From a bacterium (GTDB lineage Bacteria > SAR324 > NAC60-12), in assembly GCA_965233585.1 (NCBI GenBank), contig CBDDTI010000747.1, positions 672,001-736,000 on the forward strand: a stretch of DNA of 64,000 nucleotides, written 5' to 3'. A program made the translations under genes and the position numbers. The notes below the pieces were generated by a model. It saw only the letters and a program-made list of their open reading frames with translations. It was not told where the DNA came from and ran no database searches. Positions within the stretch are counted from its first letter, which is position 1; every line of letters starts with the position of its first letter. Positions 1 to 64,000 of this stretch are shown one piece after another.

Positions 1-681
1 ATAGAAAAAATGATTGTTGAGCAACATATCATGGTCAATGGAGAACCTGCCAAACTGGGACAACGGGTGAGACCGGGACAAGATAGAATCTTGGTAGAGG
101 GACAAGGTGTGAGAATTGACAAGCCTGTCAAACGAAAAGTGTATGCCTTTTATAAACCCAAAAATTGTGTGACCACTTTGCATGACCCTGAAGGACGATT
201 GACTGTGAAAGCATTTTTTCCAAAGACCAAAGAACGTCTTTTTCCTGTCGGGAGGCTTGACTATGATGCAGAAGGATTGTTGCTGCTGACCAATGATGGT
301 GCATTTGCTGACCGCATCATTCACCCAAGAAATAAGTTGTGGAAGACCTATTTTGTCAAACTGCAATCTGTCTTGAGTCAAGCAGACTTTCATAAAATCC
401 GAATGGGAATGTATATTGGAAGAGATGAATACACACAGCCTACCAAAGTGAAGTTCTTGCATACCGTGAACGATAAAAGTTGGGTGGAACTCGCCATGAG
501 GGAGGGGAAGAATCGCCAAATTAAACGAATGATGGAAAAACTTGGCACTCGCGTGCTTAAAATCAAAAGATTCAGCATCGGCAGCATCACACTTGGACCT
601 TTACAAAAAGGCGAATCACGACTCTTAACACCCCAAGAATTGCAAGAGTTAGAAAAGCTCATTTCAAAGAAAAGCTCCTAA
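1..681 (+). CDS. rluB: rRNA pseudouridine synthase, RsuA/RluB family (5' end runs off the window)
   Basis: S4-like N-terminal fragment and the motifs YKPKNCVTT, PVGRLDYDAEGLLLLTNDG (catalytic Asp) and EGKNRQIKRM. The frame is open back to base 1. Confidence 0.85.
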   Translation: MEKMIVEQHIMVNGEPAKLGQRVRPGQDRILVEGQGVRIDKPVKRKVYAFYKPKNCVTTLHDPEGRLTVKAFFPKTKERLFPVGRLDYDAEGLLLLTNDGAFADRIIHPRNKLWKTYFVKLQSVLSQADFHKIRMGMYIGRDEYTQPTKVKFLHTVNDKSWVELAMREGKNRQIKRMMEKLGTRVLKIKRFSIGSITLGPLQKGESRLLTPQELQELEKLISKKSS

Positions 682-733
682 CAAGGCACTCCAGCCGACA
701 GCTAAAGCTACCGCTGAGTTTTTAACGTTAACA
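676..733 (+). mobile_element. solo attC-like (integron 59-base element) site
   Basis: TCCTAAC-aaggc-ACTCCAGC...AGCtaaaGCT...GCTGAGT-ttttaac-GTTAACA. AAC/GTT outer boxes, ACTC(C)AGC pairing with GCTGAGT with one extrahelical base, 58 bp long. Confidence 0.6.
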
Positions 734-736
734 CTT

Positions 737-1504
737 ATGGGGAAACCAAACATGTCAGATAAAAGTTGGCAAAAAATATTTTTGGACTATCAAATTCTAC
801 AGCATGATTTTAGTCAGTCGCCATTTATCCTAACTTCCGAAATGATAAAAACGTCCTGTCAAAATTTCACCAAAACGGGGGAGAAAGAAGTACGTATTTT
901 GTGCAAGCAAGATCATAGAGAAAAAGTACCGACCATTATGGCTGAAAATGGTTTGTTTTTATTACCGGTCAAAAATGGCAAGTATGTGATTGTTAAAGGC
1001 GAAGGATATTTTGATATTCCAGAAATTACCACTAAGGCAAAATTCTATCAATCTAAAATATCCTTTGAATTGGAAACCTCACAAGTTGGCAATTCTGAAA
1101 TGCAACATTTGGATTTTGCCTATGCCACAAGCATCATTAGAACCTTTTTTAACGATGATAGTTTGGTTCTTACCATACGAGGCAGAAAATACACGCCAGA
1201 GTTTTCTTTCTATGTTGGCAATCAAAAAATCACCACAAAAAGCGTTCAAACAGAAGTTGACGCAGGCTATGAGGGTAAAGACAAAATTATCTTGGTAGAG
1301 GCAAAAAATTCAAAAACCCAAAACACTGTCATCAGGCAACTGTTTTACCCATTTAGACAGTGGAGTGAATATACTCAAAAACAAATATGCTTAGTATTCT
1401 TTGAAAAAAGGGACTCTGAGTATATGCTGTGGCAATACAAATTCAAAAACAAAGACGATTATAATAGCATTGAGTTAGTTAATAGTTGTAAATACTATCT
1501 ATGA
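737..1504 (+). CDS. putative type II restriction endonuclease (PD-(D/E)XK fold)
   Basis: QTEVDAGYEG...ILVEAKN nuclease-like motif. Overlaps the downstream methyltransferase by 4 nt (ATGA). AT-rich. Confidence 0.65.
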   Translation: MGKPNMSDKSWQKIFLDYQILQHDFSQSPFILTSEMIKTSCQNFTKTGEKEVRILCKQDHREKVPTIMAENGLFLLPVKNGKYVIVKGEGYFDIPEITTKAKFYQSKISFELETSQVGNSEMQHLDFAYATSIIRTFFNDDSLVLTIRGRKYTPEFSFYVGNQKITTKSVQTEVDAGYEGKDKIILVEAKNSKTQNTVIRQLFYPFRQWSEYTQKQICLVFFEKRDSEYMLWQYKFKNKDDYNSIELVNSCKYYL

Positions 1505-2310
1505 AAGATTACTTTTTTTATCAGTCTGAAAAATCAGTTCTGCTGTATGGAGACAGTTTGTTATTATTGGATAAATTAGCATCCAGTAATAGTCGTTTTG
1601 ATTTGATTTTTGCTGATCCGCCTTATTTTCTTTCTAATGGGGGTATGAGTGTACATGCTGGCAAGCGTGTAAAAGTAGATAAAGGAACTTGGGATAAATC
1701 CAATGGCTTTGATGCTGATTATGAATTTACTTATCAGTGGATTAGTAGATGTAGAGAATTATTAATTGACAATGGTACTATTTGGATTAGTGGTACATTG
1801 CACAATATTTACCTAGTAGGTTTTATACTGCAAAAATTGGGTTTTACTATTTTAAATGACATTGAATGGTTTAAGCCAAACGCCCCTCCTCATCTAGCAT
1901 GTCGTTACTTTGCCCATGCTCATGAAACGCTTTTATGGTCAAAAAAATCTAAAAAATCCAAGCATACTTTTCACTATGAGCAAATGAAAAAATGGCAAGG
2001 TGGCAAAGACATTATCAAAAATGAAAACAAGCAAATGCGCAGTGTGTGGGCAATACCACTTACACCAAAAAGTGAGAAAAAATTTGGCAAACATCCTACA
2101 CAAAAACCTGAAGAACTTTTAAGAAGAGTCATTCTATCTTCCAGTAATGCAGGTGATACTATCCTAGATCCTTTTTGTGGCAGTGGTACAACTGGAGTTG
2201 TATCTGTTCAGTATGGTAGGAATTTTATTGGTATAGATCATAACAGCGATTTCTTAGAGATTGCAAAGCAGAGAATAGAAGAAAAAAGCAATATATTGTC
2301 ATTGTTTTAG
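1501..2310 (+). CDS. beta-class adenine DNA methyltransferase, DpnA/M.DpnIIB-like
   Basis: FADPPYFLSNGG...VDKGTWDK, HPTQKPEELL and LDPFCGSGTTG motifs, with the catalytic motif before the SAM-binding motif. Confidence 0.9.
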   Translation: MKDYFFYQSEKSVLLYGDSLLLLDKLASSNSRFDLIFADPPYFLSNGGMSVHAGKRVKVDKGTWDKSNGFDADYEFTYQWISRCRELLIDNGTIWISGTLHNIYLVGFILQKLGFTILNDIEWFKPNAPPHLACRYFAHAHETLLWSKKSKKSKHTFHYEQMKKWQGGKDIIKNENKQMRSVWAIPLTPKSEKKFGKHPTQKPEELLRRVILSSSNAGDTILDPFCGSGTTGVVSVQYGRNFIGIDHNSDFLEIAKQRIEEKSNILSLF

Positions 2311-2544
2311 TGCTAATAAATCATTACAACTGCAATCCAAATTTTTTAATTTTTTGCAAAAATGTCTTGCCAAGTTGGATTAAGAGTTGCCCACCATTCC
2401 TTGAGATTTTGTGACATCGTTTTTTCCTTAAATTAAAAATTGGGTTTTAAAAAGTTGATGATGATACTTGAGTTTTGAGATGATGAACAAGTTTTTTCTT
2501 TTCACAAGAGGCATCTGATAGGCAAACATGCTGACTAAAGAGGT

Positions 2545-3171
2545 TCAAAAGAAAAGACGACTTAACTCTGAATAGGAAATAAAAAAAGCAAAGCACAAGA
2601 TGACTAGGGCAAACAATTTGTCAATCATGGCTTGATACTTTTGGAAGATGCGTTTGATGTGTCCCTGATTCAGCAACGTGGCAACCAACACAAACCAAAT
2701 CAAAGTCCAAATCGTGATGACGAAAGCAAGGGCAAAAAAAGACCACCCTGACCAACCTTGTTGCACAAGAGGAGACATGACATTGACAAAGAAAATCCAT
2801 GCCTTCGGGTTCAGTAAATTGGTCAAATAGCCGTTTTTCAGGGCGTTCCAATGGCTTGAAAAACTTAAAGGCTGCAAAGCAGTCCAACTTTCAGACTTGG
2901 CAAATAATCCAGAAAGAGCCATTTTGAACAGCCACAGCCCACCCAAAATGACAATCATGCTGTACATCCATTTGGATTGACTGATGAGTGCGGACAGACC
3001 AAAATAGGTCAATAAAAGATGTGTTGCTACTCCACTTGCAATGCCCAAGCAACAAGTCATCGTCTCACTTTGCTTGCCTGAAAGACTACACCTTGCCACC
3101 AGAAAAAAATCAGGACCAGGACTTACTACTGCCATCACATGCACCCCAAATAACACTAAAAAAGTACTCAT
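2545..3171 (-). CDS. LysE/RhtB family translocator
   Basis: SPGPDFFLV and GYLTNLLNPKAWIFF motifs, hydrophobic helices. Confidence 0.9.
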   Translation of the reverse strand: MSTFLVLFGVHVMAVVSPGPDFFLVARCSLSGKQSETMTCCLGIASGVATHLLLTYFGLSALISQSKWMYSMIVILGGLWLFKMALSGLFAKSESWTALQPLSFSSHWNALKNGYLTNLLNPKAWIFFVNVMSPLVQQGWSGWSFFALAFVITIWTLIWFVLVATLLNQGHIKRIFQKYQAMIDKLFALVILCFAFFISYSELSRLFF

Positions 3172-3219
3172 GTCTATCCAACCCTAAACGTTTGAATCCT
3201 AGTTTATTCCATTTTCAAA

Positions 3220-4782
3220 ATGTCAAACAACCCTTTTGAATTTAAAATAGAACATCAACAAGTTTTCCTTCGGTTTCTCAAACCCTGCTCAGTTTCTAAA
3301 ATTCTTGAACCCCTGCAATATGAACTCTTCCAGTATGAGGTTGAGTATCTGCCAGACAGACTTTTGAAGCTGTCCCAAAATCAAAGTCAAACGTGGCAAT
3401 ATCTTTGCGAGTTTGGCAGCCGTCTTTATCAATACGAAGTCCGTCTTTCTCAAGGACACCATGAAGCCTATTTGACAATCGTCCCGCCCTTTCACGATGA
3501 CATTGAACCCCCAACTTTTGAGGAATTGCACCAAGTGTTAAAGCATCATGGGGTCTTGTCAGGCATTTTGGAATCAGAATGCCAAAAGATGCTACAAGAT
3601 GAAATTTTTTATGAACCTTGTCTTGTGGCAAAGTCTTCTCCTGCGGTGCAAGGGAACAATGGCAAACTTCAAATCATTTATCCTGCTGACAAACACTTCC
3701 ATCATTTACAGCAAATCAATTATCGTGAAAAAGGGACGTTGAGAACGGTTGTGCAAGGTGAATGGATTGCACGATTGATTCCCCCCACTACTGGGCAAGA
3801 TGGTTGGCTAGTCAATGGTCAAATTCTTTCTGCCAAAGCAGGCAAACCTTGTAGAGTGTATGCAGGAAAAGGGGTCACTTACAACCAAGACACTCATCAA
3901 TTTCATACAGAATCTGCAGGCTTTTTGCTTTTTGACAACAAACGATTGTCTGTGGAAAACATTTTGCGTGTGCCTTGTGTCAATCCAGAAATTGGCAATC
4001 TTAACTTTGATGGCAAGCTCTACATTGAAGGAGACGTGGAAGATGGCTATGAAGTCCGTGCCACTCAAGGCATTGAAGTCAAAGGAGTCGTTGGAAAGTC
4101 GTTGTTGGAAACCGATGGTTCTCTTTATATTCATGGGGGCGTCTGGGGTGCAACACTCCGTGCCAAGCAAATCATTTTTTTCCGTTTTGCATGTGATGCT
4201 AAAGTGCAACATGCCAGACACATCTACATTCAGCATTATGCCACGCACTGCGATTTGGAGGCTGAGGTGTCAGTCAAGGTGAAGGCACAAGATGGCTTCA
4301 TTTATGGTGGAAAAACAAGGGCAGGGCTTTTGATTTCTCTACCAAATGCAGGGTCTGAAAAGTGGGAAGTGACCAGCATCTTTCAAACAGGACTTTCTGC
4401 AAAAGAGGCTCAAACGTTGGCTTCTACTAAACAACAAGCTAAGCAACTTGAAGAATTTAAACGTCTGCGACACCAGTACATCAAACACCGTCAAAACATC
4501 AATCCCAAGCCCTTTCAAACGCTTTGTAACAACCTTCATGCACAAGCACGACTTCAACATCGTTTCAAGGAAACAGGGCATTCGTTCCAAGATGGAGTCA
4601 TTTTGGTCAATAATCACATCTTTCAAGGCAGTCAAATTCAAATAGGGCAGGCAGGCTATCTTGTCCAAACAGCACTCAAACATGTTGCTTTTATTGCACC
4701 CAAGTCCAAAGTCACCCCAACAGACATAGATGACCTAGACCTTCAAAAATTTCTCATTGCCAAATCACATCATGCAAATTGA
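3220..4782 (+). CDS. DUF342/FapA family protein
   Basis: Family-typical segments GVLSGI, VVQGEWIARLIPPTTGQDG and GNLNFDGKLYIEGDVEDGYEVRA (beta-solenoid). Confidence 0.8.
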   Translation: MSNNPFEFKIEHQQVFLRFLKPCSVSKILEPLQYELFQYEVEYLPDRLLKLSQNQSQTWQYLCEFGSRLYQYEVRLSQGHHEAYLTIVPPFHDDIEPPTFEELHQVLKHHGVLSGILESECQKMLQDEIFYEPCLVAKSSPAVQGNNGKLQIIYPADKHFHHLQQINYREKGTLRTVVQGEWIARLIPPTTGQDGWLVNGQILSAKAGKPCRVYAGKGVTYNQDTHQFHTESAGFLLFDNKRLSVENILRVPCVNPEIGNLNFDGKLYIEGDVEDGYEVRATQGIEVKGVVGKSLLETDGSLYIHGGVWGATLRAKQIIFFRFACDAKVQHARHIYIQHYATHCDLEAEVSVKVKAQDGFIYGGKTRAGLLISLPNAGSEKWEVTSIFQTGLSAKEAQTLASTKQQAKQLEEFKRLRHQYIKHRQNINPKPFQTLCNNLHAQARLQHRFKETGHSFQDGVILVNNHIFQGSQIQIGQAGYLVQTALKHVAFIAPKSKVTPTDIDDLDLQKFLIAKSHHAN

Positions 4783-4808
4783 ATGTTCTTAAAGCAATTT
4801 ACTGTTTT

Positions 4809-5762
4809 TCAATGCCTCCAAAGCTCTAATTTTGTCAAAATGGCTTTCTGAACGTGCAAGCGGTTTTCTGCTTGGTCCCAGACCACAGATTGCTTGCCTT
4901 CTAAAACATCATGTGTGATTTCACGACCTTTTTCTGCTGGTAAGCAGTGCATCACGATTGCATCAGGGCTGGCACATTTCAGCAAGTCTTGATTCACTTG
5001 AAAGGGTTGTAATTTTTGTAGTCGCTCTTCAAGCATTTCTTTTTCTCCCATACTTGCCCAAACATCTGTATAAATCACTTCTGCTTGCGAGACAGCTTCT
5101 TTGGCATCATGGAGAATTTGAATTTTAGAAGATTTGTTCTGACTTGCAATTTTTAGTATTTGGGGGTCTGGCATGGTGTCAGGAGACGTTGCGATGGTGA
5201 ACTCTATTGGAATCCTTGCCGCAAGGGCGAGCCATGAATGAACAATGTTGTTGCCATCTCCAAGATAAGTGATTTTTTTGTTTTCCAGTGAACCAAGACG
5301 TTCAATGATGGTGAAGGCATCAGCAAAGATTTGGCAAGGGTGGCTCCAGTCTGTCAGCATATTGACCACAGGCACAGAGGCATATTTTGCCAACTCTTCC
5401 ACGTCTTCATGTGCAAAAGTACGAATCAAAATGCCATCAACATAGCGCGAGATGACACGTGCAACATCTGCAACAGATTCACGTTTGCCTATCTCAAAAT
5501 CTGCTTGTGTCAAATGAATACATGTTCCCCCTAGTTGTGTGATGCCTGCCTCAAATGAAACACGAGTTCTCAATGAATTTTTGTGAAAGAACATTGCATA
5601 AATTTTATTGAGCAACGTTTTGGGACATTCCCCTTGTTTCTGTAAACTTTTGAGCTTTTTGGCAAACTCTAGTGTTTCAAGAATGTCTTCAGGCGTCCAG
5701 TCTAGGAATGTTAACAAATTTTTTTTAGTTTGCATGTGGACAGTTTCATTCATGTTCAACAA
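4809..5762 (-). CDS. argF: ornithine carbamoyltransferase (true start may be 5753 or 5735)
   Basis: SLRTRVSFE, HPCQ, DVWASMG, HCLPA and QAENR motifs. Confidence 0.92.
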   Translation of the reverse strand: MLNMNETVHMQTKKNLLTFLDWTPEDILETLEFAKKLKSLQKQGECPKTLLNKIYAMFFHKNSLRTRVSFEAGITQLGGTCIHLTQADFEIGKRESVADVARVISRYVDGILIRTFAHEDVEELAKYASVPVVNMLTDWSHPCQIFADAFTIIERLGSLENKKITYLGDGNNIVHSWLALAARIPIEFTIATSPDTMPDPQILKIASQNKSSKIQILHDAKEAVSQAEVIYTDVWASMGEKEMLEERLQKLQPFQVNQDLLKCASPDAIVMHCLPAEKGREITHDVLEGKQSVVWDQAENRLHVQKAILTKLELWRH

Positions 5763-6981
5763 ATGTCATAACATCACGAATAGATTGAGAGTTGACGAGG
5801 ATCATCAGCAGTCGCTCAATTCCAAGAGCCATACCTGCGGCTGGGGGCATGCCTTCTTGGAGACTATTGAGAAACAGTTCATCAAGTGGGACGTGGGGCA
5901 TTTGATGCTGTTGTCGCTTTTCAAGTTCTTGTTCAAAACGTTCTCTGGCTTGACAGGCATCAGTGAGTTCCCCAAATCCATTAGCCAACTCTTGTCCTTT
6001 GATGTAGAGTTCTACACGTTCTGAAAGGCGGAGGTTGTCTTGACGAGCTTGTGCCAGACTGGCAAGGGGCAGGGGCCAATCGTAAACGAAAGTGGGAGCA
6101 TCATCACCAATCTCTTGCTCAAAAGCACCCCACAGATATGAAAAGATTTCTTGATAAGACTCCCCTGCACTGTCTGCAATCCAGTGACCAAGACCTGCTT
6201 GTTTGGCTAGCCTTGCTAGCTCTTCTCCAGTTTCTACATGCTGAATCTTTAAATTAAGATGCTTTTCAAAAATTTCAAACACAGAGTAACGTTGCCATGT
6301 TTTTGAGGTTTCTTGCCCTAACGTTTTAGGAAAGATGTCCCCCAATCTTTGTAGAAACGATTGTAAATCTTTGACGACGTCTTCCAGCCTTGCAAAAGCA
6401 CGGTACCACTCAAGCAAAGTAAATTCAGGATTATGTTTGTTACCAATTTCGTCACCACGGAAGCAGGGGGCAATCTGATAAATTTTTTCAAATCCCCCAA
6501 CAAGCATGCGTTTCATGTGAAACTCAGGAGAGGTTTGCAAAAACGCCTTTTCAGAAGATACAGGGCAAAAGACTGCTTCAGGGTTGGGGGCATCTACACG
6601 CACAGGTGTTTGCACCTCCAAAAAATTTTGATAGTCAAAATAATCACGTATTCTTTTTAAAACCTGATGTCTTTTGTGGAGGTTTTCCATACGTTTATTA
6701 CTTTGGCTAAAGTTACGCCATCTGTAAACATCACCTTGTAGGCTGGGTTGAGTGTCTGCAGAAAATAACTTTTCAACCTTTGTCAAGGTGGCAATCTTTA
6801 CAGAAAAAACAATAATATCACCCACTGCTAACTTCGTCCCTAAAGGACACGAACGTTGTACAATCTTGTGTTCTTGTGCAATCCAGACCAAGAGCATGTT
6901 CTTGCATTGACGCAAAGCCACGATTCGCCCTGCGAATTGGTCTTTTGCAACAATCGGAGTCGTACGGCTTTGTAAATTCAT
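5746..6981 (-). CDS. epmA: EF-P lysine aminoacylase EpmA/GenX with N-terminal extension
   Basis: LQTSPEFHMKRML, HNPEFTLLEWY, ELANGFGEL and GMALGIERL motifs. Overlaps efp. Confidence 0.88.
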   Translation of the reverse strand: MNLQSRTTPIVAKDQFAGRIVALRQCKNMLLVWIAQEHKIVQRSCPLGTKLAVGDIIVFSVKIATLTKVEKLFSADTQPSLQGDVYRWRNFSQSNKRMENLHKRHQVLKRIRDYFDYQNFLEVQTPVRVDAPNPEAVFCPVSSEKAFLQTSPEFHMKRMLVGGFEKIYQIAPCFRGDEIGNKHNPEFTLLEWYRAFARLEDVVKDLQSFLQRLGDIFPKTLGQETSKTWQRYSVFEIFEKHLNLKIQHVETGEELARLAKQAGLGHWIADSAGESYQEIFSYLWGAFEQEIGDDAPTFVYDWPLPLASLAQARQDNLRLSERVELYIKGQELANGFGELTDACQARERFEQELEKRQQHQMPHVPLDELFLNSLQEGMPPAAGMALGIERLLMILVNSQSIRDVMTFVEHE

Positions 6982-7541
6982 ACTTTCACCCTCTCAATGT
7001 ATTCACCTGTTCTCGTGTCAATCCGCAAATGGTCTCCTTCATTGATGAATAAAGGCACATTGACCTCGTACTTGGTAGAAAGGGTTGCAGGTTTGGTGGC
7101 TCCTGTGACCGTGTTTCCTTTTTCACCGGGTGTGGTCTCAATCACTTCTAACAAGACAAAATTGGGCAGGGTGATTCCAATGGGTTTAGAGTTAAAAAAA
7201 GCGATGGCAACTGTCGTGTTTTCTTGCAAATAACGGGACGCTTCACCGATGAAATCACTACCTAACTCTATCTGCTCATAAGTTGATTGACTCATAAAAT
7301 GGTAGGTTTGCCCCTCTTGGTAAAGGAATGCCATTTCATGCTCTTCTACATCAGCAGGTTTTAACTTTTCCCCTGTTTTGAAGGTCTTATCCAAAACATT
7401 GAGATTGATCATGTTGCGTATTTTTGTACGGGTAAACGCATTACCTTTTCCGGGCTTGACAAATTGAAAATCTATGACTTGGTAAGGAGTCCCGTCTATT
7501 TCAATACGTAACCCTTTCCTAATGTCTGAAACTTCGTACAT
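6978..7541 (-). CDS. efp: elongation factor P
   Basis: KPGKGNAF loop and VPLFINEGD...DTRTGEY C-terminus. Confidence 0.97.
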   Translation of the reverse strand: MYEVSDIRKGLRIEIDGTPYQVIDFQFVKPGKGNAFTRTKIRNMINLNVLDKTFKTGEKLKPADVEEHEMAFLYQEGQTYHFMSQSTYEQIELGSDFIGEASRYLQENTTVAIAFFNSKPIGITLPNFVLLEVIETTPGEKGNTVTGATKPATLSTKYEVNVPLFINEGDHLRIDTRTGEYIERVKV

Positions 7542-7677
7542 GAGGCGATTTTATCCTAATAATAGAGAATTGAAAAAGACGAAAATTATCACTTAAGATA
7601 GTGATGATGTCAAGGGTAAGAGAGATGTTCGCATCATTTTTAAAGAAATGATAGGTTGAGGAGGGTTTTTTTTAAGT

Positions 7678-8697
7678 TTAAGGAGCAGTCAAAACTTCAC
7701 TTTCTGTCTCACGTTCATTGATAAATTGATTAAATTCATTGGCTCTTTCTGTGACAGAATTATCTCCAACGCCTTGATTGATATAAGATGATTCTCTTGA
7801 GCGATTTTTGATGAACTCTTCAAACTTTGCTTGTTCCTGTGGGTTTCGTGTTTTGAAGTATTGAACGCCTGCTTTTTGTAAATCTTTTTGACGTTGTTTA
7901 ATGAAGTTTTGATACAAAACGCCTTTGCCTTGGTTTTTATTGACCGCCTTTTGACCGCCTTGATGTTTGACCTGAACTTTTTGATGATTGGCGACAAACT
8001 CGTCATATTTTTCTGCAACAGAATAATTCATTTTCTGCACATCTTCACGGTAAGAAACTGCCTCTTCGTTTCGTGTGGCGACAAACTTTTCGTAACGTTC
8101 CCGTAAATCAGTGCTTTTTTTAGAGGCAGGTCCTGTGAATGAAGTTTGCTTTTCTTGTTGATATTGTTGGTGTCTTGCTTGTCTGTCAAGCAATTCATTG
8201 AATCTTTTCAACTGGGTGTCAGTCTTGAAAGAAGACCCTTGAGCAGTGTTTTTGTCTAAATATTTTTGCGTCTCTTCTGCTTTCCTCATAAATTTTTGGA
8301 AGGCATCACGTCTTGTTTTTTGTTGAAACTGTCCATCAGGCACACGATTCTTATAAAAAGCCACAGACCTTTCGTGTTGTTCCTGAAACTTTCCCCAATC
8401 TTCTCGTTTGGAATCTTTAGTTAGCATCTGATTCCTCTTTCTCAATTCTTCTAGCTTTTGTTGATAAATCTCTTGCGCTCGTTCTTGTTGTTGCAAAAAT
8501 TGAGTAGAACGTTGAGACAATGACTCTGACTTGAGGTCGCGTTGTCGTTGATTTTCGTTGTTCAGCTTTTGTTCAGTTTGCCTAAGCCTTCGCAAATAAA
8601 TTCGGTCACTTGGGAACTCTTGCGTTGGCAATTCTGCCTGCCCATACACTATGAAAAGGACTGCGAACAAAAAAGCGGCTTTCAAAAATGGGTTCAT
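7678..8697 (-). CDS. secreted hypothetical protein, Q/K/E-rich with helical repeats
   Basis: Signal-peptide-like N-terminus (MNPFLKAAFLFAVLFIVYGQA), 339 aa, recurring [FY]xxF motif. Confidence 0.7.
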   Translation of the reverse strand: MNPFLKAAFLFAVLFIVYGQAELPTQEFPSDRIYLRRLRQTEQKLNNENQRQRDLKSESLSQRSTQFLQQQERAQEIYQQKLEELRKRNQMLTKDSKREDWGKFQEQHERSVAFYKNRVPDGQFQQKTRRDAFQKFMRKAEETQKYLDKNTAQGSSFKTDTQLKRFNELLDRQARHQQYQQEKQTSFTGPASKKSTDLRERYEKFVATRNEEAVSYREDVQKMNYSVAEKYDEFVANHQKVQVKHQGGQKAVNKNQGKGVLYQNFIKQRQKDLQKAGVQYFKTRNPQEQAKFEEFIKNRSRESSYINQGVGDNSVTERANEFNQFINERETESEVLTAP

Positions 8698-8740
8698 TGT
8701 GTTCTAAAAAAAACTCTTGAATCAAAGACATCTTGCTTGC

Positions 8741-8767
8741 TTATCGGCATTTCCCCAAAGAACATGA
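8741..8767 (-). promoter_or_regulatory. putative sigma28 (FliA) promoter for 7678-8697
   Basis: Minus strand reads TCAT-N15-GCCGATAA: perfect -10 box, imperfect -35 box, about 45 nt upstream of the ATG. Confidence 0.5.
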
Positions 8768-8909
8768 GCTTTTCAAACTATTCTGTCCAAACTCTTCTTT
8801 TGTTTATTTTGTTGAATAAATTAGCCTCTGATTGAAATCAAACTTGCTACTTCATTTCCCTCTACCTCACTCCCCTCAAAAAAAAATTCAAAAAATAATA
8901 AATATAGGC

Positions 8910-8937
8910 TTGCGTTTTTTTTTTGTACTTGCATAAT
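8910..8937 (+). promoter_or_regulatory. putative sigma70 promoter with a T10 tract in the spacer
   Basis: TTGCGT-16 nt-CATAAT, with a T run at 8915-8924 and an A-rich stretch upstream. Confidence 0.4.
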
Positions 8938-9026
8938 CTCGTTTTGTTGTTTTTCTCAAACTCTAATTTTGGATTTAACTAGAGGAGTTAGAGTTATTTT
9001 TTTAATCATTTAACCAAATAAATGTA

Positions 9027-9713
9027 ATGATGATTCCTGCAATTCAATTCGTCAAAAATTATCTTTCACTTCCTTTCAAAGGATTGCCCCAAGCATGTAG
9101 TTCGGCCTACTTAGAAATTTCTGAATTTCTTCTTGATGTCCCTCTTCATCTTATCAAAAGGCTGATACGGCTGACGCTTTTATTCCTTGTTGTTACTTTT
9201 TCTTGGATTCCAAACAGTTTTGGAGAACCCGCAGTTACTGGAATTGGATTAGGTACGACCTACGGTGGTACCTATGGAATTTTGGTGGCGGGTCCTTTGG
9301 GCAATTTAGAAGGACAGATTGTAGGTTTTGGTTTGGGACGGGTTGAATACCCAACAAAAGTTGAAGGAGAAGATAGCTCAGGTGAATTTGGATTAAGTGG
9401 GATGTGGGGTAAGTATTTTGAAGGACTTCCCAAATCTTACTATGGAGTTTCCGTGGGACCTGTTGCGTCTTATGCAGAAAATAAATGTACAAGATCTAGT
9501 AGCAGGTATAAGTGTAAGGGAAAGGGAGGTGTTTTATATGGTCTTAATTTAATCGTAGGAGGTTCCATCTGGGAGGATTTAAAAGGGTTTTACAGTGACC
9601 TTGGCGTTACAATCTGGTCTCAATCAGTTGAGTTTGAGATTTTTGGAAAGAAGTATAAGCGTGATGCTGTTGGTCGTTTAGTCTTTAGCATTGGATGGAA
9701 CTTAGAGAATTAA
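9027..9713 (+). CDS. hypothetical exported protein, probable small outer-membrane beta-barrel
   Basis: Gly/aromatic alternating strands and C-terminal LVFSIGWNLEN. The hydrophobic signal segment sits near aa 45-66, so the start is uncertain. Confidence 0.55.
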   Translation: MMIPAIQFVKNYLSLPFKGLPQACSSAYLEISEFLLDVPLHLIKRLIRLTLLFLVVTFSWIPNSFGEPAVTGIGLGTTYGGTYGILVAGPLGNLEGQIVGFGLGRVEYPTKVEGEDSSGEFGLSGMWGKYFEGLPKSYYGVSVGPVASYAENKCTRSSSRYKCKGKGGVLYGLNLIVGGSIWEDLKGFYSDLGVTIWSQSVEFEIFGKKYKRDAVGRLVFSIGWNLEN

Positions 9714-9838
9714 GTCACATATGTAGGTAAAAGTCTCATTGAAAAAAAGGAGGTGTCTCATGGTCTGAATTTACTCGTAAATGACTCATATCTCATAAAT
9801 TTAAATATTTTTAACTCTAAACTTAAAATAGGTTCACA

Positions 9839-10375
9839 ATGAAAATTTTAACATACATTAAAAATAACGCTGAGAGTTTAATGAACTCTTTTGGATTGTT
9901 TGGCTTCTTCCAAGGTTTTTTGAAAGGAACAAAAAAACTTGTTAGATCATTTTTGACCTTAGCTTTAGGAATGACCCTTATCTTTGTTCTAGCTGGGTGC
10001 GCTAAAGATGATGATGATTCTTCTGGTAGTGATGATGATGATCCTCATTTCAATGATCCTTATTTCAATAATCATTATGATGATGATAGTGATAGCCAAG
10101 TAACAATTTTAACCTTAAAAAATGAAACTAGTCAGCCCTTTGGTAAATTTTATATTTCTCCTAGCAGTTCTGATGATTGGGGAGACGATATGCTTCCAAA
10201 GACTTTGTGGCCAGGAGAGAAGTATAAATTTACTATTTCTGATTGTAATAAGGAATACGATTATAAATCAGTAGATTTTAAAGGTCGGGTGAGCATTATG
10301 AGAAGAGATTACGTGAAATGTGGTGAAGATTTTATTTTAAGAGTCCTTAGATTCAGAGACCGAGATGAATCTTAA
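9839..10375 (+). CDS. hypothetical lipoprotein with Asp-rich linker
   Basis: Lipobox LAGC followed by DDDDSSGSDDDD and a small beta domain (YISPSSSDDWGDDML). Start uncertain. Confidence 0.65.
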   Translation: MKILTYIKNNAESLMNSFGLFGFFQGFLKGTKKLVRSFLTLALGMTLIFVLAGCAKDDDDSSGSDDDDPHFNDPYFNNHYDDDSDSQVTILTLKNETSQPFGKFYISPSSSDDWGDDMLPKTLWPGEKYKFTISDCNKEYDYKSVDFKGRVSIMRRDYVKCGEDFILRVLRFRDRDES

Positions 10376-10516
10376 TCTCCTTAGATCTTTTAGTAATTAG
10401 ACTTCTTTAAGCTCTACAAAAATAAACACTCATTTAGGTAGATGATTTTTTTTGGAGTCACTGATTAGGGTTTTATCTAAACCCCCCAGCTTATCCAAGT
10501 AGTTTCCATCAAAGCA

Positions 10517-10568
10517 ACCTGACTGACACGCCCCCACAAAGAATGAACCACTTTCTGGTCAGTCAGGT
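10517..10568. repeat. 11-bp perfect inverted repeat with a 30-nt loop
   Basis: ACCTGACTGAC (10517-10527) and GTCAGTCAGGT (10558-10568) in intergenic DNA. Confidence 0.6.
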
Positions 10569-10868
10569 CTATCCCAATAGCCCTCTTTCAATTTCTAAAT
10601 CTCTTTTCTTTTTCTACTTTCCCATTTTTTTAAAATGGAGAAGTTCATCAAATGCCTTAATGACTAAAGGTTGATGATTCTATTCTGTTTGAAGACAGAT
10701 ATTAGCTTCATCTGTAAAGCCCTTTGTCCTTTCAAAAATTTTCTTTCTTTATTTTATTGATTGAATGCAGAATCTTCACAACGCAGGTGGTCTCTGAGCA
10801 GTTTTGACGTTCTTTGGCAATTTTTTAAAAAAGAGACTGCTTGAGTTAGGACTAGTTGATTCAGAAAG

Positions 10869-10884
10869 TGGTATGTTCTTTGCA
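10869..10884 (+). promoter_or_regulatory. putative sigma54 (-24/-12) promoter of the 10931-18102 operon
   Basis: TGGTATGTTCTTTGCA has GG-N10-GC spacing and is close to TGGCACG-N4-TTGCW. It lies 46 nt upstream of the ATG. Confidence 0.6.
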
Positions 10885-10930
10885 AAAGGTATCGTGTCAG
10901 TCAGAACGATGTTAAAATAGGATTGAATCT

Positions 10931-12022
10931 ATGAAAAGGCAATTTTTAGTTATTGGTTTACTTGTTTGGTCAACGATTCTCTTTGCTCAGGAGCAAGAAG
11001 AGGTCATTCCTGACTCAGAGACAGAGAACTCTTCAGAAGAAGGTTGGAAGAGCAAGTGGAATGACCCCCGTATGAGACAACTTGAAGAGATTTCAGGAAA
11101 GCTGGAGACTTTAATGAACAAGCAAGTCAATGTGTCTTCTGCCGCAGTTTACGAGGTGCGTTTTTCCCCACAGATTGACAAGAATTTTAGGCAAGCGGCA
11201 TTGAGCAAGATGTATCAAGTCTTTAGCCGTGTTCCAGATTTTTATGCCGCACGTTGTGATGAATGCTTTCAAATCCGTACTAAAGTGTCAGGTAACACTT
11301 TGCGTGTAAGTCGTGGGATTGCAGACCCTGAACATCGGCGTAAAATTGCAAGACGTATGAACACAGAAGGATTTATGAAGATCATCATCTCCCAAGTAGA
11401 TCAACAACTTTCTGTTGCCATTGAAATTTACGGGGCAAAGAATGGACAGCTTCTTTTTAGTGAAGTGGTGGCAGGAACGCCTCCCATTCCTGAACCCAAT
11501 GCCTTTGATTTGTATGTAGGTCAAATGAGGTTTGACGTTGCCTTTGAGTCTGAGTCTGCAGATTTTTCCGAAACACAAACCTATCAGCTACCAACTTTGA
11601 CGTTTGGAAAGTCTTATCAAATTCTGGAACATTGGTATTTTACAGGAGACATTAGCATTTTGGCGGATATAAGTCAGAAAGAAGAAGATGCACCGGAGGT
11701 CACTGGGGGCTTTTCAGGACTTGCCTTTTATGGAAGAAGTATTTACGACTTTATCAATATTGGTGTCAATGACAATGTCAGTTTTGGACTCATTACAGGG
11801 ATTGGGCAATGGCTTTCTCCACAGCTCAAATTCCCTGTTTTGTATGCTGTGGGGTTGCGTATGATGATGGGCAGGACTTTCTTGTTTAACTTTGAATACA
11901 TTTCTACTGAAATTAAAGAGGTTCAAGCCACATACACCGACCCAGAAACAGAAGAAGAAGTGGAAGACATGAAAGCATCTGTCAATTCCGCAACCAGTGT
12001 CTCTTTAGGAATCCGTTTTTAG
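10931..12022 (+). CDS. exported protein with predicted C-terminal outer-membrane beta-barrel
   Basis: Signal peptide (MKRQFLVIGLLVWSTILFAQ), CxxC (RCDEC), amphipathic beta strands and a terminal beta-signal-like SVSLGIRF. Confidence 0.65.
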   Translation: MKRQFLVIGLLVWSTILFAQEQEEVIPDSETENSSEEGWKSKWNDPRMRQLEEISGKLETLMNKQVNVSSAAVYEVRFSPQIDKNFRQAALSKMYQVFSRVPDFYAARCDECFQIRTKVSGNTLRVSRGIADPEHRRKIARRMNTEGFMKIIISQVDQQLSVAIEIYGAKNGQLLFSEVVAGTPPIPEPNAFDLYVGQMRFDVAFESESADFSETQTYQLPTLTFGKSYQILEHWYFTGDISILADISQKEEDAPEVTGGFSGLAFYGRSIYDFINIGVNDNVSFGLITGIGQWLSPQLKFPVLYAVGLRMMMGRTFLFNFEYISTEIKEVQATYTDPETEEEVEDMKASVNSATSVSLGIRF

Positions 12023-12025
12023 GAA

Positions 12026-13636
12026 ATGATCATGAACTTACAAACTCAATTTTCAGTTGCTCTTTTGACTAGCCTTGCACTTGGGGCGTGTTCTTCAAAA
12101 AGTGATATTGAAGTAGAACAGAATCCAAATACTTCTCGTGTGATCTATACGCATACAAGAAAAAATGAAGTGGTTACAGTGACGGAAGAAAAAACCAAAG
12201 ATGAACATTTGATTCGTGTCAATATAGAACGTGATGGTGAGGTTTCAGAGGCAGTGCATCAAATCCAAGAGCATAATTTTGTCTTTGAAGTGCCACTGAG
12301 AGAAGCCCCTGCTGGAGTATTGGCAAGGAAAGTTGCAGACTATGAAGCCTACATTCAAAAAATCTTTTATGAAGAGATTGCCCAGCACATCTCCACTCAA
12401 CGTTTCACAACGACTGTCAGGGTGTCATGGGATGCGGGTCAGCTAGATACGTTGGATTCTAACTATGACGACCTCAAAACGGACACCTCACAAGTAGATG
12501 TCAGACTAGGCAGTGCCATTTCAAAACTTGATGTGTCAGTCTTGATAGATCAAGGGTTGCCCTCTCGCTATGATGAATTTGTCAAACAACTGATTTTGGC
12601 ACAATATTTTTTCCGTCCTACCAGAGGAGATGCTTTTGAAGTCAGACGTGCCGTGTTTCCTGCCCAAGACTTTTTAGGCAATGACTTTCAATCACGGCTT
12701 TTGACTTATGAATCAGAGGTTCGTCAAAGGTTTGACCAAACTTTAAATCAACACATTGACCCAGAAAATTTTGAAGTTTCATCAAGAATTTTTTGGAATC
12801 AACAAAAACTAGAAGACCTCAAGTTCCAATATCAAAAAGACTCTGGACAACGTCAATCTTCGCAAGATGTTCAATTTGTGACGGCTGTTGACAAACTGCA
12901 AGTAGCAGTCTTATTGGATAGGAATTTATCCAAAGAAAATGATGAATTTGTCAAGTCTCTTGTCTCTGCGCAAGCAGATTTTCAGCAGGACAGAGGAGAT
13001 GAGGTCAAGGTGCAACGAATCATCTTTCCTGCCAAAGGTTCTGTTGGTGTGACGCATAGTGAGAAGTTGGAGAAAACCTTGCGAGACCTCTTGACCAGCT
13101 ACATTGCACCTAAAAACTTTTTTGTTAAAGTTCAACTCTTACCCCCGAAAGAAGCAGACCAAGCAGGCAGGGCGCCTATCCATGTTGGAGTGGTTTTGAA
13201 TGACTTGCTTGACCCAAAAATTGATGACTTTGTCAGGCAAATCATTCCTTTTACTTTGAATACTGATGAAGAATACGGAGACGTCATAGAGGTGACTCGC
13301 AAACGATTCCCCGAAAATCCTGAAATCTCTCAACAAACCGCAGTTTCCAGCCCTAGCACCAATGACGTTGCTCAAACCCAAGAGGTTCAAGACATCTTTG
13401 AACAAATCAGGATTTATTATGAACAAATGGATTATGACAATGCTTTGGAATTGACTCAAAGGGCATTGATTATCGCATCTGACCGTGAGCAAAAAGTGAA
13501 ACTGCTCAAGATGAAGGGGTCTTTGCATTACTTGTTGCAAGAGCCTGAAAATGCACGCAGGGCGTGGAATGAAGTGTTACGGATTGAACCCAGCGATGAG
13601 GAAGCTAAACAATCTTTAAACATGATTGACTCATGA
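12026..13636 (+). CDS. lipoprotein with three FliF C-terminal (RBM3)-like repeats and a C-terminal TPR
   Basis: Lipobox LGAC-S. Repeats end in TRGDAFEVRRAVFP, DRGDEVKVQRIIFP and EYGDVIEVTRKRFP, each preceded by a KLxVxVL(I/L)D-like strand. TPR helices at the C-terminus. Confidence 0.7.
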   Translation: MIMNLQTQFSVALLTSLALGACSSKSDIEVEQNPNTSRVIYTHTRKNEVVTVTEEKTKDEHLIRVNIERDGEVSEAVHQIQEHNFVFEVPLREAPAGVLARKVADYEAYIQKIFYEEIAQHISTQRFTTTVRVSWDAGQLDTLDSNYDDLKTDTSQVDVRLGSAISKLDVSVLIDQGLPSRYDEFVKQLILAQYFFRPTRGDAFEVRRAVFPAQDFLGNDFQSRLLTYESEVRQRFDQTLNQHIDPENFEVSSRIFWNQQKLEDLKFQYQKDSGQRQSSQDVQFVTAVDKLQVAVLLDRNLSKENDEFVKSLVSAQADFQQDRGDEVKVQRIIFPAKGSVGVTHSEKLEKTLRDLLTSYIAPKNFFVKVQLLPPKEADQAGRAPIHVGVVLNDLLDPKIDDFVRQIIPFTLNTDEEYGDVIEVTRKRFPENPEISQQTAVSSPSTNDVAQTQEVQDIFEQIRIYYEQMDYDNALELTQRALIIASDREQKVKLLKMKGSLHYLLQEPENARRAWNEVLRIEPSDEEAKQSLNMIDS

Positions 13637-14703
13637 AATATCTGATTTTTATTATTCTTTTACTGACTGCACCAGTCATGCTTTTGGCTCAACAAGAAGT
13701 CAGAGACCAAGCTGATGACATCTTTCAGCAACTGATGGGACAAGATGCTCCATCAAGAGAAGAAGGAGAGGCTGAACCGACTCAAACGGCTGAAGCACCA
13801 CAGGTGGAAGCAGAAGCAGAGCCTGAAAACTCTCAACAACCTGCTAACTCTGAAAATGAAGTCACACAAGAGCAAGACTCTATCACGCCTTTGCAACTGC
13901 AAGAGATGTTGCGAGCATCTATCAAACAAGAAATCAAAATTCCTGATGAGGCTCAACGTCAGTTTAATGACAAACAGCTTAGTCAAAAAGTGAAAGAGTT
14001 CTTAAAACTTTCATTGTCTGAAAGACTCATAGATGTCGTGGTGGACACTCGTTACATTGTGCAGTTAGTTCCCATTGTGAAAAAAAGTAGTCAACTTCAA
14101 AAAATCAAATTGCCCGGTTTTGAAAACTACGTTTGGACTCCTGCATTTAAAAATCATAACTTATCGTTTTCTTATCAAACCAGACCTTACCGTACTTATT
14201 TTATTCTTCTCAATGGTCCAAAGACCCTTGTCAACTACGATTTGGTTCAAAAACGCATTGTTGAAATAGACCCTACTACCGATTGGGAAAATCGGGATTT
14301 GCTGAGAGTGATCAATGTTTCTTACGAGACACCTGAATCTTCCCCTTTGCAGATTGCTCAACAAAAACAGACTCAACAAGAAGAAATTCCCCAAATAGAA
14401 CCCAAAGAGGCAGTGCCAGCACCCCTTTCTTTGGAAGAACAGTTGGAACAGGAGAAGCAGTTTAGTAAACACTTGCTTTCTGCAAGAGATGAGTTTTTTA
14501 AGGACAATTTAGATGCGGCATTGGATAACCTGATTGAAGCCATCAAGTTTAATCCTAAATCTGCTCAAGCCTACGAGATGCTTGGCTCTGTTTACTATCG
14601 TTTGGATTGGAAGGAGAAGGCATTGCATTACTGGGGAAAGTCATTGGAACTTTACCCAGATAATAAGACTTTACAAAGATATTATGACAATTTGAGACAA
14701 TGA
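13633..14703 (+). CDS. exported protein with a divergent FliF-like ring domain and C-terminal TPR
   Basis: Signal peptide, Q/E-rich linker, LSQKVKEFLKLSL...VVVDTRY...KLPGF segment and a clear TPR (AIKFNPKSAQAYEMLGSVYY). Confidence 0.65.
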   Translation: MKYLIFIILLLTAPVMLLAQQEVRDQADDIFQQLMGQDAPSREEGEAEPTQTAEAPQVEAEAEPENSQQPANSENEVTQEQDSITPLQLQEMLRASIKQEIKIPDEAQRQFNDKQLSQKVKEFLKLSLSERLIDVVVDTRYIVQLVPIVKKSSQLQKIKLPGFENYVWTPAFKNHNLSFSYQTRPYRTYFILLNGPKTLVNYDLVQKRIVEIDPTTDWENRDLLRVINVSYETPESSPLQIAQQKQTQQEEIPQIEPKEAVPAPLSLEEQLEQEKQFSKHLLSARDEFFKDNLDAALDNLIEAIKFNPKSAQAYEMLGSVYYRLDWKEKALHYWGKSLELYPDNKTLQRYYDNLRQ

Positions 14704-16499
14704 AATGGTCAGCTATGAAACTGTGGCAACTTCTGCTTGCATTTTTGTTGGCATCGTCTGTTTTTGCACAAGAACGAGTGCCTTCTTTGCAACAGTATGA
14801 ATTAGGGCTTGAAAGTAAGATTCGCAGAAATTTAGAACACTACTTACAACCTAAAGACTATGTGTTGCGTGTGTCAGCACTAGGCAGTCCTTATGTTGCC
14901 CAAGAGATTTCTCCAACAACTCAAGTTGCTCAACCTGTTGAAAGTTTGCCCGGATTTTCTGCAGACCCTCCAGAAACACCAGTTGTTCAACAGATTCCTA
15001 AATCAAACACTCCAACACTTTGGGAGGTCTCCAGAGTTCAAATAGACCTTATCATGCACAAAGAGATTTCCTCTTCTTTGCAAGAATATCTGTTAAGGTC
15101 TGTTCCTTTGATTGCTGGATTGATTCCAGAGCGAGGCGATGCTTTTAATTTCCTACCAATCACCCCCAATGAAGTCATTAAACTTGAACCAGAAGAAGAA
15201 GCACCTGTTGAACCCTTAGAAAATTTGGAAGAAGAGCCACTTGTTGAACCTTTGACATGGTATGAACAACTTCATCAACAATATGGCATTTGGACTTGGG
15301 TTGCTTTGGGTGTAGTCGTATTCTTGTTTTTATTGCTTCTCATTTTATTGTTCAGACGTCCTAAAAAAATGGTTGAACAACCTGTGCAACAAGCAACACC
15401 TGATTTGAAACAACAGTTTGAACAAGAAAAACAAGAGGTTGAAAAGGAACGCACCAAAAAGATGCAAGACTTCTTTGCCCAAGAAGAACAAACCAAACTT
15501 GTTCAAGAGATTGTCAAAGAATTGATAGGACATGAAGATTGGAAAACAGAGCTTGTCCATGAATGGAGTAAAGGACGTAAAGACAAACTTCCTTTGCTGA
15601 TTTGTGCTTTGGGAACATTCACCTCAAGAAGTCTCTTTGCTAAGGTTCTGGGGTCATCTGTGTATGGAAAACTGGAACGAACCGCCAACGATTTGTCTCC
15701 TCAAGATTCAGAAATCGCTGACATTCTCAAAGAATCCTATGACTTCATCAAAGCCAAAAGTATTGACACCCCTCAAAAATATCAAAATGACCCGTTCCGT
15801 TTTTTAGATGAGTTAAGTCCTTCACAAGTCAGTTTTTTGGTGAAAGATGAACCCATCAGAATCAAAGCGATTGTGTTAAGCCGTCTGAACAGTGAGGGTG
15901 TCTCGCAGATTCTCAAAAAAATGCCTCCAGATGAACAATCGCAAGTTTTGATTACGATAGGCAATTTACATGAATTGCCCCTTGACCTGATTGAAGGGGT
16001 GGCAATGGAGTTAACCTCTAAATTGCCTGACTTGCCTGACGAAAACACAGCCTCTTTTGATGGGGTGGACATGTTGGCAGACCTCATCACTTTTGCTGAC
16101 AATCAAACAAGAAGGGACATTTTGAAACAGCTTAAACTCAATGACCAAAAGCTAAGTCTGAAAGTAGAAGAGCGAAGTTTTGTTTTTGAATCTATCCCTT
16201 TGATTCCCAAAGAAGTTTTAACAGAAGCGGTAAGACGCATGAACTCTGATGATGTTTTGACAGCATTTGTTGGGGCAGATCGTGAAATCCAGAAAGCAGT
16301 CATCTTGTGTTTTAATGAGACAGTGCGTGGCAATATGGTCTCTCAACTCAAAGCCAAGTCTCCAACTGCTGGTGAGATTGATGATAAGAAACGATTGTTT
16401 GTGGCACAAATCAGACAACTAGCAGACGAAGGAAAGATTGCCCTCAAAGACCTTTATCTGAACTGGCAAAAACGAAGCAGAAAAGCAAGAGTCGCCTGA
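14700..16499 (+). CDS. fusion: FliF-like periplasmic ring domain, TM helix, FliG middle and C-terminal domains
   Basis: YELGLESKIRRNL...GLIPERGDAFNF (FliF-like), then TM WVALGVVVFLFLLLLILLFRR, then DPFRFLDELSPSQVSFLVKDEPIRIKAIVLSRL (FliG-M) and SFVFESI...IRQLADEGKI (FliG-C). Confidence 0.8.
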   Translation: MKWSAMKLWQLLLAFLLASSVFAQERVPSLQQYELGLESKIRRNLEHYLQPKDYVLRVSALGSPYVAQEISPTTQVAQPVESLPGFSADPPETPVVQQIPKSNTPTLWEVSRVQIDLIMHKEISSSLQEYLLRSVPLIAGLIPERGDAFNFLPITPNEVIKLEPEEEAPVEPLENLEEEPLVEPLTWYEQLHQQYGIWTWVALGVVVFLFLLLLILLFRRPKKMVEQPVQQATPDLKQQFEQEKQEVEKERTKKMQDFFAQEEQTKLVQEIVKELIGHEDWKTELVHEWSKGRKDKLPLLICALGTFTSRSLFAKVLGSSVYGKLERTANDLSPQDSEIADILKESYDFIKAKSIDTPQKYQNDPFRFLDELSPSQVSFLVKDEPIRIKAIVLSRLNSEGVSQILKKMPPDEQSQVLITIGNLHELPLDLIEGVAMELTSKLPDLPDENTASFDGVDMLADLITFADNQTRRDILKQLKLNDQKLSLKVEERSFVFESIPLIPKEVLTEAVRRMNSDDVLTAFVGADREIQKAVILCFNETVRGNMVSQLKAKSPTAGEIDDKKRLFVAQIRQLADEGKIALKDLYLNWQKRSRKARVA

Positions 16500-17470
16500 T
16501 GCTAGAAAGAATCATCACCTTCTTTGGAATTATCATAGGAATTGGATTAATTGGCTTTGGGATTGTTTGGCCTGATAAATATTCTAATGCCTATCTTTAC
16601 AACATTGCACTGATGGAAGCAGACATCAAAGCGATGCAAGAGGCACGGACTCCTTTTGCACAAGTGCAGGCTAAAAGGAGGGAATTGGAAACCTACCGCG
16701 AATCTATTCCTGCCAATGTGGCTCGCTTTCTTGATTTGAAATCTTTTGTCATTGTGTTTGGTGGGTCTTTTGCCGCCTTGCTCATTGCTTTCCCTGCCAG
16801 AAAATCACTGCGGGCATTTTTGTTCATCTCCTCTGCTTTTTTTGGCAAAGACAAGCAAGGGTCAGAATTTGCAGAATACTACAGCACCTTTGTCAAATTT
16901 TCTGAAAAACTCTCTGCACGGGAACTCATCACCGACGAAGACTTTGCATCAATTGAAGACAAAAGACTTCGGGAATGGTTAGAGTACTTCACTGCATCAG
17001 ATTCTGTGCCTGAGGAGATGATTCAAGAAATTATTCGCTCTGAAATTGCCGCCGTAGAACGTACATCAGAAGAAGAGGCAGAACTCCTTGACTTTATGTC
17101 TAAGGTTGCACCTGCATTTGGCATGATTGGAACGGTCATTGGTTTGATTTTGATGCTCGGCAATGTGAATGCAGATGACATTGATATTTTTAAAATCATT
17201 GGTGCAATGGGAGTCGCTATGATTACAACACTTTATGGGGTGGCAGTAGCAAATCTTATCTTCACTCCGATTGCTACCAAACGAAGAAGCCTGATGTATT
17301 CAGAATTGTATCTGATGGAAATGGCAAGAGAGGGAATCCTTTATCTCAAAAACAAACAAACTCCAGAACTTGTCTCAAGAGACCTTATTATTTATTTGCC
17401 AGATAGGATTAGACAACGAATTGAGCAAGAGAAGTTAGAAAAACTCAAATCAGGTGATTTAGGTCTATGA
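16499..17470 (+). CDS. motA: MotA/PomA-like stator A subunit with a periplasmic insertion
   Basis: FLDLKSFVIVFGGSFAALLIAFP, APAFGMIGTVIGLILML and AMITTLYGVAVANLIFTPIATK motifs. Confidence 0.85.
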   Translation: MLERIITFFGIIIGIGLIGFGIVWPDKYSNAYLYNIALMEADIKAMQEARTPFAQVQAKRRELETYRESIPANVARFLDLKSFVIVFGGSFAALLIAFPARKSLRAFLFISSAFFGKDKQGSEFAEYYSTFVKFSEKLSARELITDEDFASIEDKRLREWLEYFTASDSVPEEMIQEIIRSEIAAVERTSEEEAELLDFMSKVAPAFGMIGTVIGLILMLGNVNADDIDIFKIIGAMGVAMITTLYGVAVANLIFTPIATKRRSLMYSELYLMEMAREGILYLKNKQTPELVSRDLIIYLPDRIRQRIEQEKLEKLKSGDLGL

Positions 17471-18102
17471 GAAAGAATGTAGGAGAATCAACATGGATGG
17501 TCACTTATGCAGACATGGTCACCTTGCTGTTTATCTTCTTCATCTTGTTGACTGCCATCTCTGCACGTCCCAAAAACTGTAAAAATATCAGTGATTACAT
17601 GGCATCTAATCCACAGAATTTTGCCAACTACGAGCTTCGTGCTACCAAATTACAATGTATCATTTCTCTCCCTCAGGATTTTTTGTTTTCTTCAGGCGAG
17701 GCAAAGCTGAAAGAAGGGGCATTGCGTGAGTTATCCCCTTTTTTTCAAATGATCAAAAACCTTCCTGAACACCAAGAAGATTTAGTCGTGGTAGAAGGAC
17801 ACACTGACAATGTACCAATCCGCACCAAAGAGTTCCCAAGCAACTGGGAGTTAAGTTCGGCTCGTTCTCTTTCTGTGGCAAGGTTTCTGGTGGACCGTCT
17901 TGGATATGCCCAAGAGACAGTGTCAGTCAAAGCCTTTGCAGACACCCGCCCCAAAGTCCCCTATCAAGACCCCTACAATCGCCCACTCCAAGGAAATGAG
18001 CTTAAAAATGCAAGAAAAGCGAACAGACGCATTGAAGTCCTCATCATAGACCAACCCCGCTCCAGAGAAGATGCCAGCATCCTCTTTCAAACTGTCCAAT
18101 AA
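17467..18102 (+). CDS. motB: MotB/PomB-like stator B subunit (short), OmpA-like peptidoglycan-binding domain
   Basis: WMVTYADMVTLL with the conserved Asp, VEGHTDNVPI, SNWELSSAR and NRRIEV. Confidence 0.88.
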   Translation: MRKNVGESTWMVTYADMVTLLFIFFILLTAISARPKNCKNISDYMASNPQNFANYELRATKLQCIISLPQDFLFSSGEAKLKEGALRELSPFFQMIKNLPEHQEDLVVVEGHTDNVPIRTKEFPSNWELSSARSLSVARFLVDRLGYAQETVSVKAFADTRPKVPYQDPYNRPLQGNELKNARKANRRIEVLIIDQPRSREDASILFQTVQ

Positions 18103-18148
18103 GCCTACCTTTTAGTGAAGTCAAACAATGACTAGCACCTCAAACGTT

Positions 18149-20050
18149 CTATGGAAGGATTGGTAAGGATTCTGCCAAAGTAGATTTGAAAAAAATGACT
18201 TGCGGTGCAAACAACAGTGTTTGTTCTTGTTGCAAATAGGAGTCACTTTGAAAACTTGCAGAATTGAGAGAGTGCAGTTGTTTTAGATGAAAGAGTGCAT
18301 CATCATTTCGTTGTGTTTGGGCATAGATGAGGCTTAATCGTTGTAAAAAGATGTCATGTTGCAAAGTGGATTGTCGTCTTTGAAGGAAAGAGACAAGCAG
18401 TTGTTCTGCTTCTTGAAGCATTCCCATCTTGACGTAAAGCAGGCTTAAATCGTCAATCAAAGAGACTTGTTCAGGGAACAACTGATACCCTTGCTCGTAA
18501 ATCTTTTGTGCTTCTTTGTCTTGTTTAAGATATTGCAACGCCCGACCTGCTTGTAAATGCAACAAACCTGCTCCTTTTTTTGCGTTGAGAAAGGGCTGCA
18601 AATAAGTCAAAGTGTTGTCATAGCGTCCCATTTGATTGAGAATGCTGGCGTGAAGATAAGCAATGTCTTCACTGGATTGTTTTGACAAATTTTGGGTCAT
18701 AGCAAAGGCTTGCTGATAACGTTTTTGAAAGTAAAGCAGTCTTGCCAAAGTAAATCTGACTTTGGGAGTGTCTTGAAGTTCTTGCAGTTGCAAGGTCAAT
18801 TTTTCTGCAAGTTCATACTGACCACGCAAGATGTAAAGGTCTATTTGCAAATGCAATAATTGTGGGTCAAGTGAAGATTCTGCTTGCATTTCATTGAGTG
18901 CATTTTCCACACGGTTCCAGTTTTGGGTTTGCATGTCTCTTTGAATTTTAAGCATCTGATAACGTTGGTTGCTAAAATCCAACTCCAATGCTCTAGCAAG
19001 CTCATTGTCTCCTTGTAAAGTGTTGCCTTCCTTGAACAAAACCAGTGCCAGTAAATATCTTGCTTCTGCCTGCATTTCATCTATTTCCACAGAACGTCTC
19101 AACCAGATTTTTGCCTCTTCAAATTGGTCTTGATACAGAAAGACTGATGCCAATAACACCATGCTTTTTGCATCAAGTGGAACGTCTTCTAAAAGATTTT
19201 GCAAAGTTTGTTGTGCAAGAAGCCACTTCTTTTGTTTGATGGCAATGCGGGCAAGAATTTGTCTTTCTAAGACACTATAAGGTTCTTGGGTTTGTGCAAG
19301 AATCGCTTTGTCGTTTCCTTGTAAAAAGAGAATTTTCAGTAAATATTCCTTCGCTTTGGCAAGGGTTGGTTCGTCTGCCAATAATTGTTGAACTAAGACT
19401 TTGGCATGGTAATAATTCCCTTGTAGCATCTGAATTTGCACCTCTAAAAGCCGATATTCTGGATTGCTTGGTTCAAAGAGTAGGACATTTTTCAAATGAT
19501 TTTCTGCCACTTCAAAGTCACGTTGTTTGATGTTGAGTCTTGTCAGATAGGCTTGAATTTCTAAGGTAGGTCCTGAACGTTGCAATGCCACTTCCAATGC
19601 GCCAATAGCACGTTCGTTGTCTCCAATCCTCTCATAAGTCATTGCCAGTTTGAGGTAGGCAGAGATGAGGTCACGGTCTAACTTAATGGCTGTGTTCAGG
19701 GAGTCAATAGCACGGCTATACTTCTTATTTTGATACGCAATGCTTCCTAATAGCTCAAAGTAAATTCCAACGATGGGAGAAAGGCTTAACGCTCTTTGAA
19801 TGTTCAGTTCCGCTTGTTCTAAATTTTGTTGTTCAAAATAAGCCAACGCTAGCTGATAGTATGCAACGGCGTCATTCTTGTTATTCTGAATGCGGGTTTG
19901 TTGTTCAGTAATAAACTGTTCTTTCTGTAATGCGTCCATTCTCTCAAACTGTTCAAGCGTCGTTGGAGAGGTGCAAGCAAGGCTTAAGAAGCACAAAAGA
20001 CTAAGGACGTGTGATGGTATAGGTTTGAGAAGGCGAGCTTTCATTGCCAT
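18149..20050 (-). CDS. TPR-repeat lipoprotein
   Basis: Lipobox SLAC and many TPR-like helical repeats (AYYQLALAYF, AYLKLAMTYERIG). Confidence 0.8.
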   Translation of the reverse strand: MAMKARLLKPIPSHVLSLLCFLSLACTSPTTLEQFERMDALQKEQFITEQQTRIQNNKNDAVAYYQLALAYFEQQNLEQAELNIQRALSLSPIVGIYFELLGSIAYQNKKYSRAIDSLNTAIKLDRDLISAYLKLAMTYERIGDNERAIGALEVALQRSGPTLEIQAYLTRLNIKQRDFEVAENHLKNVLLFEPSNPEYRLLEVQIQMLQGNYYHAKVLVQQLLADEPTLAKAKEYLLKILFLQGNDKAILAQTQEPYSVLERQILARIAIKQKKWLLAQQTLQNLLEDVPLDAKSMVLLASVFLYQDQFEEAKIWLRRSVEIDEMQAEARYLLALVLFKEGNTLQGDNELARALELDFSNQRYQMLKIQRDMQTQNWNRVENALNEMQAESSLDPQLLHLQIDLYILRGQYELAEKLTLQLQELQDTPKVRFTLARLLYFQKRYQQAFAMTQNLSKQSSEDIAYLHASILNQMGRYDNTLTYLQPFLNAKKGAGLLHLQAGRALQYLKQDKEAQKIYEQGYQLFPEQVSLIDDLSLLYVKMGMLQEAEQLLVSFLQRRQSTLQHDIFLQRLSLIYAQTQRNDDALFHLKQLHSLNSASFQSDSYLQQEQTLLFAPQVIFFKSTLAESLPILP

Positions 20051-20738
20051 AAGAATCTACTAATCTGAATTGATAAAGTGCTGTTTGCATGATTTCTTGG
20101 TCTAGGAAAAATTCGTCAGAAATCGGTTGATTGTGAATGGGTTGTCGTGTCCACTTGTCAGAGGGGGCTTTGCGATAAATATTCATCTGATAATAAACAT
20201 TTTCTGGCTGGTCTGTGCCTAGTTTGAAAAGCATTTTTTCTAATGGAGCTTGCCATCTCATCAGCACAGCAGATGAGGAGTTTAGGACAAGTTTGACTTC
20301 AGGTAAGCTAGGAAATTCGCTAAAATGTTGCAAACGTGTCAGGACTGTGGCAAACGTCCTTGTTTTATTGATGTCTTGGTGTTTGAGTTCAAATAGATAA
20401 CTTGAAAGAGTCTTGGGAAGGTCAAGCATTAAGAACGCACGGGATTCTTCTATGATGAGATGATGGCTTGGTAATGGCACTTGTACACTTGAAATGAGGG
20501 TGGCATCGCATTTGATGCAGTATCTGGCAAATTCAAAAGTTTTGATGACAATGAAACCTTGTGTTGGGACGTCTTGTGAAAAATTCCAAGTTAATAGAAT
20601 TTTCTCCCCTTGCTGACGGGCTTGAAATTGTTCAATGGAGCTAGATTTTTCAGGAGGTGAAGGGGCTGTTTTATAACCGCATGCTAACAGAGTCAGTTGC
20701 ACGAAGCAAAGCCAAATGGCGATGTCTTGCCGTTTCAT
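20001..20738 (-). CDS. hypothetical lipoprotein with FN3-like beta domains
   Basis: Likely start MKRQDIAIW at 20738, overlapping the upstream stop. Lipobox LLACGYKTAPSPP and C-terminal VDSYGNESSPS. Confidence 0.65.
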   Translation of the reverse strand: MKRQDIAIWLCFVQLTLLACGYKTAPSPPEKSSSIEQFQARQQGEKILLTWNFSQDVPTQGFIVIKTFEFARYCIKCDATLISSVQVPLPSHHLIIEESRAFLMLDLPKTLSSYLFELKHQDINKTRTFATVLTRLQHFSEFPSLPEVKLVLNSSSAVLMRWQAPLEKMLFKLGTDQPENVYYQMNIYRKAPSDKWTRQPIHNQPISDEFFLDQEIMQTALYQFRLVDSYGNESSPSQTYTITRP

Positions 20739-21172
20739 CTGCTTATTTGTTGTTGGAAATTTCTCAAAATCCTCTGTATCTGCTTTAAATCTGTTTGTGT
20801 ATAGTGGCTTTGCAAGATGTCTATTTTTTGGTTCATAAAGCACCATTGCTTTTGTGCAGGCTCATTTATCATGGGAATTTGTAAACAATGAAGTTGCTGA
20901 GAGGCTGTGTTCCAATAAAAAGCGTAATCAGCATCTTGTTCTATTTGTAACCTTAAATTGCCCCCCCATTGTTCCAACTGATAGATTCCCTTATCAACCA
21001 AATGTCCTGCACCATACGAAACTGACCAATCTGCATTGGCAATTTTAAACTCATAACAGCCTGCGTTAAATTTGACAGAACAAAATAAAATCTTGGGTCT
21101 CACAGTTTGGAAACAAAATGGTTGTTGCGCTTGCCAGTTTTGTAAAGAACTCCTAAAAAACCATTCTTGCAT
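20735..21172 (-). CDS. hypothetical protein resembling a starch/carbohydrate-binding module
   Basis: GCYEFKIANADWSVSYG and GGNLRL resemble the small beta-sandwich modules of pullulanases/SusE-type proteins. Confidence 0.45.
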   Translation of the reverse strand: MQEWFFRSSLQNWQAQQPFCFQTVRPKILFCSVKFNAGCYEFKIANADWSVSYGAGHLVDKGIYQLEQWGGNLRLQIEQDADYAFYWNTASQQLHCLQIPMINEPAQKQWCFMNQKIDILQSHYTQTDLKQIQRILRNFQQQISR

Positions 21173-21236
21173 GAGGGACTTTCATCAAGGTTTTGAGCCG
21201 AAAATAATCGTTGCTTGTTGTGCTGAATCTTTGAAT

Positions 21237-22562
21237 CTACTGAACTAAAGATAGCGTCATCCAGATCTGGATTGTGTTTTTTTGTGAGTGGTCTTGACCT
21301 GTAAAATGAGGGAAGACCGCAACTATTTTGTCATCAAGGCAAAGACAAGGCAAATGGTCTCTTTGGGGCAAAGGGATTTTTTGCTCATATAAAAATTTGT
21401 TGAGCTTGAACAGCTTCTTTTTTTCTACAGAATAAAAGCTATCTCCATTTTTTCTAAAACGAAGCCTTAAAATAGAATTTTTTTGAACAGACAAAGCAAA
21501 TGCTTGTTGTGAATGACAATGATTAGCAATCTCAATCTTCCAACGTTCTGCAATGTCATTGTAGCAAACGAAGTCATGGAGTGTGATTTTTTGGGTGAGA
21601 TGAGGTGTTTGAATCCATGCAAAAGCCTCTTGCTTACAAAAAAAATATGATTTTGCCACCTCTTCTTTCATTTTCAAATGAGGATTAGCACATGCGTTCC
21701 TAAACTTTGCAATCTGCTGTGAACACAATATTAAACCATGTTTCTCAAATTCGTGATGTAAAATTGCCTCTTGCTGGAGAGTAGAAAGTTGTAGCAAGTT
21801 TGTAAGGTCTAGCAAACCATAGGCATCAAGGGCTGGTTTTTGTTGTAAAAATTGTTCCAAATCTTGTTGCAGTTGAGCTGATTGTTGATGAAGCCATTTG
21901 AGCCGTTGATTGAGTGTTCCATTGGCAAGTTCATTCATCAAAGGGAGCAATTCATGTCTCACACGATTTCTTAAATACTTTGGGGATTGATTAGACTCAT
22001 CTTCAACCCATGTTTGATGATGGTCTTTGAGATACTGGACGAGGTCAGATTTTGGAATGTTAAGTAACGGTCTGATGTATGGCAAAGTTTTCCATCGCAT
22101 ACCTTGTAAGTGGGATAAATGAACTCCTCTTAATAGTTTGAGTAAAATGGTTTCATTTTGGTCATCAAGATGATGTGCTAATACAATTTTAGACGAATTT
22201 CTTTGTGCAAATTCTTCTGATGTTTTTCTTCTCCATAGACGAAAATTTTCTTGAAGATTTTTAGAATTTTGAACTGTATTTTGTGCAGTTTCTAAATAAA
22301 ATTTAAGATTCATAGATTGACAAATTTTTCTAACAAATTGAGCATCAGTATTGGAATTTTGACGAAGTTGATGGTCAAAATGTAAGACAGAGATTTTCTC
22401 AAAATGACCTTGATAAATTTCACAAAGAAGGAACAATAATGCAACAGAATCTGAACCTCCACTCACCAAAATAAGAATGGGTTCATATTCAAAAAGCAGG
22501 TCATGTTTTTTGAAGTTTTCTAAAACTTTCTTTGCCAAAAAAGATAATACATTTTTTTTCAT
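21237..22562 (-). CDS. tilS: tRNA(Ile)-lysidine synthetase
   Basis: VSGGSDS PP-loop, HFDHQLR, AHHLDDQNET, IRPLL, EDESN and RNRVRHELLP motifs, plus a TilS C-terminal domain. Confidence 0.93.
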   Translation of the reverse strand: MKKNVLSFLAKKVLENFKKHDLLFEYEPILILVSGGSDSVALLFLLCEIYQGHFEKISVLHFDHQLRQNSNTDAQFVRKICQSMNLKFYLETAQNTVQNSKNLQENFRLWRRKTSEEFAQRNSSKIVLAHHLDDQNETILLKLLRGVHLSHLQGMRWKTLPYIRPLLNIPKSDLVQYLKDHHQTWVEDESNQSPKYLRNRVRHELLPLMNELANGTLNQRLKWLHQQSAQLQQDLEQFLQQKPALDAYGLLDLTNLLQLSTLQQEAILHHEFEKHGLILCSQQIAKFRNACANPHLKMKEEVAKSYFFCKQEAFAWIQTPHLTQKITLHDFVCYNDIAERWKIEIANHCHSQQAFALSVQKNSILRLRFRKNGDSFYSVEKKKLFKLNKFLYEQKIPLPQRDHLPCLCLDDKIVAVFPHFTGQDHSQKNTIQIWMTLSLVQ

Positions 22563-22883
22563 TATTTCAATCTTTTATTTGGTCAAAGATACTACAATTT
22601 GATTCCATAGGTTTTATAGTGTCAAGAATTTTTTAAATAAAATCCTTGACTTTCAAAGACTCATTATGTTTTAATGAATGACTTGGTTCATTTTTATTGA
22701 ATGAACTTAAAGAAAATTGCCCCTTTTTGTCTTCCTTTCATTCTGCTTTGAGAGTGTTTTGAAATCGTCTCTTGAGCAGTACTTTCTTAAGGCATTTAAC
22801 TGCAAGCGACTTTGTAGTGACTCTGCCTCATTTGACTAAAATAATCAATCAGGGTTTGCAATGTCAATCAAACATAAAGTCTT

Positions 22884-23936
22884 ATGGAGTATAAAGTTGA
22901 GTGCCGTTCTTTGTGGAAAATTTTTGGAGAACGTTCTGATGAGGTCTGGAAGATTTTGCAGAAAGATCAGTCTGCCATCTCCAAAGAAGAAGCATTGGAC
23001 AAGTATGGTGCAGTGATTGGTGTCTCAGACGTTTCCCTTCAGGTCAAGACAGGCGAGATTCTTTGTATCATGGGGCTTTCAGGGTCTGGCAAATCAACTC
23101 TTGTGCGTCACATCAACAGGCTGATTCAACCAACTTCAGGGGAGGTTTTGATAGACGGTGAGGACGTTGCTAAAGTCTCTGACAAGAGGTTGCGTCAGAT
23201 CCGTTCCCAAAAAATTGGCATGGTGTTCCAAAACATGGCATTGCTTCCTCATTTTTCTGTTTGGGAAAATGTTGCTCTTGGTTTGGAGTTGCAGAAAGTC
23301 AAGAAGAAAGAAAGGCGTCTTCGTGCAGAAGAAGCATTGGAGATGATGGAACTTTCGGGTTGGGAAGATGAAGAGACAGACACTCTTTCAGGAGGTATGC
23401 AACAACGTGTTGGTCTTGCCCGTGCGATTGCTTCTGATCCAGATATTTTGCTCATGGACGAACCCTTCAGTGCCTTAGACCCTCTCATTCGCTCTCAACT
23501 TCAAGAACAATTTCTCAGCCTTTCTTCTAAAATGGAAAAGACGACCATCTTCATCACGCACGATCTTGATGAGGCGTTTTTTCTGGGTGACAGAGTTGCC
23601 ATCATGCGAGATGGTCAAATTGTGCAGATTGGAGACTCAGAAGAAATTATCTCAAATCCTGCTGATGATTACGTCAGGGAGTTTGTTCAAAATGTCTCTC
23701 CTTTGCGATTTGTGGTCGCTGCTCAGATCATGAGCGGGTTAGAGGAATGGAAGCAAAAGAACCCTGCCACTGCACATCTCACCCAAACTTTTCCTAAAGC
23801 AACGCCCCAGACAATACTTGGTGAGTTAGTAGATTTGACAGTGGAAACAGGTCACCCAACCTTGATTGAAGATAATGCCCAAATCGTTGGCATTGTCTCC
23901 CCTAGAGATTTATTAAAAGGAATTGTCAGACCATAA
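22884..23936 (+). CDS. proV: glycine betaine/proline ABC transporter ATP-binding subunit
   Basis: GLSGSGKST, LSGGMQQRVGLARA and LLMDEPFSALDPLIR motifs. Confidence 0.92.
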   Translation: MEYKVECRSLWKIFGERSDEVWKILQKDQSAISKEEALDKYGAVIGVSDVSLQVKTGEILCIMGLSGSGKSTLVRHINRLIQPTSGEVLIDGEDVAKVSDKRLRQIRSQKIGMVFQNMALLPHFSVWENVALGLELQKVKKKERRLRAEEALEMMELSGWEDEETDTLSGGMQQRVGLARAIASDPDILLMDEPFSALDPLIRSQLQEQFLSLSSKMEKTTIFITHDLDEAFFLGDRVAIMRDGQIVQIGDSEEIISNPADDYVREFVQNVSPLRFVVAAQIMSGLEEWKQKNPATAHLTQTFPKATPQTILGELVDLTVETGHPTLIEDNAQIVGIVSPRDLLKGIVRP

Positions 23937-25135
23937 TGTCGTATTCTATTTTAGGAACTTTTTTGACATCGGGAATTTGGGCAGGCTGGAAGAGAAGTTG
24001 GGGATTTTTTTGGTTTGCATTCGCAGTAGATTGTATTTGTCTAGCCTACATTGCATCAACCTACATTGAAGGTCAGAGTTGGCAACATGCGACGTTGACT
24101 TTGTTGTTTTCTCGCTTGTTTCTGGCTGTCATTGTCAGTGACCAAGCTAGGGCATTGCTACGCAAGGTTGGTTGTCATATTCAATTTGCTAAAAAAGGCT
24201 CTTTTGTGAGTCTGGCTGCTGGAGTCCTCGTTAGCAGTGTTGGGTATTATCTCACCATCACACGTTTCTTGTTGGAAGACAAAGACTCCGTTTTACAAAA
24301 ATTCCCTAATAGCAGCGAACTTTTATTTGTGATTAGTAATTCCATTGACAATGGAATTGAGTGGTTGACTATCAATTTTGAAGGTTTTTTTGATTCTTTC
24401 ACTTTTGGTATGAATGCCATACTGCGAACGATTGAGTGGGTATTGGTCAATTCGCCTTGGCCAATCATTGCTGTCTTTCTACTTTGGGCAGCATGGAAGT
24501 CTGGCGGTAGTCGCTTCACTTTATTCGTTCTTTTTGCAATCACTTACATTGGTGTCTTTGGTTTTTGGGAAAAAACGATGAGTACCTTGTCACTGGTGAT
24601 TGTGTCAACGTTCCTTTGTGTTTTGTTGGGCTTGCCTCTTGGTATTTGCTCTGTCAAAAATCGCTATGTCTCACTGATTATGAAGCCGATTCTTGACATG
24701 ATGCAGACCATGCCAAGTTTTGTCTATCTCATTCCTGCAATCGCATTCTTTTCTATTGGAAAGACTCCAGCTGTCATTGCTACCGTGATTTTTGCTCTGC
24801 CCCCTTGCATTCGCTTAACTGCATTGGGAATTGAGCAAGTGCCTGAAGAGGTCAAGGAGGCAGTACTTGCTTATGGAGCGACTCCGTTACAACTTCTTTT
24901 GAAAGCTGAACTTCCGTTGGCAACTCCCTCCATTATGGCGGGGGTGAACCAGAGTATTATGATGTCGCTTTCAATGGTAGTGATTTCTGCACTGATTGGT
25001 GCAGGTGGCTTGGGTTATGATGTGTTGTTTTCTTTGCAACAGGTGGAGGCAGGCACAGGACTTTTAAGTGGCATGAGCATTGTTTTTTGTGCTGTGATTC
25101 TTGACCGCCTTGTGCAAGGAGTCCGTAAACACTAG
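23936..25135 (+). CDS. proW: glycine betaine/proline ABC transporter permease with extra N-terminal TM region
   Basis: PILDMMQTMPSFVYLIP and ELPLATPSIMAGVNQ motifs. Confidence 0.9.
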   Translation: MSYSILGTFLTSGIWAGWKRSWGFFWFAFAVDCICLAYIASTYIEGQSWQHATLTLLFSRLFLAVIVSDQARALLRKVGCHIQFAKKGSFVSLAAGVLVSSVGYYLTITRFLLEDKDSVLQKFPNSSELLFVISNSIDNGIEWLTINFEGFFDSFTFGMNAILRTIEWVLVNSPWPIIAVFLLWAAWKSGGSRFTLFVLFAITYIGVFGFWEKTMSTLSLVIVSTFLCVLLGLPLGICSVKNRYVSLIMKPILDMMQTMPSFVYLIPAIAFFSIGKTPAVIATVIFALPPCIRLTALGIEQVPEEVKEAVLAYGATPLQLLLKAELPLATPSIMAGVNQSIMMSLSMVVISALIGAGGLGYDVLFSLQQVEAGTGLLSGMSIVFCAVILDRLVQGVRKH

Positions 25136-25202
25136 CCTTTTTTGTGCCAAGTGGATTAGGTAGAAACCTACTTGGTGTTTAACTTTTTACTATTTTGAAA
25201 TT

Positions 25203-26174
25203 ATGAAATACATAAAATCTACTTTCTTTCATCTTGCTAGTTCTCTGATTGTTTTGGCTAGCATGGGGTTTTCTTCTGCTTTCGCAAAAGAAACTGTTGT
25301 CATTGGGCAACTCAACTGGACGGCATCTCTTGCAATCCAAGACGTGTTGAAACAAATTTTGGAAAAGCAATTTGATGTCAATGTGAAATATATGGCATTA
25401 GACCCTTCCGTCCTATACAAAGCGATGGACGAAGGCAGTGTGGACATTCACCCTGACCTATGGTTGCCAAATAATCAAAACCTTTATGACACTTATGCTA
25501 AAAGAGGCACAATCATACTCGGCAAACAGCACTACGTTGGTAAAAATGCGTTTTTTATTCCCGGTTACATTCAGGATAAACATAAAATCTATTCCGTCAA
25601 AGATCTGAAGGACAAAGAGACTTCCAGATTGTTTGATGTTGATGGAGATGGCAAAGGTGATTACTGGGCAGGTGCGCCTGGGTGGAACATCACCGCAGAA
25701 AATCAAGTTCGTTGGAAGGACTACGGCTTGAGTGACCATTATCAAGTCGTATCTGTTTCTGATGCGGCAATTAAAGGGCTACTCAAATCGCGTTACAAGC
25801 GAAAAAAAGGAATCATCTTTTACTACTGGAGTCCGGAGTGGTTACATGCCAAGTATGATTTAAGACAACTGGAAGAGCCTGCATATTATGAGGGATGTAG
25901 CCAAATGAAAGACCCTAAGAAGGACCCAAATTGGTTGAAAAATAGCTCAATTAACTGTGCCGCTCAAGATGCTAAGGTTTATATTGCCTATTCCAGCCAT
26001 CTTCAAAAAAGACTACCTGACGTTGTCAAGTTCATTAACAATGTCAAATTAAAGCCAGAAATGATCAATGAGTGGGTTCTTAAGGTTGATTTTGAAAGAC
26101 GATCTGTACAATCCGTTGTTGAGCAATGGATTCAGGATAACCAAAGTACTGTCAATCAGTGGTTAGAAAACTGA
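25203..26174 (+). CDS. proX: glycine betaine ABC transporter substrate-binding protein
   Basis: Signal peptide and DIHPDLWLPN, LFDVDGDGKG, GAPGW and FYYWSPEW motifs. Sits in the proVW operon. Confidence 0.85.
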   Translation: MKYIKSTFFHLASSLIVLASMGFSSAFAKETVVIGQLNWTASLAIQDVLKQILEKQFDVNVKYMALDPSVLYKAMDEGSVDIHPDLWLPNNQNLYDTYAKRGTIILGKQHYVGKNAFFIPGYIQDKHKIYSVKDLKDKETSRLFDVDGDGKGDYWAGAPGWNITAENQVRWKDYGLSDHYQVVSVSDAAIKGLLKSRYKRKKGIIFYYWSPEWLHAKYDLRQLEEPAYYEGCSQMKDPKKDPNWLKNSSINCAAQDAKVYIAYSSHLQKRLPDVVKFINNVKLKPEMINEWVLKVDFERRSVQSVVEQWIQDNQSTVNQWLEN

Positions 26175-26236
26175 TCTTGTAAGTTCTGAAGTGCCATTTG
26201 TGCTTCAGAACTTGTCTTGTCAAACTTCCTTTTTCA

Positions 26237-26710
26237 TCAATCCACAGTAAGAGAGTCCCAGTAATTTTCGTGAGTTTTCCAAAACTTGCCAATAGTCGTC
26301 TGCACTTTTTTTGTTGCACGAAGGAGCGACTTGGCAAAGTCTGGCGTAAAGGTGGGTAATGTCTTTTTGATTCCAAAAGCATCACGTTCAATGCACTCAT
26401 CAAGAAGATAACAAACCGCTCGTAGCTCTTCTAATGTGGACGGCTTGCCTGATTGTTCAAGTAACTTGGTTTCGTATTCAATGCAAGCGTTCAACAATTC
26501 AACAGCTGAGAATGTAGGGAGCTGAAAACCTCCGCTGGCTTCTAAAATGGAAGCTAAAGCATTTACTGCTGATTGAGAACTCAACATGGCGCTTTTGGCA
26601 ATTTGAGATTTGACGCATTCTTTTGCCATTTTATAGTCTTCTTGCGATTGAAGCCACGATGTTTTGGCTCTTTGTAATGTTCGTTTAGAGATGCTTGAGA
26701 GGTTTGACAT
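26237..26710 (-). CDS. HEPN-like domain protein
   Basis: WLQSQEDYKMAK...AMLSSQSAVNALASIL helix pattern typical of HEPN N-termini. Confidence 0.5.
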   Translation of the reverse strand: MSNLSSISKRTLQRAKTSWLQSQEDYKMAKECVKSQIAKSAMLSSQSAVNALASILEASGGFQLPTFSAVELLNACIEYETKLLEQSGKPSTLEELRAVCYLLDECIERDAFGIKKTLPTFTPDFAKSLLRATKKVQTTIGKFWKTHENYWDSLTVD

Positions 26711-27372
26711 TATTGATGAGATAAATATTGAAAAATTTGGTCAGATTTGTCTTGAGTTAAGTAAACTTTGCCATTGATTTTGTGATTTGTCAAAATTTTC
26801 AAAGCCTCTTTGATTGTCAAAATAGAATACACAGGAGTTTGCGTCGCTTGCTCAAATGCAACACTAAACTGAATCCCTTCTGCATTAATTTCCATACGAT
26901 CTAATGCAACTAAAACACCAAGAATCTTTGCATTGAGTGTGCATTGAATCAGCTCAATCGTCTCCGTCTTCGTTGCCCCATTGGTCATCACATCATCAAC
27001 AATCACTAGCTTTTCTTCATTTTGAGGCGTGAATCCCACAAACAAACCTTGATCCCCATGAGGTTTGGCTTCTTTACGATTGAAACAGTATTTGACAGGT
27101 TCATGTTTGAGTGACTCTAATTGCATGGCTGTTGAAATGGCTAGAGGAATGCCTTTGTATGCAGGACCGAATATAAGCTCACAGTTAGGAAAGTATTCTG
27201 TCATGGCTTGGGCATAAAACATTCCAAGACGCTTTAAAAATGATGATTGATTGAAGCATGCCGAATTAAAGAAATACGGAGATTGCTTGCCACTTTTGAG
27301 CGTAAAATCCCCAAATTGCAATGCCTCTGCCTCTACTAGAAAATGGGCAAACTCTTGTTTGTATTGTTTCAT
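26710..27372 (-). CDS. pyrE: orotate phosphoribosyltransferase
   Basis: FGDFTLKSGKQSPYFFN, FGPAYKGIP, NRKEAKPHG and IVDDVMTNG motifs. Confidence 0.95.
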   Translation of the reverse strand: MKQYKQEFAHFLVEAEALQFGDFTLKSGKQSPYFFNSACFNQSSFLKRLGMFYAQAMTEYFPNCELIFGPAYKGIPLAISTAMQLESLKHEPVKYCFNRKEAKPHGDQGLFVGFTPQNEEKLVIVDDVMTNGATKTETIELIQCTLNAKILGVLVALDRMEINAEGIQFSVAFEQATQTPVYSILTIKEALKILTNHKINGKVYLTQDKSDQIFQYLSHQ

Positions 27373-27397
27373 AAGGATTTAAAAATTTTTCTGAAGC

Positions 27398-27955
27398 CTA
27401 ACATGGTTGGTCAGCAGATTTTGTTGGGTGTGGAAGTTTGACAGGCAGACCACCGAGACCTTTTATTTTTTCAAAATAAACAAAGATGTGTTGTTGCTGA
27501 ATGTCAAGGTAAATGATTAGGTCTGCTTGTTTGAGCTTGACCTGCAAATCGGGAAACTGCTTTTGCACCGCATGTCCTACTTTTGCCTCAATCTCAGGAG
27601 AAGTTAAGTGGAAAAATTTGTCCTTGCGTCTGGATTCAATACAGAACGAATTGATTGACTTTTGTTTGGCAAGAGAGGTCAATTTTTCACAAACAAACTG
27701 GCATAAGACGTCAAGCTCACGTGGTAAAACAAAAACAGGCAAGATGTAGGCAATGCCCGATATGCTCTTCAACAGTTCTAAGACTTGCTCCCTTTGACCT
27801 TCAAAATCAATACGAATCTGGTCAAACTCCACATGTAACTGCACCAAAAACGGCTTCAAAGACCTACGAATATTGGAGGCAAGCAGTCCGATTAAGTATT
27901 GACGACTCCGACTTTTAATTCCAATTTCAGAGTATCTGATTAACAAGACACTCAT
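27398..27955 (-). CDS. ThiI N-terminal part only (NFLD + THUMP); PP-loop domain absent
   Basis: LIRYSEIGIKSRSR, SRRKDKFFHLTS and KGLGGLPV, then stop 15 codons later. No SGGIDS motif follows. Confidence 0.7.
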   Translation of the reverse strand: MSVLLIRYSEIGIKSRSRQYLIGLLASNIRRSLKPFLVQLHVEFDQIRIDFEGQREQVLELLKSISGIAYILPVFVLPRELDVLCQFVCEKLTSLAKQKSINSFCIESRRKDKFFHLTSPEIEAKVGHAVQKQFPDLQVKLKQADLIIYLDIQQQHIFVYFEKIKGLGGLPVKLPHPTKSADQPC

Positions 27956-27973
27956 AAGCCACTGAGATTCAAA

Positions 27974-28141
27974 TTATGCGGAGGGTGTTTTAGAAGTTTT
28001 GAGAAGACCGAAATCATAAAGATAGTTAAGCACTTGCCCAAAAATCCCCGAAAATAGGAAGGTCAAAACCACTGCAGGAACACTTGCAATGACCATCATC
28101 CAAGGAATGACAAAGAAGTAAAAAATCCATTCAGGAGCCAT
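27974..28141 (-). CDS. small (55 aa) membrane protein, not in the ORF track
   Basis: AAGGA RBS 6 nt before the ATG. Translates as MAPEWIFYFFVIPWMMVIASVPAVVLTFLFSGIFGQVLNYLYDFGLLKTSKTPSA. Confidence 0.55.
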   Translation of the reverse strand: MAPEWIFYFFVIPWMMVIASVPAVVLTFLFSGIFGQVLNYLYDFGLLKTSKTPSA

Positions 28142-28299
28142 CGTTTTCCTTAATTATAGGTGTGAATCATAAAAAACAGGTAGAATCTCATAAATTTTTT
28201 TAAATGGCAAGTTGCAAATATGCTGATGTTCATTTGAATCAACTCATTTGAAACTTGATGAGGGTTGGGGAAGAGTCCAATGAAGTCAAAACGATTTTT

Positions 28300-29413
28300 T
28301 CAAAAAATAGAAAGGTAGGCTTTTTTAGAAAGGGCAACTTTGATGAAGCTGTCAAGCTCTCCACCTAAAACTGCAGAGGTATTGCCTGTTTCATGGTTGG
28401 TGCGATGGTCTTTGACCATCTGGTAAGGGTGCAGTACATAGCTGCGGATTTGACTACCCCACGCATTTTCTTGTTTTTCTGCATGAAGTTTGTCTTTTTC
28501 TTTGTTGGCTTCTTGAAGTTCACGTTCATAAAGGCGAGCTTTGAGAACTTTCATAGCAGTTGCACGATTTTTATGCTGAGACCTCTCATTTTGACATTGC
28601 ACAACAATTCCTGTTGGTAGATGTGTGATTCTGACTGCAGAATCAGTGGTATTGACATGCTGACCTCCTGCACCACTTGCACGATAAGTATCTACTTGAA
28701 GTTCGTCAGGTTTGATTTCAAGGTCAATCTCTTGTTCAATGTCAGCATAAACAAAGACTGATGCAAAAGAGGTATGACGTCGTTTATTGGAGTCAAAAGG
28801 AGAAATCCGCACCAAACGATGCACGCCATGTTCGGTTTTTAGCTTGCCGTAAGCGTACATGCCTCCAACTGCAAAAGACACAGATTTGATGCCAGCTTCG
28901 TCTCCTGCAAGAAAATTTAACTCTTCTACTTTGTAGCCACAACGAGTTGCCCATTTAAGATACATGTCATAAAGCATGGCTGCCCAATCACTTGACTCTG
29001 TACCTCCTGCCCCTGGGTGAATTTCAACAATCGCATTGCCTTCATCATGTTGCTGTGAAAACAAATGCACAATTTCTAATTCCTCACTTTGACTTTCTGC
29101 ATGCTCTAAATTTTGGGCAACCTCTGACAGAAAATCAGCATCTTCACTTTCTTGATAAAGTTCTATGGCGATTTGAATTTCTTCACAAAGCGAGGCAAGT
29201 TTATCATACTGACTGATGATATGAGCAAGATTGGAGGCTTGTTTAAGAACTTTGGCACGTGCGTCAGGTTCTAATTGCCAAAAAGTGTCTTGCGAGGTCT
29301 CATTTTGAAGTGTTTCAAGTTGGGTCTTTTTTGAGGCAATGTCAAAGATACCCCCGCAAACTGATTAAACGAGTAGCAATGACTTCACAACGAGCTTGAT
29401 AGTCTTCAATCAT
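28300..29413 (-). CDS. prfB: peptide chain release factor 2 with programmed +1 frameshift
   Basis: Short first frame MIEDYQ...LRGYL ends at CGGGGG-TAT-CTT-TGA-C. The +1 frame is open into the 29070 ORF, which carries SPF and GGQ. Confidence 0.95.
29341..29356 (-). promoter_or_regulatory. prfB +1 ribosomal frameshift site
   Basis: CGGGGGTATCTTTGAC: internal SD-like run plus the CTT-TGA-C slippery site. Confidence 0.92.
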
Positions 29414-29434
29414 TTTTTGAGTAAGAAGAGAAGG

Positions 29435-30199
29435 TTAGGAATGAGAATTGTGCCAGTGTTCAAAAAGTCGCATATAGTCTTGGATGACTTTTTCTGGGGG
29501 TAATTCCAGACTTTTGGAATAACTTTGTAAGAATCCTTTGACATAGACTGCGGCAGAAGGTAAAGACTTAAAATTCTCATCTTCAATCGCTTGCAAATAG
29601 ACCAGTCGGACACAAATATCTTTGGCAATTTCTGAAAGGTCAATTTGTTTGATTTCACGGACTGTCCGCAAGGCTTCTCCATTGAAACAAGCAATAGATG
29701 CAATGAAGTTATCAGCCTGTTCTTGGGAGACGCGGTTTTTATAATTAAGTAACTTTCGTTGCCTTAAACGATCGGAAGAATATTTGCGGGTCTCTCCGTT
29801 GGTAAACACTTTGACAGCAGGTGTATTTTTAATGATTAAAGGAGATTCCATATCTTCTTCTTCCACAACTTCTGGGGTGGAATTGTTCTCTACAAGGAAC
29901 AAAGTAGGGGCTTTTTTAGGGGTGGCTTGGTTTTGGAGTTTGTAATCATAATTTTTCCGAGAAATAGGGTCGCTCAAAATCATGTAGGCTTCCGTAATTC
30001 TTCTTAAAATTCCATCTGACTCTTCTGCAGAAAACAGGGAATAAGAAGCAAGAGAGTTCTGCTCAAACGTCTGTATAGCGATCTCGTATGCCTCTCTAAT
30101 GGCTTTTTCACTGGCATCAGAACACAAGCCTAACAATTCATAATAATTCTCTTTGTTTTTATTTTGCTGCTTGTGCTTGTTTAAAACATTGAATTGCAT
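29435..30199 (-). CDS. J-domain-like plus RodZ-type HTH protein
   Basis: NYYELLGL...IREAY and EAYMILSDPISRKNYD (J-like, no HPD), then GEALRTVRE...YLQAIEDE...YVKGFLQSY (HTH). Confidence 0.75.
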   Translation of the reverse strand: MQFNVLNKHKQQNKNKENYYELLGLCSDASEKAIREAYEIAIQTFEQNSLASYSLFSAEESDGILRRITEAYMILSDPISRKNYDYKLQNQATPKKAPTLFLVENNSTPEVVEEEDMESPLIIKNTPAVKVFTNGETRKYSSDRLRQRKLLNYKNRVSQEQADNFIASIACFNGEALRTVREIKQIDLSEIAKDICVRLVYLQAIEDENFKSLPSAAVYVKGFLQSYSKSLELPPEKVIQDYMRLFEHWHNSHS

Positions 30200-30200
30200 A

Positions 30201-31130
30201 CTATAAAAAGTGATCTGGTTTGAGATAGTTGTTACGGATCAAATTATCGCAAATCTGATGGAGTCCTTCTTGGATTGGTGAGTCTGTCTGTTGCATCATC
30301 AAAGGCTTTCGCTGCACAATAGACTTCCAAACCATTGTGCTGTGTTCCACATATCCTGCAAAATCAAAACGGATTCCGAAGTATTTATGACAGGCTTGTT
30401 GCATAGCGAATCCAATTCTACGGTCATGTTCATTACGAATTTGATTTAACACAAGTTTAGGGCAAAATTGTGCCACTTGTTCCTTTGTAAAATCAGAATA
30501 ACCATGGTCTGATAGGTAGTTTAATAGCTCATTAGGGGTTCTCACGCCTGAAATGTTGTCGCGATACATGACAGTGTAGAGAATCTCTTTGATGTTTTTA
30601 TCGTGGGCGTTGTATCGGATTTGACGATAAAATCCACTCTTGATAAAACGATACGCATTTTCAACGGCTGTTGGTTCAGGAATGACTACAAGAATTTGCA
30701 CATCTGCCAACAAGAAGAAGTCCAGTGTATTGAAGTTAGAACCTGCACCTAAATCTAAGATGACATAATCGGCATCTAAGTTTTTGATAGCCTTGAGGAT
30801 TCTTATTTTTTGGGCGTGACGCAAGTTCGTAATTCCGACAGCATCATGTGCGCCACTAATTAGCTTCAAGTTTCTTACAGGAGTTGGACATGCAACATTT
30901 GCTAATTCTTTCACTTCATGGTTAAGGAAGTGTGAAAGTCCTTTCTGTGGATTGGCAACACCAAGGCAGGTATGCAGATTTGCCCCCCCTAGATCACCAT
31001 CAAACAAAACAACATTAAAGCCTTTGTGAGTTAATGCGATAGCAAGGTTACTGCTGATAAAACTTTTACCAACACCCCCTTTGCCTCCTCCAATTGCCCA
31101 AATCTGTGGTTGTGTCATATCATGCGTCAT
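30201..31130 (-). CDS. MinD/FlhG-like ParA family ATPase
   Basis: GGKGGVGKS deviant Walker A, DGDLGGANLHT, DLGAG and PEPTAVENAY motifs. Confidence 0.85.
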   Translation of the reverse strand: MTHDMTQPQIWAIGGGKGGVGKSFISSNLAIALTHKGFNVVLFDGDLGGANLHTCLGVANPQKGLSHFLNHEVKELANVACPTPVRNLKLISGAHDAVGITNLRHAQKIRILKAIKNLDADYVILDLGAGSNFNTLDFFLLADVQILVVIPEPTAVENAYRFIKSGFYRQIRYNAHDKNIKEILYTVMYRDNISGVRTPNELLNYLSDHGYSDFTKEQVAQFCPKLVLNQIRNEHDRRIGFAMQQACHKYFGIRFDFAGYVEHSTMVWKSIVQRKPLMMQQTDSPIQEGLHQICDNLIRNNYLKPDHFL

Positions 31131-31264
31131 TCAAATAGGTTGACAGGCTTTCCGAATGGGACTCTAGCAATTTATTGACCATTTTTAAAGAAGGCGTCCA
31201 TTTTTTATGAAAAGTCAGTCAAGACTATCTGGGAAATCAAGAAGAGGACAATGAGAAAAAGGAG

Positions 31265-32593
31265 TTAATCCGTTGACATCTGACTCAATGCCTCTCCAAG
31301 TGCTTGTTCTAATTTTTGAGTGTGCTGCGAGGATTCAGTGTATCGGAGGTACCTCAAGCCTTTATTGAAAAGAGGGGACATGCGTGAACGATGATACCCT
31401 GTTGGCAAATAAGGTTGAAAAATCTCAAAGGAGTAGAAATGCCTTAAAATATAATTGCAGTAGTCTATTGTCATGGCATTGCGGATTTTAGTATTAGAAT
31501 TGGGAACTGATAACTTGGACATGCAAGCACTAGAAAACGACAGCCATTCTCCAAAAATGGAAAAAATAGTTTTAAGGCACTCCTCCTTTAATCGGTTTGG
31601 TGCATTTTTAAATTCTTCTAGTAACATTAAGTATTCACCTCCTAATAATTGAGACCTTGCAAAAGTACTCATTGGCACCTGAATATGATAGACAACTTCC
31701 CAATTTTGCATCCTCTCCAAAATATTGTATGCCAACGGGTAAAGAAGTGGTAGGTGTCGCAGTACCTGGATCAAGGAATAGGTGGATTGTTGAATACGAT
31801 GAATCTCTTGTTCATCAAGTTTTTTGGTTTGGTGTTCAAGGGAGTCAAATGCTGACAAATTAAGTAGTATCTCTGTTTTCAGTAAATTCCCTTGCTCTAG
31901 TGCAAGCCTCTGACTCATTGACTTCAGATACTTCATATTGCCAATGTTGGACTCAAGCAAGGTAATCTGCTCTAAGATCATTTCTGTTTGCTGATAGTAA
32001 ACATCATTATTCTTATTGGCATAAATTTTTCTCTGATAGTTTCTTAACTCTTCAGTTGCTTCACTAATACACATTTGCAGGTACCGATTTTGTGCTTCAA
32101 TGGAAAGAGACAAGTTACGATTAGAAATCATCTCTTTGGTTGTTCCCATACCCACCTTGATTTTTTGATTATAATTTCCAATAGTGGTGTGAAGGAGAAG
32201 TTTACGAAGAGTTTTGGAGCCTAAGTTTTCATTTTTTTCCAAGATAGACTCTACCAATGCCAAACGAGAGGCATAGATGGTAGGGTCACTGTTGAGAGTC
32301 TTGATGTGTTTTAACGAGACTTCATCAGATATAAAAGGAAGTAGGTCATTTCCTAGTGCTTGGTCAGAAAGCTGGCAGGGCTTCCCCATTTTATGAGACC
32401 AACGAAATCGGATAGAGTTATCAAAAGTTTGCTTCCATTTTTTGATTTCTTCCACAACTTCTTTCACCTCCCCGACAAGTTCCCCCCTTGGTAGAGGGAC
32501 TACATTTCCCAAAGTGAGGTAATGAGTATACTCAGACTCCTTTTGCTTACCTTCAGTCTCAGCTTCAGTCTTTTGTTCTTTTAATGCAGGCAC
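31265..32593 (-). CDS. hypothetical protein (helical)
   Basis: 442-codon ORF with no motif I recognise. Confidence 0.6.
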   Translation of the reverse strand: MPALKEQKTEAETEGKQKESEYTHYLTLGNVVPLPRGELVGEVKEVVEEIKKWKQTFDNSIRFRWSHKMGKPCQLSDQALGNDLLPFISDEVSLKHIKTLNSDPTIYASRLALVESILEKNENLGSKTLRKLLLHTTIGNYNQKIKVGMGTTKEMISNRNLSLSIEAQNRYLQMCISEATEELRNYQRKIYANKNNDVYYQQTEMILEQITLLESNIGNMKYLKSMSQRLALEQGNLLKTEILLNLSAFDSLEHQTKKLDEQEIHRIQQSTYSLIQVLRHLPLLYPLAYNILERMQNWEVVYHIQVPMSTFARSQLLGGEYLMLLEEFKNAPNRLKEECLKTIFSIFGEWLSFSSACMSKLSVPNSNTKIRNAMTIDYCNYILRHFYSFEIFQPYLPTGYHRSRMSPLFNKGLRYLRYTESSQHTQKLEQALGEALSQMSTD

Positions 32594-32721
32594 TGTTTGT
32601 CAATAATCAGATGAAGATGTTCGGTCACTTTAAATCAAGCCGACACCAAAAAAAGAATCTTTAAGAAATATCTAATCCAATCAAGCAGGATTCCCAAAAT
32701 GGACACAGGATTGACCTCAAG

Positions 32722-33696
32722 TTATGGAATCAAGAGAGTTGAGCCTGTTGTAAGACGTGCTTCCAAGTCTTGATGAGCCTGAGACGCTTGCTCTAATGGA
32801 TATTCCTGTTGGATGTTAATTTTGAGTCCTTTTTGAATGGCGTGAAACAGACTTTCCGAACGTTTCTGTGTTTCTTCAGGGGTTTGAGTGTAGTGTGCTA
32901 AAGTGGGTCTTGTCATAAAGAGAGAGCCTTTGGAGGCAAGAGTCAATGGGGCAACATCAGGCACAGCACCAGAGGCATTGCCAAACGTCACAAACATGCC
33001 ACGAGGTTTTAAACAATTCACTGATGCCTCAAAAGTCGCTTGTCCTACTGAATCATAAACAACATCTACTTTGTGACCTGCAGTGATTTCTTCAACCCTT
33101 TTGGCAATGTCTTCTTGGTGGTACAAAATGACGTGGTCATATCCTGCATTTTTGGCAAGTTCTGCCTTTGCTTCAGAACCAACCGTTCCAATCACCGTCG
33201 CACCAATCTGCTTAAGCCATTGTCCTGCAATGAGTCCAACACCTCCAGCAGCTGCATGAAACAAGACCGTATCCTTTGAAGAAACAGGGTAGGTGCTGTG
33301 AAGCAAATAATGTGTGGTGAGTCCTTTTAACATCATTCCTGCTGCAGTTTTAAAATCAATGAAATCTGGCAGTTTAGAAATTTTGGAAGCAGGAATATTG
33401 CGTACAGAAGAATATGCCCCAAGGGGTCCTGTTCCATAAGCCACTCTGTCCCCTTTTTGAAAATCGCAAACATCTTTCCCAACGACTTCTACAATCCCTG
33501 ATGCTTCCAAGCCTAATATTGCAGGTAGTGGCACAGGGTAAAGCCCTGAACGATGATAGACATCAATAAAGTTCAGTCCAACAGCTTGGTGACGCACCTG
33601 TACTTCATCAGGGGCAGGAGGTTCTAAAATAATCTCTTTTTTCTCCAAAACCTGGGCATCACCAGTTTTCTGGAATTGAATGGCGTAATCACTCAT
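32722..33696 (-). CDS. qor: NADPH:quinone oxidoreductase (zeta-crystallin-like)
   Basis: GLNFIDVYHRSGLYP, HAAAGGVG, YDSVG, FGNASG and KGSLFMTRPTL motifs. Confidence 0.9.
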   Translation of the reverse strand: MSDYAIQFQKTGDAQVLEKKEIILEPPAPDEVQVRHQAVGLNFIDVYHRSGLYPVPLPAILGLEASGIVEVVGKDVCDFQKGDRVAYGTGPLGAYSSVRNIPASKISKLPDFIDFKTAAGMMLKGLTTHYLLHSTYPVSSKDTVLFHAAAGGVGLIAGQWLKQIGATVIGTVGSEAKAELAKNAGYDHVILYHQEDIAKRVEEITAGHKVDVVYDSVGQATFEASVNCLKPRGMFVTFGNASGAVPDVAPLTLASKGSLFMTRPTLAHYTQTPEETQKRSESLFHAIQKGLKINIQQEYPLEQASQAHQDLEARLTTGSTLLIP

Positions 33697-33764
33697 GTTT
33701 TGTCTTCATTTAGAATGGATTGATGAATTGAAATTTAATTTGATATGAGGATAGTGTCAACTGA

Positions 33765-33853
33765 TGGCGGAAAGAGAGGGATTCGAACCCTCGGTACGCA
33801 TGACGTACACACGCTTTCCAGGCGTGCTCCTTCGACCACTCGGACACCTTTCC
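33765..33853 (-). tRNA. tRNA-Ser(GGA)
   Basis: Minus strand GGAAAGGTGTCCGAGTGG...CACGC-CTGGAAA-GCGTG, long variable arm, GGTTCGAATCC, CCA end. Confidence 0.95.
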
Positions 33854-33904
33854 AAAGCCTATCAGTGTAACTCATCACTCTGAGTTTATCTAGTTTTATT
33901 CTGT

Positions 33905-36877
33905 TCACTTTACAACAATGTTGAGTAAACGTCTATCTTTTTGGACAACAGGAATGACCCGCTGAATCGTTTTACCTTCCAGATATCTTTGGATTTTTTC
34001 CAGCCCCATTTGTTCAAGCTCGTCTTTGCTTGCAGAAGTAGAAACTGCCATGACTGTGCGTTTTTTTCCATTGACCATGATTGGCATCTCTAGCAAATCA
34101 TCATGGCATTGTTCTGGGTCATAAATCGGAAAATCAAATAAAAGCCCAGATTTTTTTTGTGCAAATTCATCAGGCACAAGTTGCAAAAGCATTTCTTCTC
34201 CTAAATGCGGAGCAAAAGGGTAGAGTAGCAAAGCAAAAGTTTTGAGGTCTGCTTTGGAAAGATGGGGGCGTTGACGCATGAGATTTTTCAATTCAATCAA
34301 GGCAGCAATGGCTGTATTCATTCGCAGTCGTTCTATGTCTTGGGTCACTTTACGAATAGTTTTATGTAATGCTTTCTCTAACTCTTTATCTTCTGGAAGG
34401 GGCTGGTCTGTGGCTAATTCCAACAAGTTCCAAACAGAGCTTAAAAAGCGGAACATTCCAATAATAGAGTCTTGGTTCCAAGGTTTAGTAGAATCAAGAG
34501 GACCAAGATACATTTCATACACGCGGAAAGTATCCACGGTGTATGCTTTGGCAACGTCTTCAGGGGCAATGCCATTCTTAAATCGTTTGCCCATTTTTCC
34601 TTGCTCAATTTCAAGCTGTTCCCCTGTTTGCTTGTGTGTTGCTACCATTTTTTTATTTTGTGTGGAAACCTTGACTTCCGTAATGTCCACATACGAACCA
34701 CCGGAGTCTTTGTAAGCGTCGGCAGTAATCATACCTTGGTTGTAAAGCTGGTCAAATGGCTCACACGTAGAAAGATGTCCTAAGTCATAAAGAACTTTGT
34801 GCCAAAACCTTGCATAAAGCAGATGCAACACCGCATGCTCTGTGCCTCCGACATATAAATCTACCATGCCTGCTTTGTATGTCCCATCTTCTTTTTGGGA
34901 CAGAGACCAGTATTTCTCCACTTCAGGGTCTATAAATTTTTTGTCATTGCTTGCATCACAATAACGCAAATAATACCAACATGACCCTGCCCAATTTGGC
35001 ATGGTGTTTAGCTCACGAGTAAATTTTTGTAACTTATATGATTTGCCTTCAATTTGTGCATCGCTGCCGATTTGTTGTTCAGGAAAAAGGTAAACTGTCC
35101 CTTCAATTTCTACTCCTGCCACTTCAGTCCAGCCACTTGTTCGGGAGAGTGGAGGGAGCGGCTGTGAATTGGGGTCATCTGAACTTTCAGGAGTGAAGTC
35201 TTGCAATTCTGGTAGCAGAATGGGCAAACATGATTCGTGAACAGGAAAAGGTCTTTGCTTGGCGTCAAACACAATAGGGAACGGCTCGCCCCAATACCGT
35301 TGACGGCTGAACAGCCAGTCTCTTAACTGATACTGAACTTTGACTTGACCTAGATTTTTTTGGACAAGCCATTCAATCATTTTGAGCTTTGCCTCTTCTG
35401 TTTTTAAACCGTTAAGCGAAAGCTCGTCATTGGCAGAGTTGATGCTTTCAGAATAGTCACAAAAGGCTTCTGAAAATTGTTCAGGGTGTTGGAGATAAAA
35501 CTCATACAGAGGCTCTTGTTTGTCCTCTGGTGCATGTTTTTCAAGCCATTTTTGATGAGGTTTCACAACAGGAACAATGGGCAAATTAAATTTTTGAGCA
35601 AATTCAAAATCTCGTTGGTCTGATGCAGGAACAGCCATGATGGCACCTGAACCGTAGGACATCAAGACATAGTCTGCCACCCAAACAGGGATTCGCTGAT
35701 TCTGACAAGGATTGATGGCATAGCCCCCTGTAAAGACGCCTGTTTTTTCTTTGGTGTAGTCATGCTTGGCAGAACGAGCTAGTGTGGCTTGTTGTTGGTA
35801 TTCAGATAAGGCGTTGCGATATTCAGGGGCAACGATTTTCTCTAAAAGTGGGTGTTCTGGCGCCATGACCATATAAGTTGCACCAAACAAGGTATCGGGT
35901 CTAGTCGTGTAAATCGTCAACGTTTCAAAACTTCCATCTTGCGTTTCAATTTGAAAGTCAATTTCTGCTCCTTTGGACTGACCAATCCAGTTGCGTTGAG
36001 CCTCTACCACTCCTTGGGGCCAGTTGAGTTTTTCAAGGTCTTTAAGCAAACGTGGCGCATATTCTGTAATCCGCATTTTCCATTGCTTCAATGACCTCTG
36101 GTAAACAGGGAATCCACCACGTTCACTCAAACCCTCATCTGTGACTTCTTCATTGGACAAGACTGTTCCAAGTTGAGGACACCAGTTGACTAATTCATCA
36201 CTTAAAATCACAAGACGTGCTTTGTCCAACGCATCAGCAATTTCCGAATTTTGTGCTTCTCTCCCTTCTGGCAAAAGTTCTTGAGGTTTGGGCATTCCAT
36301 CGGTGTCAAGTAACCACTCTTTGTTTTTGAGCTTTTGAGCAAGGTCTGAAATTGGCAATGCACGTCCTTGATTCTGTACACCATCAGCTCCAGTCCATTT
36401 TACACTTGGGTCATAGTAGCTTTGATAAAGTTGCAGGAAAATCCATTGCGTCCAACGATAATAATCAGGGTCAGTCGTAGAAAATCGTTTTTCTGGAGCA
36501 TGAGCAAGCCCTAGCAAATTGAGTTGTTTGAGCATGTTGTCAATGTTTTCTTCTGTCGTCAAACGGGGAGGCTTGCCTGTTTGAATCGCAAATTGTTCTG
36601 CAGGGAGTCCAAAAGAATCAAACCCCATAGAATACAAAACATGCTTGCCTTGCATCTGCAAAAAACGACGATAAATGTCTGTGGCAATGTAGCCTAAAGG
36701 ATGCCCAACGTGCAGACCATATCCGCTTGGATAAGGAAAGAAGTCTAAAATGAAAAACTTATCTTGATTGTTAGAACGATGAGGCTGAGTGTGATAAATT
36801 TTTTGATTGTCCCAATATTTCTGCCACTTGGGTTCAAATTGATGTGCCGCTTCTTGGTAAGTTGTTTGTTGTTCCAT
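33905..36877 (-). CDS. leuS: leucine--tRNA ligase (long form with insertions)
   Basis: FPYPSGYGLHVGH, YTTRPDTLFG, RDWLFSRQRYWGEP and GGTEHAVLHLLYARFW motifs. KMGKR replaces KMSKS. Confidence 0.95.
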   Translation of the reverse strand: MEQQTTYQEAAHQFEPKWQKYWDNQKIYHTQPHRSNNQDKFFILDFFPYPSGYGLHVGHPLGYIATDIYRRFLQMQGKHVLYSMGFDSFGLPAEQFAIQTGKPPRLTTEENIDNMLKQLNLLGLAHAPEKRFSTTDPDYYRWTQWIFLQLYQSYYDPSVKWTGADGVQNQGRALPISDLAQKLKNKEWLLDTDGMPKPQELLPEGREAQNSEIADALDKARLVILSDELVNWCPQLGTVLSNEEVTDEGLSERGGFPVYQRSLKQWKMRITEYAPRLLKDLEKLNWPQGVVEAQRNWIGQSKGAEIDFQIETQDGSFETLTIYTTRPDTLFGATYMVMAPEHPLLEKIVAPEYRNALSEYQQQATLARSAKHDYTKEKTGVFTGGYAINPCQNQRIPVWVADYVLMSYGSGAIMAVPASDQRDFEFAQKFNLPIVPVVKPHQKWLEKHAPEDKQEPLYEFYLQHPEQFSEAFCDYSESINSANDELSLNGLKTEEAKLKMIEWLVQKNLGQVKVQYQLRDWLFSRQRYWGEPFPIVFDAKQRPFPVHESCLPILLPELQDFTPESSDDPNSQPLPPLSRTSGWTEVAGVEIEGTVYLFPEQQIGSDAQIEGKSYKLQKFTRELNTMPNWAGSCWYYLRYCDASNDKKFIDPEVEKYWSLSQKEDGTYKAGMVDLYVGGTEHAVLHLLYARFWHKVLYDLGHLSTCEPFDQLYNQGMITADAYKDSGGSYVDITEVKVSTQNKKMVATHKQTGEQLEIEQGKMGKRFKNGIAPEDVAKAYTVDTFRVYEMYLGPLDSTKPWNQDSIIGMFRFLSSVWNLLELATDQPLPEDKELEKALHKTIRKVTQDIERLRMNTAIAALIELKNLMRQRPHLSKADLKTFALLLYPFAPHLGEEMLLQLVPDEFAQKKSGLLFDFPIYDPEQCHDDLLEMPIMVNGKKRTVMAVSTSASKDELEQMGLEKIQRYLEGKTIQRVIPVVQKDRRLLNIVVK

Positions 36878-36940
36878 GTTGAAAGATTTTTTATAGAAAT
36901 TTTTGACAAAACTTTGTCAAGCTAGAGTCATTGTTGAAAA

Positions 36941-37070
36941 TAGATTGTGGGTCAACCCCGCAATGATTGACAAAATTGGCAGAACTGGATTGTTTTCAAA
37001 ACCAAGTCTATTTCTTTAAAAGCAGGAATCCAGATGAAGTCCTTGAAAATAGATTCTGCTTTTAAGAAAT
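36941..37070. repeat. degenerate REP-like palindromic elements
   Basis: TAGATTGTGGGTCAACCCCGCAATGA hairpin (36941-36966) and imperfect IR ATTTCTTTAAAAGCAGGAATC / GATTCTGCTTTTAAGAAAT (37010-37070). Confidence 0.45.
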
Positions 37071-37249
37071 GAGTCATGTCAATTTTTAATATCCAAATGA
37101 GGTGATTCAAAAGCCTTTCATCATGCCTATTTTTGCAAAAAGTTTCAATTTTTTGATTTTCATCAATTTTGAATGAGCAGGAATGCTTTTGACTTTTTGG
37201 ATAAATTTTTGCATGATTTTCTGGTTTGACAATAATTGAAGGTATAATA

Positions 37250-38182
37250 ATGACAAAAAGGGTTTTGGTGACGGGTGGTGCAGGTTTTATCGGGTCATTT
37301 CTTTGTGAACGTCTGATTCAAGAAGGACATGACGTGATTTGTTTAGATAATTTTTTTACAGGACGCAAACGCAATCTTTCTCAAGTGATGTCATCAGACC
37401 ATTTTGAAGTGATTCGCCATGACGTCATCAACCCCATCTTGCTAGAAGTAGATTGGATTTTTAACCTTGCCTGCCCTGCTTCTCCAATTCACTACCAATA
37501 CAATCCTGTCAAAACCATCAAAACCAACGTGTTAGGAATGTTGAATATGCTTGGTCTTGCCAAAAGAATCAATGCTCGTCTTTTGCAAGCCTCTACTTCA
37601 GAAGTTTATGGAGACCCTCAAATTCACCCACAATCAGAGGATTATTGGGGGAATGTCAATCCAATCGGCATCAGAAGTTGCTACGATGAAGGCAAACGTG
37701 TGGCTGAAACCTTGTTGTTTGATTACAAACGTCAAAGTCAAGTGGATGGAAAAGTGATTCGGATCTTCAATACTTACGGTCCAAGAATGAGTGTGAATGA
37801 CGGGCGAGTTGTCAGTAACTTTATCATAGCGGCATTGCAGGGGAGGGATTTGGAAGTCTATGGAGACGGTAGCCAAACAAGGTCTTTTTGCTATGTTTCT
37901 GATTTAGTGGAGGGTATTTTGCGTATGATGCAGAAAGATGATTTTGCAGGACCAGTCAATTTGGGGAATCCCGGTGAATTTACAGTACTGGAACTTGCAG
38001 AACTGGTGCTAAACCTTTCAGGTTCATCGTCAAAAATCCGTCATCTTGAAGCAAGAGAAGATGACCCTTTGCGTAGGAAGCCAAACATTGAACTTGCTCA
38101 AAAAAAACTAGACTGGAAGCCTAACGTCTCTTTGCAGGTCGGCTTGAAACACACTATTGATTACTTTAGAAAAATCATTTAA
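37250..38182 (+). CDS. UDP-glucuronate decarboxylase (UDP-xylose synthase family)
   Basis: [33 protein letters not shown] and DGRVVSNF motifs. Confidence 0.92.
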
Positions 38183-38184
38183 TT

Positions 38185-38592
38185 ATGGAAGCTCAATTTA
38201 AGGGGTTATTTTTTTTAATATTGGTTGTTTGTCTGGGGGTGGGAGAGTCATTTGCAAATCGTGGAATCAATTTGCATCAAAAGTATGAAAAGTATTCTAA
38301 ATCACATCTTGCAACGCCTATACAATCTCCACACAACAATCTGCCAGATTTAGACCAGAGAATCCCTAAAGAGTATCTGCAGAATATTCAACGTTCTCGC
38401 TCATCTTCTCCATATGTCACTACGCAAAAGCAAGCTGCGCATCTGAACGAAGTGATAAGGCAATCTGCCAAACATACAAAGAAAAGCCATGACATTGAAA
38501 AGGAACGAAGTTACAAACTACAAAAGTTTTTGTATCATCAATTTCGCCACAGTCCTTCTCCAAACTACGATCCAAATTTTCGTCAGCGATAA
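38185..38592 (+). CDS. hypothetical exported protein
   Basis: Signal-peptide-like N-terminus, 2 nt after the upstream stop. Confidence 0.55.
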   Translation: MEAQFKGLFFLILVVCLGVGESFANRGINLHQKYEKYSKSHLATPIQSPHNNLPDLDQRIPKEYLQNIQRSRSSSPYVTTQKQAAHLNEVIRQSAKHTKKSHDIEKERSYKLQKFLYHQFRHSPSPNYDPNFRQR

Positions 38593-38613
38593 AGGAATCT
38601 GCTGAAACCAAAT

Positions 38614-40965
38614 TTATTGATTAGTTGGAGTTTTCATTGCAAATGAATTGACAAATGCAATTTGAAGGGCTTCTTCTGCATTGGTGATGAAGTGTGGCTT
38701 GAGGTCTTCAAGAATTTCTTCAGGCACTTCTGCCAAATCAGGCTTGTTTTCTTGCGGGAGAATCACCTCAAAAATTCCAGAACGTTTGGCAGCCAGTAAC
38801 TTGTCTTTCATGCCTCCAACCTTGAGAACTTTCCCACGCAAATTGATTTCGCCAGTGACAGCAACATCGTTTCTTATTGGCATTTGCGATATGGTACTGA
38901 CCAACGAACAAATCAACGCAACTCCAACAGAGGGACCATCTTTGGGAATAGAACCTTCTGGTAAATGGATGTGAAAATTGTGTTGCTTAAATGTCTCTTG
39001 GGGCAAACTAAAGTGTTCAGATTGAGAATGAACAAAGGAAAATGCAGTTTCAATAGACTCTTTCAACACATCTCCAAGTTTTCCCGTCATAATGAGTTTT
39101 CCATCGCCTGACATCATACTGATTTCAACCATCATAATCTCTCCCCCCAACGAAGTGACGCTTAAACCAGTTGTGACCCCTACCTTACTTGCATTTTCTT
39201 TAGAAGCATTATGAAAAGTGGGGGGTCCTAAAAGTTTTATCAACATGGATTGATTGAGTACAATGTTGCGGTCTTGATTTTCTTTGACCAGCTGTGTTGC
39301 AACCTTGCGGCAGACTTTGCCAAGTTGCCTTTCTAAATTCCTGACTCCTGCCTCACGTGTGTAACGTTCAATAATTTTCATTAAAATGGTCTTTCTTATA
39401 GAAAGCTGACGTGCATTGAGTCCGTGTTCTGCACTTTGCTTAGGCAAGATGAATTGTTTGGCAATGTGATATTTCTCCAATTCGGTATATCCCGAAAGGT
39501 GAATCACTTCCATACGGTCAAGCAAAGGGAAGGGAATGCGGTTTGTGGAATTGGCTGTGCAGATGAAAAGGATAGAAGAGAGGTCGTAGTCAATTTCCAA
39601 ATAATGATCCACAAATGATTGATTTTGTTCAGGGTCTAGGATTTCTAACAGAGCAGATGCGGGGGCATTGGTTGAATTTTGATAAAGTTTATCAATCTCA
39701 TCAAGCAAAAACACAGGGTTTGTACTTTGAACTTTCCGAAGCGATTGAATCACCTTCCCCGGCATTGCACCAATGTAAGTGCGTCTGTGTCCCCTAATTT
39801 CTGCTTCATCTCTGACACCACCCAGACTCATTCTGACAAACTCACGCTTCAAGGCTCGTGCGATGGATTTAGCAAGTGAAGTCTTTCCAACGCCTGGAGG
39901 ACCCACAAAACAAATGATATGCCCCTTCATCGTTTTTTTCAAAGTAGCAACTGCAATGTATTCAAGAATTTGGTCTTTGACCTTAAAGAGTCCGTAATGG
40001 TCTTCATTTAAAATTTTTTGGGCTTGTTGCAGATTAAAACTTTCTTGTGTGTTGTACTTCCAAGGCATATTGACAAGCCATTCCAAGTAATTCCTAATGA
40101 CATTCGCTTCAGCAGAAGTGGCAGAAGTCATTCTAAGTTTTTTCAACTCTTTCAACGCACTTTCTTTGGCTTTTTCGGGCATTCCACAAGAATAAATCTG
40201 TTTTTTCAACTCTTCAATTTCATTGCCACTTTCATCTACATGACCAAGCTCTTTTTGAATATTACGTAACTGTTGGTGCAAGTAATCTTCTTTGTGAGAC
40301 ACCGCAACACTTTCCTTGACTTGGTCTTGTAACTTGACACCCATTTGTGTGATTTCAAGTTCTTTTTTCAAAAAACTCAAAATCAATTCCAAACGTTTAG
40401 AAATATTCGTTTCTTCTATCAGTAAAAATTTTTGTTCTTTACTTAAGTCAAAAAACGGGGCTAAAAAATCGGGCAATGTTTCTAACTCTAACTGCTCCAG
40501 TTGTTTTAATTTTTCAGCAGAAATTTTACCTGAAAACGTCTCAGCATTGTCTAATAACAATTTCTTGAGTTGATTGGCTAACTGATTTGCTTTCTGAGTC
40601 ACCTTTTTCTGCCAGACTTCAAGATAGACAAAGAAGCATTTGTCTTGTTCTTCAAAGCGAATGATCCTAGCACGTCTTTTTCCCTCAAAAATCGCTTTGA
40701 CTGCCTGAGAACGCATTCTCACAGAGGACTCCAGTGTTCCCACAACTCCAACTTTGCAAAGGTCAATGAGAGCAGGATTGTCAACAGAAGGTTGCATTTG
40801 TGTAACGACAAAAATCTCTTTGCGATGTTCTTCCGCATATTCCAATGCTTTGATAGAGGAAGGACGACCAATCATCAATGGAACGGTTGTCATAGGGAAA
40901 ATCACTTCTTCACGCAGGGGTAAAAGAGGGAGGTAGAGGAAATCTTTAGTAACAAATTTAGGCAT
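38614..40965 (-). CDS. lon: ATP-dependent protease La
   Basis: LON N-domain (LPLREEVIFP), GPPGVGKTS, GHRRTYIGAMPG and PKDGPSVG (catalytic Ser). Confidence 0.95.
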   Translation of the reverse strand: MPKFVTKDFLYLPLLPLREEVIFPMTTVPLMIGRPSSIKALEYAEEHRKEIFVVTQMQPSVDNPALIDLCKVGVVGTLESSVRMRSQAVKAIFEGKRRARIIRFEEQDKCFFVYLEVWQKKVTQKANQLANQLKKLLLDNAETFSGKISAEKLKQLEQLELETLPDFLAPFFDLSKEQKFLLIEETNISKRLELILSFLKKELEITQMGVKLQDQVKESVAVSHKEDYLHQQLRNIQKELGHVDESGNEIEELKKQIYSCGMPEKAKESALKELKKLRMTSATSAEANVIRNYLEWLVNMPWKYNTQESFNLQQAQKILNEDHYGLFKVKDQILEYIAVATLKKTMKGHIICFVGPPGVGKTSLAKSIARALKREFVRMSLGGVRDEAEIRGHRRTYIGAMPGKVIQSLRKVQSTNPVFLLDEIDKLYQNSTNAPASALLEILDPEQNQSFVDHYLEIDYDLSSILFICTANSTNRIPFPLLDRMEVIHLSGYTELEKYHIAKQFILPKQSAEHGLNARQLSIRKTILMKIIERYTREAGVRNLERQLGKVCRKVATQLVKENQDRNIVLNQSMLIKLLGPPTFHNASKENASKVGVTTGLSVTSLGGEIMMVEISMMSGDGKLIMTGKLGDVLKESIETAFSFVHSQSEHFSLPQETFKQHNFHIHLPEGSIPKDGPSVGVALICSLVSTISQMPIRNDVAVTGEINLRGKVLKVGGMKDKLLAAKRSGIFEVILPQENKPDLAEVPEEILEDLKPHFITNAEEALQIAFVNSFAMKTPTNQ

Positions 40966-41184
40966 AGTTGTTTGGTGATGGATAGAATCTAGTAAATCCT
41001 TAGTCTATCTTGTCTTAGTAATAAAAAACACCCCCTCTCATACAAAAATGATGTCAGAATTTGTTTGGAAAGTGGCGTCAAAAGCAGATTGGTGAAATTG
41101 ACTAAAAATTCTTGCCCTTATCAAAATTTTCGTTACAATAATGTGTTTTCGTTTTTCCTCTTCCTTCACCTTCCGTCTGTTTTT

Positions 41185-41258
<74 letters not shown>

Positions 41259-41354
41259 TTCTCGTTCCGTTTCTTAAAGCATAGCAAGTGATTCAAAACC
41301 GTGATAGACTGACGGCTTTTGCCAAGATTCCATGAGATAAATCCAGTGTTGTCA

Positions 41355-42122
41355 ATGAAAGAAACCAAAAAAATTAAGAAAGAAAATGATGAAGAACTCA
41401 CAGAAGGAATGATGCCATTGGGGGGGCATTTGTCAGAGTTGCGTAAGCGATTGTTGATTTCTATTGGGGCAATCTTTGTGGCATTTGTCGCAGTGGCATC
41501 TGTTGAAATAGAGCTTGATCAGCCAATTTTGACATGGTTTAGAGAACCTCTTGCACGTAGAAACGTCCCTTTAGTTTTTGATGAATTGACTGAACCCTTC
41601 TTTACTTACTTGAGAATAGGGATTTATGCAGGTTTGTTCCTGACTTTTCCAATTACACTGACTCAAATCTGGTTGTTTGTCAAACCTGCTCTTTACAAAA
41701 AGGAGCGTCACGCAGTCTGGCCTTTTTTGATTTTATCGTATCCATTGTTCATTGGAGGCGGATTATTTGGCTACTTTGTCGTGCTTCCTTTTGGCTATGA
41801 CTTCTTTTTGAGCTTCCAAAATTCCATCACTTTGCCTTCTTTGCAAATGGGAGCGTATCTGACTTTAACAGTCCATATTCTGTTTGCATTTGGACTGGTC
41901 TTTGAACTACCGATTATCTCTTTATTACTGACACGTATGGGGGTCATTGACGCCACATTTTTAAGAAAAAACCGAAAATATGCACTCGTGATAATTTTTA
42001 TTGTGGCAGCTGTTTTGACTCCTCCAGATTTATTTACACAAGGGTTGATGGCAGTGCCGCTGATTATCCTCTACGAAATTGGGATCATTGTCTCTGCAGT
42101 CGCCAGAAAAGCCGAAGTTTGA
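41355..42122 (+). CDS. tatC: twin-arginine translocase subunit TatC
   Basis: HLSELRKRL, PALYKKER, FGLVFELP and AAVLTPPD motifs. Confidence 0.95.
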   Translation: MKETKKIKKENDEELTEGMMPLGGHLSELRKRLLISIGAIFVAFVAVASVEIELDQPILTWFREPLARRNVPLVFDELTEPFFTYLRIGIYAGLFLTFPITLTQIWLFVKPALYKKERHAVWPFLILSYPLFIGGGLFGYFVVLPFGYDFFLSFQNSITLPSLQMGAYLTLTVHILFAFGLVFELPIISLLLTRMGVIDATFLRKNRKYALVIIFIVAAVLTPPDLFTQGLMAVPLIILYEIGIIVSAVARKAEV

Positions 42123-42180
42123 GTCATCAGGCTTATTTATGCTACAATCCCGATTTTTTCGCCTAAACTGCTAGAGTAGA

Positions 42181-43449
42181 ATGCCAAACATTCAGCATTA
42201 CAGGAAGAAGATTACCAAATTTGGTGTTTATTCACTTGCGATTGCTAGTACCTTTTCTATTGCCGCATCAGAATTTGCAATCATTCTATTGTATTTGGTT
42301 CACGTCAAAGATTTTTTTCAAAGAATACAAAAAAGCCGCGTTCGTTTTGAATTTTGGGTTTTTCTGACCTTCATTGCCACAGTGCTTGTGAGCAGTCTAG
42401 TCAATCCTTACGAACAAAATTTTTTGGAAAGTTTACGTTCGCACTATCGCCTTTTTCTTCCTTTTGTTCTTTATTTTGCAATCCGTTCTGTCAATACGAT
42501 GCTGATTTTCCGTTGTTTTTTTGGAGCATTGGGAATTGTTGCGTGCTATGGAATCGTGCAATATTTTACAGGTTGGGATTTGTTTCGTAGTGTTGAAAAT
42601 AGTGTAGCGACCCCTTATCTTGACCCTAACACTCATTTGCCAACAGGATTTTTTCATGGCAAAGGCAACTACACTCACCATCTGACGTTTGCAGGTGTCT
42701 TACTTTTAGGTCTTCCTCTTGCTTGTAATTTTTGTTTGGAGAAGTTTCTGAAACCGAAAGAGAGACTGTTTTATTTGGTGGTAGCGATTGCTTTGTTTGG
42801 CGGAGTGTTAGCATCTCTTTCAAGGGGGGCATGGCTGGGGCTTGCCGTTGGTTTGTGCTGTTTGGTCTATCGTATCAAAAAACGGGTATTGCTCACTTTG
42901 GTTGTCGTTGTTGCTTTGCTTTTGACAGCACTATCGTTTAATGATAGAGTCCACGATTTAGCAATCGTCAAGAGGGTGAAGTCTGGGTTTGACATTTCGG
43001 CAAATATAGACCGCTTGTTGATGTGGAAATCAGGTTGGTTGGCAATTCAAGACCATTTTTGGTTCGGCATCGGGTATGACAATGATTCTCATGTCATGGA
43101 GTCTTATCGCCAAGAAGTTTTAAAAGGGACTTCTCACACTTTTTACAATTCAACGTCTGCAGGAGTTCATAACATTTATCTGCAAACCTTTTTAAACACA
43201 GGAGTTGTTGGGTTGGTCGCTTATCTTTTTCTATGGGGGGTGGTTCTAAGTCTGCCGTTTCGGTACAAGCCTGAAACTCCTGAAGTGAAAGCAAGAGTTT
43301 TTGGCATTGCAGCAGGGATTGTGAGTTTTTTGGTGGCAGGATTTTTTGAAAATAATTTTCGCGATGGAGAAGTCCAGATCGTCGCCCTGATGATGGTGGC
43401 TCTTGTTTTATACAGCTGTAAACCACCATTGACTCGTAAGCTGGACTAA
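42181..43449 (+). CDS. O-antigen ligase family (WaaL/Wzy_C) membrane protein
   Basis: SLSRGAWLG, RLLMWKSG...FGIG and HNIYLQ motifs, multiple TM segments. Confidence 0.85.
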   Translation: MPNIQHYRKKITKFGVYSLAIASTFSIAASEFAIILLYLVHVKDFFQRIQKSRVRFEFWVFLTFIATVLVSSLVNPYEQNFLESLRSHYRLFLPFVLYFAIRSVNTMLIFRCFFGALGIVACYGIVQYFTGWDLFRSVENSVATPYLDPNTHLPTGFFHGKGNYTHHLTFAGVLLLGLPLACNFCLEKFLKPKERLFYLVVAIALFGGVLASLSRGAWLGLAVGLCCLVYRIKKRVLLTLVVVVALLLTALSFNDRVHDLAIVKRVKSGFDISANIDRLLMWKSGWLAIQDHFWFGIGYDNDSHVMESYRQEVLKGTSHTFYNSTSAGVHNIYLQTFLNTGVVGLVAYLFLWGVVLSLPFRYKPETPEVKARVFGIAAGIVSFLVAGFFENNFRDGEVQIVALMMVALVLYSCKPPLTRKLD

Positions 43450-43856
43450 CTTGTGTCGTCTGGGATCACGCCAAAAGTGTCTCGGATCATGTCCCGCATG
43501 TAGTCATCGTTTTCAAGACCAACAAAACGGATTTCTGTCGTGATTTTTTGCAGAATGGAGTTAAGGTCAAGCGGGGTGGTGCTGTTTCTCAACTCTTGAA
43601 CGATGTGCATTTTTTGCAGATTGTAGATCACTTTTTGCCTGAGACGATGTTTGACCCTGTCTAATGTCTCAGGTTTGACATGAGCCAGTGCCAGCTCAAT
43701 TTCGAGTTGGCTGTACCCAATGAGTGATAATTTAGTCCATGTTGCAAAGAGATTGTTGACGTTGGCAGAAGGAGGTTCTTGCCCCATCAATGGACTGAAG
43801 TCTCCTAAAATGAGCAACAGACTCAACACAACACTCACAGTTTGATGTTTAGTCAT
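43446..43856 (-). CDS. hypothetical exported protein
   Basis: Signal-peptide-like N-terminus, preceded by a consensus sigma28 promoter. Confidence 0.65.
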   Translation of the reverse strand: MTKHQTVSVVLSLLLILGDFSPLMGQEPPSANVNNLFATWTKLSLIGYSQLEIELALAHVKPETLDRVKHRLRQKVIYNLQKMHIVQELRNSTTPLDLNSILQKITTEIRFVGLENDDYMRDMIRDTFGVIPDDTS

Positions 43857-43913
43857 AAATCTAAATATGATAAGACCTTTCTCTTCAACACGATAAAAGA
43901 AGAGTATATTTCA

Positions 43914-43940
43914 TTATCGGCATCTTTTCTAAAATTTTTA
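43914..43940 (-). promoter_or_regulatory. sigma28 (FliA) consensus promoter
   Basis: Minus strand reads TAAA-AATTTTAGAAAAGAT(15 nt)-GCCGATAA, an exact consensus match. Confidence 0.7.
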
Positions 43941-43959
43941 ACTATTTTCGTAAAAAACT

Positions 43960-46425
43960 ATGAAAGAACAACAACTTGATAAACTTTGGGACTGGCTTGA
44001 ACAAAAAAAGTTAGATATGCCTGATGTTTTGCAATCTATTCAATACAATTTAAGATTTGTGTTGTGTCGGAATCGTAACACAACGAGAATGCACGACATT
44101 TATACCAGCATCGCTTTGTCTGTCCGTGAAAAGCTCCTTGATAACTGGAATCAAACCCAGAAGCAATATTTTGATGGAGAATATAAAAAAATTTACTATC
44201 TTTCTCTTGAATATCTGATTGGCAGAAGCCTCAAAAATCATTTGATTAATCTTGGATTGTATGAAGACTACCGAAAGACTTTAGAAACCTTTGACATTGA
44301 CCTCTCAGAACTACTTGAAGAGGAAGAAGATGCAGGGCTTGGCAATGGAGGTCTAGGACGCCTTGCCGCGTGTTTTTTAGATTCTATGACCACTTTGCAA
44401 CTACCAGCTTATGGCTACGGAATACGTTATGAATACGGAATTTTTACCCAAGAAATTAAAGATGGAGAACAAATAGAACATCCTGACACATGGCTTTCAA
44501 AAGGCTATCCTTGGGAGATTCCGCGTCATGGTCTTGGTGTCAAAGTCAAATTTTATGGACGTGTTGAAGAAGGAGGGAATATAAAAGGAACGTCCTGTTC
44601 TCGTTGGGTGGACACGCAAGATGTGATTGCTATCCCTTATGACCTTCCTATTTCAGGATATGGGACTTCTACAGTCAATAATTTAAGACTTTGGTCAGCA
44701 AAGGCATCAAAAGACTTTGATTTTGACCTCTTCAATGCTGGTGATTTTATGAAAGCTGTTGAACAGAAACAGCAGACTGAGACCATCTCAAAAGTTTTGT
44801 ATCCCAATGACACTGGCTTTATGGGTAAAGAGTTGCGTTTAAAGCAACAATACTTCTTTGTCTCTGCTTCTTTACAGGATATTTTAAGACGATACCGTGC
44901 CAAGTATTCCAGTTTTGACAAGATTGGAGACCACATTGCAATCCAACTAAACGACACGCACCCTGCTATCGCAGTTCCTGAATTTATGCGACTGATGATT
45001 GATGAAGAAGGGCTGTCATGGCAAAAAGCATGGTCTTTGACGCAATCTGTTTTCGCATATACCAATCACACCATCATGTCAGAGGCATTGGAAAAATGGT
45101 CTGTGAACTTGCTGGGAAATCTATTGCCACGCTTGATGCAAATCATTTTTGACATTAACCACTTCTTCATTTTGGAATTGCAAAAAACTTATCCAAATGA
45201 CGATCAAATCATCAAACAACTTTCTTTGATTGAAGAATCTGAAGAACAGCAAGTTCGCATGGCACATCTTGCAATCATCGGTAGCCACACGGTCAATGGC
45301 GTTTCTGCATTGCACACAGAGCTTTTGAAACAAACGATTTTCAGTGAATTTCACAAAATGAATCCTAAAAAAATTCAGAATAAAACTAATGGCATCACTC
45401 CCCGATTGTGGTTGAAGGAGGCGAATCCTTCGCTGTCTCAACTCATTGATTCTAAAATTGGGAACTCATGGACATTAAAACTTTCTGACTTAGCTCAGCT
45501 TGAAAAATTTGCTGATGATGAAGATTTTCAACAGTCATGGAAGCAAGTGAAGAAAGAGAATAAGAAGGCGCTGGCAAAGTATTTGAAGGGGCGGCATGGA
45601 TTGGTTGACCCGAACACCATGTTTGATGTGCAAGTCAAGCGGATTCACGAATACAAACGGCAGTTGCTTAATATTTTACATGCAATCATCGTTTACAATC
45701 GCATCAAAAACAATCCAAGCGAAAAACGGACTCCACGCACTGTGATGATAGGAGGCAAAGCCGCACCGGGTTACTACATGGCAAAGCTCATTATTCATCT
45801 AGCCAATGATGTTGGCAAACGACTTAATGCAGACCCATTATCAAAGGACTTGCTTAATTTCATCTTTCTTGAAAATTACAATGTCTCTTTTGCTGAAAAA
45901 ATCATTCCTGCCACTGAAATCTCACAACAAATCTCTACTGCTGGAACAGAGGCATCAGGGACAAGTAACATGAAATTCTGTCTCAATGGTGCGATGCTTC
46001 TTGGCACGATGGACGGGGCAAACATTGAAATCACTGAAGAGATTGGGCGGGAAAATATTTTTATCTTTGGCATGGAAGAGTCTGAAGTCACGTCATTGAG
46101 GAATCAAGGCTATCGGTCAAAAGATTTTATCAATGATGAAGTACAAGAGGCGTTAGACATGATTGCTAAAGGATTCTTTAATCCTGATGAACCTGACCGT
46201 TACATTGACGTTTACAACAACTTGGTTTATCAAGACCATTACATGCTTTTGGCAGATTTGCAAAGTTACATTGATTGTCAGCAAGAGGTGGAGTCTGCCT
46301 ATCAAGACCGCAAAAAATGGCTGCGCATGTCTATTCTCAACGTGGCGAGAATTGGCAAATTTTCCAGCGACCGCACCATTGATGAATATGCACGGCAAAT
46401 CTGGAACGTCAGACCTATACAATAA
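43960..46425 (+). CDS. glgP: glycogen/starch phosphorylase
   Basis: GLGNGGLGRLAACF, QLNDTHP, KRIHEYKRQ and EASGTSNMK (PLP Lys) motifs. Confidence 0.96.
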   Translation: MKEQQLDKLWDWLEQKKLDMPDVLQSIQYNLRFVLCRNRNTTRMHDIYTSIALSVREKLLDNWNQTQKQYFDGEYKKIYYLSLEYLIGRSLKNHLINLGLYEDYRKTLETFDIDLSELLEEEEDAGLGNGGLGRLAACFLDSMTTLQLPAYGYGIRYEYGIFTQEIKDGEQIEHPDTWLSKGYPWEIPRHGLGVKVKFYGRVEEGGNIKGTSCSRWVDTQDVIAIPYDLPISGYGTSTVNNLRLWSAKASKDFDFDLFNAGDFMKAVEQKQQTETISKVLYPNDTGFMGKELRLKQQYFFVSASLQDILRRYRAKYSSFDKIGDHIAIQLNDTHPAIAVPEFMRLMIDEEGLSWQKAWSLTQSVFAYTNHTIMSEALEKWSVNLLGNLLPRLMQIIFDINHFFILELQKTYPNDDQIIKQLSLIEESEEQQVRMAHLAIIGSHTVNGVSALHTELLKQTIFSEFHKMNPKKIQNKTNGITPRLWLKEANPSLSQLIDSKIGNSWTLKLSDLAQLEKFADDEDFQQSWKQVKKENKKALAKYLKGRHGLVDPNTMFDVQVKRIHEYKRQLLNILHAIIVYNRIKNNPSEKRTPRTVMIGGKAAPGYYMAKLIIHLANDVGKRLNADPLSKDLLNFIFLENYNVSFAEKIIPATEISQQISTAGTEASGTSNMKFCLNGAMLLGTMDGANIEITEEIGRENIFIFGMEESEVTSLRNQGYRSKDFINDEVQEALDMIAKGFFNPDEPDRYIDVYNNLVYQDHYMLLADLQSYIDCQQEVESAYQDRKKWLRMSILNVARIGKFSSDRTIDEYARQIWNVRPIQ

Positions 46426-46506
46426 AGTCTGAAACTGAAAGAGGTTGATATAACACGGTACTATGACAAGGTTGAACAACTTTTTAAAACTGTAAAAATC
46501 TGTTCC

Positions 46507-47370
46507 ATGCTACATCAGACCAATTTATTAGACCAAATAGACCACCTTGCTCACAGAAAAATAGAGTTAAATACTATTTATACGGAAGATTGTTTGGAGA
46601 CGATGAAAATGATGCCTTCCAATTTTTTAGACATGACGATCACATCTCCACCTTATGACGACATGAGAGGTTACGAGGGGAATCATTCAGTGCCATTTCA
46701 ATCTATTGCAAAAAGTCTTTATAGAGTGACGAAAAATGGAGGCATCGTGGTTTGGGTGATAGGAGACCAGACTAAAAATTGGAATGAAACAGGGATTTCT
46801 TTTAAACATGCCCTTTGTTTTAAGGATGTAGGTTTCAACTTGTTTGATACGATGATTTATTTAAAAACTCCCAGAGGGGCGTGCGGTAACAACCAAAGTT
46901 ATTGGCAAACTTTTGAATACATGTTTGTCTTTAGCAAAGGAAAGCCCAAGACAATCAATTTGATTTGTGATCGTGAGAATAAAGAAAGTCGCAAAGGAGA
47001 TAGTGGCACAAAAAGACTACATAACGGGGAACTTTACAATCACCATCGTGGAGGGTATAACAAGTTTGGCAGAAGAACCAATGTTTGGGAGTATCAAGTC
47101 GGTCGTGGTCATAGTACGAAAGATGAAATTGCTTTCAAGCACCCTGCTATTTACCCTGAAAAACTTGTAGAAGATCATTTAATCTCTTGGAGTCAGGAAG
47201 GTGATGTCGTGTATGACCCCTTCATGGGTTCTGGAACCACGGCTAAGATTTGTAAGCTCAAAAACAGATATTACATTGGTAGTGAGATTAATCCTAAATA
47301 TGTAGAATATGCAAAAGAAAGGCTGTCGTGGTATCAAAATATGACATGGGACAGCTCAAAGATGATGTGA
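46507..47370 (+). CDS. orphan beta-class DNA methyltransferase (SPPY, probably N4-cytosine)
   Basis: ITSPPY, HPAIYPEKL and YDPFMGSGTT motifs. No recognisable nuclease next to it. Confidence 0.85.
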   Translation: MLHQTNLLDQIDHLAHRKIELNTIYTEDCLETMKMMPSNFLDMTITSPPYDDMRGYEGNHSVPFQSIAKSLYRVTKNGGIVVWVIGDQTKNWNETGISFKHALCFKDVGFNLFDTMIYLKTPRGACGNNQSYWQTFEYMFVFSKGKPKTINLICDRENKESRKGDSGTKRLHNGELYNHHRGGYNKFGRRTNVWEYQVGRGHSTKDEIAFKHPAIYPEKLVEDHLISWSQEGDVVYDPFMGSGTTAKICKLKNRYYIGSEINPKYVEYAKERLSWYQNMTWDSSKMM

Positions 47371-47392
47371 ATATTTTAAAAAGGGCAATAGA

Positions 47393-47731
47393 ATGGATAA
47401 AGGGAACACTGAAGAGATGAATGTCGTTAAGGCTACCAGCACACAAATCATTAAGCAACTCACTGAGGCGTTCCAATCTCAAAAGAAGGTGAGGCTGAAG
47501 CATAACGAGTTTCTACTGGTCGGTATGATTGTTGATTATCAAGATTTAGATTTGTGTGATCGCATCAGAAAACAGTTTCAACTTCAGCTATCTTTGCAAG
47601 AAATAAGTATTTTTTTGATTTGTTATGAACAATTTTTAGGCTTTCAGCTGATGAGCAAGCACTCTGACCAAATAGAATTGATGCTTAACTATCAAATCCC
47701 TTATCATGAAGTCAGTCTTGAGTTGCTGTAA
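47393..47731 (+). CDS. hypothetical protein
   Basis: 112-codon ORF filling the gap between co-oriented genes. Confidence 0.5.
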   Translation: MDKGNTEEMNVVKATSTQIIKQLTEAFQSQKKVRLKHNEFLLVGMIVDYQDLDLCDRIRKQFQLQLSLQEISIFLICYEQFLGFQLMSKHSDQIELMLNYQIPYHEVSLELL

Positions 47732-48560
47732 ATGGTTTGGGACGTCATTTATAGCAATTTTCCTGTCTGTTCGCTTATTTGCGCAAGGCACTGAATTTTT
47801 GGGAGAAGACGAGACACCGCCTGCCTTGCCCCAAATACCCAATCAACAACCTGTGCCTGCTGCACCAGCAGAAGAAGCACCGCCAACCTTGCCCCAAGCA
47901 ACTCCTGCTTTACCCCAAATTTCACAATGGATTGATCTCATTTTTTTGATGGACGTTTCTGGATCAATGGAACGCACTTTGCCTGATTCCAGAGGATTGA
48001 ACAAACTTGATGCAGCAAAGACGATTTTGATTGGCATGATTCCATCGTTACGTGAAACAATCCGCTTTCAGCTGTGGACTTTCAGTAGCAGGATAGACAA
48101 GCTCAAAAACTCACCTGCTGTCAAACCTCCTCCTTTGAGTCCTATTTTTGAGCCTATTGGCAAGCCTGATTCCATTGCAAGAAAACACCTCACAGCAGAA
48201 ATTCAGAAAATTCAACCGCCCGGCGATTTTGCATTGCGAACCAATCTTTATCATGCTGTCAATGATACTATTTTTTATTTTCAATCTGCTTTATACCAAG
48301 CCCCACAGAATCAAACGCCAATTAAAACCATTGTGTTACTTTCTGATGGGCAAGATGACAATTTGTCGCCTATCACTCTTGGAATTGTGATGAGTACAAA
48401 AATCAAATTCCCAGATGTTGACATCAGAGCCATTGGTTATACAATTTCCAAAGATGATGAATTTTTTCAAGTCCTTTGCCAGATTGCATCAAAGAACCAA
48501 TGTGTGACTGCAAATAATTGGGCAGAACTTAAAAAAATGATTCAACTGTTTATCAATTAA
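47706..48560 (+). CDS. exported von Willebrand factor A domain protein
   Basis: MIDAS DVSGSM, LLSDGQD, Pro-rich linker after a signal-like segment. Confidence 0.85.
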   Translation: MKSVLSCCKWFGTSFIAIFLSVRLFAQGTEFLGEDETPPALPQIPNQQPVPAAPAEEAPPTLPQATPALPQISQWIDLIFLMDVSGSMERTLPDSRGLNKLDAAKTILIGMIPSLRETIRFQLWTFSSRIDKLKNSPAVKPPPLSPIFEPIGKPDSIARKHLTAEIQKIQPPGDFALRTNLYHAVNDTIFYFQSALYQAPQNQTPIKTIVLLSDGQDDNLSPITLGIVMSTKIKFPDVDIRAIGYTISKDDEFFQVLCQIASKNQCVTANNWAELKKMIQLFIN

Positions 48561-48803
48561 ACTTAGCTAGTGGATTCCCCATTGAATCAATATTCAGTCA
48601 ATCCTAAAAATAAAATTTTCTAGGATTATTGAGTTATCTGGCATTCACCGATTGAAAAGAACTTATGTTTCAGAAGCATTTTTATTAATTTACGCAAAGT
48701 GAATGCAACAATGTCCCATAGGTTATTTAAATGTTAAAAATTTACAGAATCACAAACAGCATTATCTACAAAGCACAAAAAATATAGTGAATGGATAAAG
48801 GTT

Positions 48804-50051
48804 ATGTCTAAAAATAAAAATGTATTTGTGGTTGTTTCCATTGACGGTATTATAACGCTGGAATGTGGTATAGGCATTGTGGTTGCTGATTTTTTTGATA
48901 ATATATGCCAGTTTGACTACTTTGACAATCGGGATATATTCGCCATTTCCCCTGATGTGTGTCATACATCAGCAGATTACAGGCAAGACATATTTCGTAA
49001 GGTTGCCAATGTGTGTGCGGTACACAATGGGGATATACTAACTTATGCTGTGCCTGATAATAGCAGTCTTAAAAACGCTTGGGGATTACAAGACATTCAA
49101 AATTGGCAAAATGCTTGCGTAAAAACAGCTGAATTGATTAAAGGAATTGCACAATCCTATGACACTGTGACGGTTGTTGTACATGGTATTATGCTTGCCA
49201 ATGTTCGTTCTTATATCTCTAATCCTAATGTGCAAATTATCTTTGTGGCACATAGCTTGGGTATGGCGGGCAATGATGCCCTTGCCCAGCAACGGATTGA
49301 TTGGGAGGAAAAAGGATTTTTTGCATTGCAACAATACTCTATGGATAAAATCGCATATGTCAGTTATTTTACCAAGGCACTATTAGAACGCAATTATGCC
49401 GTTGATTCGCAGTATTTGATTCCTTGTTTAAATGGCGTGTGGACGCAAAATCCTAAATACAATATTTCTGAACACACACAGCAACAAACCCTACAATCTT
49501 ACGGTATTCAAGACGATATACCTTTGCTGTTTTCATGGGGCAGGTGTGTTCCAAGTAAGCATTTTGATAAAATCATTGATGGGTGGGCTAGGTTTTGCCA
49601 ACAGCACCCCGATGCGACGGAATGTTTGGTATTATTGATGCCCAGTGCAGTGGTGGCAGATGCTTACAAAGATATGCTGATGGATAAAATTCGGGGTATT
49701 CCGTCCCATAGGATTAGGGCTGTATTTGATTTTTCTGATACGCTTCCTATATCTATGTTAAAGCATAAAAATCTAAAAACGGTGATATTTGCCAGCGAAT
49801 TTGAAAGCTACATGCTGACTGCTGCCGAATCTTTGGCATTTTGTGCAAAGGATGTGCAACATGTTTTTTATTCTATTCCACCGTTGGAAGAACAGTACGC
49901 CCATATGGATAACGCTCACAGGTTCACCACATATGCGGACACAGAAATTGTTGATGTTATCAAACAATCGCTACACAGCACACACCAAGGGAGCAACACG
50001 CCCCCAGATTTTGTCAACAAAATGCGACAGTTTTTAAAATGTATAATATAG
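48804..50051 (+). CDS. GT-B fold (GT4-like) glycosyltransferase
   Basis: LFSWGRCVPSKHFD and FASEFESYMLTAAE resemble GT4 donor-binding motifs. Confidence 0.6.
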   Translation: MSKNKNVFVVVSIDGIITLECGIGIVVADFFDNICQFDYFDNRDIFAISPDVCHTSADYRQDIFRKVANVCAVHNGDILTYAVPDNSSLKNAWGLQDIQNWQNACVKTAELIKGIAQSYDTVTVVVHGIMLANVRSYISNPNVQIIFVAHSLGMAGNDALAQQRIDWEEKGFFALQQYSMDKIAYVSYFTKALLERNYAVDSQYLIPCLNGVWTQNPKYNISEHTQQQTLQSYGIQDDIPLLFSWGRCVPSKHFDKIIDGWARFCQQHPDATECLVLLMPSAVVADAYKDMLMDKIRGIPSHRIRAVFDFSDTLPISMLKHKNLKTVIFASEFESYMLTAAESLAFCAKDVQHVFYSIPPLEEQYAHMDNAHRFTTYADTEIVDVIKQSLHSTHQGSNTPPDFVNKMRQFLKCII

Positions 50052-50124
50052 GGTTTGGTATAGACAATTAACCTATAATATTTTTTAGCTCACTGTTTTA
50101 ATTGTCTTTTTTTGGTACAACCTT

Positions 50125-50550
50125 CTAGGAAGAAAGAGCTTGTCCTTCAGCATCATAAATTTGTTGAAGGACTTTATTGACAAGTGGGGCAGATTCGTTG
50201 TTGATAAATTCTCTTGAAAGAATGATGGCTTCATTGATTAAAACCTTCATTGGTGTTTTGACCCAAAGCATTTCATAAGTTGCTAACAATAGCAGATGAC
50301 GTAGCAGCATTGTCATTTTCTCCAGTTTCCAACCTGTCATGTTTTTTCTGATAAGTCCTTCTATTTGAACTTGATGACCAAAAACTCCAAAAATTAGATC
50401 ACTTGCAAATGCTTTGACTTCTTGACTCGTTTGACTTCTTTGCAGAAAGTCATTCACAGCATCATGATCTTCTTGAATTTCTGCAAGATAAAGCAAAGCC
50501 AGTGCATATTGTCTGGCTTTATGTCTTTGTTTCTTTAGCGTTTTTTTCAA
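50125..50550 (-). CDS. nusB: transcription antitermination factor NusB
   Basis: RHKARQYALALLY, TPMKVLINEAI and VNKVL motifs. TTG start with an AAGGAG RBS. Confidence 0.88.
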   Translation of the reverse strand: MKKTLKKQRHKARQYALALLYLAEIQEDHDAVNDFLQRSQTSQEVKAFASDLIFGVFGHQVQIEGLIRKNMTGWKLEKMTMLLRHLLLLATYEMLWVKTPMKVLINEAIILSREFINNESAPLVNKVLQQIYDAEGQALSS

Positions 50551-50557
50551 ATTCTCC

Positions 50558-51844
50558 TTACGATAACTCTTGGTAAATTTGCTTGGCTAGTTCTTGGTTG
50601 TATCCATGCGATGTCATGTTGGCATAAATTCTTCCACGAACTGGAAAACCTAGAAGATAGAGGTCTCCTAGTAAATCAAGGATTTTATGCCGTACAAATT
50701 CGTCTGGAAAACGTAATTCTGTGTTCAATGCTCTGCCTTCATGCAAGATGATGTGAGAATTAAGGTAACCGCCTCCTACCTTGCCTAATTTTTGAGCCAT
50801 GTCAATATTTTCAAAAGTATTAAAAGAACGTGCAGGGGCAATTTCAGTCACAAAATCATTCGTTTTGACATTAAACGTCAGACATTGTTCATGGATAGGT
50901 GCAGGATAATCCACCCTCATTTGAACTTCAAAACCATCGTAAGGCTCAATGAACAGATGCTTTTCTTCAATAGATTCTTGCCCCACTAAGATTTTTTTAT
51001 TGATCACAATCTCTTTCCATTTTTCAGATTGGGGAACAACTTCTGCCTGTTGAATCAAATCACAAAAATCTTTGGCAGAACCATCAATGTTAGGAATTTC
51101 TTCATCAACTTTGATGAGAGCATTGGAAACCCTCATCATGTAAAGTGCTGACATCAGATGCTCCACCGTCCGTGCCTTCTTGCCTAATGCTGAAACTGCT
51201 GTTGAATTTGCTGTAAACGTTTGAGCATTTTGTGCATAGGAATCCAAAGCTGTAACATGGGCAGGAATCATTTGACCATCAAGGGATTGAAAGACAATGC
51301 CTCGGTTTTCTTCCAAAGGACTAATGATGATGCCCGTCCTGCGACCTGTTAGTAGCCCGACACCATTTAATACAACATTTTTTTTGACAGTGCATTGCAG
51401 TTGGTCAATGTTTTTCAAACAGGCAGCACCGTTATTTGGGAGGTTGAGATGTTGTTGAGAAGGGTTGGAGGCTCTTTTTTGATTAGGCAGATTGAGAATA
51501 AAACTGATTTTTCCAAGTAAACTTTCCAGTTGAAAAGGTTTTTCTAAAAAATCAGAGGCTCCCATTTTGATTGCATTGACAGCAGAATCAATGCCCGCAT
51601 GTCCACTCATCATAATAATAGGAATGTTTGGAAAATTTTGACGAAACACCTTCAGTAGTTCCATGCCATCGGTACCGGGCAACCAAATATCCAAAAGCAT
51701 CAAGTCAGGCTGTTGTGCTTGAAGGGCTTCCTGAATCAGGTCAGCATTGTAAAAAACTTTGGTTTCATATCCTTCATCGTGCAAGATTTCCTCTAACATG
51801 GAGCAAATCACACGTTCATCATCAACAATATAAATCAATCCCAT
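50558..51844 (-). CDS. lpxC: receiver domain fused to UDP-3-O-acyl-GlcNAc deacetylase LpxC
   Basis: REC part: IVDDE, LLDIWLPGTDG, MSGH, FLEKP. LpxC part: QCTVKK...GVGL, TVEHLMSAL, EIPNIDGSA, EIAPARSF, RFPDEFVRHKILDLLGDL, TSH. Confidence 0.88.
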   Translation of the reverse strand: MGLIYIVDDERVICSMLEEILHDEGYETKVFYNADLIQEALQAQQPDLMLLDIWLPGTDGMELLKVFRQNFPNIPIIMMSGHAGIDSAVNAIKMGASDFLEKPFQLESLLGKISFILNLPNQKRASNPSQQHLNLPNNGAACLKNIDQLQCTVKKNVVLNGVGLLTGRRTGIIISPLEENRGIVFQSLDGQMIPAHVTALDSYAQNAQTFTANSTAVSALGKKARTVEHLMSALYMMRVSNALIKVDEEIPNIDGSAKDFCDLIQQAEVVPQSEKWKEIVINKKILVGQESIEEKHLFIEPYDGFEVQMRVDYPAPIHEQCLTFNVKTNDFVTEIAPARSFNTFENIDMAQKLGKVGGGYLNSHIILHEGRALNTELRFPDEFVRHKILDLLGDLYLLGFPVRGRIYANMTSHGYNQELAKQIYQELS

Positions 51845-51860
51845 CAGTTTTTTCCCAAGT

Positions 51861-52598
51861 TTAAAAGTTGAGTTTGTCTAACTCTTTGTTAGAAGGAGAA
51901 GATAATTTTTGCTGGTAGCGACGTTCAAAGTTAGAATCGTTACTTCGTTTCAAGACACTATCATTGAGCGTCATAGCAAATTGTGTTCTGGATTGGTCAA
52001 GTGAGACTGTGAAGTAGGTAAAATAGTTGTCAGTCGTTTCATTTTGACAAAATGTGTTTTCTTTGACCATCAAACATTGTCCCCAACAGACTTCAAGAAT
52101 CTTTGAGGCATTTGGGTCTCTAAACAATGCAACAGGGTTGCCATATCTGCTAACCAGCCTTTCAAATAAATCTTGGTCAGACACTGAGGCTTGAAAATAC
52201 CTTGAATAAATCACTTGATAAAGCTGTTGTTGAGCAGTAAACAAGAGCAAAATTTTTTCTGATGAATTGGAAACTTCTGCATGGTATTCATAAAGCTGGT
52301 TATGTTTTTTGATGGTTTGTAATGAGTCAAACGGCTGAATGTTTTTTGCAGCAGAAAGACTCATGCCTAAATGCAGGTTTTGAATGGTATAACGTCTCAT
52401 CAAAGGAGGTTTTTCATTTTCAGGGAAATTTGGACGAAAAGTGGAGCAATCTACCTGTGAAGCTGGTTGTTGTTCTTGTGCAAGACTAGCAGAGTTCAGC
52501 AAGCACAAGACAATCAAAATGAAAAAAAATTTGAAAGCCCCAACAGAACCGATAGTATTTTTTTTGTTTAAAAAAAGGGTAGGCGTCATGGAAGTCAA
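51861..52598 (-). CDS. hypothetical exported protein
   Basis: Hydrophobic signal ending ASLA-Q, in operon with neighbours. Confidence 0.6.
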   Translation of the reverse strand: MTSMTPTLFLNKKNTIGSVGAFKFFFILIVLCLLNSASLAQEQQPASQVDCSTFRPNFPENEKPPLMRRYTIQNLHLGMSLSAAKNIQPFDSLQTIKKHNQLYEYHAEVSNSSEKILLLFTAQQQLYQVIYSRYFQASVSDQDLFERLVSRYGNPVALFRDPNASKILEVCWGQCLMVKENTFCQNETTDNYFTYFTVSLDQSRTQFAMTLNDSVLKRSNDSNFERRYQQKLSSPSNKELDKLNF

Positions 52599-52601
52599 AA
52601 A

Positions 52602-53834
52602 TCAAGCGACAATCATCTTTAGAAATTCTTTTGTTGCCTCAAGAGCAAATCGTAGGCGGTGTTCTTCTTTGGTGAGAAAAACAGGATTTTGAACAAGCAA
52701 GGTTTGTTCTTTCTTCTCTGAAATCAAGGCAAGGGCAACTTGTCCATTTTTCAAACTTTGCCTTGTTCCGTCTGGAGAACCCGCCATTCCTGCCTCTGCA
52801 ATCACGTACGATGCCCGAGTTTGTTCTTTCAATCGTCTGGCTAGTTTCAAGACGTGTTGTTCTGAGACGATTTGACTTAAATTTTGGTCATGCAAAAATT
52901 GCTGTTGTGAGCCTTTGGAATAAAGCACTTGACCCTCCAAAAAATAGTTTGACATTCCATAAGGCTTGCAAAACGCATCTGCTAGCTTGCCTCCTGTGCT
53001 AGTCTCTACTGTTGCCAAAGTGTGACCTTGCTCATCATTTTTTAAGTGTTTGAAAAGATCTTGGGTTGTTTTGACGTTTTCATCAATTTGTTGTTGCAGT
53101 GCATCATAGCCTTGTTTTAATTGATACAAAACATCTTCTTGCCAGACATGGGATTGTTGAGCCACACTTTGCACAATAGAGGCTGGCAAGCACATCTTTA
53201 AACTGACACCTTCCACTGCCAGTTGACGAATGGTTGTTGATGAAAGTTGTAAGACACCAGACAAACCGTTTGGGAAATTGTTGAAGCAAAGCTCTTGCCA
53301 AGAGAATTTGACGTGACGTTGACGTTCAAGCTCTTCCATTTGACCAGCAATATTGTCCTGCCCACGAGAGACAATCCAAAATTCTGCTTGAGACTGCATC
53401 ACTTCCAAGTTTTGTTGCAAAAAAATCTGACATTTTTGCATACGTTTCAGCAAATCGCTACCAATCAGCACTTTGATTTTTTGATTGGCTTGGCTGTACC
53501 TTTCAATATGTTCTTGCAGAAAGACGGGTCTATTTTCATAAAACTCTGATTTGTCAATTTTTGTATTTTTTAAAGACAGTTGAAAGTTGTCAAAACGGTG
53601 TTGCAGTTCGTGGTGAGCTTCTAATGATTTTTGCAGCCATTCTAGTCGTTTCTCACAAGAAGCAATGGACTGCTTTTTGGAAGGGTCAGGATGCAAGCCG
53701 TTGGAGATGATAAAAATCACCTGCCCAGAATGCCCTAATTGTTTGAGAGCTTGGTTTGCAATTAGTAAATGATGTAATCCAATCGGATTAGCAGTTAAAG
53801 GAAAAAGAACAGAGTCACAGCTGTTTCCAGACAT
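52602..53834 (-). CDS. NadD-like nucleotidyltransferase fused to CinA/PncC-like domain
   Basis: FPLTANPIGLHHL, LIGSDL and LSSTTIR (NadD-like); LATVETSTGGKLA...GMSNYFLEGQVLYS...AGMAGSPDG (CinA C-terminal-like). Confidence 0.7.
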   Translation of the reverse strand: MSGNSCDSVLFPLTANPIGLHHLLIANQALKQLGHSGQVIFIISNGLHPDPSKKQSIASCEKRLEWLQKSLEAHHELQHRFDNFQLSLKNTKIDKSEFYENRPVFLQEHIERYSQANQKIKVLIGSDLLKRMQKCQIFLQQNLEVMQSQAEFWIVSRGQDNIAGQMEELERQRHVKFSWQELCFNNFPNGLSGVLQLSSTTIRQLAVEGVSLKMCLPASIVQSVAQQSHVWQEDVLYQLKQGYDALQQQIDENVKTTQDLFKHLKNDEQGHTLATVETSTGGKLADAFCKPYGMSNYFLEGQVLYSKGSQQQFLHDQNLSQIVSEQHVLKLARRLKEQTRASYVIAEAGMAGSPDGTRQSLKNGQVALALISEKKEQTLLVQNPVFLTKEEHRLRFALEATKEFLKMIVA

Positions 53835-54864
53835 CTTTGATCAACTGTTCTGTGGTGTTCCAATCAATGCACTTATCTGTGATAGAGACCCCATATTTCA
53901 AAGGTTGATTAGGAATGAGAGGCTGATTGCCTTCTTCCAAATTGCTTTCAATCATCACCCCAGTCAAAGCCTTCTGACCTGCTTTGATTTGACGAACAAC
54001 TTCCTGACAGACAGCAGGTTGTTGAGCATGGTCTTTGTTAGAGTTGGCGTGAGAACAATCTACAACAATGGACTGACGTAAATCCTTTTTTTGCAACTGT
54101 TCTACCACGTGCTTCACAGTGTTTTCGTCATAGTTAGTACCATCTGCTCCACCTCGTAACACAATATGCCCATGTTCATTGCCTGTGGTTCTGACGACTG
54201 CAACTTGTCCCTCCTGATTCACACCCAAAAAGCTATGTTCTGATGCACAAGACTGCATGGCATTAAATGCAACTTCCAAGTCTCCTGATGTCCCATTTTT
54301 AAAACCAACAGGCATAGAAAGACCGCTTGCTAGCTCCCGATGTGTCTGAGATTCTGTGGTTCTTGCACCGATAGCACTCCAACAAATGAGGTCAGCAATG
54401 TATTGAGGTGTAATGGAGTCCAGCATTTCTGTCCCGATTGGCAAACCCATCTCACAAATGTCAATCAACAACTTTCTTGCCAATTTCAAACCCTCCTCAA
54501 TTCTTTCTGTGCCATCAAGAAAAGGGTCGTTGATGTATCCTTTCCAGCCAACTGTTGTTCGCGGTTTGCAAAAATAAACACGCATCACTAAATAAATCTT
54601 GTCTGAAACTTCATCTGCAAGTGTTTTGAGACGCGTGGCATACTCCGTTGCTATCTGAGGATCATGGATAGAACAAGGACCGACCACGACAAGCAGACGA
54701 CTGTCACGTTGCTCAATAATGGCTTCCACAATGCTTCGTCCTGTGATGACAGTCTGCACCGCCTGTGAAGAAAGTGAGAATTTTTCTACAAGCTCTGTTG
54801 GAGAATGCAAAATCTCCATGGAACCAATACGCAGATTATTTGCTACATTTAAATTTTTAGGCAT
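53815..54864 (-). CDS. aroG: 3-deoxy-7-phosphoheptulonate (DAHP) synthase, class I-alpha
   Basis: GPCSIHD, KPRTTVGWKG, IGARTTESQTHR, DCSHANS and YGVSITDKC motifs. The isozyme (aroF/G/H) cannot be resolved. Confidence 0.9.
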   Translation of the reverse strand: MPKNLNVANNLRIGSMEILHSPTELVEKFSLSSQAVQTVITGRSIVEAIIEQRDSRLLVVVGPCSIHDPQIATEYATRLKTLADEVSDKIYLVMRVYFCKPRTTVGWKGYINDPFLDGTERIEEGLKLARKLLIDICEMGLPIGTEMLDSITPQYIADLICWSAIGARTTESQTHRELASGLSMPVGFKNGTSGDLEVAFNAMQSCASEHSFLGVNQEGQVAVVRTTGNEHGHIVLRGGADGTNYDENTVKHVVEQLQKKDLRQSIVVDCSHANSNKDHAQQPAVCQEVVRQIKAGQKALTGVMIESNLEEGNQPLIPNQPLKYGVSITDKCIDWNTTEQLIKDVWKQL

Positions 54865-54994
54865 CTATTAGTAAGTAAGGGAAAAGACATTAAAAAATAA
54901 AAAGGAAACTTCTCTTGAATCGTCTTGGAAGAGAGAACAAAATGAAAACACGGTACTTGACCTTCGTTTTAGCTGTGTCAAAAAATGGATAGAA

Positions 54995-55068
54995 TCGGAG
55001 CGACAGGATTTGAACCTGCGACCACACGCCCCCCAGACGTGTGCGCTACCAAACTGCGCCACGCTCCG
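54995..55068 (-). tRNA. tRNA-Pro(GGG)
   Basis: Minus strand CGGAGCGTGGCGCAGTTTGGTAGCGC, CACGT-CTGGGGG-GCGTG, GGTTCAAATCC, CGCTCCGA. Confidence 0.95.
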
Positions 55069-55105
55069 AAATTCTTAAAACATTCCATTCTAACAAGGTT
55101 TGTCT

Positions 55106-55816
55106 TTATTCGCCACCTGCCACGGTAATCGTACTTCCGCTGATGTATGAGGCATTGTCACTACATAAAAATAAGATCACTTTGGCAATTTCATCAGGGT
55201 TTGCAATGCGTTTAAGAGGAATCATATTAATCCTTTCATCCATGTTTTTGTTGGGATTAAGTCCATGAATTTTGGTATCGGCTACACCAACTCGCACTGC
55301 GTTGATTAAAGTGTTATATTTTGAATACTCTTTTGCTAAAGTTTTTGTAAGCATTTCTAAGGCTGATTTAGAAAATGTATAATCAGCTGTTCCAGATCCT
55401 CCACCATGTTTAACACCTATGCTAGAAACATTGATAATACGTCCCCATTGCCTTTCTTTCATGGATGGTAAAACTGCCTTTGTGATTAATGTTGGTGCTA
55501 TAAGGTTGGTATTTAACAAAGATGAGATACTTTCAAAATCTACTTCTTCAAAAGATTTTCTAAATGTATAAGCACCTGCATTATTGATAAGAATGTCTAT
55601 ATTAGAATTTTCTATTTTTTTAATAAATTTTTCTATCCCTTCTTTTGTAGAAAAAGTCCCTTGTACTATTTCTAAATTTGAATTTTTTAATTTTTCTAAA
55701 TCACTATTATTTTGATGATAATGTGCAATAATTTTGTACTCAGCTTTTTCTAAAAAAAGATTGACTAAAGTCATACCAATCCCACCGTTTGCACCTGTAA
55801 TTAAGATTTTTTTCAT
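55106..55816 (-). CDS. SDR family oxidoreductase
   Basis: ITGANGGIG, INNAG, NVSS and YTFSK motifs. Very AT-rich. Confidence 0.9.
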   Translation of the reverse strand: MKKILITGANGGIGMTLVNLFLEKAEYKIIAHYHQNNSDLEKLKNSNLEIVQGTFSTKEGIEKFIKKIENSNIDILINNAGAYTFRKSFEEVDFESISSLLNTNLIAPTLITKAVLPSMKERQWGRIINVSSIGVKHGGGSGTADYTFSKSALEMLTKTLAKEYSKYNTLINAVRVGVADTKIHGLNPNKNMDERINMIPLKRIANPDEIAKVILFLCSDNASYISGSTITVAGGE

Positions 55817-56631
55817 TTCTTTTGTAACACTGCAACAAATTTCCTCTTACTAGAATCGGCAGACCACTTTGGAGATAACCTTTTTAAAAAGTAGGTGACT
55901 TCTACATTCGTTCTTTGTTTTATATATTCAATAACAGAATAACTATCAGGACTTACGTAATCATCTCGGTATCCTTGTAAATCCATAATAACATCGTCAA
56001 CTAGAATATATCCTTTATCATTGATAGCATGATAAGCATTACAAATATCCCATGCAATTTCTGGATAAAGATGACCACCATCTATCCAAATTAAATCAAA
56101 CTTATCATTTAATTTCTCTGGAAGGAAAAAACTATTAATTTTCATGGCTTCAATATTTTTGTGATTTAGGTTAATCTCTTGTTTTCTATAAAATTCAGAT
56201 CTTTTATCCAAATCTTCTCTACCATATTGCTTGAAAATAGGATCATTGTCTGGAAGTTCTACAGTAAAAATAGTTGAATCAGGGAACAAATCAGAAAGCA
56301 AAGATGTAGTTTGTCCATCAAAAGTCCCAATTTCTAGAATCTTTTTAGGATTAAAGTTTAGACTAATTGCAGAAAATAAAATCCAATGCACAGATGCCAT
56401 ACCACATAATAGTTCATCAAATTTTTGATGCGATTTCTTAACCAGAACATCATCTAGTTTTTCTCTTGCTAATTGATAATTCCAATTAAATTTTTCAAAT
56501 TTTCTAATTTCTTGTTTTTGAAAGGAATGAACATCATATTTTTTTTCAAATTGAAACTGCTTATATCTAGCTAGGTAATAGATAATTTTATTGTAATATT
56601 TGGATGGATTTAGATATTTGTACATTTTCAC
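55813..56631 (-). CDS. class I SAM-dependent methyltransferase
   Basis: ILEIGTFDG, FDLIWIDGGH and ILVDD motifs. Confidence 0.85.
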   Translation of the reverse strand: MKMYKYLNPSKYYNKIIYYLARYKQFQFEKKYDVHSFQKQEIRKFEKFNWNYQLAREKLDDVLVKKSHQKFDELLCGMASVHWILFSAISLNFNPKKILEIGTFDGQTTSLLSDLFPDSTIFTVELPDNDPIFKQYGREDLDKRSEFYRKQEINLNHKNIEAMKINSFFLPEKLNDKFDLIWIDGGHLYPEIAWDICNAYHAINDKGYILVDDVIMDLQGYRDDYVSPDSYSVIEYIKQRTNVEVTYFLKRLSPKWSADSSKRKFVAVLQKK

Positions 56632-57680
56632 TTATTCGCTAAAGGAAAGCGTACTTCTTCAGCAAGTTGGTTAGAAAGGTAAAGTCCTTCTAACAAAGCG
56701 ACCGATTTGATGCCTTCACGCCCTGTGATGACTTCAGTCTCACCTGCACCCCTCAACAGGTAATTTGCTACTTTTTCATAAAAAGTGATGTGTCCAAATC
56801 CATAAACGGTTGGGGGAGAGGTCTCAGCTTCTTTGATTAATTGGTCTTCTTCAGCAGATTCTGAAAACTCCCATATTTCAATTTTGTTCATACATGTCCC
56901 TCCAATTTTGACAGTTCCTTTTTCTCCAAGAATTGTGATAGAGCCTTCTAAATCTTTTGGGAAAGTCAGGTTAGAAAGGTTGAGCGAACCAATGACCCCA
57001 TTGCTGAATTTGATGACGCCCACGCCATGGTCTTCTACATCAATAGAAAAGCCAGCTGTCCCCATCTTCGCATAAGCAGTTTCTGGAGGAGATCCAACAA
57101 TCCACTGCAACATATCTACATAATGCACTGCTTGATTAGTAAAAACGCCTCCTGACAGGTCACGTCTTGAACGCCAACCATGATCTTCGGTGTAGTAGCT
57201 TAACTCCCGATGCCAATAAAGATTGACATGACAGCTAGAAATTCTGCCAAACCTTCCTTTGTCCACACATGCTTTTAGCAACTGATTCGTGGCATTGTAG
57301 CGATTTTGTAGCACAACGAAAAGCTCCACACCAGCATCTTCACAACAATCAATCAGATTCTCTGCTTCTAACAAACTAGTTGCAAGCGGCTTTTCAACAA
57401 TGACATGAACGCCTTTTGCTGCAACTTTCGTTGCCAGTTGGGGGTGCCTGCCATTTGGAACATTGATGCTCACTAAATCTAGCTCTTCCTGTTCTAGCAA
57501 AGTCTCCAAACGGTAGTAGGCTTTTACACCATATTTGGTTGCCCATTCGTCAGCACGGGAGCGGTCAATGTCGCAAACTGCCACAAAATCATAGTCAGGA
57601 TTATCTTGCACAGTCTGGTAATGAGCTGTGCGGCTGACTCTACCACACCCTACAATCGCAATTTTTAGTTTCTTTGCCAT
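56628..57680 (-). CDS. Gfo/Idh/MocA oxidoreductase, WbpB/WlbA-like nucleotide-sugar dehydrogenase
   Basis: VGCGRVS, VEKPLA, LQNRYN, NQAVHYVD, EGSITILGEKGTVKIGG and VYGFGH motifs. Confidence 0.85.
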   Translation of the reverse strand: MAKKLKIAIVGCGRVSRTAHYQTVQDNPDYDFVAVCDIDRSRADEWATKYGVKAYYRLETLLEQEELDLVSINVPNGRHPQLATKVAAKGVHVIVEKPLATSLLEAENLIDCCEDAGVELFVVLQNRYNATNQLLKACVDKGRFGRISSCHVNLYWHRELSYYTEDHGWRSRRDLSGGVFTNQAVHYVDMLQWIVGSPPETAYAKMGTAGFSIDVEDHGVGVIKFSNGVIGSLNLSNLTFPKDLEGSITILGEKGTVKIGGTCMNKIEIWEFSESAEEDQLIKEAETSPPTVYGFGHITFYEKVANYLLRGAGETEVITGREGIKSVALLEGLYLSNQLAEEVRFPLANK

Positions 57681-57683
57681 AGT

Positions 57684-58112
57684 TTAGTTTTGGTGTAAAA
57701 CATACTCTTCTTCAAACACTTCTTGCCACGAAAGGCTTTGAACCGTTGATTTTAAATCTGTTTCATCTTCTGCCTTTTCAGTTGCATTTTTAAGACAATC
57801 TTCCCAAACCGTTTCCATAAAGTTTTCATTAAGTGAAGGTGAATCTTTTCTAATTCTTATAATCTGCCTTCTTGTCTCATTGATAGAATTTCTCCAACTT
57901 TTGGAACGATGAGAAGGCTGAATCTTCCACTTAATGACATGAGTCATCAAAACAATGAGATAGCTCGCAATGCTCCGTTTATCCTTTCTTGCCATGTATT
58001 CAATTTCTTCAATGAGATTCTCCACGTCCAAATGTTCAAATTTTCCTACTCGTATCAAATTGGCTTGATGTTCTGCCCAGAGGACAAAATCTTGTTCGTA
58101 TAAATTAGTCAT
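57684..58112 (-). CDS. DUF29 family protein (copy 5)
   Basis: LYEQDFVLWAEHQANL...LDVENLIEEIE...SWRNSI...SPSL...AEDET signature. Confidence 0.88.
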   Translation of the reverse strand: MTNLYEQDFVLWAEHQANLIRVGKFEHLDVENLIEEIEYMARKDKRSIASYLIVLMTHVIKWKIQPSHRSKSWRNSINETRRQIIRIRKDSPSLNENFMETVWEDCLKNATEKAEDETDLKSTVQSLSWQEVFEEEYVLHQN

Positions 58113-58542
58113 CTTTTTGACTCTCTAAAAGGTATTCTTCTTCAAAAACTTCTTGCCAAGAAAGGCTCTGAACTGTTGATTTTAAATCTGTTTCATCTTC
58201 TGCATCTTCTGTTCCTCGCTTAAAACATTTTTCCCAAATACTTTGAATGTAACTCTCATTTAATGAAGGGAGGTCATCTCTAATCCTACTAATAGATTTT
58301 CTTTCATTTCTAATAGTGTTTTGCCAGCTTTTAGAACGTTCCTGAGGTTGAATCTTCCACTTGATAATGTGCATCATAAGAACGATCAAATGACTTGCTA
58401 AACTCTTTTTTTCTTTTCTTGCCATGTACTCAACTTCTTCAATGAGATTCTCGGTGTCTAATTGTTCAAACTTGCCTGAACGTATTAGATTGGCTTGATG
58501 TTCTGCCCAGAGAACAAAATCTTGTTCGTACAAATTAGTCAT
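58105..58542 (-). CDS. DUF29 family protein (copy 4)
   Basis: Same signature, 8-nt overlap with the next copy. Confidence 0.88.
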   Translation of the reverse strand: MTNLYEQDFVLWAEHQANLIRSGKFEQLDTENLIEEVEYMARKEKKSLASHLIVLMMHIIKWKIQPQERSKSWQNTIRNERKSISRIRDDLPSLNESYIQSIWEKCFKRGTEDAEDETDLKSTVQSLSWQEVFEEEYLLESQKDD

Positions 58543-58972
58543 CTTTTTGACTCTCTAAAAGGTATTCTTTTTCAAAGACTTCTTGCCACGAAAGGCTTTG
58601 AATTGTTGATTTTAAATCTGTCTCTCTTTCTGCTTTTTTGTTGGCTTTTATAAAAGTATTGTTCCAAATAGTTTTGATAAAATTTTCGTTTAGCGATGGT
58701 GTATCTTCTTGTAATTCTTCAATTTCATCTCGTGCATTATAAATGGAGTTTCTCCAACTTGTAGAACGATGGGAAGGTTGAATCTTCCACTTGATGATGT
58801 GCATCATAAGAACAGTCAAATGACTTGCTAGGCTCTTTTTTTCTTTTCTTGCCATGTATTCAATTTCTTCAATGAGATTCTCCACGTCCAAATGTTCAAA
58901 TTTTCCTACTCGTATCAAATTCGCTTGATGTTCTGCCCAGAGGACAAAATCTTGTTCGTACAAATTAGTCAT
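58535..58972 (-). CDS. DUF29 family protein (copy 3)
   Basis: Same signature, 8-nt overlap with the next copy. Confidence 0.88.
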   Translation of the reverse strand: MTNLYEQDFVLWAEHQANLIRVGKFEHLDVENLIEEIEYMARKEKKSLASHLTVLMMHIIKWKIQPSHRSTSWRNSIYNARDEIEELQEDTPSLNENFIKTIWNNTFIKANKKAERETDLKSTIQSLSWQEVFEKEYLLESQKDD

Positions 58973-59402
58973 CTTTTTGACTCTCTAAAAGGTATTCTTT
59001 TTCAAAGACTTCTTGCCACGAAAGGCTTTGAATTGTTGATTTTAAATCTGTCTCTCTTTCTGCATCTTCTGTTGCGTCTTTAAAACATTCTTTCCAAATA
59101 CTATTGATAAATGTTTCATTGAGTGAAGGCATTTTTTTTCTGCTCCTTCTGATTTGTTTTCTTGCCTCGTGAATTGTTCCTTGCCAACTACTTGAACGTT
59201 CTTGAGGTTGAATCTTCCACCTAATAATGTGCATCATCAATCGGATCAAATGACTTTCTAACGTGTCTTTATGACGATTCCCCATGTCTTCAACTTCTTC
59301 AATGAGATTCTCGGTGTCTAATTGTTCAAACTTACCTGAACGTATTAAGTTAGCTTGATGTTCTGCCCAGAGGACAAAATCTTGTTCGTACAAATTAGTC
59401 AT
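58965..59402 (-). CDS. DUF29 family protein (copy 2)
   Basis: Same signature, 8-nt overlap with the next copy. Confidence 0.88.
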   Translation of the reverse strand: MTNLYEQDFVLWAEHQANLIRSGKFEQLDTENLIEEVEDMGNRHKDTLESHLIRLMMHIIRWKIQPQERSSSWQGTIHEARKQIRRSRKKMPSLNETFINSIWKECFKDATEDAERETDLKSTIQSLSWQEVFEKEYLLESQKDD

Positions 59403-59832
59403 CTTTTTTGTTTTCTAAAAAGTAATCTTCTTCAAAGACTTCTTGCCACGAAAGGCTTTGAATTGTTGATTTTAAATCTGTTTCATCTTTTGCTTTGTCA
59501 GTTGCTTTTTCAAAGCAGTTATCCCAAATAGTGTTGATAAAGTCTTGGTTCAAAGAGAGTGAATCTTCTCTGATGATCTGAATTTGACGCCGTGTTTCAT
59601 TGATAGAATTTCTCCAACTTTTTGAACGATGAGAAGGTTGAGTCTTCCACTTAATGACATGAGTCATCAAAACAATGAGATAGCTTGTGATGCTTCGTTT
59701 ATCTTTTCTTGCCATGTATTCAACCTCTTCAATGAGATTTTCTGTGTCTAATTGTTCAAACTTGCCTGAACGTATCAAATTGGCTTGATGTTCTGCCCAG
59801 AGGACAAAATCTTGTTCGTATAAATTAGTCAT
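59395..59832 (-). CDS. DUF29 family protein (copy 1); start set by homology with the other copies
   Basis: MTNLYEQDF starts at 59832, exactly 430 bp from the next start. Confidence 0.88.
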   Translation of the reverse strand: MTNLYEQDFVLWAEHQANLIRSGKFEQLDTENLIEEVEYMARKDKRSITSYLIVLMTHVIKWKTQPSHRSKSWRNSINETRRQIQIIREDSLSLNQDFINTIWDNCFEKATDKAKDETDLKSTIQSLSWQEVFEEDYFLENKKDD

Positions 59833-60048
59833 CTTTTTAAATTTTTTAAAAAATCTCGTAAAGAACAATAAACCCAAGAAGCATGCGGCACTTCACTAAA
59901 GTTGCCATCAATATATCCTGCAACAAATGGAAGCCGTGAGATTCATTGATACAATCTAGGAGTGGTATGAGGTAAAAGTCTCACTTACAGTTCTGAAGGA
60001 AAGTCTGACGAAAGGAAATGATAGTCAGTCACTAAATACCAATCCCAA

Positions 60049-60807
60049 TTATTGAATCCTTTTTACAGCAAATACCAAAGTCATCTTTGCTTTTATTAGA
60101 TAGCACTCATATCTATCCTTAGGAATCAATGCAGCAATAACTTGAAAAAGAGGTTGCATTGAAGAATTGATGTCTTCTATTACAATCCAACCTTCTTTTG
60201 AGACTTTCCCAAGAGCAAAATTAAGTGTAGAAATATGTGCATCTGCAGAGTGAAGTCCATCATCAATAATTAAATCGTATTTTGGAAGAGTTATTTCTGC
60301 AAGCTTTTCATAAGTTTCCCATTTAGTTTGATATACATAAAAGGTTTCAATACGTTCTTCTACAAATAAACTATTTCTATCAATATCGGCACCATGCACA
60401 AGGGCTGTTTTACAAACATCCCTAAAAGCTCTAAAAGATGCTCCTGGCTCTCCTCCACTTCCCATATTAGACACAATATTTGTATCATTTGTTCCTAAAC
60501 CAACTTCAAAAATACTTGTGATATTTTTGTTAGAAAGAATAGTTCCATAAATCAAGTGATAATTATGAGTAGTAGCTTTATCACTTCCTCGTTCAGTAAA
60601 TTTCTTTCTTAACTCTTCAATGAATTGGTTACAAGTAGCTTTTTTAGCAAAGTTTTCTATTGAAGTAATTTCAAATTTTGGTGAAAAATTCTCACATAGC
60701 TTTGCTGAAAAAGGAAAAGTTTGCTGAACAGTTTGTTTGGTTAAGAGAGTTTTTTGACAATAATTGTTACTATGTCCGTTAGGTTTAAACATAGGAAATT
60801 CATTCAT
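60049..60807 (-). CDS. putative SAM-dependent methyltransferase-like protein
   Basis: GSDKATTHNY, FEVGLG, GADID, DLIIDDGLH and IVIEDI motifs. Confidence 0.7.
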   Translation of the reverse strand: MNEFPMFKPNGHSNNYCQKTLLTKQTVQQTFPFSAKLCENFSPKFEITSIENFAKKATCNQFIEELRKKFTERGSDKATTHNYHLIYGTILSNKNITSIFEVGLGTNDTNIVSNMGSGGEPGASFRAFRDVCKTALVHGADIDRNSLFVEERIETFYVYQTKWETYEKLAEITLPKYDLIIDDGLHSADAHISTLNFALGKVSKEGWIVIEDINSSMQPLFQVIAALIPKDRYECYLIKAKMTLVFAVKRIQ

Positions 60808-60847
60808 TAAATTAAATCTACTTTTTTTAATATGAGTAGAATGCCGC

Positions 60848-61717
60848 TTAGAATATTCGGCTTATTCTACAATAGAATTTATACGTGATAATATTAAGCT
60901 TTACTAGACTAACTATTATTCCTTTGATTGCTCTCCATTTACCAACAGCCCAAGCATCTTCTGGATACCTAGAAACTTGGTATAAAAATGCTTGAACAGG
61001 AGTTCTATTATGATTCCTATGTAGCAGCAGAGGTTTGTTTTTATCATCTCCAAATTCAAGACCACAAAGCAAAGATTCTGAATGAGAAATGGACAATTTT
61101 GATTTATAAGCCATCAAAGAAAAAATAGATTGGTCATGTCTATGCCATCTGAATTCTTCTAGTTCCTGACCTAGTTTTGAACGACTATCTGTAATGATTC
61201 TATAGTCGGAACAGTACTTTAAAAGTTTTTCAATAAATGTAATACTCTCTAAACTTTTTTTATAAAATTGAACGCCTGCTAAAATCACAGGAAAATCATA
61301 GGCTTTTTGTTCATCACAATTCATCAAAATAAAGCTATCTCTTTTACATCTGTCTTTGCATAACACATTGGTATCAAAAAGAATCACATCTTGTTGTAAC
61401 TCATTAAATAAAGAAAAATGAGAATCTATTGGAGCAAGAAATTCTATTCCAGCATCACAGTAAAAAACAATATCTCCATCTTTGATACTAGATTCTTTTA
61501 AAGTTTTATGAATAATATAAGGTTTCCAAAGCCAGTAGCCTGCTCCTCTTCTTTTATTTAAGATTTTTTTATTTGCCTGATAAAAATCTTTATCAATATC
61601 TTTTGCACTGTATTCTATAACACGATCAAAATTTCCTTTTTCTAACGCTGATTTCGTTAGTCTTGCTCTCGCTTCTTTAAAATCATTGTTACAATAATTA
61701 ATTAAAATTTTTTGCAT
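60848..61717 (-). CDS. hypothetical protein, putative glycosyltransferase-like
   Basis: RGAGYWLWKPYII, FYCDAG and HRHDQSIFSL motifs. Lies in a sugar-modification cluster. Confidence 0.55.
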   Translation of the reverse strand: MQKILINYCNNDFKEARARLTKSALEKGNFDRVIEYSAKDIDKDFYQANKKILNKRRGAGYWLWKPYIIHKTLKESSIKDGDIVFYCDAGIEFLAPIDSHFSLFNELQQDVILFDTNVLCKDRCKRDSFILMNCDEQKAYDFPVILAGVQFYKKSLESITFIEKLLKYCSDYRIITDSRSKLGQELEEFRWHRHDQSIFSLMAYKSKLSISHSESLLCGLEFGDDKNKPLLLHRNHNRTPVQAFLYQVSRYPEDAWAVGKWRAIKGIIVSLVKLNIITYKFYCRISRIF

Positions 61718-61732
61718 ATACTCCTTACTCTT

Positions 61733-62656
61733 TCAGTAGTTTTGATAAGATTCAATCATGTTCTTCAAACCATCTTTCAATAAAACTTTTGGTTGCCAAG
61801 AAAAGGTTTGTTGTAGTTTTTGATTTGCTCCTTGAAATCCTAGAATATCACCGGGAGTGTATCCTTCATAGAGAACAGGTTTATCAAAACCTGTAATCTC
61901 TTTCATTAAAGAGATTAAGTCTAAAACACTGGTGATGGTGTTGGTGGATAAATTATAGAAACCAGTTTGAGGGTTTTCAGAATGGATGATGGCTTGAATT
62001 GCACTAAAAATATCATCAATGAAAATAAAATCTCTCACTCTCTCACTTGATCCTTTGACCTGAATTTTTTCATAATTTAAAAGATATGAAAGATAAATGC
62101 TGACCATGCCCTGTTTCATTTCTGTTAAATCTTGAGAAGGTCCATAAGCATTAAATAAACGAAGACTGACTACAGGAATTTGATCTTGTGCAGATAACGT
62201 ATGCAAAAGATTTTCAGCTGCAAGTTTGGTGTTTCCATAAAGTGAAATCGGTTTAGGGATCGTATTTTCATCAACAACAGACCGATGAGGTGCTTGCCCA
62301 TAAACGGACATAGAACTGAAGTTGACCATGATTCTTGATTCACATTTTTTGGCAAATTGGTAAGTGAGATAAGACCCTTTCAAATTGGTATCCATGTCAT
62401 AAATGGGGTCATCAAATGACTTTTCTCCTGAAGACTGAGCAGCTGCATGAATGATGACTTCAAAATTCTGTTCCAATCCATCAAAGGCATTTTCGTGGCG
62501 AATGTCCCTTTTTTCCCAGGTGATGCCCTCATCAACATTGCTGGCGTAGCCACTGTGCAAGTTATCTACTCCAAGAATTGTGTGTCCTTCATTCTTGAAG
62601 GCACGTGCAAGTGAGCTACCCACAAAGCCCGCAATTCCCGTAATCAAAATCTTCAT
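61733..62656 (-). CDS. NAD-dependent epimerase/dehydratase
   Basis: ITGIAGFVGS, SSMSVYG, YGNTK, RLFNAYGP and RDFIFIDD motifs. Confidence 0.9.
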   Translation of the reverse strand: MKILITGIAGFVGSSLARAFKNEGHTILGVDNLHSGYASNVDEGITWEKRDIRHENAFDGLEQNFEVIIHAAAQSSGEKSFDDPIYDMDTNLKGSYLTYQFAKKCESRIMVNFSSMSVYGQAPHRSVVDENTIPKPISLYGNTKLAAENLLHTLSAQDQIPVVSLRLFNAYGPSQDLTEMKQGMVSIYLSYLLNYEKIQVKGSSERVRDFIFIDDIFSAIQAIIHSENPQTGFYNLSTNTITSVLDLISLMKEITGFDKPVLYEGYTPGDILGFQGANQKLQQTFSWQPKVLLKDGLKNMIESYQNY

Positions 62657-62676
62657 GTCTTTCTAAATTTTAAAAA

Positions 62677-63411
62677 TTAAGAATACCCCCCGTACCTTTT
62701 CAACCACCATTCTACAACTGGAATTTGCCATTCATAATCCACATCGCAACCTGCTTCTTGTTCCAGCGGGAAAATGTGTTGTCCCATCCATTTTTGTGGC
62801 AACATGCCATCTTCCAAGTGGTCTAAACAACGTGAACGCACAACAGAAACTCCCATGTCTGCAAAGAGAACATCACCTTGAGAATCCCTGTCGCAATTTA
62901 AAGTTTTTGGGTCGCCAAATGTCTCAAAAGGTACAAAAGGCTGAAGCAACCCATTTTCGTCACGTTTTCTAGCACGCAATGGAGACCACATATTGTAACG
63001 TGACACAGAAACGGCAGAGTCTATTTTTGGTTTGTCTTTTAAAACTTGGATTCCTTGTTCAATCAAAGAGGCTGTGACTGTTGCAGCATTGCAAAAAAGT
63101 AAAACGATGAAGTCAATGTTTTTGTTGGGATTGCGTCTGCAAATTTCTTGGTAGCCGTGAACGTAGGCATGTTCACCAAGTGCAGTGTTGTTGCAAAGTT
63201 CGTCAGGTCGTTCAATGATTTGCACATCAAGCGACCTTCCAATCTTCATTAATTCAGGGTCATCAGTAGAAAGATAAACTTGGTCAACAGAACTGGCATC
63301 AAGTGCCGCTTTCATGGGGTAGTAGGTCAAAGGCTTGCCTAAAACGGGGTAAGTATTTTTTCCCGGGAATCCTTGAGACCCTTTGCGTCCTAAAAGTAAT
63401 GCAGGAATCAT
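62677..63411 (-). CDS. NeuA/KdsB-like cytidylyltransferase
   Basis: GRKGSQGFPGKN, STDD, IERP and DVDYEWQ motifs. Confidence 0.82.
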   Translation of the reverse strand: MIPALLLGRKGSQGFPGKNTYPVLGKPLTYYPMKAALDASSVDQVYLSTDDPELMKIGRSLDVQIIERPDELCNNTALGEHAYVHGYQEICRRNPNKNIDFIVLLFCNAATVTASLIEQGIQVLKDKPKIDSAVSVSRYNMWSPLRARKRDENGLLQPFVPFETFGDPKTLNCDRDSQGDVLFADMGVSVVRSRCLDHLEDGMLPQKWMGQHIFPLEQEAGCDVDYEWQIPVVEWWLKRYGGYS

Positions 63412-63531
63412 AAAAATTGGCGGTTTTTAAATTTGATTTTGCAAAAAGAACAGTTCCTTTGAAGAAAAGAAAAACACCAAGCTAGCAAAAGCCAAAACAA
63501 GTCATTTCAATCTCATTGACTTAAGAAGGGT

Positions 63532-63577
63532 GGCAGTTTGGTGTTTCAGGAGGAATCTAGCAGAGCACCAAACTGCC
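63532..63577. repeat. 12-bp perfect inverted repeat
   Basis: GGCAGTTTGGTG (63532-63543) and CACCAAACTGCC (63566-63577). Confidence 0.6.
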
Positions 63578-63687
63578 TTGACTTTTGTCTTCTCTGCTAG
63601 ACCTATAGAATTTTAAAAAAACAAAGCAATCCAAGTGAGAGATTATTACACAAACTTGGTTCGTTCTTCAATAAACTTTTTTAAAAT

Positions 63688-64000
63688 TCAGGTAGCTGGC
63701 ACTGATTTGGTAGAATTTGACAGAATTTTTAAAATATGTTGCATGACAAACTCTGGTGTCATGTCCCTCAAACAGTTGGTATGCCCAAAGCGACAGGCAC
63801 GAGCAAAGCAAGGACTACAAGGCATTTGAAGGGTTAAAACATGAGCGGCTTGGCTCAATGGTGCTGTCCATACTGGAGAAGTAGAGCCAAAAAGAGCAAT
63901 TTGTGGTCTGCCTAAAGTTGCCATGAGGTGCATCACACCAGAATCATTGCTGATCAATAATTGAGACTGAAAGCAAAGAGCGACAAGTTGAGGTAAATTG
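63688..64000 (-). CDS. waaF: GT9 lipopolysaccharide heptosyltransferase (3' part; runs off the window)
   Basis: ISNDSGVMHLMA...IALFGST...WTAP...CSPCF...C...C motifs. Frame is open to the window end. Confidence 0.75.
   Translation of the reverse strand, partial: NLPQLVALCFQSQLLISNDSGVMHLMATLGRPQIALFGSTSPVWTAPLSQAAHVLTLQMPCSPCFARACRFGHTNCLRDMTPEFVMQHILKILSNSTKSVPAT

Follow-up and report, generated by a model that had tools for sequence, protein, structure and literature searches.

Six tightly coupled genes lie on the forward strand of the window, the whole stretch of 64,000 nucleotides that was analysed. They encode a barrel protein A (10931-12022, 363 aa), B (12026-13636, 536 aa), C (13633-14703, 356 aa), D, which is a FliF-FliG fusion (14700-16499, 599 aa), and MotA (16499-17470, 323 aa) and MotB (17467-18102, 211 aa), both of the flagellar type. 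A gap of 3 nt separates A from B, and the following junctions are overlaps of 4, 4, 1 and 4 nt. A putative sigma54-type site, TGGTATGTTCTTTGCA, starts at 10869, 62 nt upstream of A, and ends at 10884 on the same strand; the pattern TGG-N8-TTGCA is the -24/-12 consensus of sigma54. The first-pass annotation had described six tightly coupled genes behind such a site, and the ORF coordinates, the junctions and the upstream pattern bear this out. It had also noted the absence of rod, hook and export-gate genes from the window, and none of the 59 window proteins that were scanned matches those families. This absence is weak evidence alone, since flagellar genes are scattered in this genome. A frame artefact or gene decay is ruled out by intact orthologues in 22 of 40 relatives.

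The surroundings of the operon present several further features. Inverted repeats lie upstream, one at 10517-10568 with 11-nt perfect arms 30 nt apart, and two (10519-10904 and 10537-10882) whose 12- and 21-nt arms pair with positions in and immediately behind the sigma54-type site; these repeats are unique in the genome. No Rfam family matches within positions 8500-20000. Two upstream genes on the same strand (9027-9713 and 9839-10375) have no Pfam or NCBIfam match, look barrel-like and lipoprotein-like by eye, and were not seen next to the cassette in any of 20 relatives. Elsewhere the window holds a FapA (DUF342-type) gene at 3220-4782, a gene at 7678-8697 on the reverse strand for a 339-aa coiled-coil-like protein rich in Q, R and K (signal peptide, no Pfam match), a MinD/FlhG-like ATPase adjoining a DnaJ-HTH gene at 29435-31130, and five DUF29 genes in tandem at 57684-59877.

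Protein D joins ring and torque domains in one polypeptide. Its signal peptide is followed by a FliF-RBM3-like domain (residues 26-157), one TM (200-218), a helical linker and a FliG-like region (approximately 279-582), in which Pfam recognizes FliG_M (4e-11) and FliG_C (4e-12) and in which a FliG-N part is assigned by alignment. From a comparison by eye, we infer that the segment ahead of the FliG-N-like part may resemble the C-terminal helix of FliF. The predicted structure (pLDDT 86.3, pTM 0.41, from an alignment of 113 rows) was compared with known folds. Residues 26-157 match the FliF ring 8z5v (Z 13.1, rmsd 3.3, 94 residues), the M domain matches FliG-M 4fq0 (Z 13.7, rmsd 1.4, 80 residues) and the C domain matches FliG-C 1qc7 (Z 11.2, rmsd 1.8, 88 residues), so the likeness to FliF (RBM3) and FliG proposed for the fusion protein stands on structural grounds as well. 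Profiles of D match RBM3 of the genome's own FliF at 1e-8 to 1e-10 and its RBM1/2 only at about 0.01, and 112 of the 113 D-family rows have a single RBM. D has one TM, not the two TMs and RBM1-RBM2-RBM3 of flagellar FliF; with RBM1/2 missing, it would provide no housing for an export gate. The FliM-binding motif in FliG-M is EHPQ. This motif is present in the genome's canonical FliG and in none of the 113 D homologue rows, which makes a FliM/FliN switch unlikely. Recent derivation of D from the genome's own FliG is rejected on the 19% identity between them and on a FliG tree (quick version) that places fused and canonical sequences on two sides (SH-aLRT 92; a single fused row falls on the canonical side). 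Two ORFs make up D in one genome (L164, G457), and in another D is trailed by a second RBM-TM fragment (L039:7031-7615).

Two further proteins carry ring domains in the periplasm. B is a lipoprotein (LGAC, Cys22) with a small N-domain, three RBM3-like repeats (approximately 97-214, 221-338 and 342-433) and a C-terminal TPR, and Pfam finds YscJ_FliF_C (2e-8) plus TPR. A profile of the periplasmic domain of D matches all three repeats (2.6e-8, 2.9e-13 and 3.9e-7); repeats 1 and 2 are identical at 41 of 116 positions, and three close homologues of B also have three repeats. Outside the family of the window, SAR324 genomes have two proteins in place of B: a lipoprotein with TPR, and an RBM-TPR protein that carries one or two repeats. 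C consists of a signal peptide, an acidic linker, a diverged RBM with an LPG loop (approximately 100-236) and a TPR, the last being its sole Pfam match. The C of the window is below the reach of the profile of the periplasmic domain of D; 18 other C-family proteins match it at 2e-6 to 2.8, mostly weakly. Alignment of the C-family and D-family profiles gives a probability of 92.8 (E 4e-7) with the LPG loop common to both, and L160-P161-G162 and D222 of C are invariant in 18 sequences, which suggests that C carries one diverged RBM related to that of D. One operon may therefore hold up to five RBM domains (three in B, one each in C and D). The number of B-type repeats is one, two or three according to SAR324 lineage, in addition to the RBMs of C and D.

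Protein A would be the outer-membrane end of the system. It has a signal peptide, a periplasmic domain (49-184) with a CxxC that resembles LpoB, CsgG and TolB-N, and an 8-stranded barrel (187-363). In its predicted structure (pLDDT 90.2), the barrel matches NspA 1p4t (Z 16.2, rmsd 2.3, 139 residues) and the periplasmic domain matches LpoB 4q6l (Z 10.2, rmsd 4.0, 124 residues); atlas neighbours of A carry LpoB/CsgG. The barrel foreseen in the first-pass annotation is there, as one half of a two-domain protein. The outer-membrane pore that it was thought to form is rejected, as the barrel is of the NspA/OmpA type. Because this barrel is narrow, A reads as a probable anchor rather than a pore in the model.

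The stator genes are of the flagellar kind. MotA (MotA_ExbB, 5e-23) has its best NCBIfam matches to MotP (2e-41) and PomA (1e-30) versus TolQ (2e-4), all below the cut-off. It aligns through its cytoplasmic domain with the genome's own flagellar MotA, and between TM1 and TM2 it carries a periplasmic insert, about 45 aa long, as do 14 of 14 operon-type MotA rows. A FastTree phylogeny sets the cassette stator apart from ExbB with support 99; with two flagellar rows only, the single-clade status of cassette stators is outside its reach. MotB presents a TM with a conserved Asp (YAD, D16), a plug, a short linker and an OmpA-like peptidoglycan-binding domain (MotB_plug 7e-13, OmpA 1e-13). In the available text of PMC12505986, a plug and an OmpA-like domain in the B subunit are traits of a flagellar-type stator (FIT), and MotB has both. 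The same type is further defined by an A subunit with an unbroken TM3 and a torque interface of four or five helices, and by ion-driven rotation of a FliG ring. An ExbD/TolR-type B subunit was not found (ExbD 0.14 versus MotB_plug 7e-13), and no TonB or TolA match occurs among the six proteins.

These parts argue for a flagellum-independent, ion-driven, envelope-spanning rotor-stator machine, a reading that we regard as probable. The charges of torque transmission, at positions in D and MotA that we take from E. coli numbering, are in part lost or displaced in SAR324 and better conserved elsewhere. All 23 SAR324-like D rows lack the acidic pair of the FliG torque helix, and only 8 of these 23 retain its basic position, versus 84 of the 90 other rows; at the corresponding columns of MotA, Glu is kept and Arg is not. 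The divergence in SAR324 could be compensation or loss of torque. Alternatively, the cassette might be a non-rotating transducer of the Ton/Tol logic. MotAB would then pull on a fixed scaffold of D, C and B, or ratchet it, so that the outer membrane is remodelled or held in place or an uptake step is gated. The diverged torque charges, the lipid anchor of B and the resemblance of A to LpoB, TolB-N and OmpA-type anchors fit such a device. The M and C domains of FliG are nevertheless kept at low rmsd, the basic position persists in nearly all rows outside SAR324, and the plug and OmpA-like domain of MotB are, in the text available (PMC12505986), flagellar-stator traits; we consider a non-rotating device unlikely.

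Flagellar genes are scattered through other parts of this genome, among them canonical fliG, fliF-fliH-fliI, two fliM, flhA, flagellins and a further two motA, and the separate fliF, fliG and motA that the first-pass annotation had said to look for are thus present. The operon accordingly comes in addition to a flagellum, and the possibility that it is the genome's only flagellar motor is rejected. Its isolation from flagellar genes is normal for this genome. The dispersal extends to fliG alone, fliF-fliH-fliI without fliG, a motA that has no motB, and a motB-like pair that has no motA (L012, L013, L015, L170). A full orthologue of D (E below 1e-50) is present in 22 of 40 relatives; operon-type MotA accompanies it in 21 of these 22 and occurs in 1 of the 18 others. 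Loci were fetched for 20 of the 22 carriers; 18 have the order A-B-C-D and the other 2 end at contig edges. In these loci motAB lies behind D twice and ahead of A seven times; 8 loci have it unlinked, and in 3 it is unplaceable. Homologues of C that bear a name are assigned to SAR324 or Lambdaproteobacteria, which points to this lineage. Relatives also hold a second cassette (L050-L056, L062), with a divergent D, a MotA and a MotB of about 520 aa, which was not found in the genome of the window; porin-like, FecR and very large (1100-1700 aa) lectin-/Ig-type surface-type proteins are encoded downstream of it. In G008, genes that come after a cassette (L049:13684-18000) appear to resemble a contractile-tail sheath and tube set.

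The SAR324 unit could, alternatively, serve the flagellum or swimming, with spare stators and accessory periplasmic rings or as a landmark. RpoN is present in the genome, and a sigma54-type pattern lies within 250 nt of the first gene in 21 of 23 SAR324 loci (15/17 and 6/6), against a background of 0.018-0.03 per random 250-nt window. A stricter form, selected after the site in the window had been seen, occurs ahead of 11 out of the 2255 ORFs that the four largest contigs hold, and these include the operon, fliF, two rod genes and cheW. C is present in 43 of 88 SAR324-phylum genomes, and 42 of the 43 carriers have FlhA; among FlhA-less genomes 1 of 11 carries C, and that one lacks flagellin and retains canonical FliG. 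There is also a precedent in Bdellovibrio, where three stator pairs all serve one flagellum, according to a citing passage in PMC12827227. Against a flagellar accessory speak at least 34 SAR324 genomes that have FlhA and lack C, the lack of RBM1/2 and EHPQ in D, and the persistence of the core without flagella elsewhere (see below). Moreover, the association of C with FlhA is not independent, because the genomes are related and several of the FlhA-less ones are small. Such a flagellar role is, in our judgement, somewhat less probable again than the non-rotating device. For the rotor-stator machine, the near-constant co-occurrence and the type of site common with flagellar genes mean that independence from the motility programme is not established in SAR324, a point that the first-pass annotation did not raise.

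Outside SAR324 a core of D, barrel, TPR lipoprotein, MotA and MotB is widespread. Fusions of about 550-780 aa are common among the 50% representatives, and atlas clusters of the fusion are most frequent in Balneolota, Bdellovibrionota, Pseudomonadota, Bacteroidota and Elusimicrobiota, with Fibrobacterota names also appearing. Plasmids gave only canonical FliG-like partial matches, and one 55-residue match in a single-protein scan of genome contigs was discarded as spurious. In one other phylum, which includes a record labelled Bacteroidales, a scan that scored three candidates per genome found a full-length D match in 45 of 401 genomes. Both FlhA and flagellin are absent in 31 of these 45 carriers (genomes of unstated completeness), and 7 of the 31 have one contig of about genome size. 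In two such carriers that were tested, the only FliG_C matches are the fusions themselves. Core operons in non-flagellated genomes, which the first-pass annotation had suggested looking for, are thus found, and in these 31 carriers dependence on export-gate, rod and filament genes was not seen. The predicted conservation of gene order holds both in SAR324 relatives and in outside loci, which come mainly from one superphylum. Among non-SAR324 loci with room, 49 of 55 have motA and motB beside D; motAB is absent in 5 metagenome loci with room. The metagenome scan was seeded with a clade of 17 sequences, and its 52 loci sample this clade and neighbouring ones only.

Two features set the SAR324 form apart. 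Among the lineages compared, a sigma54-type site upstream of the cassette is seen only there (the pattern occurs in 1 of 45 loci from metagenomes and in 0 of 9 further loci outside SAR324). Free periplasmic RBM proteins are likewise seen only in SAR324, and 0 of 72 loci outside it carry an extra RBM protein; the extra ring proteins thus appear from sequence to be a SAR324 addition to a widespread five-gene core, a point absent from the first-pass annotation. That the RBMs, up to five per operon and with a likeness of RBM3 to SpoIIIAG in the part of PMC4768692 available, stack into a secretion or transport conduit energised by MotAB (SpoIIIAG- or SctJ-like) is very improbable, given the absence of extra RBMs from all 72 outside loci, the mere 8 strands of the A barrel, and the lack of ATPase, export gate and secretin in the operon and among its conserved neighbours. 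In the other phylum, a paralogous cassette (one clade; 10 of 20 loci fetched) has chaperone-usher-like genes in place of the barrel. This cassette (L139, L142, L150-L157) lies directly behind DUF4402-like, PapD-like and approximately 1000-aa usher-like genes, and it encodes a long MotB; the one such MotB that was scanned has a SPOR domain. The usher-like matches are weak (Usher in 2 of 9, best 3e-4; DUF4402 in 2 of 8; PapD_N 7e-4), and PDB sequence searches with the putative chaperone and usher returned no such match.

Among the known systems that come close to the cassette is the flagellar motor core (FliF MS-ring, FliG and MotA5B2/PomA5B2). Alike are the RBM3 fold, the TM, the M and C folds of FliG, and a MotB with plug, Asp and OmpA-like domain. 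Unlike the flagellar motor, D is a single fused chain that has a signal peptide and only one TM and lacks both RBM1/2 and EHPQ; rod, hook, export and switch genes are not linked; and soluble RBM-TPR proteins, an outer-membrane barrel and the periplasmic insert of MotA are added. Tested for membership, the cassette appears to lie outside the flagellar motor, with working parts that resemble the flagellar core. The type IX secretion/gliding motor (GldLM-GldKN) and Agl-Glt pass ion-driven force to an outer-membrane ring or adhesin. With these the analogy is functional only, as none of the six proteins matches Gld, Por or Glt families in Pfam or NCBIfam. Zorya ZorAB is a MotAB-like motor outside flagella, with weak matches here to ZorA (2e-5) and ZorB (3e-17). 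Zorya identity is rejected on the short MotA (323 aa versus ZorA models of 461-545 positions) and on the lack of ZorC/D/E among nine proteins scanned; a FliG partner is, in addition, present. ExbBD-TonB and TolQR-TolA, which the available text of PMC12505986 treats as generic ion transporters, likewise link an inner-membrane ion motor to outer-membrane partners, whereas the cassette stator scores as flagellar type and its partner is a FliG-bearing predicted ring protein in place of a TonB/TolA rod. Among published cases, the closest is the natural FliF-FliG fusion of Chlamydiaceae, also outside a working flagellum, which, in the portion of PMC4768692 available, is about 330 aa long with two TMs, no SpoIIIAG-like (RBM3) domain and only the FliG-M region; D keeps RBM3, FliG M and C, and its own stator. 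A literature search, with most subscription papers and supplements outside its scope, returned no published description of the cassette, and the supplements of PMC12505986 and PMC13277936 may list such stators or FliG copies.

With the domain identities, linkage and distribution of the cassette in hand, its best reading is a switchless, ion-driven trans-envelope rotor that acts on an outer-membrane surface complex. D would use its RBM3 and FliG domains to polymerise as a ring in the membrane, with no export-gate housing and no switch, and peptidoglycan-anchored MotA5B2 units would turn or strain this ring in one direction; the retained RBM3 and FliG and the linked flagellar-type stator point to such a ring. 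The soluble RBM proteins C and B, arranged as additional rings or as a sleeve, may then pass the force on to a complex at the outer membrane that is formed by the lipid anchor and TPRs of B together with A. In SAR324, the unit would be switched on with the sigma54 motility programme. The output is most likely mechanical work done on a structure at the cell surface that serves attachment or surface movement, a tentative proposal that is drawn only from the sister cassettes with their usher-like genes and large surface-type proteins. Several points count against the rotor. The lipid anchor of B would tie its RBMs to a membrane, and a static sleeve fits as well as a shaft. The operon has no output gene and no peptidoglycan-opening enzyme. 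The torque-helix charges are diverged, 42 of 43 SAR324 carriers keep FlhA, and motAB is unlinked in 8 of 20 loci. The self-contained rotor-stator apart from the flagellum that was proposed at the outset is supported in part: the folds of D, the gene order, the separate canonical genes and the carriers of the core that lack flagellin and FlhA elsewhere speak for it, and its outer-membrane pore is rejected. None of the three outcomes named in the first-pass annotation as contrary to it (no FliF/FliG match, no synteny, these genes as the genome's only motor) was obtained.

FliG is regarded as a flagellum-only torque ring. Plug- and OmpA-type stators are tied to flagellar motility in the available text of PMC12505986. 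If the present reading is true, a FliF-FliG fusion that is conserved, comes with a stator of its own and occurs in flagellum-less genomes would be a new ion-driven envelope machine, and FliF-RBM3, FliG and MotAB would be a minimal, self-sufficient motor. A bolder form, which we hold with distinctly less assurance than the machine itself, is that of a second rotary motor geared through FliG, flagellum-independent and spread over several phyla, in which ring-domain duplication in SAR324 has given a periplasmic stack of variable length to an outer-membrane anchor that moves or spins a surface structure. The SAR324 form, with its series of ring-domain numbers and a candidate regulator, would make ring stacking directly testable. 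A natural minimal rotor-stator would offer a test of how the flagellar motor arose or was reused, and annotations of fliG and motAB can mislead about swimming.

Follow-up and report, generated by a model that had tools for sequence, protein, structure and literature searches.

A conserved SAR324 gene cluster that may encode a flagellum-derived rotor-stator machine without a filament

Introduction

To our knowledge, the generation of torque by FliG and MotAB is known only from flagella, the core of which comprises the FliF MS ring, built of about 33-34 subunits, FliG, and the MotA5B2 complex. RBM1 and RBM2 of FliF house the export gate; in orthodox FliG the N domain is free and binds the tail at the C terminus of FliF, a separate protein; and an EHPQ motif of FliG serves FliM. 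High-torque motors have accessories (PflA/PflB/FlgY, FlgP, MotX/MotY, FlgO/FlgT) that are TPR-type scaffolds, lipoproteins, and outer-membrane-associated proteins around the stator ring; PflA and PflB are TPR proteins, and sigma54 promoters, TPR proteins, and outer-membrane lipoproteins are all typical of such accessories. In H. pylori, PflA and PflB are reported to form a scaffold of this kind (PMC12054838). Covalent FliF-FliG fusions engineered in Salmonella and Vibrio can build the MS ring/S ring; they are laboratory constructs with full-length FliF in a normal flagellum (PMC11481574; 10.1101/2023.02.06.527414). A natural fusion of a shortened FliF (RBM, TM) to a FliG-like domain has been described in the Chlamydiaceae, in a context without a complete flagellum (Bergeron, bioRxiv 10.1101/023564 / PeerJ 2016). 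It is about 330 aa long, has two TM helices, and retains RBM2, and only the M region of FliG was recognized in it; a partnership with the T3SS was proposed, and it is not known to be accompanied by MotAB, RBM/TPR paralogs, or an outer-membrane barrel (10.1101/023564).

Here we describe a six-gene cluster from a marine bacterium of the SAR324 group, a globally abundant group (PMC9031357, PMC8364033) in all genomes of which flagellar motility genes have been reported (PMC9031357). The window, meaning the whole stretch of DNA that was analyzed, is 64 kb long. No published description of this six-gene system was found in the literature searched.

Results

The cluster occupies positions 10931-18102 on the + strand of the window, and its six open reading frames, g1 to g6, are separated in order by a 3-nt gap and then by overlaps of 4, 4, 1, and 4 nt. 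A pattern search placed a putative sigma54-type -24/-12 promoter element, TGGTAT-N5-TTGCA (TGGTATGTTCTTTGCA, positions 10869-10884, + strand), 47 nt 5' of the g1 start codon. This exact pattern occurred once in the 64 kb, compared to 0.61 matches expected, and at least once in 50 of 100 shuffles, so that the single match, taken alone, is not above chance. Among 29 related loci, the exact pattern was present in only the 5 in which motAB comes first, 81-139 nt upstream of motA, the first cluster gene, and was absent from the other 24. When the scan was relaxed to GG-N10-GC with 8 or more of the 11 consensus positions matched and covered the 400 nt that precede the first cluster gene, 19 of 20 cases had an element (a raw count without a shuffle control), the exception being locus L017. 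Taking the two scans together, the putative promoter element is found repeatedly in front of the cluster irrespective of which gene leads.

As sequence and model together indicate, g4 (14700-16499) is a natural fusion of the C-terminal half of FliF to a complete FliG-like cytoplasmic part. From the N terminus, a signal peptide and an RBM3-like domain precede the single TM helix, which is followed by a coiled coil and then by a cytoplasmic part with FliG-like N, M, and C domains; these assignments come from Pfam, profile searches, an AF2 model (pLDDT 74, pTM 0.30), and Foldseek. The cytoplasmic part (residues about 279-599) passed the Pfam gathering scores for both FliG_M (43.3 bits versus 25) and FliG_C (46.8 versus 23.3), and the family profile matched T. 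maritima FliG (1lkv) in the PDB with an E value of 7e-21. In Foldseek searches, the model matched full-length FliG 8umx_B over 320 columns (E 5e-9), and the three-domain FliG fold was aligned over 309-334 columns to 8umx_B, 8wiw_3, and 3hjl (E 5e-9 to 1e-8); the low target TM-scores of these alignments (0.28-0.36) are attributable to a differing arrangement of the domains. Residues 30-153 form an alpha-beta-beta-alpha-beta domain with an invariant LPGF inside a disordered insertion, and hydropathy and the model place the single TM helix at about 194-225. The model, Foldseek, and profile all find in g4 a FliF-type RBM3 domain followed by a TM helix: the profile matched residues 432-532 of FliF 6scn (E 0.007), and the FliF S-ring/RBM3 structures 8z4g, 8z4d, and 6sd1 were matched with a probability of 1.0 but modestly (E 0.017-0.03, target TM 0.49-0.51), the best being the solved S-ring of the Vibrio fusion (8z4g, with an E value of 0.017 and a TM-score of 0.51, and 8z4d). 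Across the Foldseek matches, this RBM3 similarity was modest, with E values of 0.017-0.1 and TM-scores of about 0.5.

Several features set g4 apart from orthodox flagellar proteins. It fell short of the NCBIfam equivalog cut-offs (TIGR00207, 76.5 versus 226.7 bits; NF004260, 23.9 versus 550), the FliG part and the TM helix belong to one polypeptide, which leaves no free N domain, and the position of the EHPQ motif reads (D/E)EPx in the g4 family, with E384 and P385 invariant. In the torque-helix region, the basic R543 is nearly invariant. Where the acidic pair would be expected, the SAR324 g4 consensus has S/S and some distant g4 relatives have D/E; this tentative mapping was made through an alignment to T. 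maritima FliG and the correspondence of T. maritima and E. coli residues. The torque-helix charges of E. coli FliG, R281 and D288/D289, are reported to pair with MotA, including MotA R90 with the acidic pair (PMC12505986).

One reading of such a fusion is that the cluster supplies the only MS ring/C ring of the genome, as a strongly reduced flagellar motor core, and the laboratory FliF-FliG fusions do form rings (PMC11481574; 10.1101/2023.02.06.527414). Model and hydropathy, however, identified in g4 one RBM and neither RBM1, RBM2, nor a second TM helix; a cleavable-looking signal peptide replaces TM1; and no export-gate gene was linked to the cluster at any locus examined. On these grounds we regard a reduced motor core as highly improbable.

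The two genes upstream of g4 encode further RBM3-like/TPR proteins. g2 (12026-13636) is a predicted lipoprotein (lipobox LALGAC, visible in the translation) with an N-terminal domain, three FliF-RBM3-like repeats (residues about 98-214, 215-337, and 338-432), and a C-terminal TPR domain. Pfam matched both TPR and YscJ_FliF_C (35.2 bits versus a cut-off of 23.8, E 2e-8), the latter also in 16 of 21 g2 orthologs, and the family profile matched residues 238-303 of the FliF chain 12dr in the PDB (E 0.002). When the repeats were compared to each other, repeats 1 and 2 were 38% identical (E 7e-24) and repeats 2 and 3 were 20% identical (E 1e-5). g3 (13633-14703) appears to be an exported paralog of g2, in which a signal peptide is followed by an acidic/Q-rich linker, a single RBM-like domain with KLPGF invariant in the family alignment, and a TPR domain. 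By sequence, the TPR domain was the only part of g3 recognized in searches of Pfam, the PDB, and the ESM Atlas; hhalign related g3 to g2 across both the RBM-like and the TPR parts (probability 97.4%, E 1e-11). Together with the hhalign comparisons of g4 to a g2 repeat (95.5%, E 1.6e-8) and to g3 (65%), these alignments indicate that the periplasmic domains of g2, g3, and g4 are paralogous RBM3-like domains.

A lipoprotein with tandem RBM domains is also found in the inner rings of injectisomes (SctJ/PrgK lipoprotein, SctD/PrgH), the family of which shares Pfam YscJ_FliF_C with g2, and the relationship between FliF and PrgK has been described (10.1101/023564). In the injectisome, this lipoprotein forms stacked periplasmic rings. 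The cluster differs in having no linked secretion apparatus, in RBMs of the FliF RBM3 type with an LPGF-bearing insertion, and in TPR tails.

The coordinates, the junctions, and the element at 10869-10884 agree with an earlier, sequence-only reading of this DNA, which had noted six tightly coupled genes behind a sigma54-type promoter. The parts that it had listed, with their FliF, FliG, and MotAB homologies, were recovered by sequence and by fold, including a lipoprotein with three FliF-C-like repeats plus TPR, for which the repeat self-comparison, the YscJ_FliF_C and TPR matches, and the lipobox are the evidence. A structural match to FliF/FliG had been set beforehand as a test, and profile searches and Foldseek of the models found such matches.

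g1 (10931-12022) has the attributes of a secreted outer-membrane protein: a signal peptide precedes a periplasmic domain that is TolB-N/LpoB-like, and the C-terminal part is a small amphipathic beta-barrel with an aromatic last residue. The periplasmic domain carries an invariant CxxC (C109, C112) in an alignment of 18 sequences; the C terminus reads ...GIRF, and a terminal F is present in 14 of these 18 orthologs. Neither Pfam nor NCBIfam matched g1, and the ortholog at locus L013 gave a weak match to Pfam OMP_b-brl (E 1.7e-4). The AF2 model (pLDDT 83) comprises the periplasmic domain and a barrel of 8-9 strands over residues 190-362, for which Foldseek returned TolB, LpoB, the OmpA transmembrane domain, Ail, NspA, OmpX, and OmpW (E 4e-5 to 1e-3), and the ESM Atlas gave leads to LpoB/CsgG/TolB_N and OMP_b-brl clusters. 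The outer-membrane pore that the sequence-only reading had envisaged did not hold up, since the modeled barrel resembles those of the OmpA TM domain, Ail, OmpX, and NspA. With this small OmpA/OmpX-type barrel joined to a TolB-N/LpoB-like domain, g1 looks like an anchor rather than a pore.

g5 and g6 encode a stator pair of the flagellar type. g5 (16499-17470) is a MotA with four TM helices (Pfam MotA_ExbB, 81.6 bits, E 5e-23), the best PDB matches of which were flagellar MotA and PomA (E 1e-28 to 3e-19), with the alignment beginning at query residue 72 versus chain residue 28. The best NCBIfam models were MotP, PomA, and MotA, all under their equivalog cut-offs (MotP, 142 bits versus 394). The family alignment shows a conserved extra stretch of ~45 residues with the motif PDxxSNxYxY in the periplasmic loop between TM1 and TM2. 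MotA proteins of this long form are common, with 932 clusters at an E value of 1e-20 or lower, the best 120 of these 932 all being 318-338 aa long; SAR324 bins and a TARA ocean entry are among the sources that are named. g6 (17467-18102) is a MotB whose TM helix bears an Asp (YADMVTLL); a plug follows, and a short linker leads to an OmpA-like peptidoglycan-binding domain (Pfam MotB_plug, E 7e-13; OmpA, E 1e-13). Its best PDB matches were flagellar MotB, PomB, and MotS, and its best NCBIfam match was MotD, at 114.7 bits versus a cut-off of 283. The features of flagellar stators, namely, a MotA_ExbB channel with four TM helices and a MotB with plug, TM Asp, and OmpA-like domain, are thus present in g5 and g6. 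An identity as Tol-Pal or ExbBD-TonB proteins was considered and rejected, the matches of g5 to TolQ (E 2e-4) and ExbB (E 1.7e-3) being weak compared to that to MotP (E 1.7e-41) and the B subunit having a MotB plug plus an OmpA domain.

These matches bear on two further readings of the cluster. In the first, the FliG-like domain would dock onto or gate the MotAB channel of a nonrotary envelope system, for Tol-Pal-like tethering, sensing, maintenance, or signaling across the inner membrane, peptidoglycan, and outer membrane. The TolB-N/LpoB-like domain of g1, the OmpA-like peptidoglycan-binding domain of MotB, the failure to recognize an output device, and TPR modules reminiscent of CpoB/YbgF are all in line with such a system. 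The complete FliG M and C domains, torque-helix region included, are nevertheless kept in 23 close and 30 distant relatives, RBM domains build rings in the solved systems that g4 matches, and MotA is far closer to MotP than to TolQ. We consider a nonrotary system improbable. In the second, the cluster would be a Zorya-like anti-phage system on a MotAB-like motor, a reading that is hardly credible: the weak model matches to ZorA2 (E 1.8e-5) and ZorB1 (E 2.6e-17) that suggest it cover no more than the generic channel region of MotA and the OmpA portion of MotB and fall far behind the flagellar matches, g1 to g4 had no PADLOC match except one marginal one (E 0.0013), no ZorC/D-like, nuclease, or helicase partner gene was found, and in the maximum likelihood (ML) tree the cluster is vertically conserved across a phylum.

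Gene order was compared among the 29 related loci, which were obtained by a search of genome contigs and counted wherever they had enough flank to be judged. g3 preceded g4 in all 24 judgeable loci, g2 was present in 22 of 22, and g1 was present in 19 of 19. Of the 16 loci flanked by 3 kb or more on each side, 6 had motAB adjoining g1 to g4, and in the other 10 it was not adjacent. In the ML tree, the loci without motAB in the fetched flanks, of which the tree contains 9, grouped together as one clade with a support of 100/100, and on the deeper SAR324 branches motAB was linked to the cluster. Beyond SAR324, fusions of the RBM-TM-FliG type had 148 representatives at an E value of 1e-30 or lower, most of them about 580-720 aa long and aligned over almost their full length. 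Among 30 distant g4 relatives that were aligned, FliG_C and FliG_M were each matched in 30 and YscJ_FliF_C in 12. Their named sources are Bacteroidota, Ignavibacteria, and Bacteriovoracaceae bins, and the named hosts of this wider family may all be from flagellated lineages.

The surroundings of the cluster were then searched for flagellar genes. Among the 55 other ORFs of the window (30 scanned by NCBIfam and 35 by Pfam, 10 of the latter as rescans), the scans detected no gene for an export gate, rod, or hook and none of fliM/N or fliE/H/I, and the sole flagellum-named match was a FapA/DUF342 protein at 3220-4782, 6 kb upstream of the cluster. At the three other loci scanned (L013, L028, and L001), no flagellar gene lay within about 10 kb of the cluster, and the synteny comparison found no shared flank outside it. 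The sequence-only reading had asserted that operon and window lack rod, hook, export-gate, and fliE/H/I/M/N genes, and this was confirmed; its notion of a self-contained unit fits the lack of synteny beyond the cluster and the scans of these three loci, and the conserved gene order that it had proposed as a test was found, g1 to g4 being syntenic in every SAR324 locus with enough sequence.

Discussion

Compared to the flagellar core, the cluster retains an RBM3-like domain, the TM helix that comes after it, and the FliG N/M/C folds, a MotB with plug, OmpA domain, and TM Asp, and a four-TM MotA nearest to solved flagellar stators. It differs in that the C-terminal half of FliF and FliG are one polypeptide with a signal peptide in place of TM1, in lacking RBM1/RBM2 and linked export-gate, rod, hook, FliM/N, and FliE/H/I genes, in FliG, MotA, and MotB proteins that all score under the NCBIfam equivalog cut-offs, and in the addition of RBM/TPR paralogs, an outer-membrane barrel, and the periplasmic insertion of MotA. 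Since no export, rod, or hook genes are nearby, the cluster may be a rotary engine whose load is not a filament. Our preferred reading, to which we give a probability of about 0.5, is that the cluster encodes a flagellum-derived, filament-less rotor-stator machine that is tied to the outer membrane and has neither secretion nor axial parts.

In such a machine, g4 would use its RBM domain to assemble into a ring in the inner membrane, offering the FliG_C torque helices to MotA, and ion flow through peptidoglycan-fixed MotAB would turn this ring. g3 and g2 would form rings or scaffolds on a common axis in the periplasm, the assembly would be tethered to the outer membrane by g1 and by the lipid anchor of g2, and the TPR domains and the MotA insertion would make system-specific contacts. 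As for the output, our guess is that an outer-membrane or surface component is moved or remodeled, rather than that secretion occurs through a pore. The more specific proposal of an autonomous trans-envelope rotary engine without filament, rod, or type III secretion core, in which a dedicated MotAB spins an RBM3-TM-FliG ring and torque passes via stacked RBM/TPR rings to an outer-membrane-anchored complex, is put forward tentatively, at somewhat under an even chance. Counting against the preferred reading are the flagellar motility genes reported in all SAR324 genomes (PMC9031357), the possibly flagellated lineages of all named hosts of the wider family, the resemblance of the sigma54-type element, TPR proteins, and lipoprotein to what is typical of flagellar accessories, the unlinked motAB at 10 of 16 loci, the nearby FapA/DUF342 gene, the modest RBM3 fold match, the pTM of 0.30 of the g4 model, and the apparent absence of the acidic torque pair from g4 of the window. 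No output or cargo component was recognized, which also counts against it.

The main rival is that the cluster serves an ordinary flagellar motor as an accessory, with g1 to g3 as stator-recruiting periplasmic/outer-membrane scaffold discs, g4 as a further FliG ring, tethered to the membrane and surrounding the MS ring, and motAB as the flagellar stator. g1 to g3 would then be functional analogues of FlgP/PflA/PflB or MotX/MotY/FlgO/FlgT. A sigma54-type element upstream, a set of TPR proteins, a lipoprotein, and an outer-membrane-anchored protein, a MotAB that groups with flagellar stators and not with the Tol, Exb, or Zor proteins, the unlinked motAB of the marine clade, and the FapA gene all favor it, as do the flagellar genes reported in SAR324 genomes (PMC9031357) and the scaffold that PflA and PflB are reported to make in H. 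pylori (PMC12054838). Pfam and NCBIfam scans, for their part, gave no sequence match from the cluster to the PflA/PflB/FlgY, FlgP, MotX/MotY, or FlgO/FlgT families. No known accessory has FliG or an RBM3-TM-FliG fusion, and RBM3 repeats are likewise not known from any of those families. A FliG with its own TM helix and a ring-building domain resembles a rotor in itself. In addition, the cluster never adjoined flagellar genes in the 64-kb window or at L013, L028, and L001, and the clade-specific MotA insertion is absent from the solved flagellar stators that were aligned. We judge an accessory role to be less probable than the preferred reading, though the most probable of the rivals.

If the reading as a filament-less rotor-stator machine is true, the cluster represents a second use of the flagellar engine, in which the rotor ring and stator were kept, the secretion system, rod, hook, and filament were dropped, and dedicated periplasmic rings and an outer-membrane anchor were added, and whether rotation and type III secretion arose separately becomes a testable question. 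The occurrence in SAR324, with distant forms in Bacteroidota, Ignavibacteria, and Bacteriovoracaceae, could mean that the family branched off from the flagellar motor long ago or that it is related to a rotor-stator module that predated union with the secretion apparatus. Given the ecological importance of SAR324, the system may bear on cell attachment, movement, or envelope handling. Source annotations label genes of the cluster type "flagellar motor switch protein FliG" or "chemotaxis protein MotA," and these labels can inflate genome-based calls of flagellar motility.

Organization of the operon

Genes g1 to g6 lie on the + strand as six ORFs at 10931 to 18102, with a 3-nt gap at the first junction and overlaps of 4, 4, 1, and 4 nt at those that follow, which bears out the six-gene operon described in the sequence-only reading. 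The intergenic region 5' of g1 is 556 nt long, and the G+C content is approximately 40% over the entire window. Elsewhere, the window carries housekeeping genes, among them efp, epmA, argF, tilS, leuS, lon, prfB, pyrE, tatC, and glgP. When 55 other window ORFs were scanned, a flagellar name was found only on a FapA/DUF342 protein, in agreement with the earlier claim that no rod, hook, or export-gate gene is present in the window. This protein is encoded at 3220 to 4782 on the + strand, 6 kb upstream of the operon (FapA_N, E 7e-30; FapA beta-solenoid, E 4e-41), and its gene was syntenic with the cluster in 0 of the 29 related genome loci analyzed. Outside the operon, window ORFs had no conserved partners in these loci save for generic ABC ATPase matches. 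RNA gene searches (Rfam and ARAGORN) yielded three tRNAs for the window as a whole, with no match in the operon or its vicinity, and scans of 10300 to 18300 for sigma70 promoters and terminators gave results no better than those for shuffled sequences. Convergent with motB on the - strand (18149 to 20050) is a gene for a 633-aa multi-TPR protein with weak NCBIfam matches to PrsT, MamA, and GltE-type TPR lipoproteins; in the other loci, it is not retained at this position beside the cluster.

g4 is a fusion of FliF and FliG

The N-terminus of the 599-aa g4 protein resembles a signal peptide, and a single strong transmembrane (TM) segment lies at approximately residues 194 to 225. Both FliG_M and FliG_C exceeded the Pfam cut-offs, and its FliG score was under the NCBIfam equivalog cut-off. 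A g4 profile built from 23 relatives matched Thermotoga maritima FliG (E 7e-21) and, weakly, the periplasmic end and TM2 of FliF (6scn residues 432 to 532, E 0.007). In the AlphaFold model (pLDDT 74, pTM 0.30), residues 30 to 153 form an alpha-beta-beta-alpha-beta domain with an invariant LPGF in a low-confidence insertion (69 to 103), followed in turn by the TM helix, a coiled-coil segment, and approximately 320 residues that are entirely helical. When this model was searched with Foldseek, the helical part matched full-length FliG over 309 to 334 columns (E ~1e-8), and the periplasmic domain matched the FliF S-ring/RBM3 (ring-building motif 3) with a probability of 1.0, E values of 0.017 to 0.1, and a target TM score of about 0.5. 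Taken together, the matches by Pfam, profile, and fold show that g4 naturally joins the C-terminal half of FliF (RBM3 and TM2) to the whole of FliG, as had been proposed from the sequence in the form of a ring-domain-TM-FliG fusion. In one locus, from a marine SAR324 bin (L013), the g4 homolog occupies two ORFs, at 9929 to 10636 (periplasmic/TM) and 10868 to 11857 (FliG), which could be explained by a frameshift, by an error in sequencing, or by a true division of the gene.

g2 and g3 are related to the periplasmic domain of g4

The 536-aa g2 protein carries the lipobox LALGAC and three repeats followed by a C-terminal TPR domain. Repeats 1 and 2 are 38% identical (E 7e-24), repeats 2 and 3 align with an E of 1e-5, and the repeats match Pfam YscJ_FliF_C, as do those of 16 of 21 orthologs; a repeat profile matched FliF residues 238 to 303, the start of RBM3 (E 0.002). 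The sequence-only description of g2 as a lipoprotein with three FliF-C-like repeats and TPRs is thus supported by its lipobox, repeat alignments, and YscJ_FliF_C match. For the 356-aa g3, searches of the ESM Atlas and of PDB profiles recognized only the TPR domain. When g3 was compared to g2 by hhalign, the alignment (probability 97.4%, E 1e-11) spanned both the RBM-like and the TPR parts, and g3 is, judging from this alignment, a paralog of g2. The periplasmic domain of g4 aligned with g2 at a probability of 95.5% (E 1.6e-8) and with g3 at 65% (E 6e-5) and belongs to the same domain family as their RBM-like domains. All three proteins share two signatures: (K)LPGF, located in the insertion, and RGD-x-hydrophobic...FP, where the domain ends. 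In loci of the L028 type, the equivalent of the window's g2 is divided into a 231-aa lipoprotein (N-domain and TPR) and a protein with two RBM-like domains and TPR; either the window's g2 is a fused form or these loci have a split form. The extra 231-aa lipoprotein gene lies between g1 and g2 (L028:7029-7724) and was seen also in loci of the L016, L021, and L024 types.

g1 is predicted to be a small outer-membrane barrel

No family model matched g1 (363 aa). Its structural model (pLDDT 83) consists of an alpha/beta periplasmic domain and an 8- to 9-strand barrel with a terminal Phe. Foldseek matched the first part to TolB and LpoB and the second to the OmpA transmembrane domain, Ail, NspA, OmpX, and OmpW, and leads from the ESM Atlas agreed with these matches. 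An outer-membrane pore had been suggested from the sequence; the small size of the modeled barrel and its resemblance to such proteins indicate that g1 is not a secretion pore, and on this model g1 is predicted to be a small anchor barrel. Another reading of the whole cluster, as a non-rotary envelope tether, is less likely.

g5 and g6 encode flagellar-type stators

Among NCBIfam families, g5 was nearest to flagellar MotP, PomA, and MotA, and it matched solved flagellar stators with E values from 1e-28 to 3e-19. The MotB plug, the Asp in the TM helix, and a domain of the OmpA type are all present in g6. These results uphold the MotA and MotB assignments; both proteins scored under the NCBIfam equivalog cut-offs. 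Between TM1 and TM2, g5 contains approximately 45 additional residues, which are kept in orthologs and include the motif PDxxSNxYxY. This long form of MotA is abundant, with 932 clusters at an E of at most 1e-20, counted regardless of whether g1 to g4 are carried; the best 120 of the 932 are all 318 to 338 aa, and SAR324 bins and a TARA ocean entry are among the named sources.

The torque-helix region of SAR324 g4 is basic and is without the acidic pair of orthodox FliG, and the MotA loop has an invariant Asp (D146) eight residues past a mostly conserved Arg. With the charged residues of E. coli mapped onto g4 and MotA in a way that we partly presume, these charges are only a hint that the interface may be co-adapted. 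The roles of the E. coli torque-interface residues are given in PMC12505986. A Zorya-like defence system was also considered for the cluster and is less likely; a PADLOC scan gave only generic Zor matches, and identity as a defence system was rejected on this basis.

Conservation of the cluster and of its promoter element

A word-indexed search with g4 returned 47 relatives, the named ones being from SAR324 and "Lambdaproteobacteria" bins. When GTDB species genomes were scanned, 300 pattern-matched stretches yielded the 29 loci, titled almost all SAR324, or unclassified delta- or proteobacteria, and gene order was assessed by tblastn and blastp. All 24 loci with upstream sequence had g3 immediately before g4, the remaining 5 beginning within g4 or less than 100 nt from it; g2 was present in 22 of 22 and g1 in 19 of 19 judgeable loci. 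The motAB pair follows g4 in the window and L001, precedes g1 in L016, L021, L024, L026, and L028, and was missing from the fetched flanks in 10 of the 16 loci with at least 3 kb on both sides. Of the six-gene order proposed earlier as a check, g1 to g4 are syntenic in the judgeable loci, and the linkage of motAB is not general. Outside the cluster, no synteny was shared among the 29 loci. L001, whose gene order equals that of the window, is the record "Deltaproteobacteria bacterium TL4", which bears no MAG label; a search for cultured strains of SAR324 or TL4 turned up nothing of use.

A careful maximum-likelihood tree of g4 was built from 31 rows, of which 25 were loci, one was the window, and 5 were distant relatives that served as the outgroup; L005, L006, and L029, which are partial, and L013, which is split, were excluded. 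The nine loci in the tree with no motAB in the flank formed one clade (100/100) and the deeper SAR324 branches had motAB linked, so motAB appears to have become unlinked once, within the marine clade. The window sequence is on a long branch, which makes its exact placement unsure.

Within the region 5' of g1 is a sigma54-type element, TGGTATGTTCTTTGCA, at 10869 to 10884. Its exact pattern had one match in the window versus 0.61 expected, so this single match is not significant on its own. Just five of the related loci, out of 29, carry the same exact pattern; they are the very five in which motAB heads the cluster, and the match lies 81 to 139 nt before motA. A relaxed scan, which asked for GG-N10-GC and agreement at 8 or more of the 11 consensus positions, found an element in 19 of 20 cases, by raw count, in the 400 nt that precede the first gene of the cluster. 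The exception was L017, and the matches in L001 and L023 were weak or oddly positioned. In the marine clade, the relaxed scan found a conserved TGGCAGGAAGGTTGCA approximately 39 to 95 nt before g1. We infer that the element is a conserved sigma54-dependent promoter.

Wider family and relationship to the flagellum

When the g4 profile was run exhaustively with HMMER against 1.84 billion cluster representatives, there were 4638 matches at an E of at most 1e-3, 1717 at 1e-10, and 148 at 1e-30. Beyond approximately 20 close relatives, more than 100 representatives of roughly 580 to 720 aa matched near end-to-end (E 1e-56 to 1e-30). Among 30 distant relatives that were aligned, FliG_C and FliG_M were each detected in 30 and YscJ_FliF_C in 12, and bins of Bacteroidota, Ignavibacteria, and Bacteriovoracaceae are the sources of the named relatives of this group.

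It may be that every named host in this wider family is flagellated, which would favor a serious rival to a filament-less machine, namely, that the cluster acts as an accessory of the flagellum or as a second rotor ring. Elaborate flagellar motors are commonly controlled by sigma54 and commonly contain TPR scaffolds and lipoproteins of the outer membrane, and the cluster has a sigma54-type element, TPRs, and a lipoprotein. Conversely, we know of no flagellar accessory that contains FliG or an RBM3-TM-FliG fusion, and the cluster was never beside flagellar genes in the loci examined. SAR324 genomes are reported to carry flagellar genes (PMC9031357), again in favor of an accessory. That the cluster is instead a reduced, sole flagellar core is less likely.

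Among described systems, the operon comes closest to the flagellar MS-ring/FliG/MotAB core, to the short FliF-FliG fusion of Chlamydiaceae (10.1101/023564), and to FliF-FliG fusions made in the laboratory. In none of the three is a fusion rotor found together with stators of its own, RBM/TPR paralogs, and an anchor in the outer membrane. In the literature searched, with most subscription journals outside its reach, no description of the operon was found. Our preferred reading is that the operon encodes a rotor-stator of the flagellar type whose architecture is new; should it prove independent of flagella, it would represent a new machine class. One preprint notes that rotor proteins lacking filaments may serve another function (10.1101/2024.12.05.626484).

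Building on the domain architecture, paralogy, synteny, and promoter motif demonstrated here, we propose that the RBM domain of g4 would form a ring in the inner membrane, in the manner of FliF RBM3, that its fused FliG would offer the C-terminal domain to MotA, and that MotAB held by peptidoglycan would turn the ring. g3 and g2 would contribute coaxial rings or scaffolds, being either a co-rotating, ring-built "shaft" or a fixed stator scaffold, and the g2 lipid anchor and g1 would link the assembly to the outer membrane. A lead to its output may be offered by L001, where the gene order is as in the window. There, two large + strand ORFs with CarboxypepD_reg, Calx-beta, and LapA-like matches follow motB (L001:11296-13665 and 13823-15904), the first overlapping motB by 11 nt; they were seen in this one locus only and may encode surface cargo or an adhesin.

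Other features of the window

Five tandem, overlapping DUF29 genes lie on the - strand at 57684 to 59877 between sugar-modification genes and encode proteins of 142 to 160 aa each (PF01724, E 1e-37 to 4e-39). At 737 to 2310 (+), a gene for a DUF6996/DUF6997 protein precedes, and overlaps by 4 nt, that of a CcrM-like N6-adenine methyltransferase, and a second N6_N4 methylase gene, followed by a small ORF and then a gene for a VWA-domain protein, lies at 46507 to 48560 (+). The prfB gene (-) has a classical programmed +1 frameshift site, GGGGG TAT CTT TGA C, at approximately 29335 to 29360, and the ORF downstream of it (28300 to 29070) spans only positions 107 to 352 of the RF2 profile. Finally, a 428-aa ORF at 50558 to 51844 (-) combines an N-terminal Response_reg domain (E 1e-29) with LpxC (E 2e-73), an unusual receiver-LpxC fusion at the committed step of lipid A synthesis.

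Follow-up and report, generated by a model that had tools for sequence, protein, structure and literature searches.

We have described here a six-gene operon of a SAR324 bacterium whose fourth gene encodes a natural fusion of a FliF-like domain to FliG, accompanied by a flagellar-type MotA/MotB pair and three envelope proteins. The whole looks like an undescribed motor made of flagellar parts, and we put at about even chances that it is a non-flagellar rotor-stator envelope machine, self-contained and derived from the flagellar motor, which would work without an export apparatus, rod, hook or filament. To our knowledge, FliG and MotAB-type stators are known together only within flagella.

Organization of the operon

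The window, that is, the whole 64-kb stretch of DNA that was analysed, carries the operon on its forward strand, in the order barrel protein, lipoprotein, RBM3-like/TPR protein, fusion, MotA and MotB:

10869..10884, + strand: sigma-54-type -24/-12 element, TGGTATGTTCTTTGCA, 47 nt upstream of the operon's first gene
10931..12022, + strand: exported 363-aa protein, putative outer-membrane barrel (sequence reading, orthologue alignment, weak Pfam match)
12026..13636, + strand: 536-aa lipoprotein with three RBM3-like repeats and TPR (Pfam, N-domain HMMs, hhalign)
13633..14703, + strand: exported 356-aa RBM3-like/TPR protein (Pfam TPR, hhalign)
14700..16499, + strand: FliF-like/FliG fusion, 599 aa (Pfam, TIGR00207, PDB profile matches, hhalign)
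16499..17470, + strand: flagellar-type MotA, 323 aa (Pfam, NCBIfam, PDB matches, alignment)
17467..18102, + strand: MotB, 211 aa (Pfam MotB_plug and OmpA)

The operon ORFs are intact and their stop and start codons overlap. The three genes upstream of the fusion keep an identical order in all 19 SAR324 loci for which about 4 kb of upstream sequence is available. Genes for the export gate, rod, hook, filament, FliM and FliN are absent from the operon; elsewhere in the window the only flagellar gene is one of the FapA family, located 6 kb upstream, and in the loci that were read the module never lies next to flagellar genes. The genes at 18149-20846 (downstream) and 9027-10375 (upstream) have no counterparts in related loci and were therefore left out of the module.

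Scans for sigma-70 promoters and terminators within the operon gave matches at chance level only. The pattern TGGYAYN5TTGCW has a single match in the 64-kb window, which is not significant by itself, as 0.61 matches are expected by chance. In 17 of 20 loci, the 300 nt that precede the first operon gene contain a TGG-N9-TGC[AT] element, with a background of 0.077 per 300 nt, and the expression of the operon is probably sigma-54 dependent. A common promoter for those motAB genes that are unlinked to the operon was also considered and discarded, a sigma-54-type element being present upstream of them in 0 of 13 loci; their divergent neighbour is a RadC-like gene.

A natural fusion of a FliF-like domain to FliG

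The ORF of the fusion is open over its 599 codons, and its product can be divided as follows:

14769..15179, + strand: RBM3-like periplasmic domain (residues 24-160), lying between the signal peptide (residues 1-23) and an acidic linker
15288..15353, + strand: sole TM helix (residues ~197-218; hydropathy scan mean 3.19), with RRPKK on the cytoplasmic side
15354..15779, + strand: helical cytoplasmic linker and region matching the FliF C-tail/FliG_N of the wider family (wider-family profile)
15819..16031, + strand: FliG_M (residues 374-444), with DEPIRIKA replacing EHPQ (Pfam, alignment)
16128..16445, + strand: FliG_C (residues 477-582), with SFVF and an altered torque helix (Pfam, alignment)

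The N-terminal hydrophobic stretch, which ends ...SSVFA|QE as read directly from the sequence, is a putative signal peptide, and the predicted topology is type I, N-out and C-in, which would place the FliG part in the cytoplasm. Both FliG domains score above the Pfam cut-offs: FliG_M (PF14841) with E 4.2e-11 and 43.3 bits, and FliG_C (PF01706) with E 3.9e-12 and 46.8 bits. The NCBIfam model TIGR00207 (fliG) matches residues 361-582 over model positions 106-328 (E 2.3e-21), scoring 76.5 bits where the equivalog cut-off is 226.7. The best PDB relatives of the fusion are all FliG, 1lkv being at the top (E 6e-21), and hhalign aligns it to SAR324 FliG with a probability of 97.1% over 203 columns that comprise M and C only. 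The one Pfam FliG_N match overlaps the M domain, and none is detected at FliG_N's own position; by contrast, the profile of the wider family aligns to FliG from residue 5.

The assignment of the N-terminal half is less direct. Pfam finds nothing there, including no match to YscJ_FliF_C, hhalign of the SAR324 family to FliF is insignificant (6.6% with this genome's own FliF, 2.3% with a 16-sequence FliF alignment), and a search of the genome with the N-domain profile does not match FliF. The SAR324 family is, in turn, homologous to a wider family of fusions (539 columns, probability 100%, E 8e-65), which is similar to the RBM3 of FliF both by hhalign (95.5%, E 1.6e-8, residues 230-433 of the genome's own FliF) and in the PDB (6scn, E 1.7e-7), and 11 of 50 of its members reach Pfam YscJ_FliF_C (PF08345). 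The wider-family profile runs colinearly along FliF 365-560 and then FliG 5-320, corresponding to RBM3-TM2-tail followed by the whole of FliG. The FliF homology of the SAR324 fusion is thus argued by way of the wider family, and not from a direct match. Within the N-domain, no family member departs from the LPGF and RGD motifs.

A first-pass annotation, made from the letters of this DNA, had proposed a natural fusion in which an RBM3-like, FliF-type domain and a single TM helix precede FliG M and C, and the Pfam, PDB and wider-family hhalign results bear this out. The alternative then considered for the C-terminal half, MgtE-N, fits worse than FliG: MgtE_N reaches 18.2 bits, under its cut-off of 25.9. 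The proposed absence of RBM1/RBM2 also holds, as PF01514 (YscJ_FliF) has no match in the fusion, compared with E 1e-54 for the FliF of the same genome, and the periplasmic part is only ~170 residues long. The membrane segments are the signal peptide and one TM helix, versus the two TM helices of FliF.

Altered motifs and the rotor-stator interface

The same annotation had listed four motifs of FliG as altered, and at the level of the alignment its readings of EHPQ, GG, MFxF and the torque helix are correct. The EHPQ column, which we take to be the FliM-binding surface, reads EPIR in the fusion (DEPI one register over) and E-P-[AVI]-[KR] in 25 of 25 family members. The GG linker, whose role we likewise assume, is DG here and [DNE]-G in 25/25, and MFTF is replaced by SFVF, F-x-F being invariant within the SAR324 family. 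Taken together, DEPxKIKA, LPGF, RGD and FxFxS are invariant motifs specific to the family. On the basis of the lost motifs, the annotation had also proposed a rotor that would have no FliM/FliN ring and no CheY switching and that might rotate in a single direction.

In FliG, R281, D288 and D289 pair with E98 and R90 of MotA (E. coli numbering), as given in two papers (PMC12505986; PMC7564593). In the torque helix of the fusion, NETVRGNMVSQL, R281 is replaced by T and D288/D289 by S/Q. Among 25 SAR324 relatives, position 281 is K in 16, Q in 7 and T in 1, and all 50 distant members have R or K there; positions 288 and 289 are acidic in 0 of 25 SAR324 sequences, and an acidic residue is retained in 12-13 of the 50 distant ones. 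On the stator side, the R90 column of MotA contains S/V/N/Y, with K/R one or two positions earlier, and the E98 column contains E/A/D, with an invariant D immediately before it, so that a register shift is possible in both. The canonical R90-D288/D289 charge pair seems to be missing from both sides, and classical torque generation would not be assured. The "re-wired" stator interface that had been proposed stands as regards the loss of the acidic pair; as regards the rest it seems overstated, since most relatives carry a basic residue at position 281 and MotA E98 or a flanking acid is kept.

A probable dedicated MotA/MotB stator

The flagellar-type MotA/MotB pair reported to adjoin the fusion is recovered by Pfam, NCBIfam and PDB searches. 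MotA has the four-TM channel domain (Pfam MotA_ExbB, PF01618, E 5e-23), and its best NCBIfam models are MotP/PomA/MotA (E 1e-41 to 1e-30, all under the equivalog cut-offs), with TolQ (2e-4) and ExbB far weaker; its best PDB matches are flagellar MotA (E 1e-28) and PomA. It carries an insertion of ~45 residues in the periplasmic loop between TM1 and TM2 and a conserved C-terminal SGDLGL. MotB shows MotB_plug (E 7e-13) and an OmpA-type peptidoglycan-binding domain (E 1e-13) in Pfam, and is ~20 residues shorter after the TM helix than canonical MotB. The conserved Asp of this helix (YADMVTLL) is present in 9 of 9 SAR324 MotBs and in both of the two distant cassette MotBs.

MotA and MotB abut or overlap the operon here and in six loci. 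By hand counts, 39 of the 44 genomes of the phylum that carry the fusion have the long form of MotA, as do 4 of the 44 that lack the fusion; two of these four exceptions are MAGs that are ~50% complete, and the other two have a weak barrel-protein match on the contig of MotA. In a marine genus motAB lies on a separate contig, and the co-occurrence of MotA and fusion still holds. This pattern suggests that MotA/MotB is the dedicated stator of the fusion module.

The envelope partners

As read from the sequence, the protein at 10931..12022 bears a signal peptide and ends in an aromatic residue (...SLGIRF). Its N-terminal domain contains an invariant CxxC, and an outer-membrane beta-barrel is predicted for its C-terminal half: all 18 aligned orthologues end in G[WIFL][KQR]F, and 10 of the 18 give a weak Pfam OMP_b-brl match (best E 8.7e-5). 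The protein has no match in the PDB and is found in 45 of 88 genomes of the phylum. Its ESM-atlas neighbours, to be taken as a lead only, are LpoB/CsgG/TolB_N and OMP_b-brl.

The lipoprotein at 12026..13636 has the lipobox LGAC, three RBM3-like repeats ending RGDAFEV, RGDEVKV and YGDVIEV, and a C-terminal TPR. Besides the TPR, Pfam assigns YscJ_FliF_C to residues 276-334 (E 2.1e-8); the HMMs of the fusion N-domain match residues 152-213, 276-336 and 384-430, and genome-wide they find nothing beyond this lipoprotein and the fusion itself. The hhalign probability of the lipoprotein with FliF is 95.2% (E 2.6e-8). In the 356-aa protein, an RBM3-like domain (residues ~108-235), which includes a KLPGF loop, precedes a C-terminal TPR (Pfam); its family aligns to the fusion N-domain over 122 columns (hhalign 90.4%, E 1.4e-6), and K159 L160 P161 G162 F163 are invariant within it. 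The FliF-RBM3-like domains in two upstream genes, the predicted outer-membrane protein and the sigma-54-like promoter are additions to the earlier annotation.

Distribution of the module

The full architecture of the fusion is found in 29 other SAR324 loci. Among the best 150 of 4,666 HMMER matches, 123 are 485-777 aa long and most span the entire profile (hand count), and conservation extends over the full length down to 28% identity. A canonical FliG search listed only near SAR324 sequences, with at least 68% identity.

The five cassette parts (fusion, exported barrel-like protein, periplasmic TPR protein, MotA and MotB), all present in the operon of the window, form a cassette that occurs well beyond SAR324. 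A metagenome scan with a distant subgroup of 10 sequences yielded eight loci. The order in this subgroup is fusion, barrel-protein homologue (E 1e-8 to 1e-11), TPR protein, MotA and MotB-TPR, and two metagenome loci, L039 and L044, show this five-gene order with homologues of every part. Of the three metagenome loci with more than ~3 kb downstream of the fusion, two have housekeeping genes flanking the cassette and the third, L040, has unrelated genes. The names of taxa outside SAR324 come from ESM-atlas labels and are leads only.

Within the phylum, the fusion is present in 44 of 88 genomes and FliM in 85 of 88. Independence from the flagellum is not demonstrable in this phylum, because all 44 genomes with the fusion have FliM. 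The fliF of the genome studied here is ~430 kb distant from the operon and its fliG is on a different contig, and the fusion does not appear to be a core flagellar part. SAR324 genomes contain several FliG and FliM paralogues; in this one there are two FliM genes, including an orphan, and the module might borrow FliM. As a regular partner the orphan FliM was rejected: extra FliM copies occur also in genera devoid of the module (in genus g10 it is present in 0 of 9 genomes), and no FliM paralogue tracks the module.

Proposed mechanism and alternatives

In the model that we favour, the fusion would be exported N-out and anchored through one helix, and its periplasmic domain, like FliF RBM3, would build a membrane ring with a covalent FliG ring on the cytoplasmic face. 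The dedicated MotA/MotB, whose parts are all present, would be fixed to the peptidoglycan via the OmpA domain of MotB, conduct ions through the channel with the conserved Asp, and push FliG_C across a partly altered charge interface. The two periplasmic RBM3-like/TPR proteins and the predicted outer-membrane barrel may connect the ring with the outer membrane, serving as stator scaffold, as output, or as both; as for the output itself, our guess is that some component of the outer membrane or the surface could be moved or energised. Ring, barrel fold and contacts are all predicted from homology. A more far-reaching version, possible but on balance doubtful, is that of a new class of ion-driven rotary machine, flagellum-independent and under sigma-54 control, in which an RBM3/FliG ring with its own MotAB would be joined by stacked RBM3-like rings and TPR to an outer-membrane barrel. 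Such a machine could have arisen by re-use of the flagellar motor core or, more boldly, could descend from a rotor-stator older than the union of the motor with a type III export apparatus.

The same parts might act as a force transducer rather than as a spinning rotor, the MotAB 5:2 motor working FliG_C as a handle and conformational work passing via the RBM/TPR proteins to the outer membrane, with no large free ring, much as in ExbBD-TonB, TolQR-TolA or GldLM. The single TM helix and the lack of an axial rod would suit such a device, as would the barrel-like outer-membrane and TPR partners, reminiscent of Tol/Ton/Glt-type envelopes, the loss of the acidic pair in the torque helix, the unusual periplasmic insertion of MotA and the ~20 residues missing after the TM helix of MotB. 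We nevertheless find it unlikely: in the periplasm the fusion has a domain related by homology to a ring-building motif, in the cytoplasm it retains the complete FliG M+C fold, which forms rings in flagella, and the stator is of the flagellar and not of the TolQ/ExbB type.

TPR proteins and lipoproteins typically form stator scaffolds. This, the presence of FliM in every fusion-bearing genome, the FliG/FliM paralogues, the nearby FapA-family gene and one distant barrel-protein homologue with a weak Pfam FlgO match (E 4e-4) would fit an accessory or alternative part of a true flagellar motor, either an extra periplasmic scaffold and stator, in the manner of PflA/PflB, FlgP/FlgO or MotX/MotY of Campylobacter and Vibrio, or a second rotor in a subset of flagella. 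However, half of the flagellated genomes lack the module, which in the loci read is never beside flagellar genes and has its own, tightly co-occurring MotAB; moreover, a ring of FliF-like domains joined to FliG would compete with the MS ring instead of decorating it, and we regard this role as quite improbable. Scores far under the equivalog cut-offs and the loss of several canonical motifs could also point to a functionless decaying relic or an annotation or assembly artefact, but this can be practically dismissed in view of the intact ORFs with overlapping stop and start codons, the family-specific invariant motifs, the conservation over the full length and the contigs of three runs (two samples of a single study, which may have been the source of this DNA) that bridge the whole ORF with zero differences; with the architecture kept in the 29 other loci, the fusion, for which a joining of two genes in assembly had been considered, is real.

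If the module, as a rotor-stator envelope machine, keeps the torque core working on envelope proteins, it would put the flagellar motor to a second use. As a natural minimal rotor, in which a single protein makes the membrane ring and the FliG ring without a switch complex, it would also be useful for structural and biophysical studies of torque, and it bears on how motor and export apparatus were joined in evolution. As the SAR324 module, with a stator paralogue of its own, is found alongside a normal flagellum, two rotor-stator interfaces could be compared within one cell.

Comparison with known systems

The SAR324 operon differs from the distant cassette in gene order and in an additional lipoprotein with three RBM3-like repeats. 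The TPR protein carries an RBM3-like domain, unlike its counterpart in the distant cassette, the SAR324 MotA has the periplasmic insertion and the SGDLGL tail, and its MotB is devoid of the TPR of the distant MotB-TPR. The acidic pair of the torque helix, lost in 25/25 here, leaves an acidic residue in 12-13/50 distant members, and in marine SAR324 members motAB is unlinked, in contrast to the distant cassette.

Motor scaffolds such as FlgO/FlgP/FlgT and MotX/MotY of Vibrio, or PflA/PflB and FlgP of Campylobacter, are similar in placing TPR proteins or lipoproteins beside the stator. The weak FlgO signal of one barrel-protein homologue and the LpoB/TolB_N-type atlas neighbours point in the same direction, although the window's own proteins have no significant match to those scaffold families in Pfam or NCBIfam, and the SAR324 scaffolds differ in being built from FliF-RBM3-like domains.

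With the flagellar rotor core (FliF/FliG and MotAB/PomAB) the module shares the colinear domain order, the cytoplasmic FliG and a flagellar-type stator with the MotB Asp and OmpA. In the fusion, however, all this is one polypeptide, a signal peptide replaces TM1, RBM1/RBM2 are lacking, the collar insertion of RBM3 is shorter, EHPQ, GG and D288/D289 are replaced, and the partners are outer-membrane and TPR proteins.

A published description of the natural fusion module was not found, the literature retrieved giving only engineered FliF-FliG fusions and a paper on MotAB evolution (PMC12505986), which, in the part available to us, names FliG once, for the canonical charge pairs. The engineered fusions of Salmonella and Vibrio (FliFG, PDB 8z4d/8z4g) have the same covalent FliF-FliG link, and the chain of 8z4d ranks high among the solved structures that the wider-family profile matches (E 8.7e-47, in two stretches). 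The Vibrio fusions are reported to form membrane rings (bioRxiv 10.1101/2023.02.06.527414, PMC11481574). While these laboratory constructs join full-length FliF to full-length FliG in a complete flagellum, the SAR324 version is natural, truncated and set in an operon of its own.

Architecture of the fusion protein

The protein at the centre of this analysis is encoded by a single frame:

14700-16499, + strand: fusion ORF, uninterrupted, 599 residues

As read from the sequence, a hydrophobic N-terminus ending in SSVFA/QE is followed by about 170 exported residues and by an acidic, proline-rich linker that leads into the membrane helix. This helix (residues ~197-218) is the only strongly hydrophobic one, RRPKK follows it directly, and the remaining 380 residues form the cytoplasmic part. 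The sequence thus reads as an exported N-part and a cytoplasmic FliG part.

The FliG nature of the C-terminal half, as claimed in the first-pass annotation, is upheld. Both FliG_M (residues 374-444, E 4.2e-11) and FliG_C (residues 477-582, E 3.9e-12) score above the Pfam gathering threshold, whereas MgtE_N reaches 18.2 bits, under its cut-off of 25.9, and the strong PDB matches of the fusion-family profile are FliG chains only; the proposal that MgtE_N or generic ARM repeats describe this half better than FliG therefore fails. The NCBIfam fliG equivalog aligns to residues 361-582 (E 2.3e-21) with 76.5 bits, under its cut-off of 226.7, and neither Pfam nor hhalign directly detected a separate FliG_N domain in the fusion itself.

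The joining of the two halves is not an artefact of assembly. Contigs from three public runs, which come from two samples of one study and are possibly the source of the window's DNA, span the whole ORF with zero differences, and a relative is encoded at 29 loci of GTDB species genomes, all of them SAR324 or "Deltaproteobacteria" records. A word-indexed search returned 47 proteins, mostly of about 600 aa, with 28-40% identity over at least 95% of the query, whose named sources are SAR324 or Lambdaproteobacteria; genes on the window's 1.07-Mb contig likewise match SAR324. The signal peptide, LPGF, RGD, the TM helix, DEPxKIKA and FxFxS are kept across a 25-sequence alignment. One marine SAR324 genome carries the fusion as two ORFs of 235 and 329 aa (L015:7929-9857); a genuine split of the gene, a frameshift or an error of assembly could each account for this.

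The FliF-like half

The N-terminal half has no Pfam match, and the SAR324 fusion family alone compares insignificantly with FliF (hhalign 6.6% and 2.3%), the short segments picked being the first and last helix-strand of RBM3. Its affinity emerges through more distant relatives. A HMMER pass over 1.84 billion representatives with the fusion profile gave 4,666 matches, 151 of them at E <=1e-30; among the best 150 of the 4,666, 123 are 485-777 aa long (counted by hand), and most of the best matches span the profile from ~7-35 to ~580-590. All 50 distant fusions aligned contain FliG_M and FliG_C, and 11 of them reach Pfam YscJ_FliF_C. The wider-family profile is colinear with Salmonella FliF 365-560 (E 1.7e-7) and then with FliG 5-320, and it matches the SAR324 FliF alignment at residues 230-433 of the FliF of the source genome (hhalign 95.5%, E 1.6e-8, 156 columns). 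The SAR324 fusions are in turn homologous to the wider family over 539 columns (100%, E 8e-65). By way of this homology, the fusion reads as FliF RBM3, TM2 and tail, followed by FliG. The RBM3 assignment made from the sequence alone is supported through the wider family, and RBM1 and RBM2 are absent. A search of the whole genome with the N-domain profile matched only the fusion and the adjoining lipoprotein.

The operon and its surroundings

The operon is compact, with stops and starts that overlap, and the fusion stands fourth in it. The other members are:

10931-12022: gene 1, 363 aa, exported; CxxC invariant, C-terminus of the form ...G[WIFL][KQR]F
12026-13636: gene 2, lipoprotein with three RBM3-like repeats and TPR (Pfam YscJ_FliF_C, E 2e-8)
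13633-14703: gene 3, exported; a single RBM3-like domain, plus TPR
16499-17470: gene 5, MotA; nearest families and structures are flagellar MotA, MotP and PomA, not TolQ/ExbB
17467-18102: gene 6, MotB; channel Asp and OmpA domain both present

Gene 1, whose orthologues give a weak Pfam OMP_b-brl match in 10 of 18 cases and whose atlas neighbours are labelled LpoB/CsgG/TolB_N and OMP_b-brl, is predicted to be an outer-membrane barrel with a periplasmic domain. Gene 2 is matched to FliF (hhalign 95.2%) and gene 3 to the N-domain of the fusion (90.4%). The stator proteins were read in the window and in six related loci (L003, L018, L023, L026, L028 and L030). In MotA, the periplasmic loop between TM1 and TM2 holds an extra, conserved segment of about 45 residues (PDxYSNYY...), and the C-terminus is SGDLGL, one form of the invariant SG[DEQ][LF][GN]L of the family. 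MotB has a conserved PK[ND]C and is shorter than canonical MotB by about 20 residues immediately behind the TM helix, at the place of the canonical plug.

Gene 1 is preceded, at a distance of 47 nt, by a sigma-54-type -24/-12 element (10869-10884). Of 20 loci, 17 have the pattern TGG-N9-TGC[AT] in the 300 nt that precede the operon's first gene, where 0.077 per 300 nt would be expected from background; no such element was found upstream of any of 13 unlinked motAB pairs.

The remaining genes of the window are housekeeping ones, except for a FapA-family (DUF342) gene at 3220-4782 (+), 6 kb upstream of the operon, the one further family in the window whose name is associated with the flagellum. 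Further along, a response-regulator receiver and LpxC (UDP-3-O-acyl-GlcNAc deacetylase) share one ORF (50558-51844, -), which suggests phospho-control of lipid A synthesis. At 737-2310 (+), a DUF6996/DUF6997 protein is found beside an N6/N4 DNA methylase; another N6/N4 methylase, an orphan, is encoded at 46507-47370 (+). Both sites may be remnants of restriction-modification or defence. Elsewhere in the source genome, fliH comes immediately after fliF and no fliG intervenes (L047:736-3363, +; contig C747, ~255.9-258.5 kb), and the sole canonical fliG is on a different contig (C746, ~65 kb).

Conservation and the dedicated stator

Wherever a related locus includes about 4 kb upstream of the fusion (19 loci), genes 1-3 precede the fusion in the same order. 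Six related loci have motAB adjacent: in L003, whose record carries no MAG label, it lies downstream, as in the window, and in the other five it lies upstream and opens the operon. Among 88 phylum genomes, the fusion N-half is present in 44, gene 1 in 45 and long-form MotA in 43; fusion and gene 1 occur together in 42, and long-form MotA in 39 of the 44 fusion-bearing and 4 of the 44 fusion-free genomes (the last two by hand count), figures that overstate independence because the genomes are related. The five fusion genomes lacking long-form MotA are 59-89% complete, and one retains a fragment at a contig end. Of the four fusion-free genomes with long-form MotA, two belong to a carrier genus and are ~50% complete, and two show a weak gene-1 match on the contig that bears MotA. 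In a marine genus, motAB stands on a separate contig, beside a RadC-like gene, and still tracks the module; across the marine genera (L079-L091) the unlinked motAB is an isolated pair, mostly oriented divergently to the gene for a 460-aa protein that has a RadC-like JAB domain. The MotAB of the module is a dedicated stator.

Switch motifs and the putative rotor-stator interface

Readings of FliG motifs in the fusion, in 25 SAR324 fusions and in 50 distant fusions, aligned with 8 canonical SAR324 FliGs
EHPQ: fusion EPIR (DEPI if one register over); SAR324 E25-P25-[AVI]-[K16/R7]; distant, lost
GG linker: fusion DG; SAR324 [D/N/E]-G in 25/25; distant, D/N/Q then G in 43/50
MFxF: fusion SFVF; SAR324, both F invariant; distant, final F in 43/50
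R281: fusion T; SAR324 K16/Q7/T1; distant R38/K12
D288, D289: fusion S, Q; SAR324, never acidic; distant, D in 12, E in 13

The alignment agrees with the first-pass readings EPIR, DG and SFVF. The claim of a rewired stator interface stands for D288 and D289, replaced by S and Q, and is overstated at the R281 column, which is T here, K in 16 of 25 SAR324 sequences and R or K in all 50 distant ones. Residues E540, R543 and K551 of the torque helix are specific to the family. Two papers (PMC12505986; PMC7564593) describe the charge pairs R90-D289 and E98-R281 between stator and rotor. In the MotA of the module, the R90 column is S, V, N or Y, with K or R one or two residues before, and the E98 column is E, A or D, adjoining an invariant D. 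Taken with the torque-helix columns, one classical pair seems to be lost on both partners and the other roughly kept, with a register shift possible. From the lost EHPQ and GG motifs, the earlier proposal of a unidirectional rotor with no C-ring is plausible.

FliM matches generally number 2-6 per SAR324 genome, and the extra copies do not track the module. The source genome has an orphan FliM paralogue (L038:7622-8668, -; G000:C746:613621-614667; 348 aa, FliM plus FliMN_C) in non-flagellar surroundings, with an FtsZ-like gene, a Kelch/fn3 protein and RecJ nearby.

Relatives beyond SAR324

Eight loci came out of a metagenome scan that used a distant subgroup of 10 fusion sequences; in five of them a gene-1 homologue directly follows the fusion (E 1e-8 to 1e-12, N-domain). 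The two of these with long downstream flanks (L039 and L044) show the order fusion, gene-1 homologue, TPR protein, MotA, and MotB with a C-terminal TPR, flanked by housekeeping genes; the C-terminal TPR of their TPR protein is common to both SAR324 RBM/TPR proteins. At L040 the fusion stands alone, without cassette partners. Similar clusters of 500-720 aa carry atlas labels, to be taken as leads only, of Balneolota, Bdellovibrionota, Pseudomonadota, Bacteroidota and Elusimicrobiota.

Discussion

We establish here the parts of the module and their homology, its topology, its conservation and its dedicated stator. An even chance, in our judgement, attaches to its being a rotor-stator derived from the flagellar motor core, without export apparatus, rod or filament. 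In such a machine the fusion would form a ring, MotAB would turn it, and the RBM/TPR proteins and the barrel protein would serve as scaffold or output. Less likely is a force transducer of the Tol/Ton/Gld kind that does not spin. Somewhat less probable still is that the module is an accessory of a real flagellum: FliM is indeed present in 85 of the 88 phylum genomes, every carrier of the module included, but the module is missing from half of the flagellated genomes, never adjoins flagellar genes in the loci read and has its own stator. That the fusion is a relic or an artefact, against the bridging contigs and the recurrent architecture, we regard as very improbable.

Since the fusion misses the curated cut-offs and several defining motifs, it is set apart from FliG and FliF proper, and we consider the module a variant of the flagellar rotor-stator rather than a member of either family. 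In a literature search over a library with few subscription journals, neither a natural, TM-anchored fusion of FliF with FliG nor such a cassette was found described; the FliF-FliG fusions it turned up were engineered ones only, the other papers being general ones on stators.
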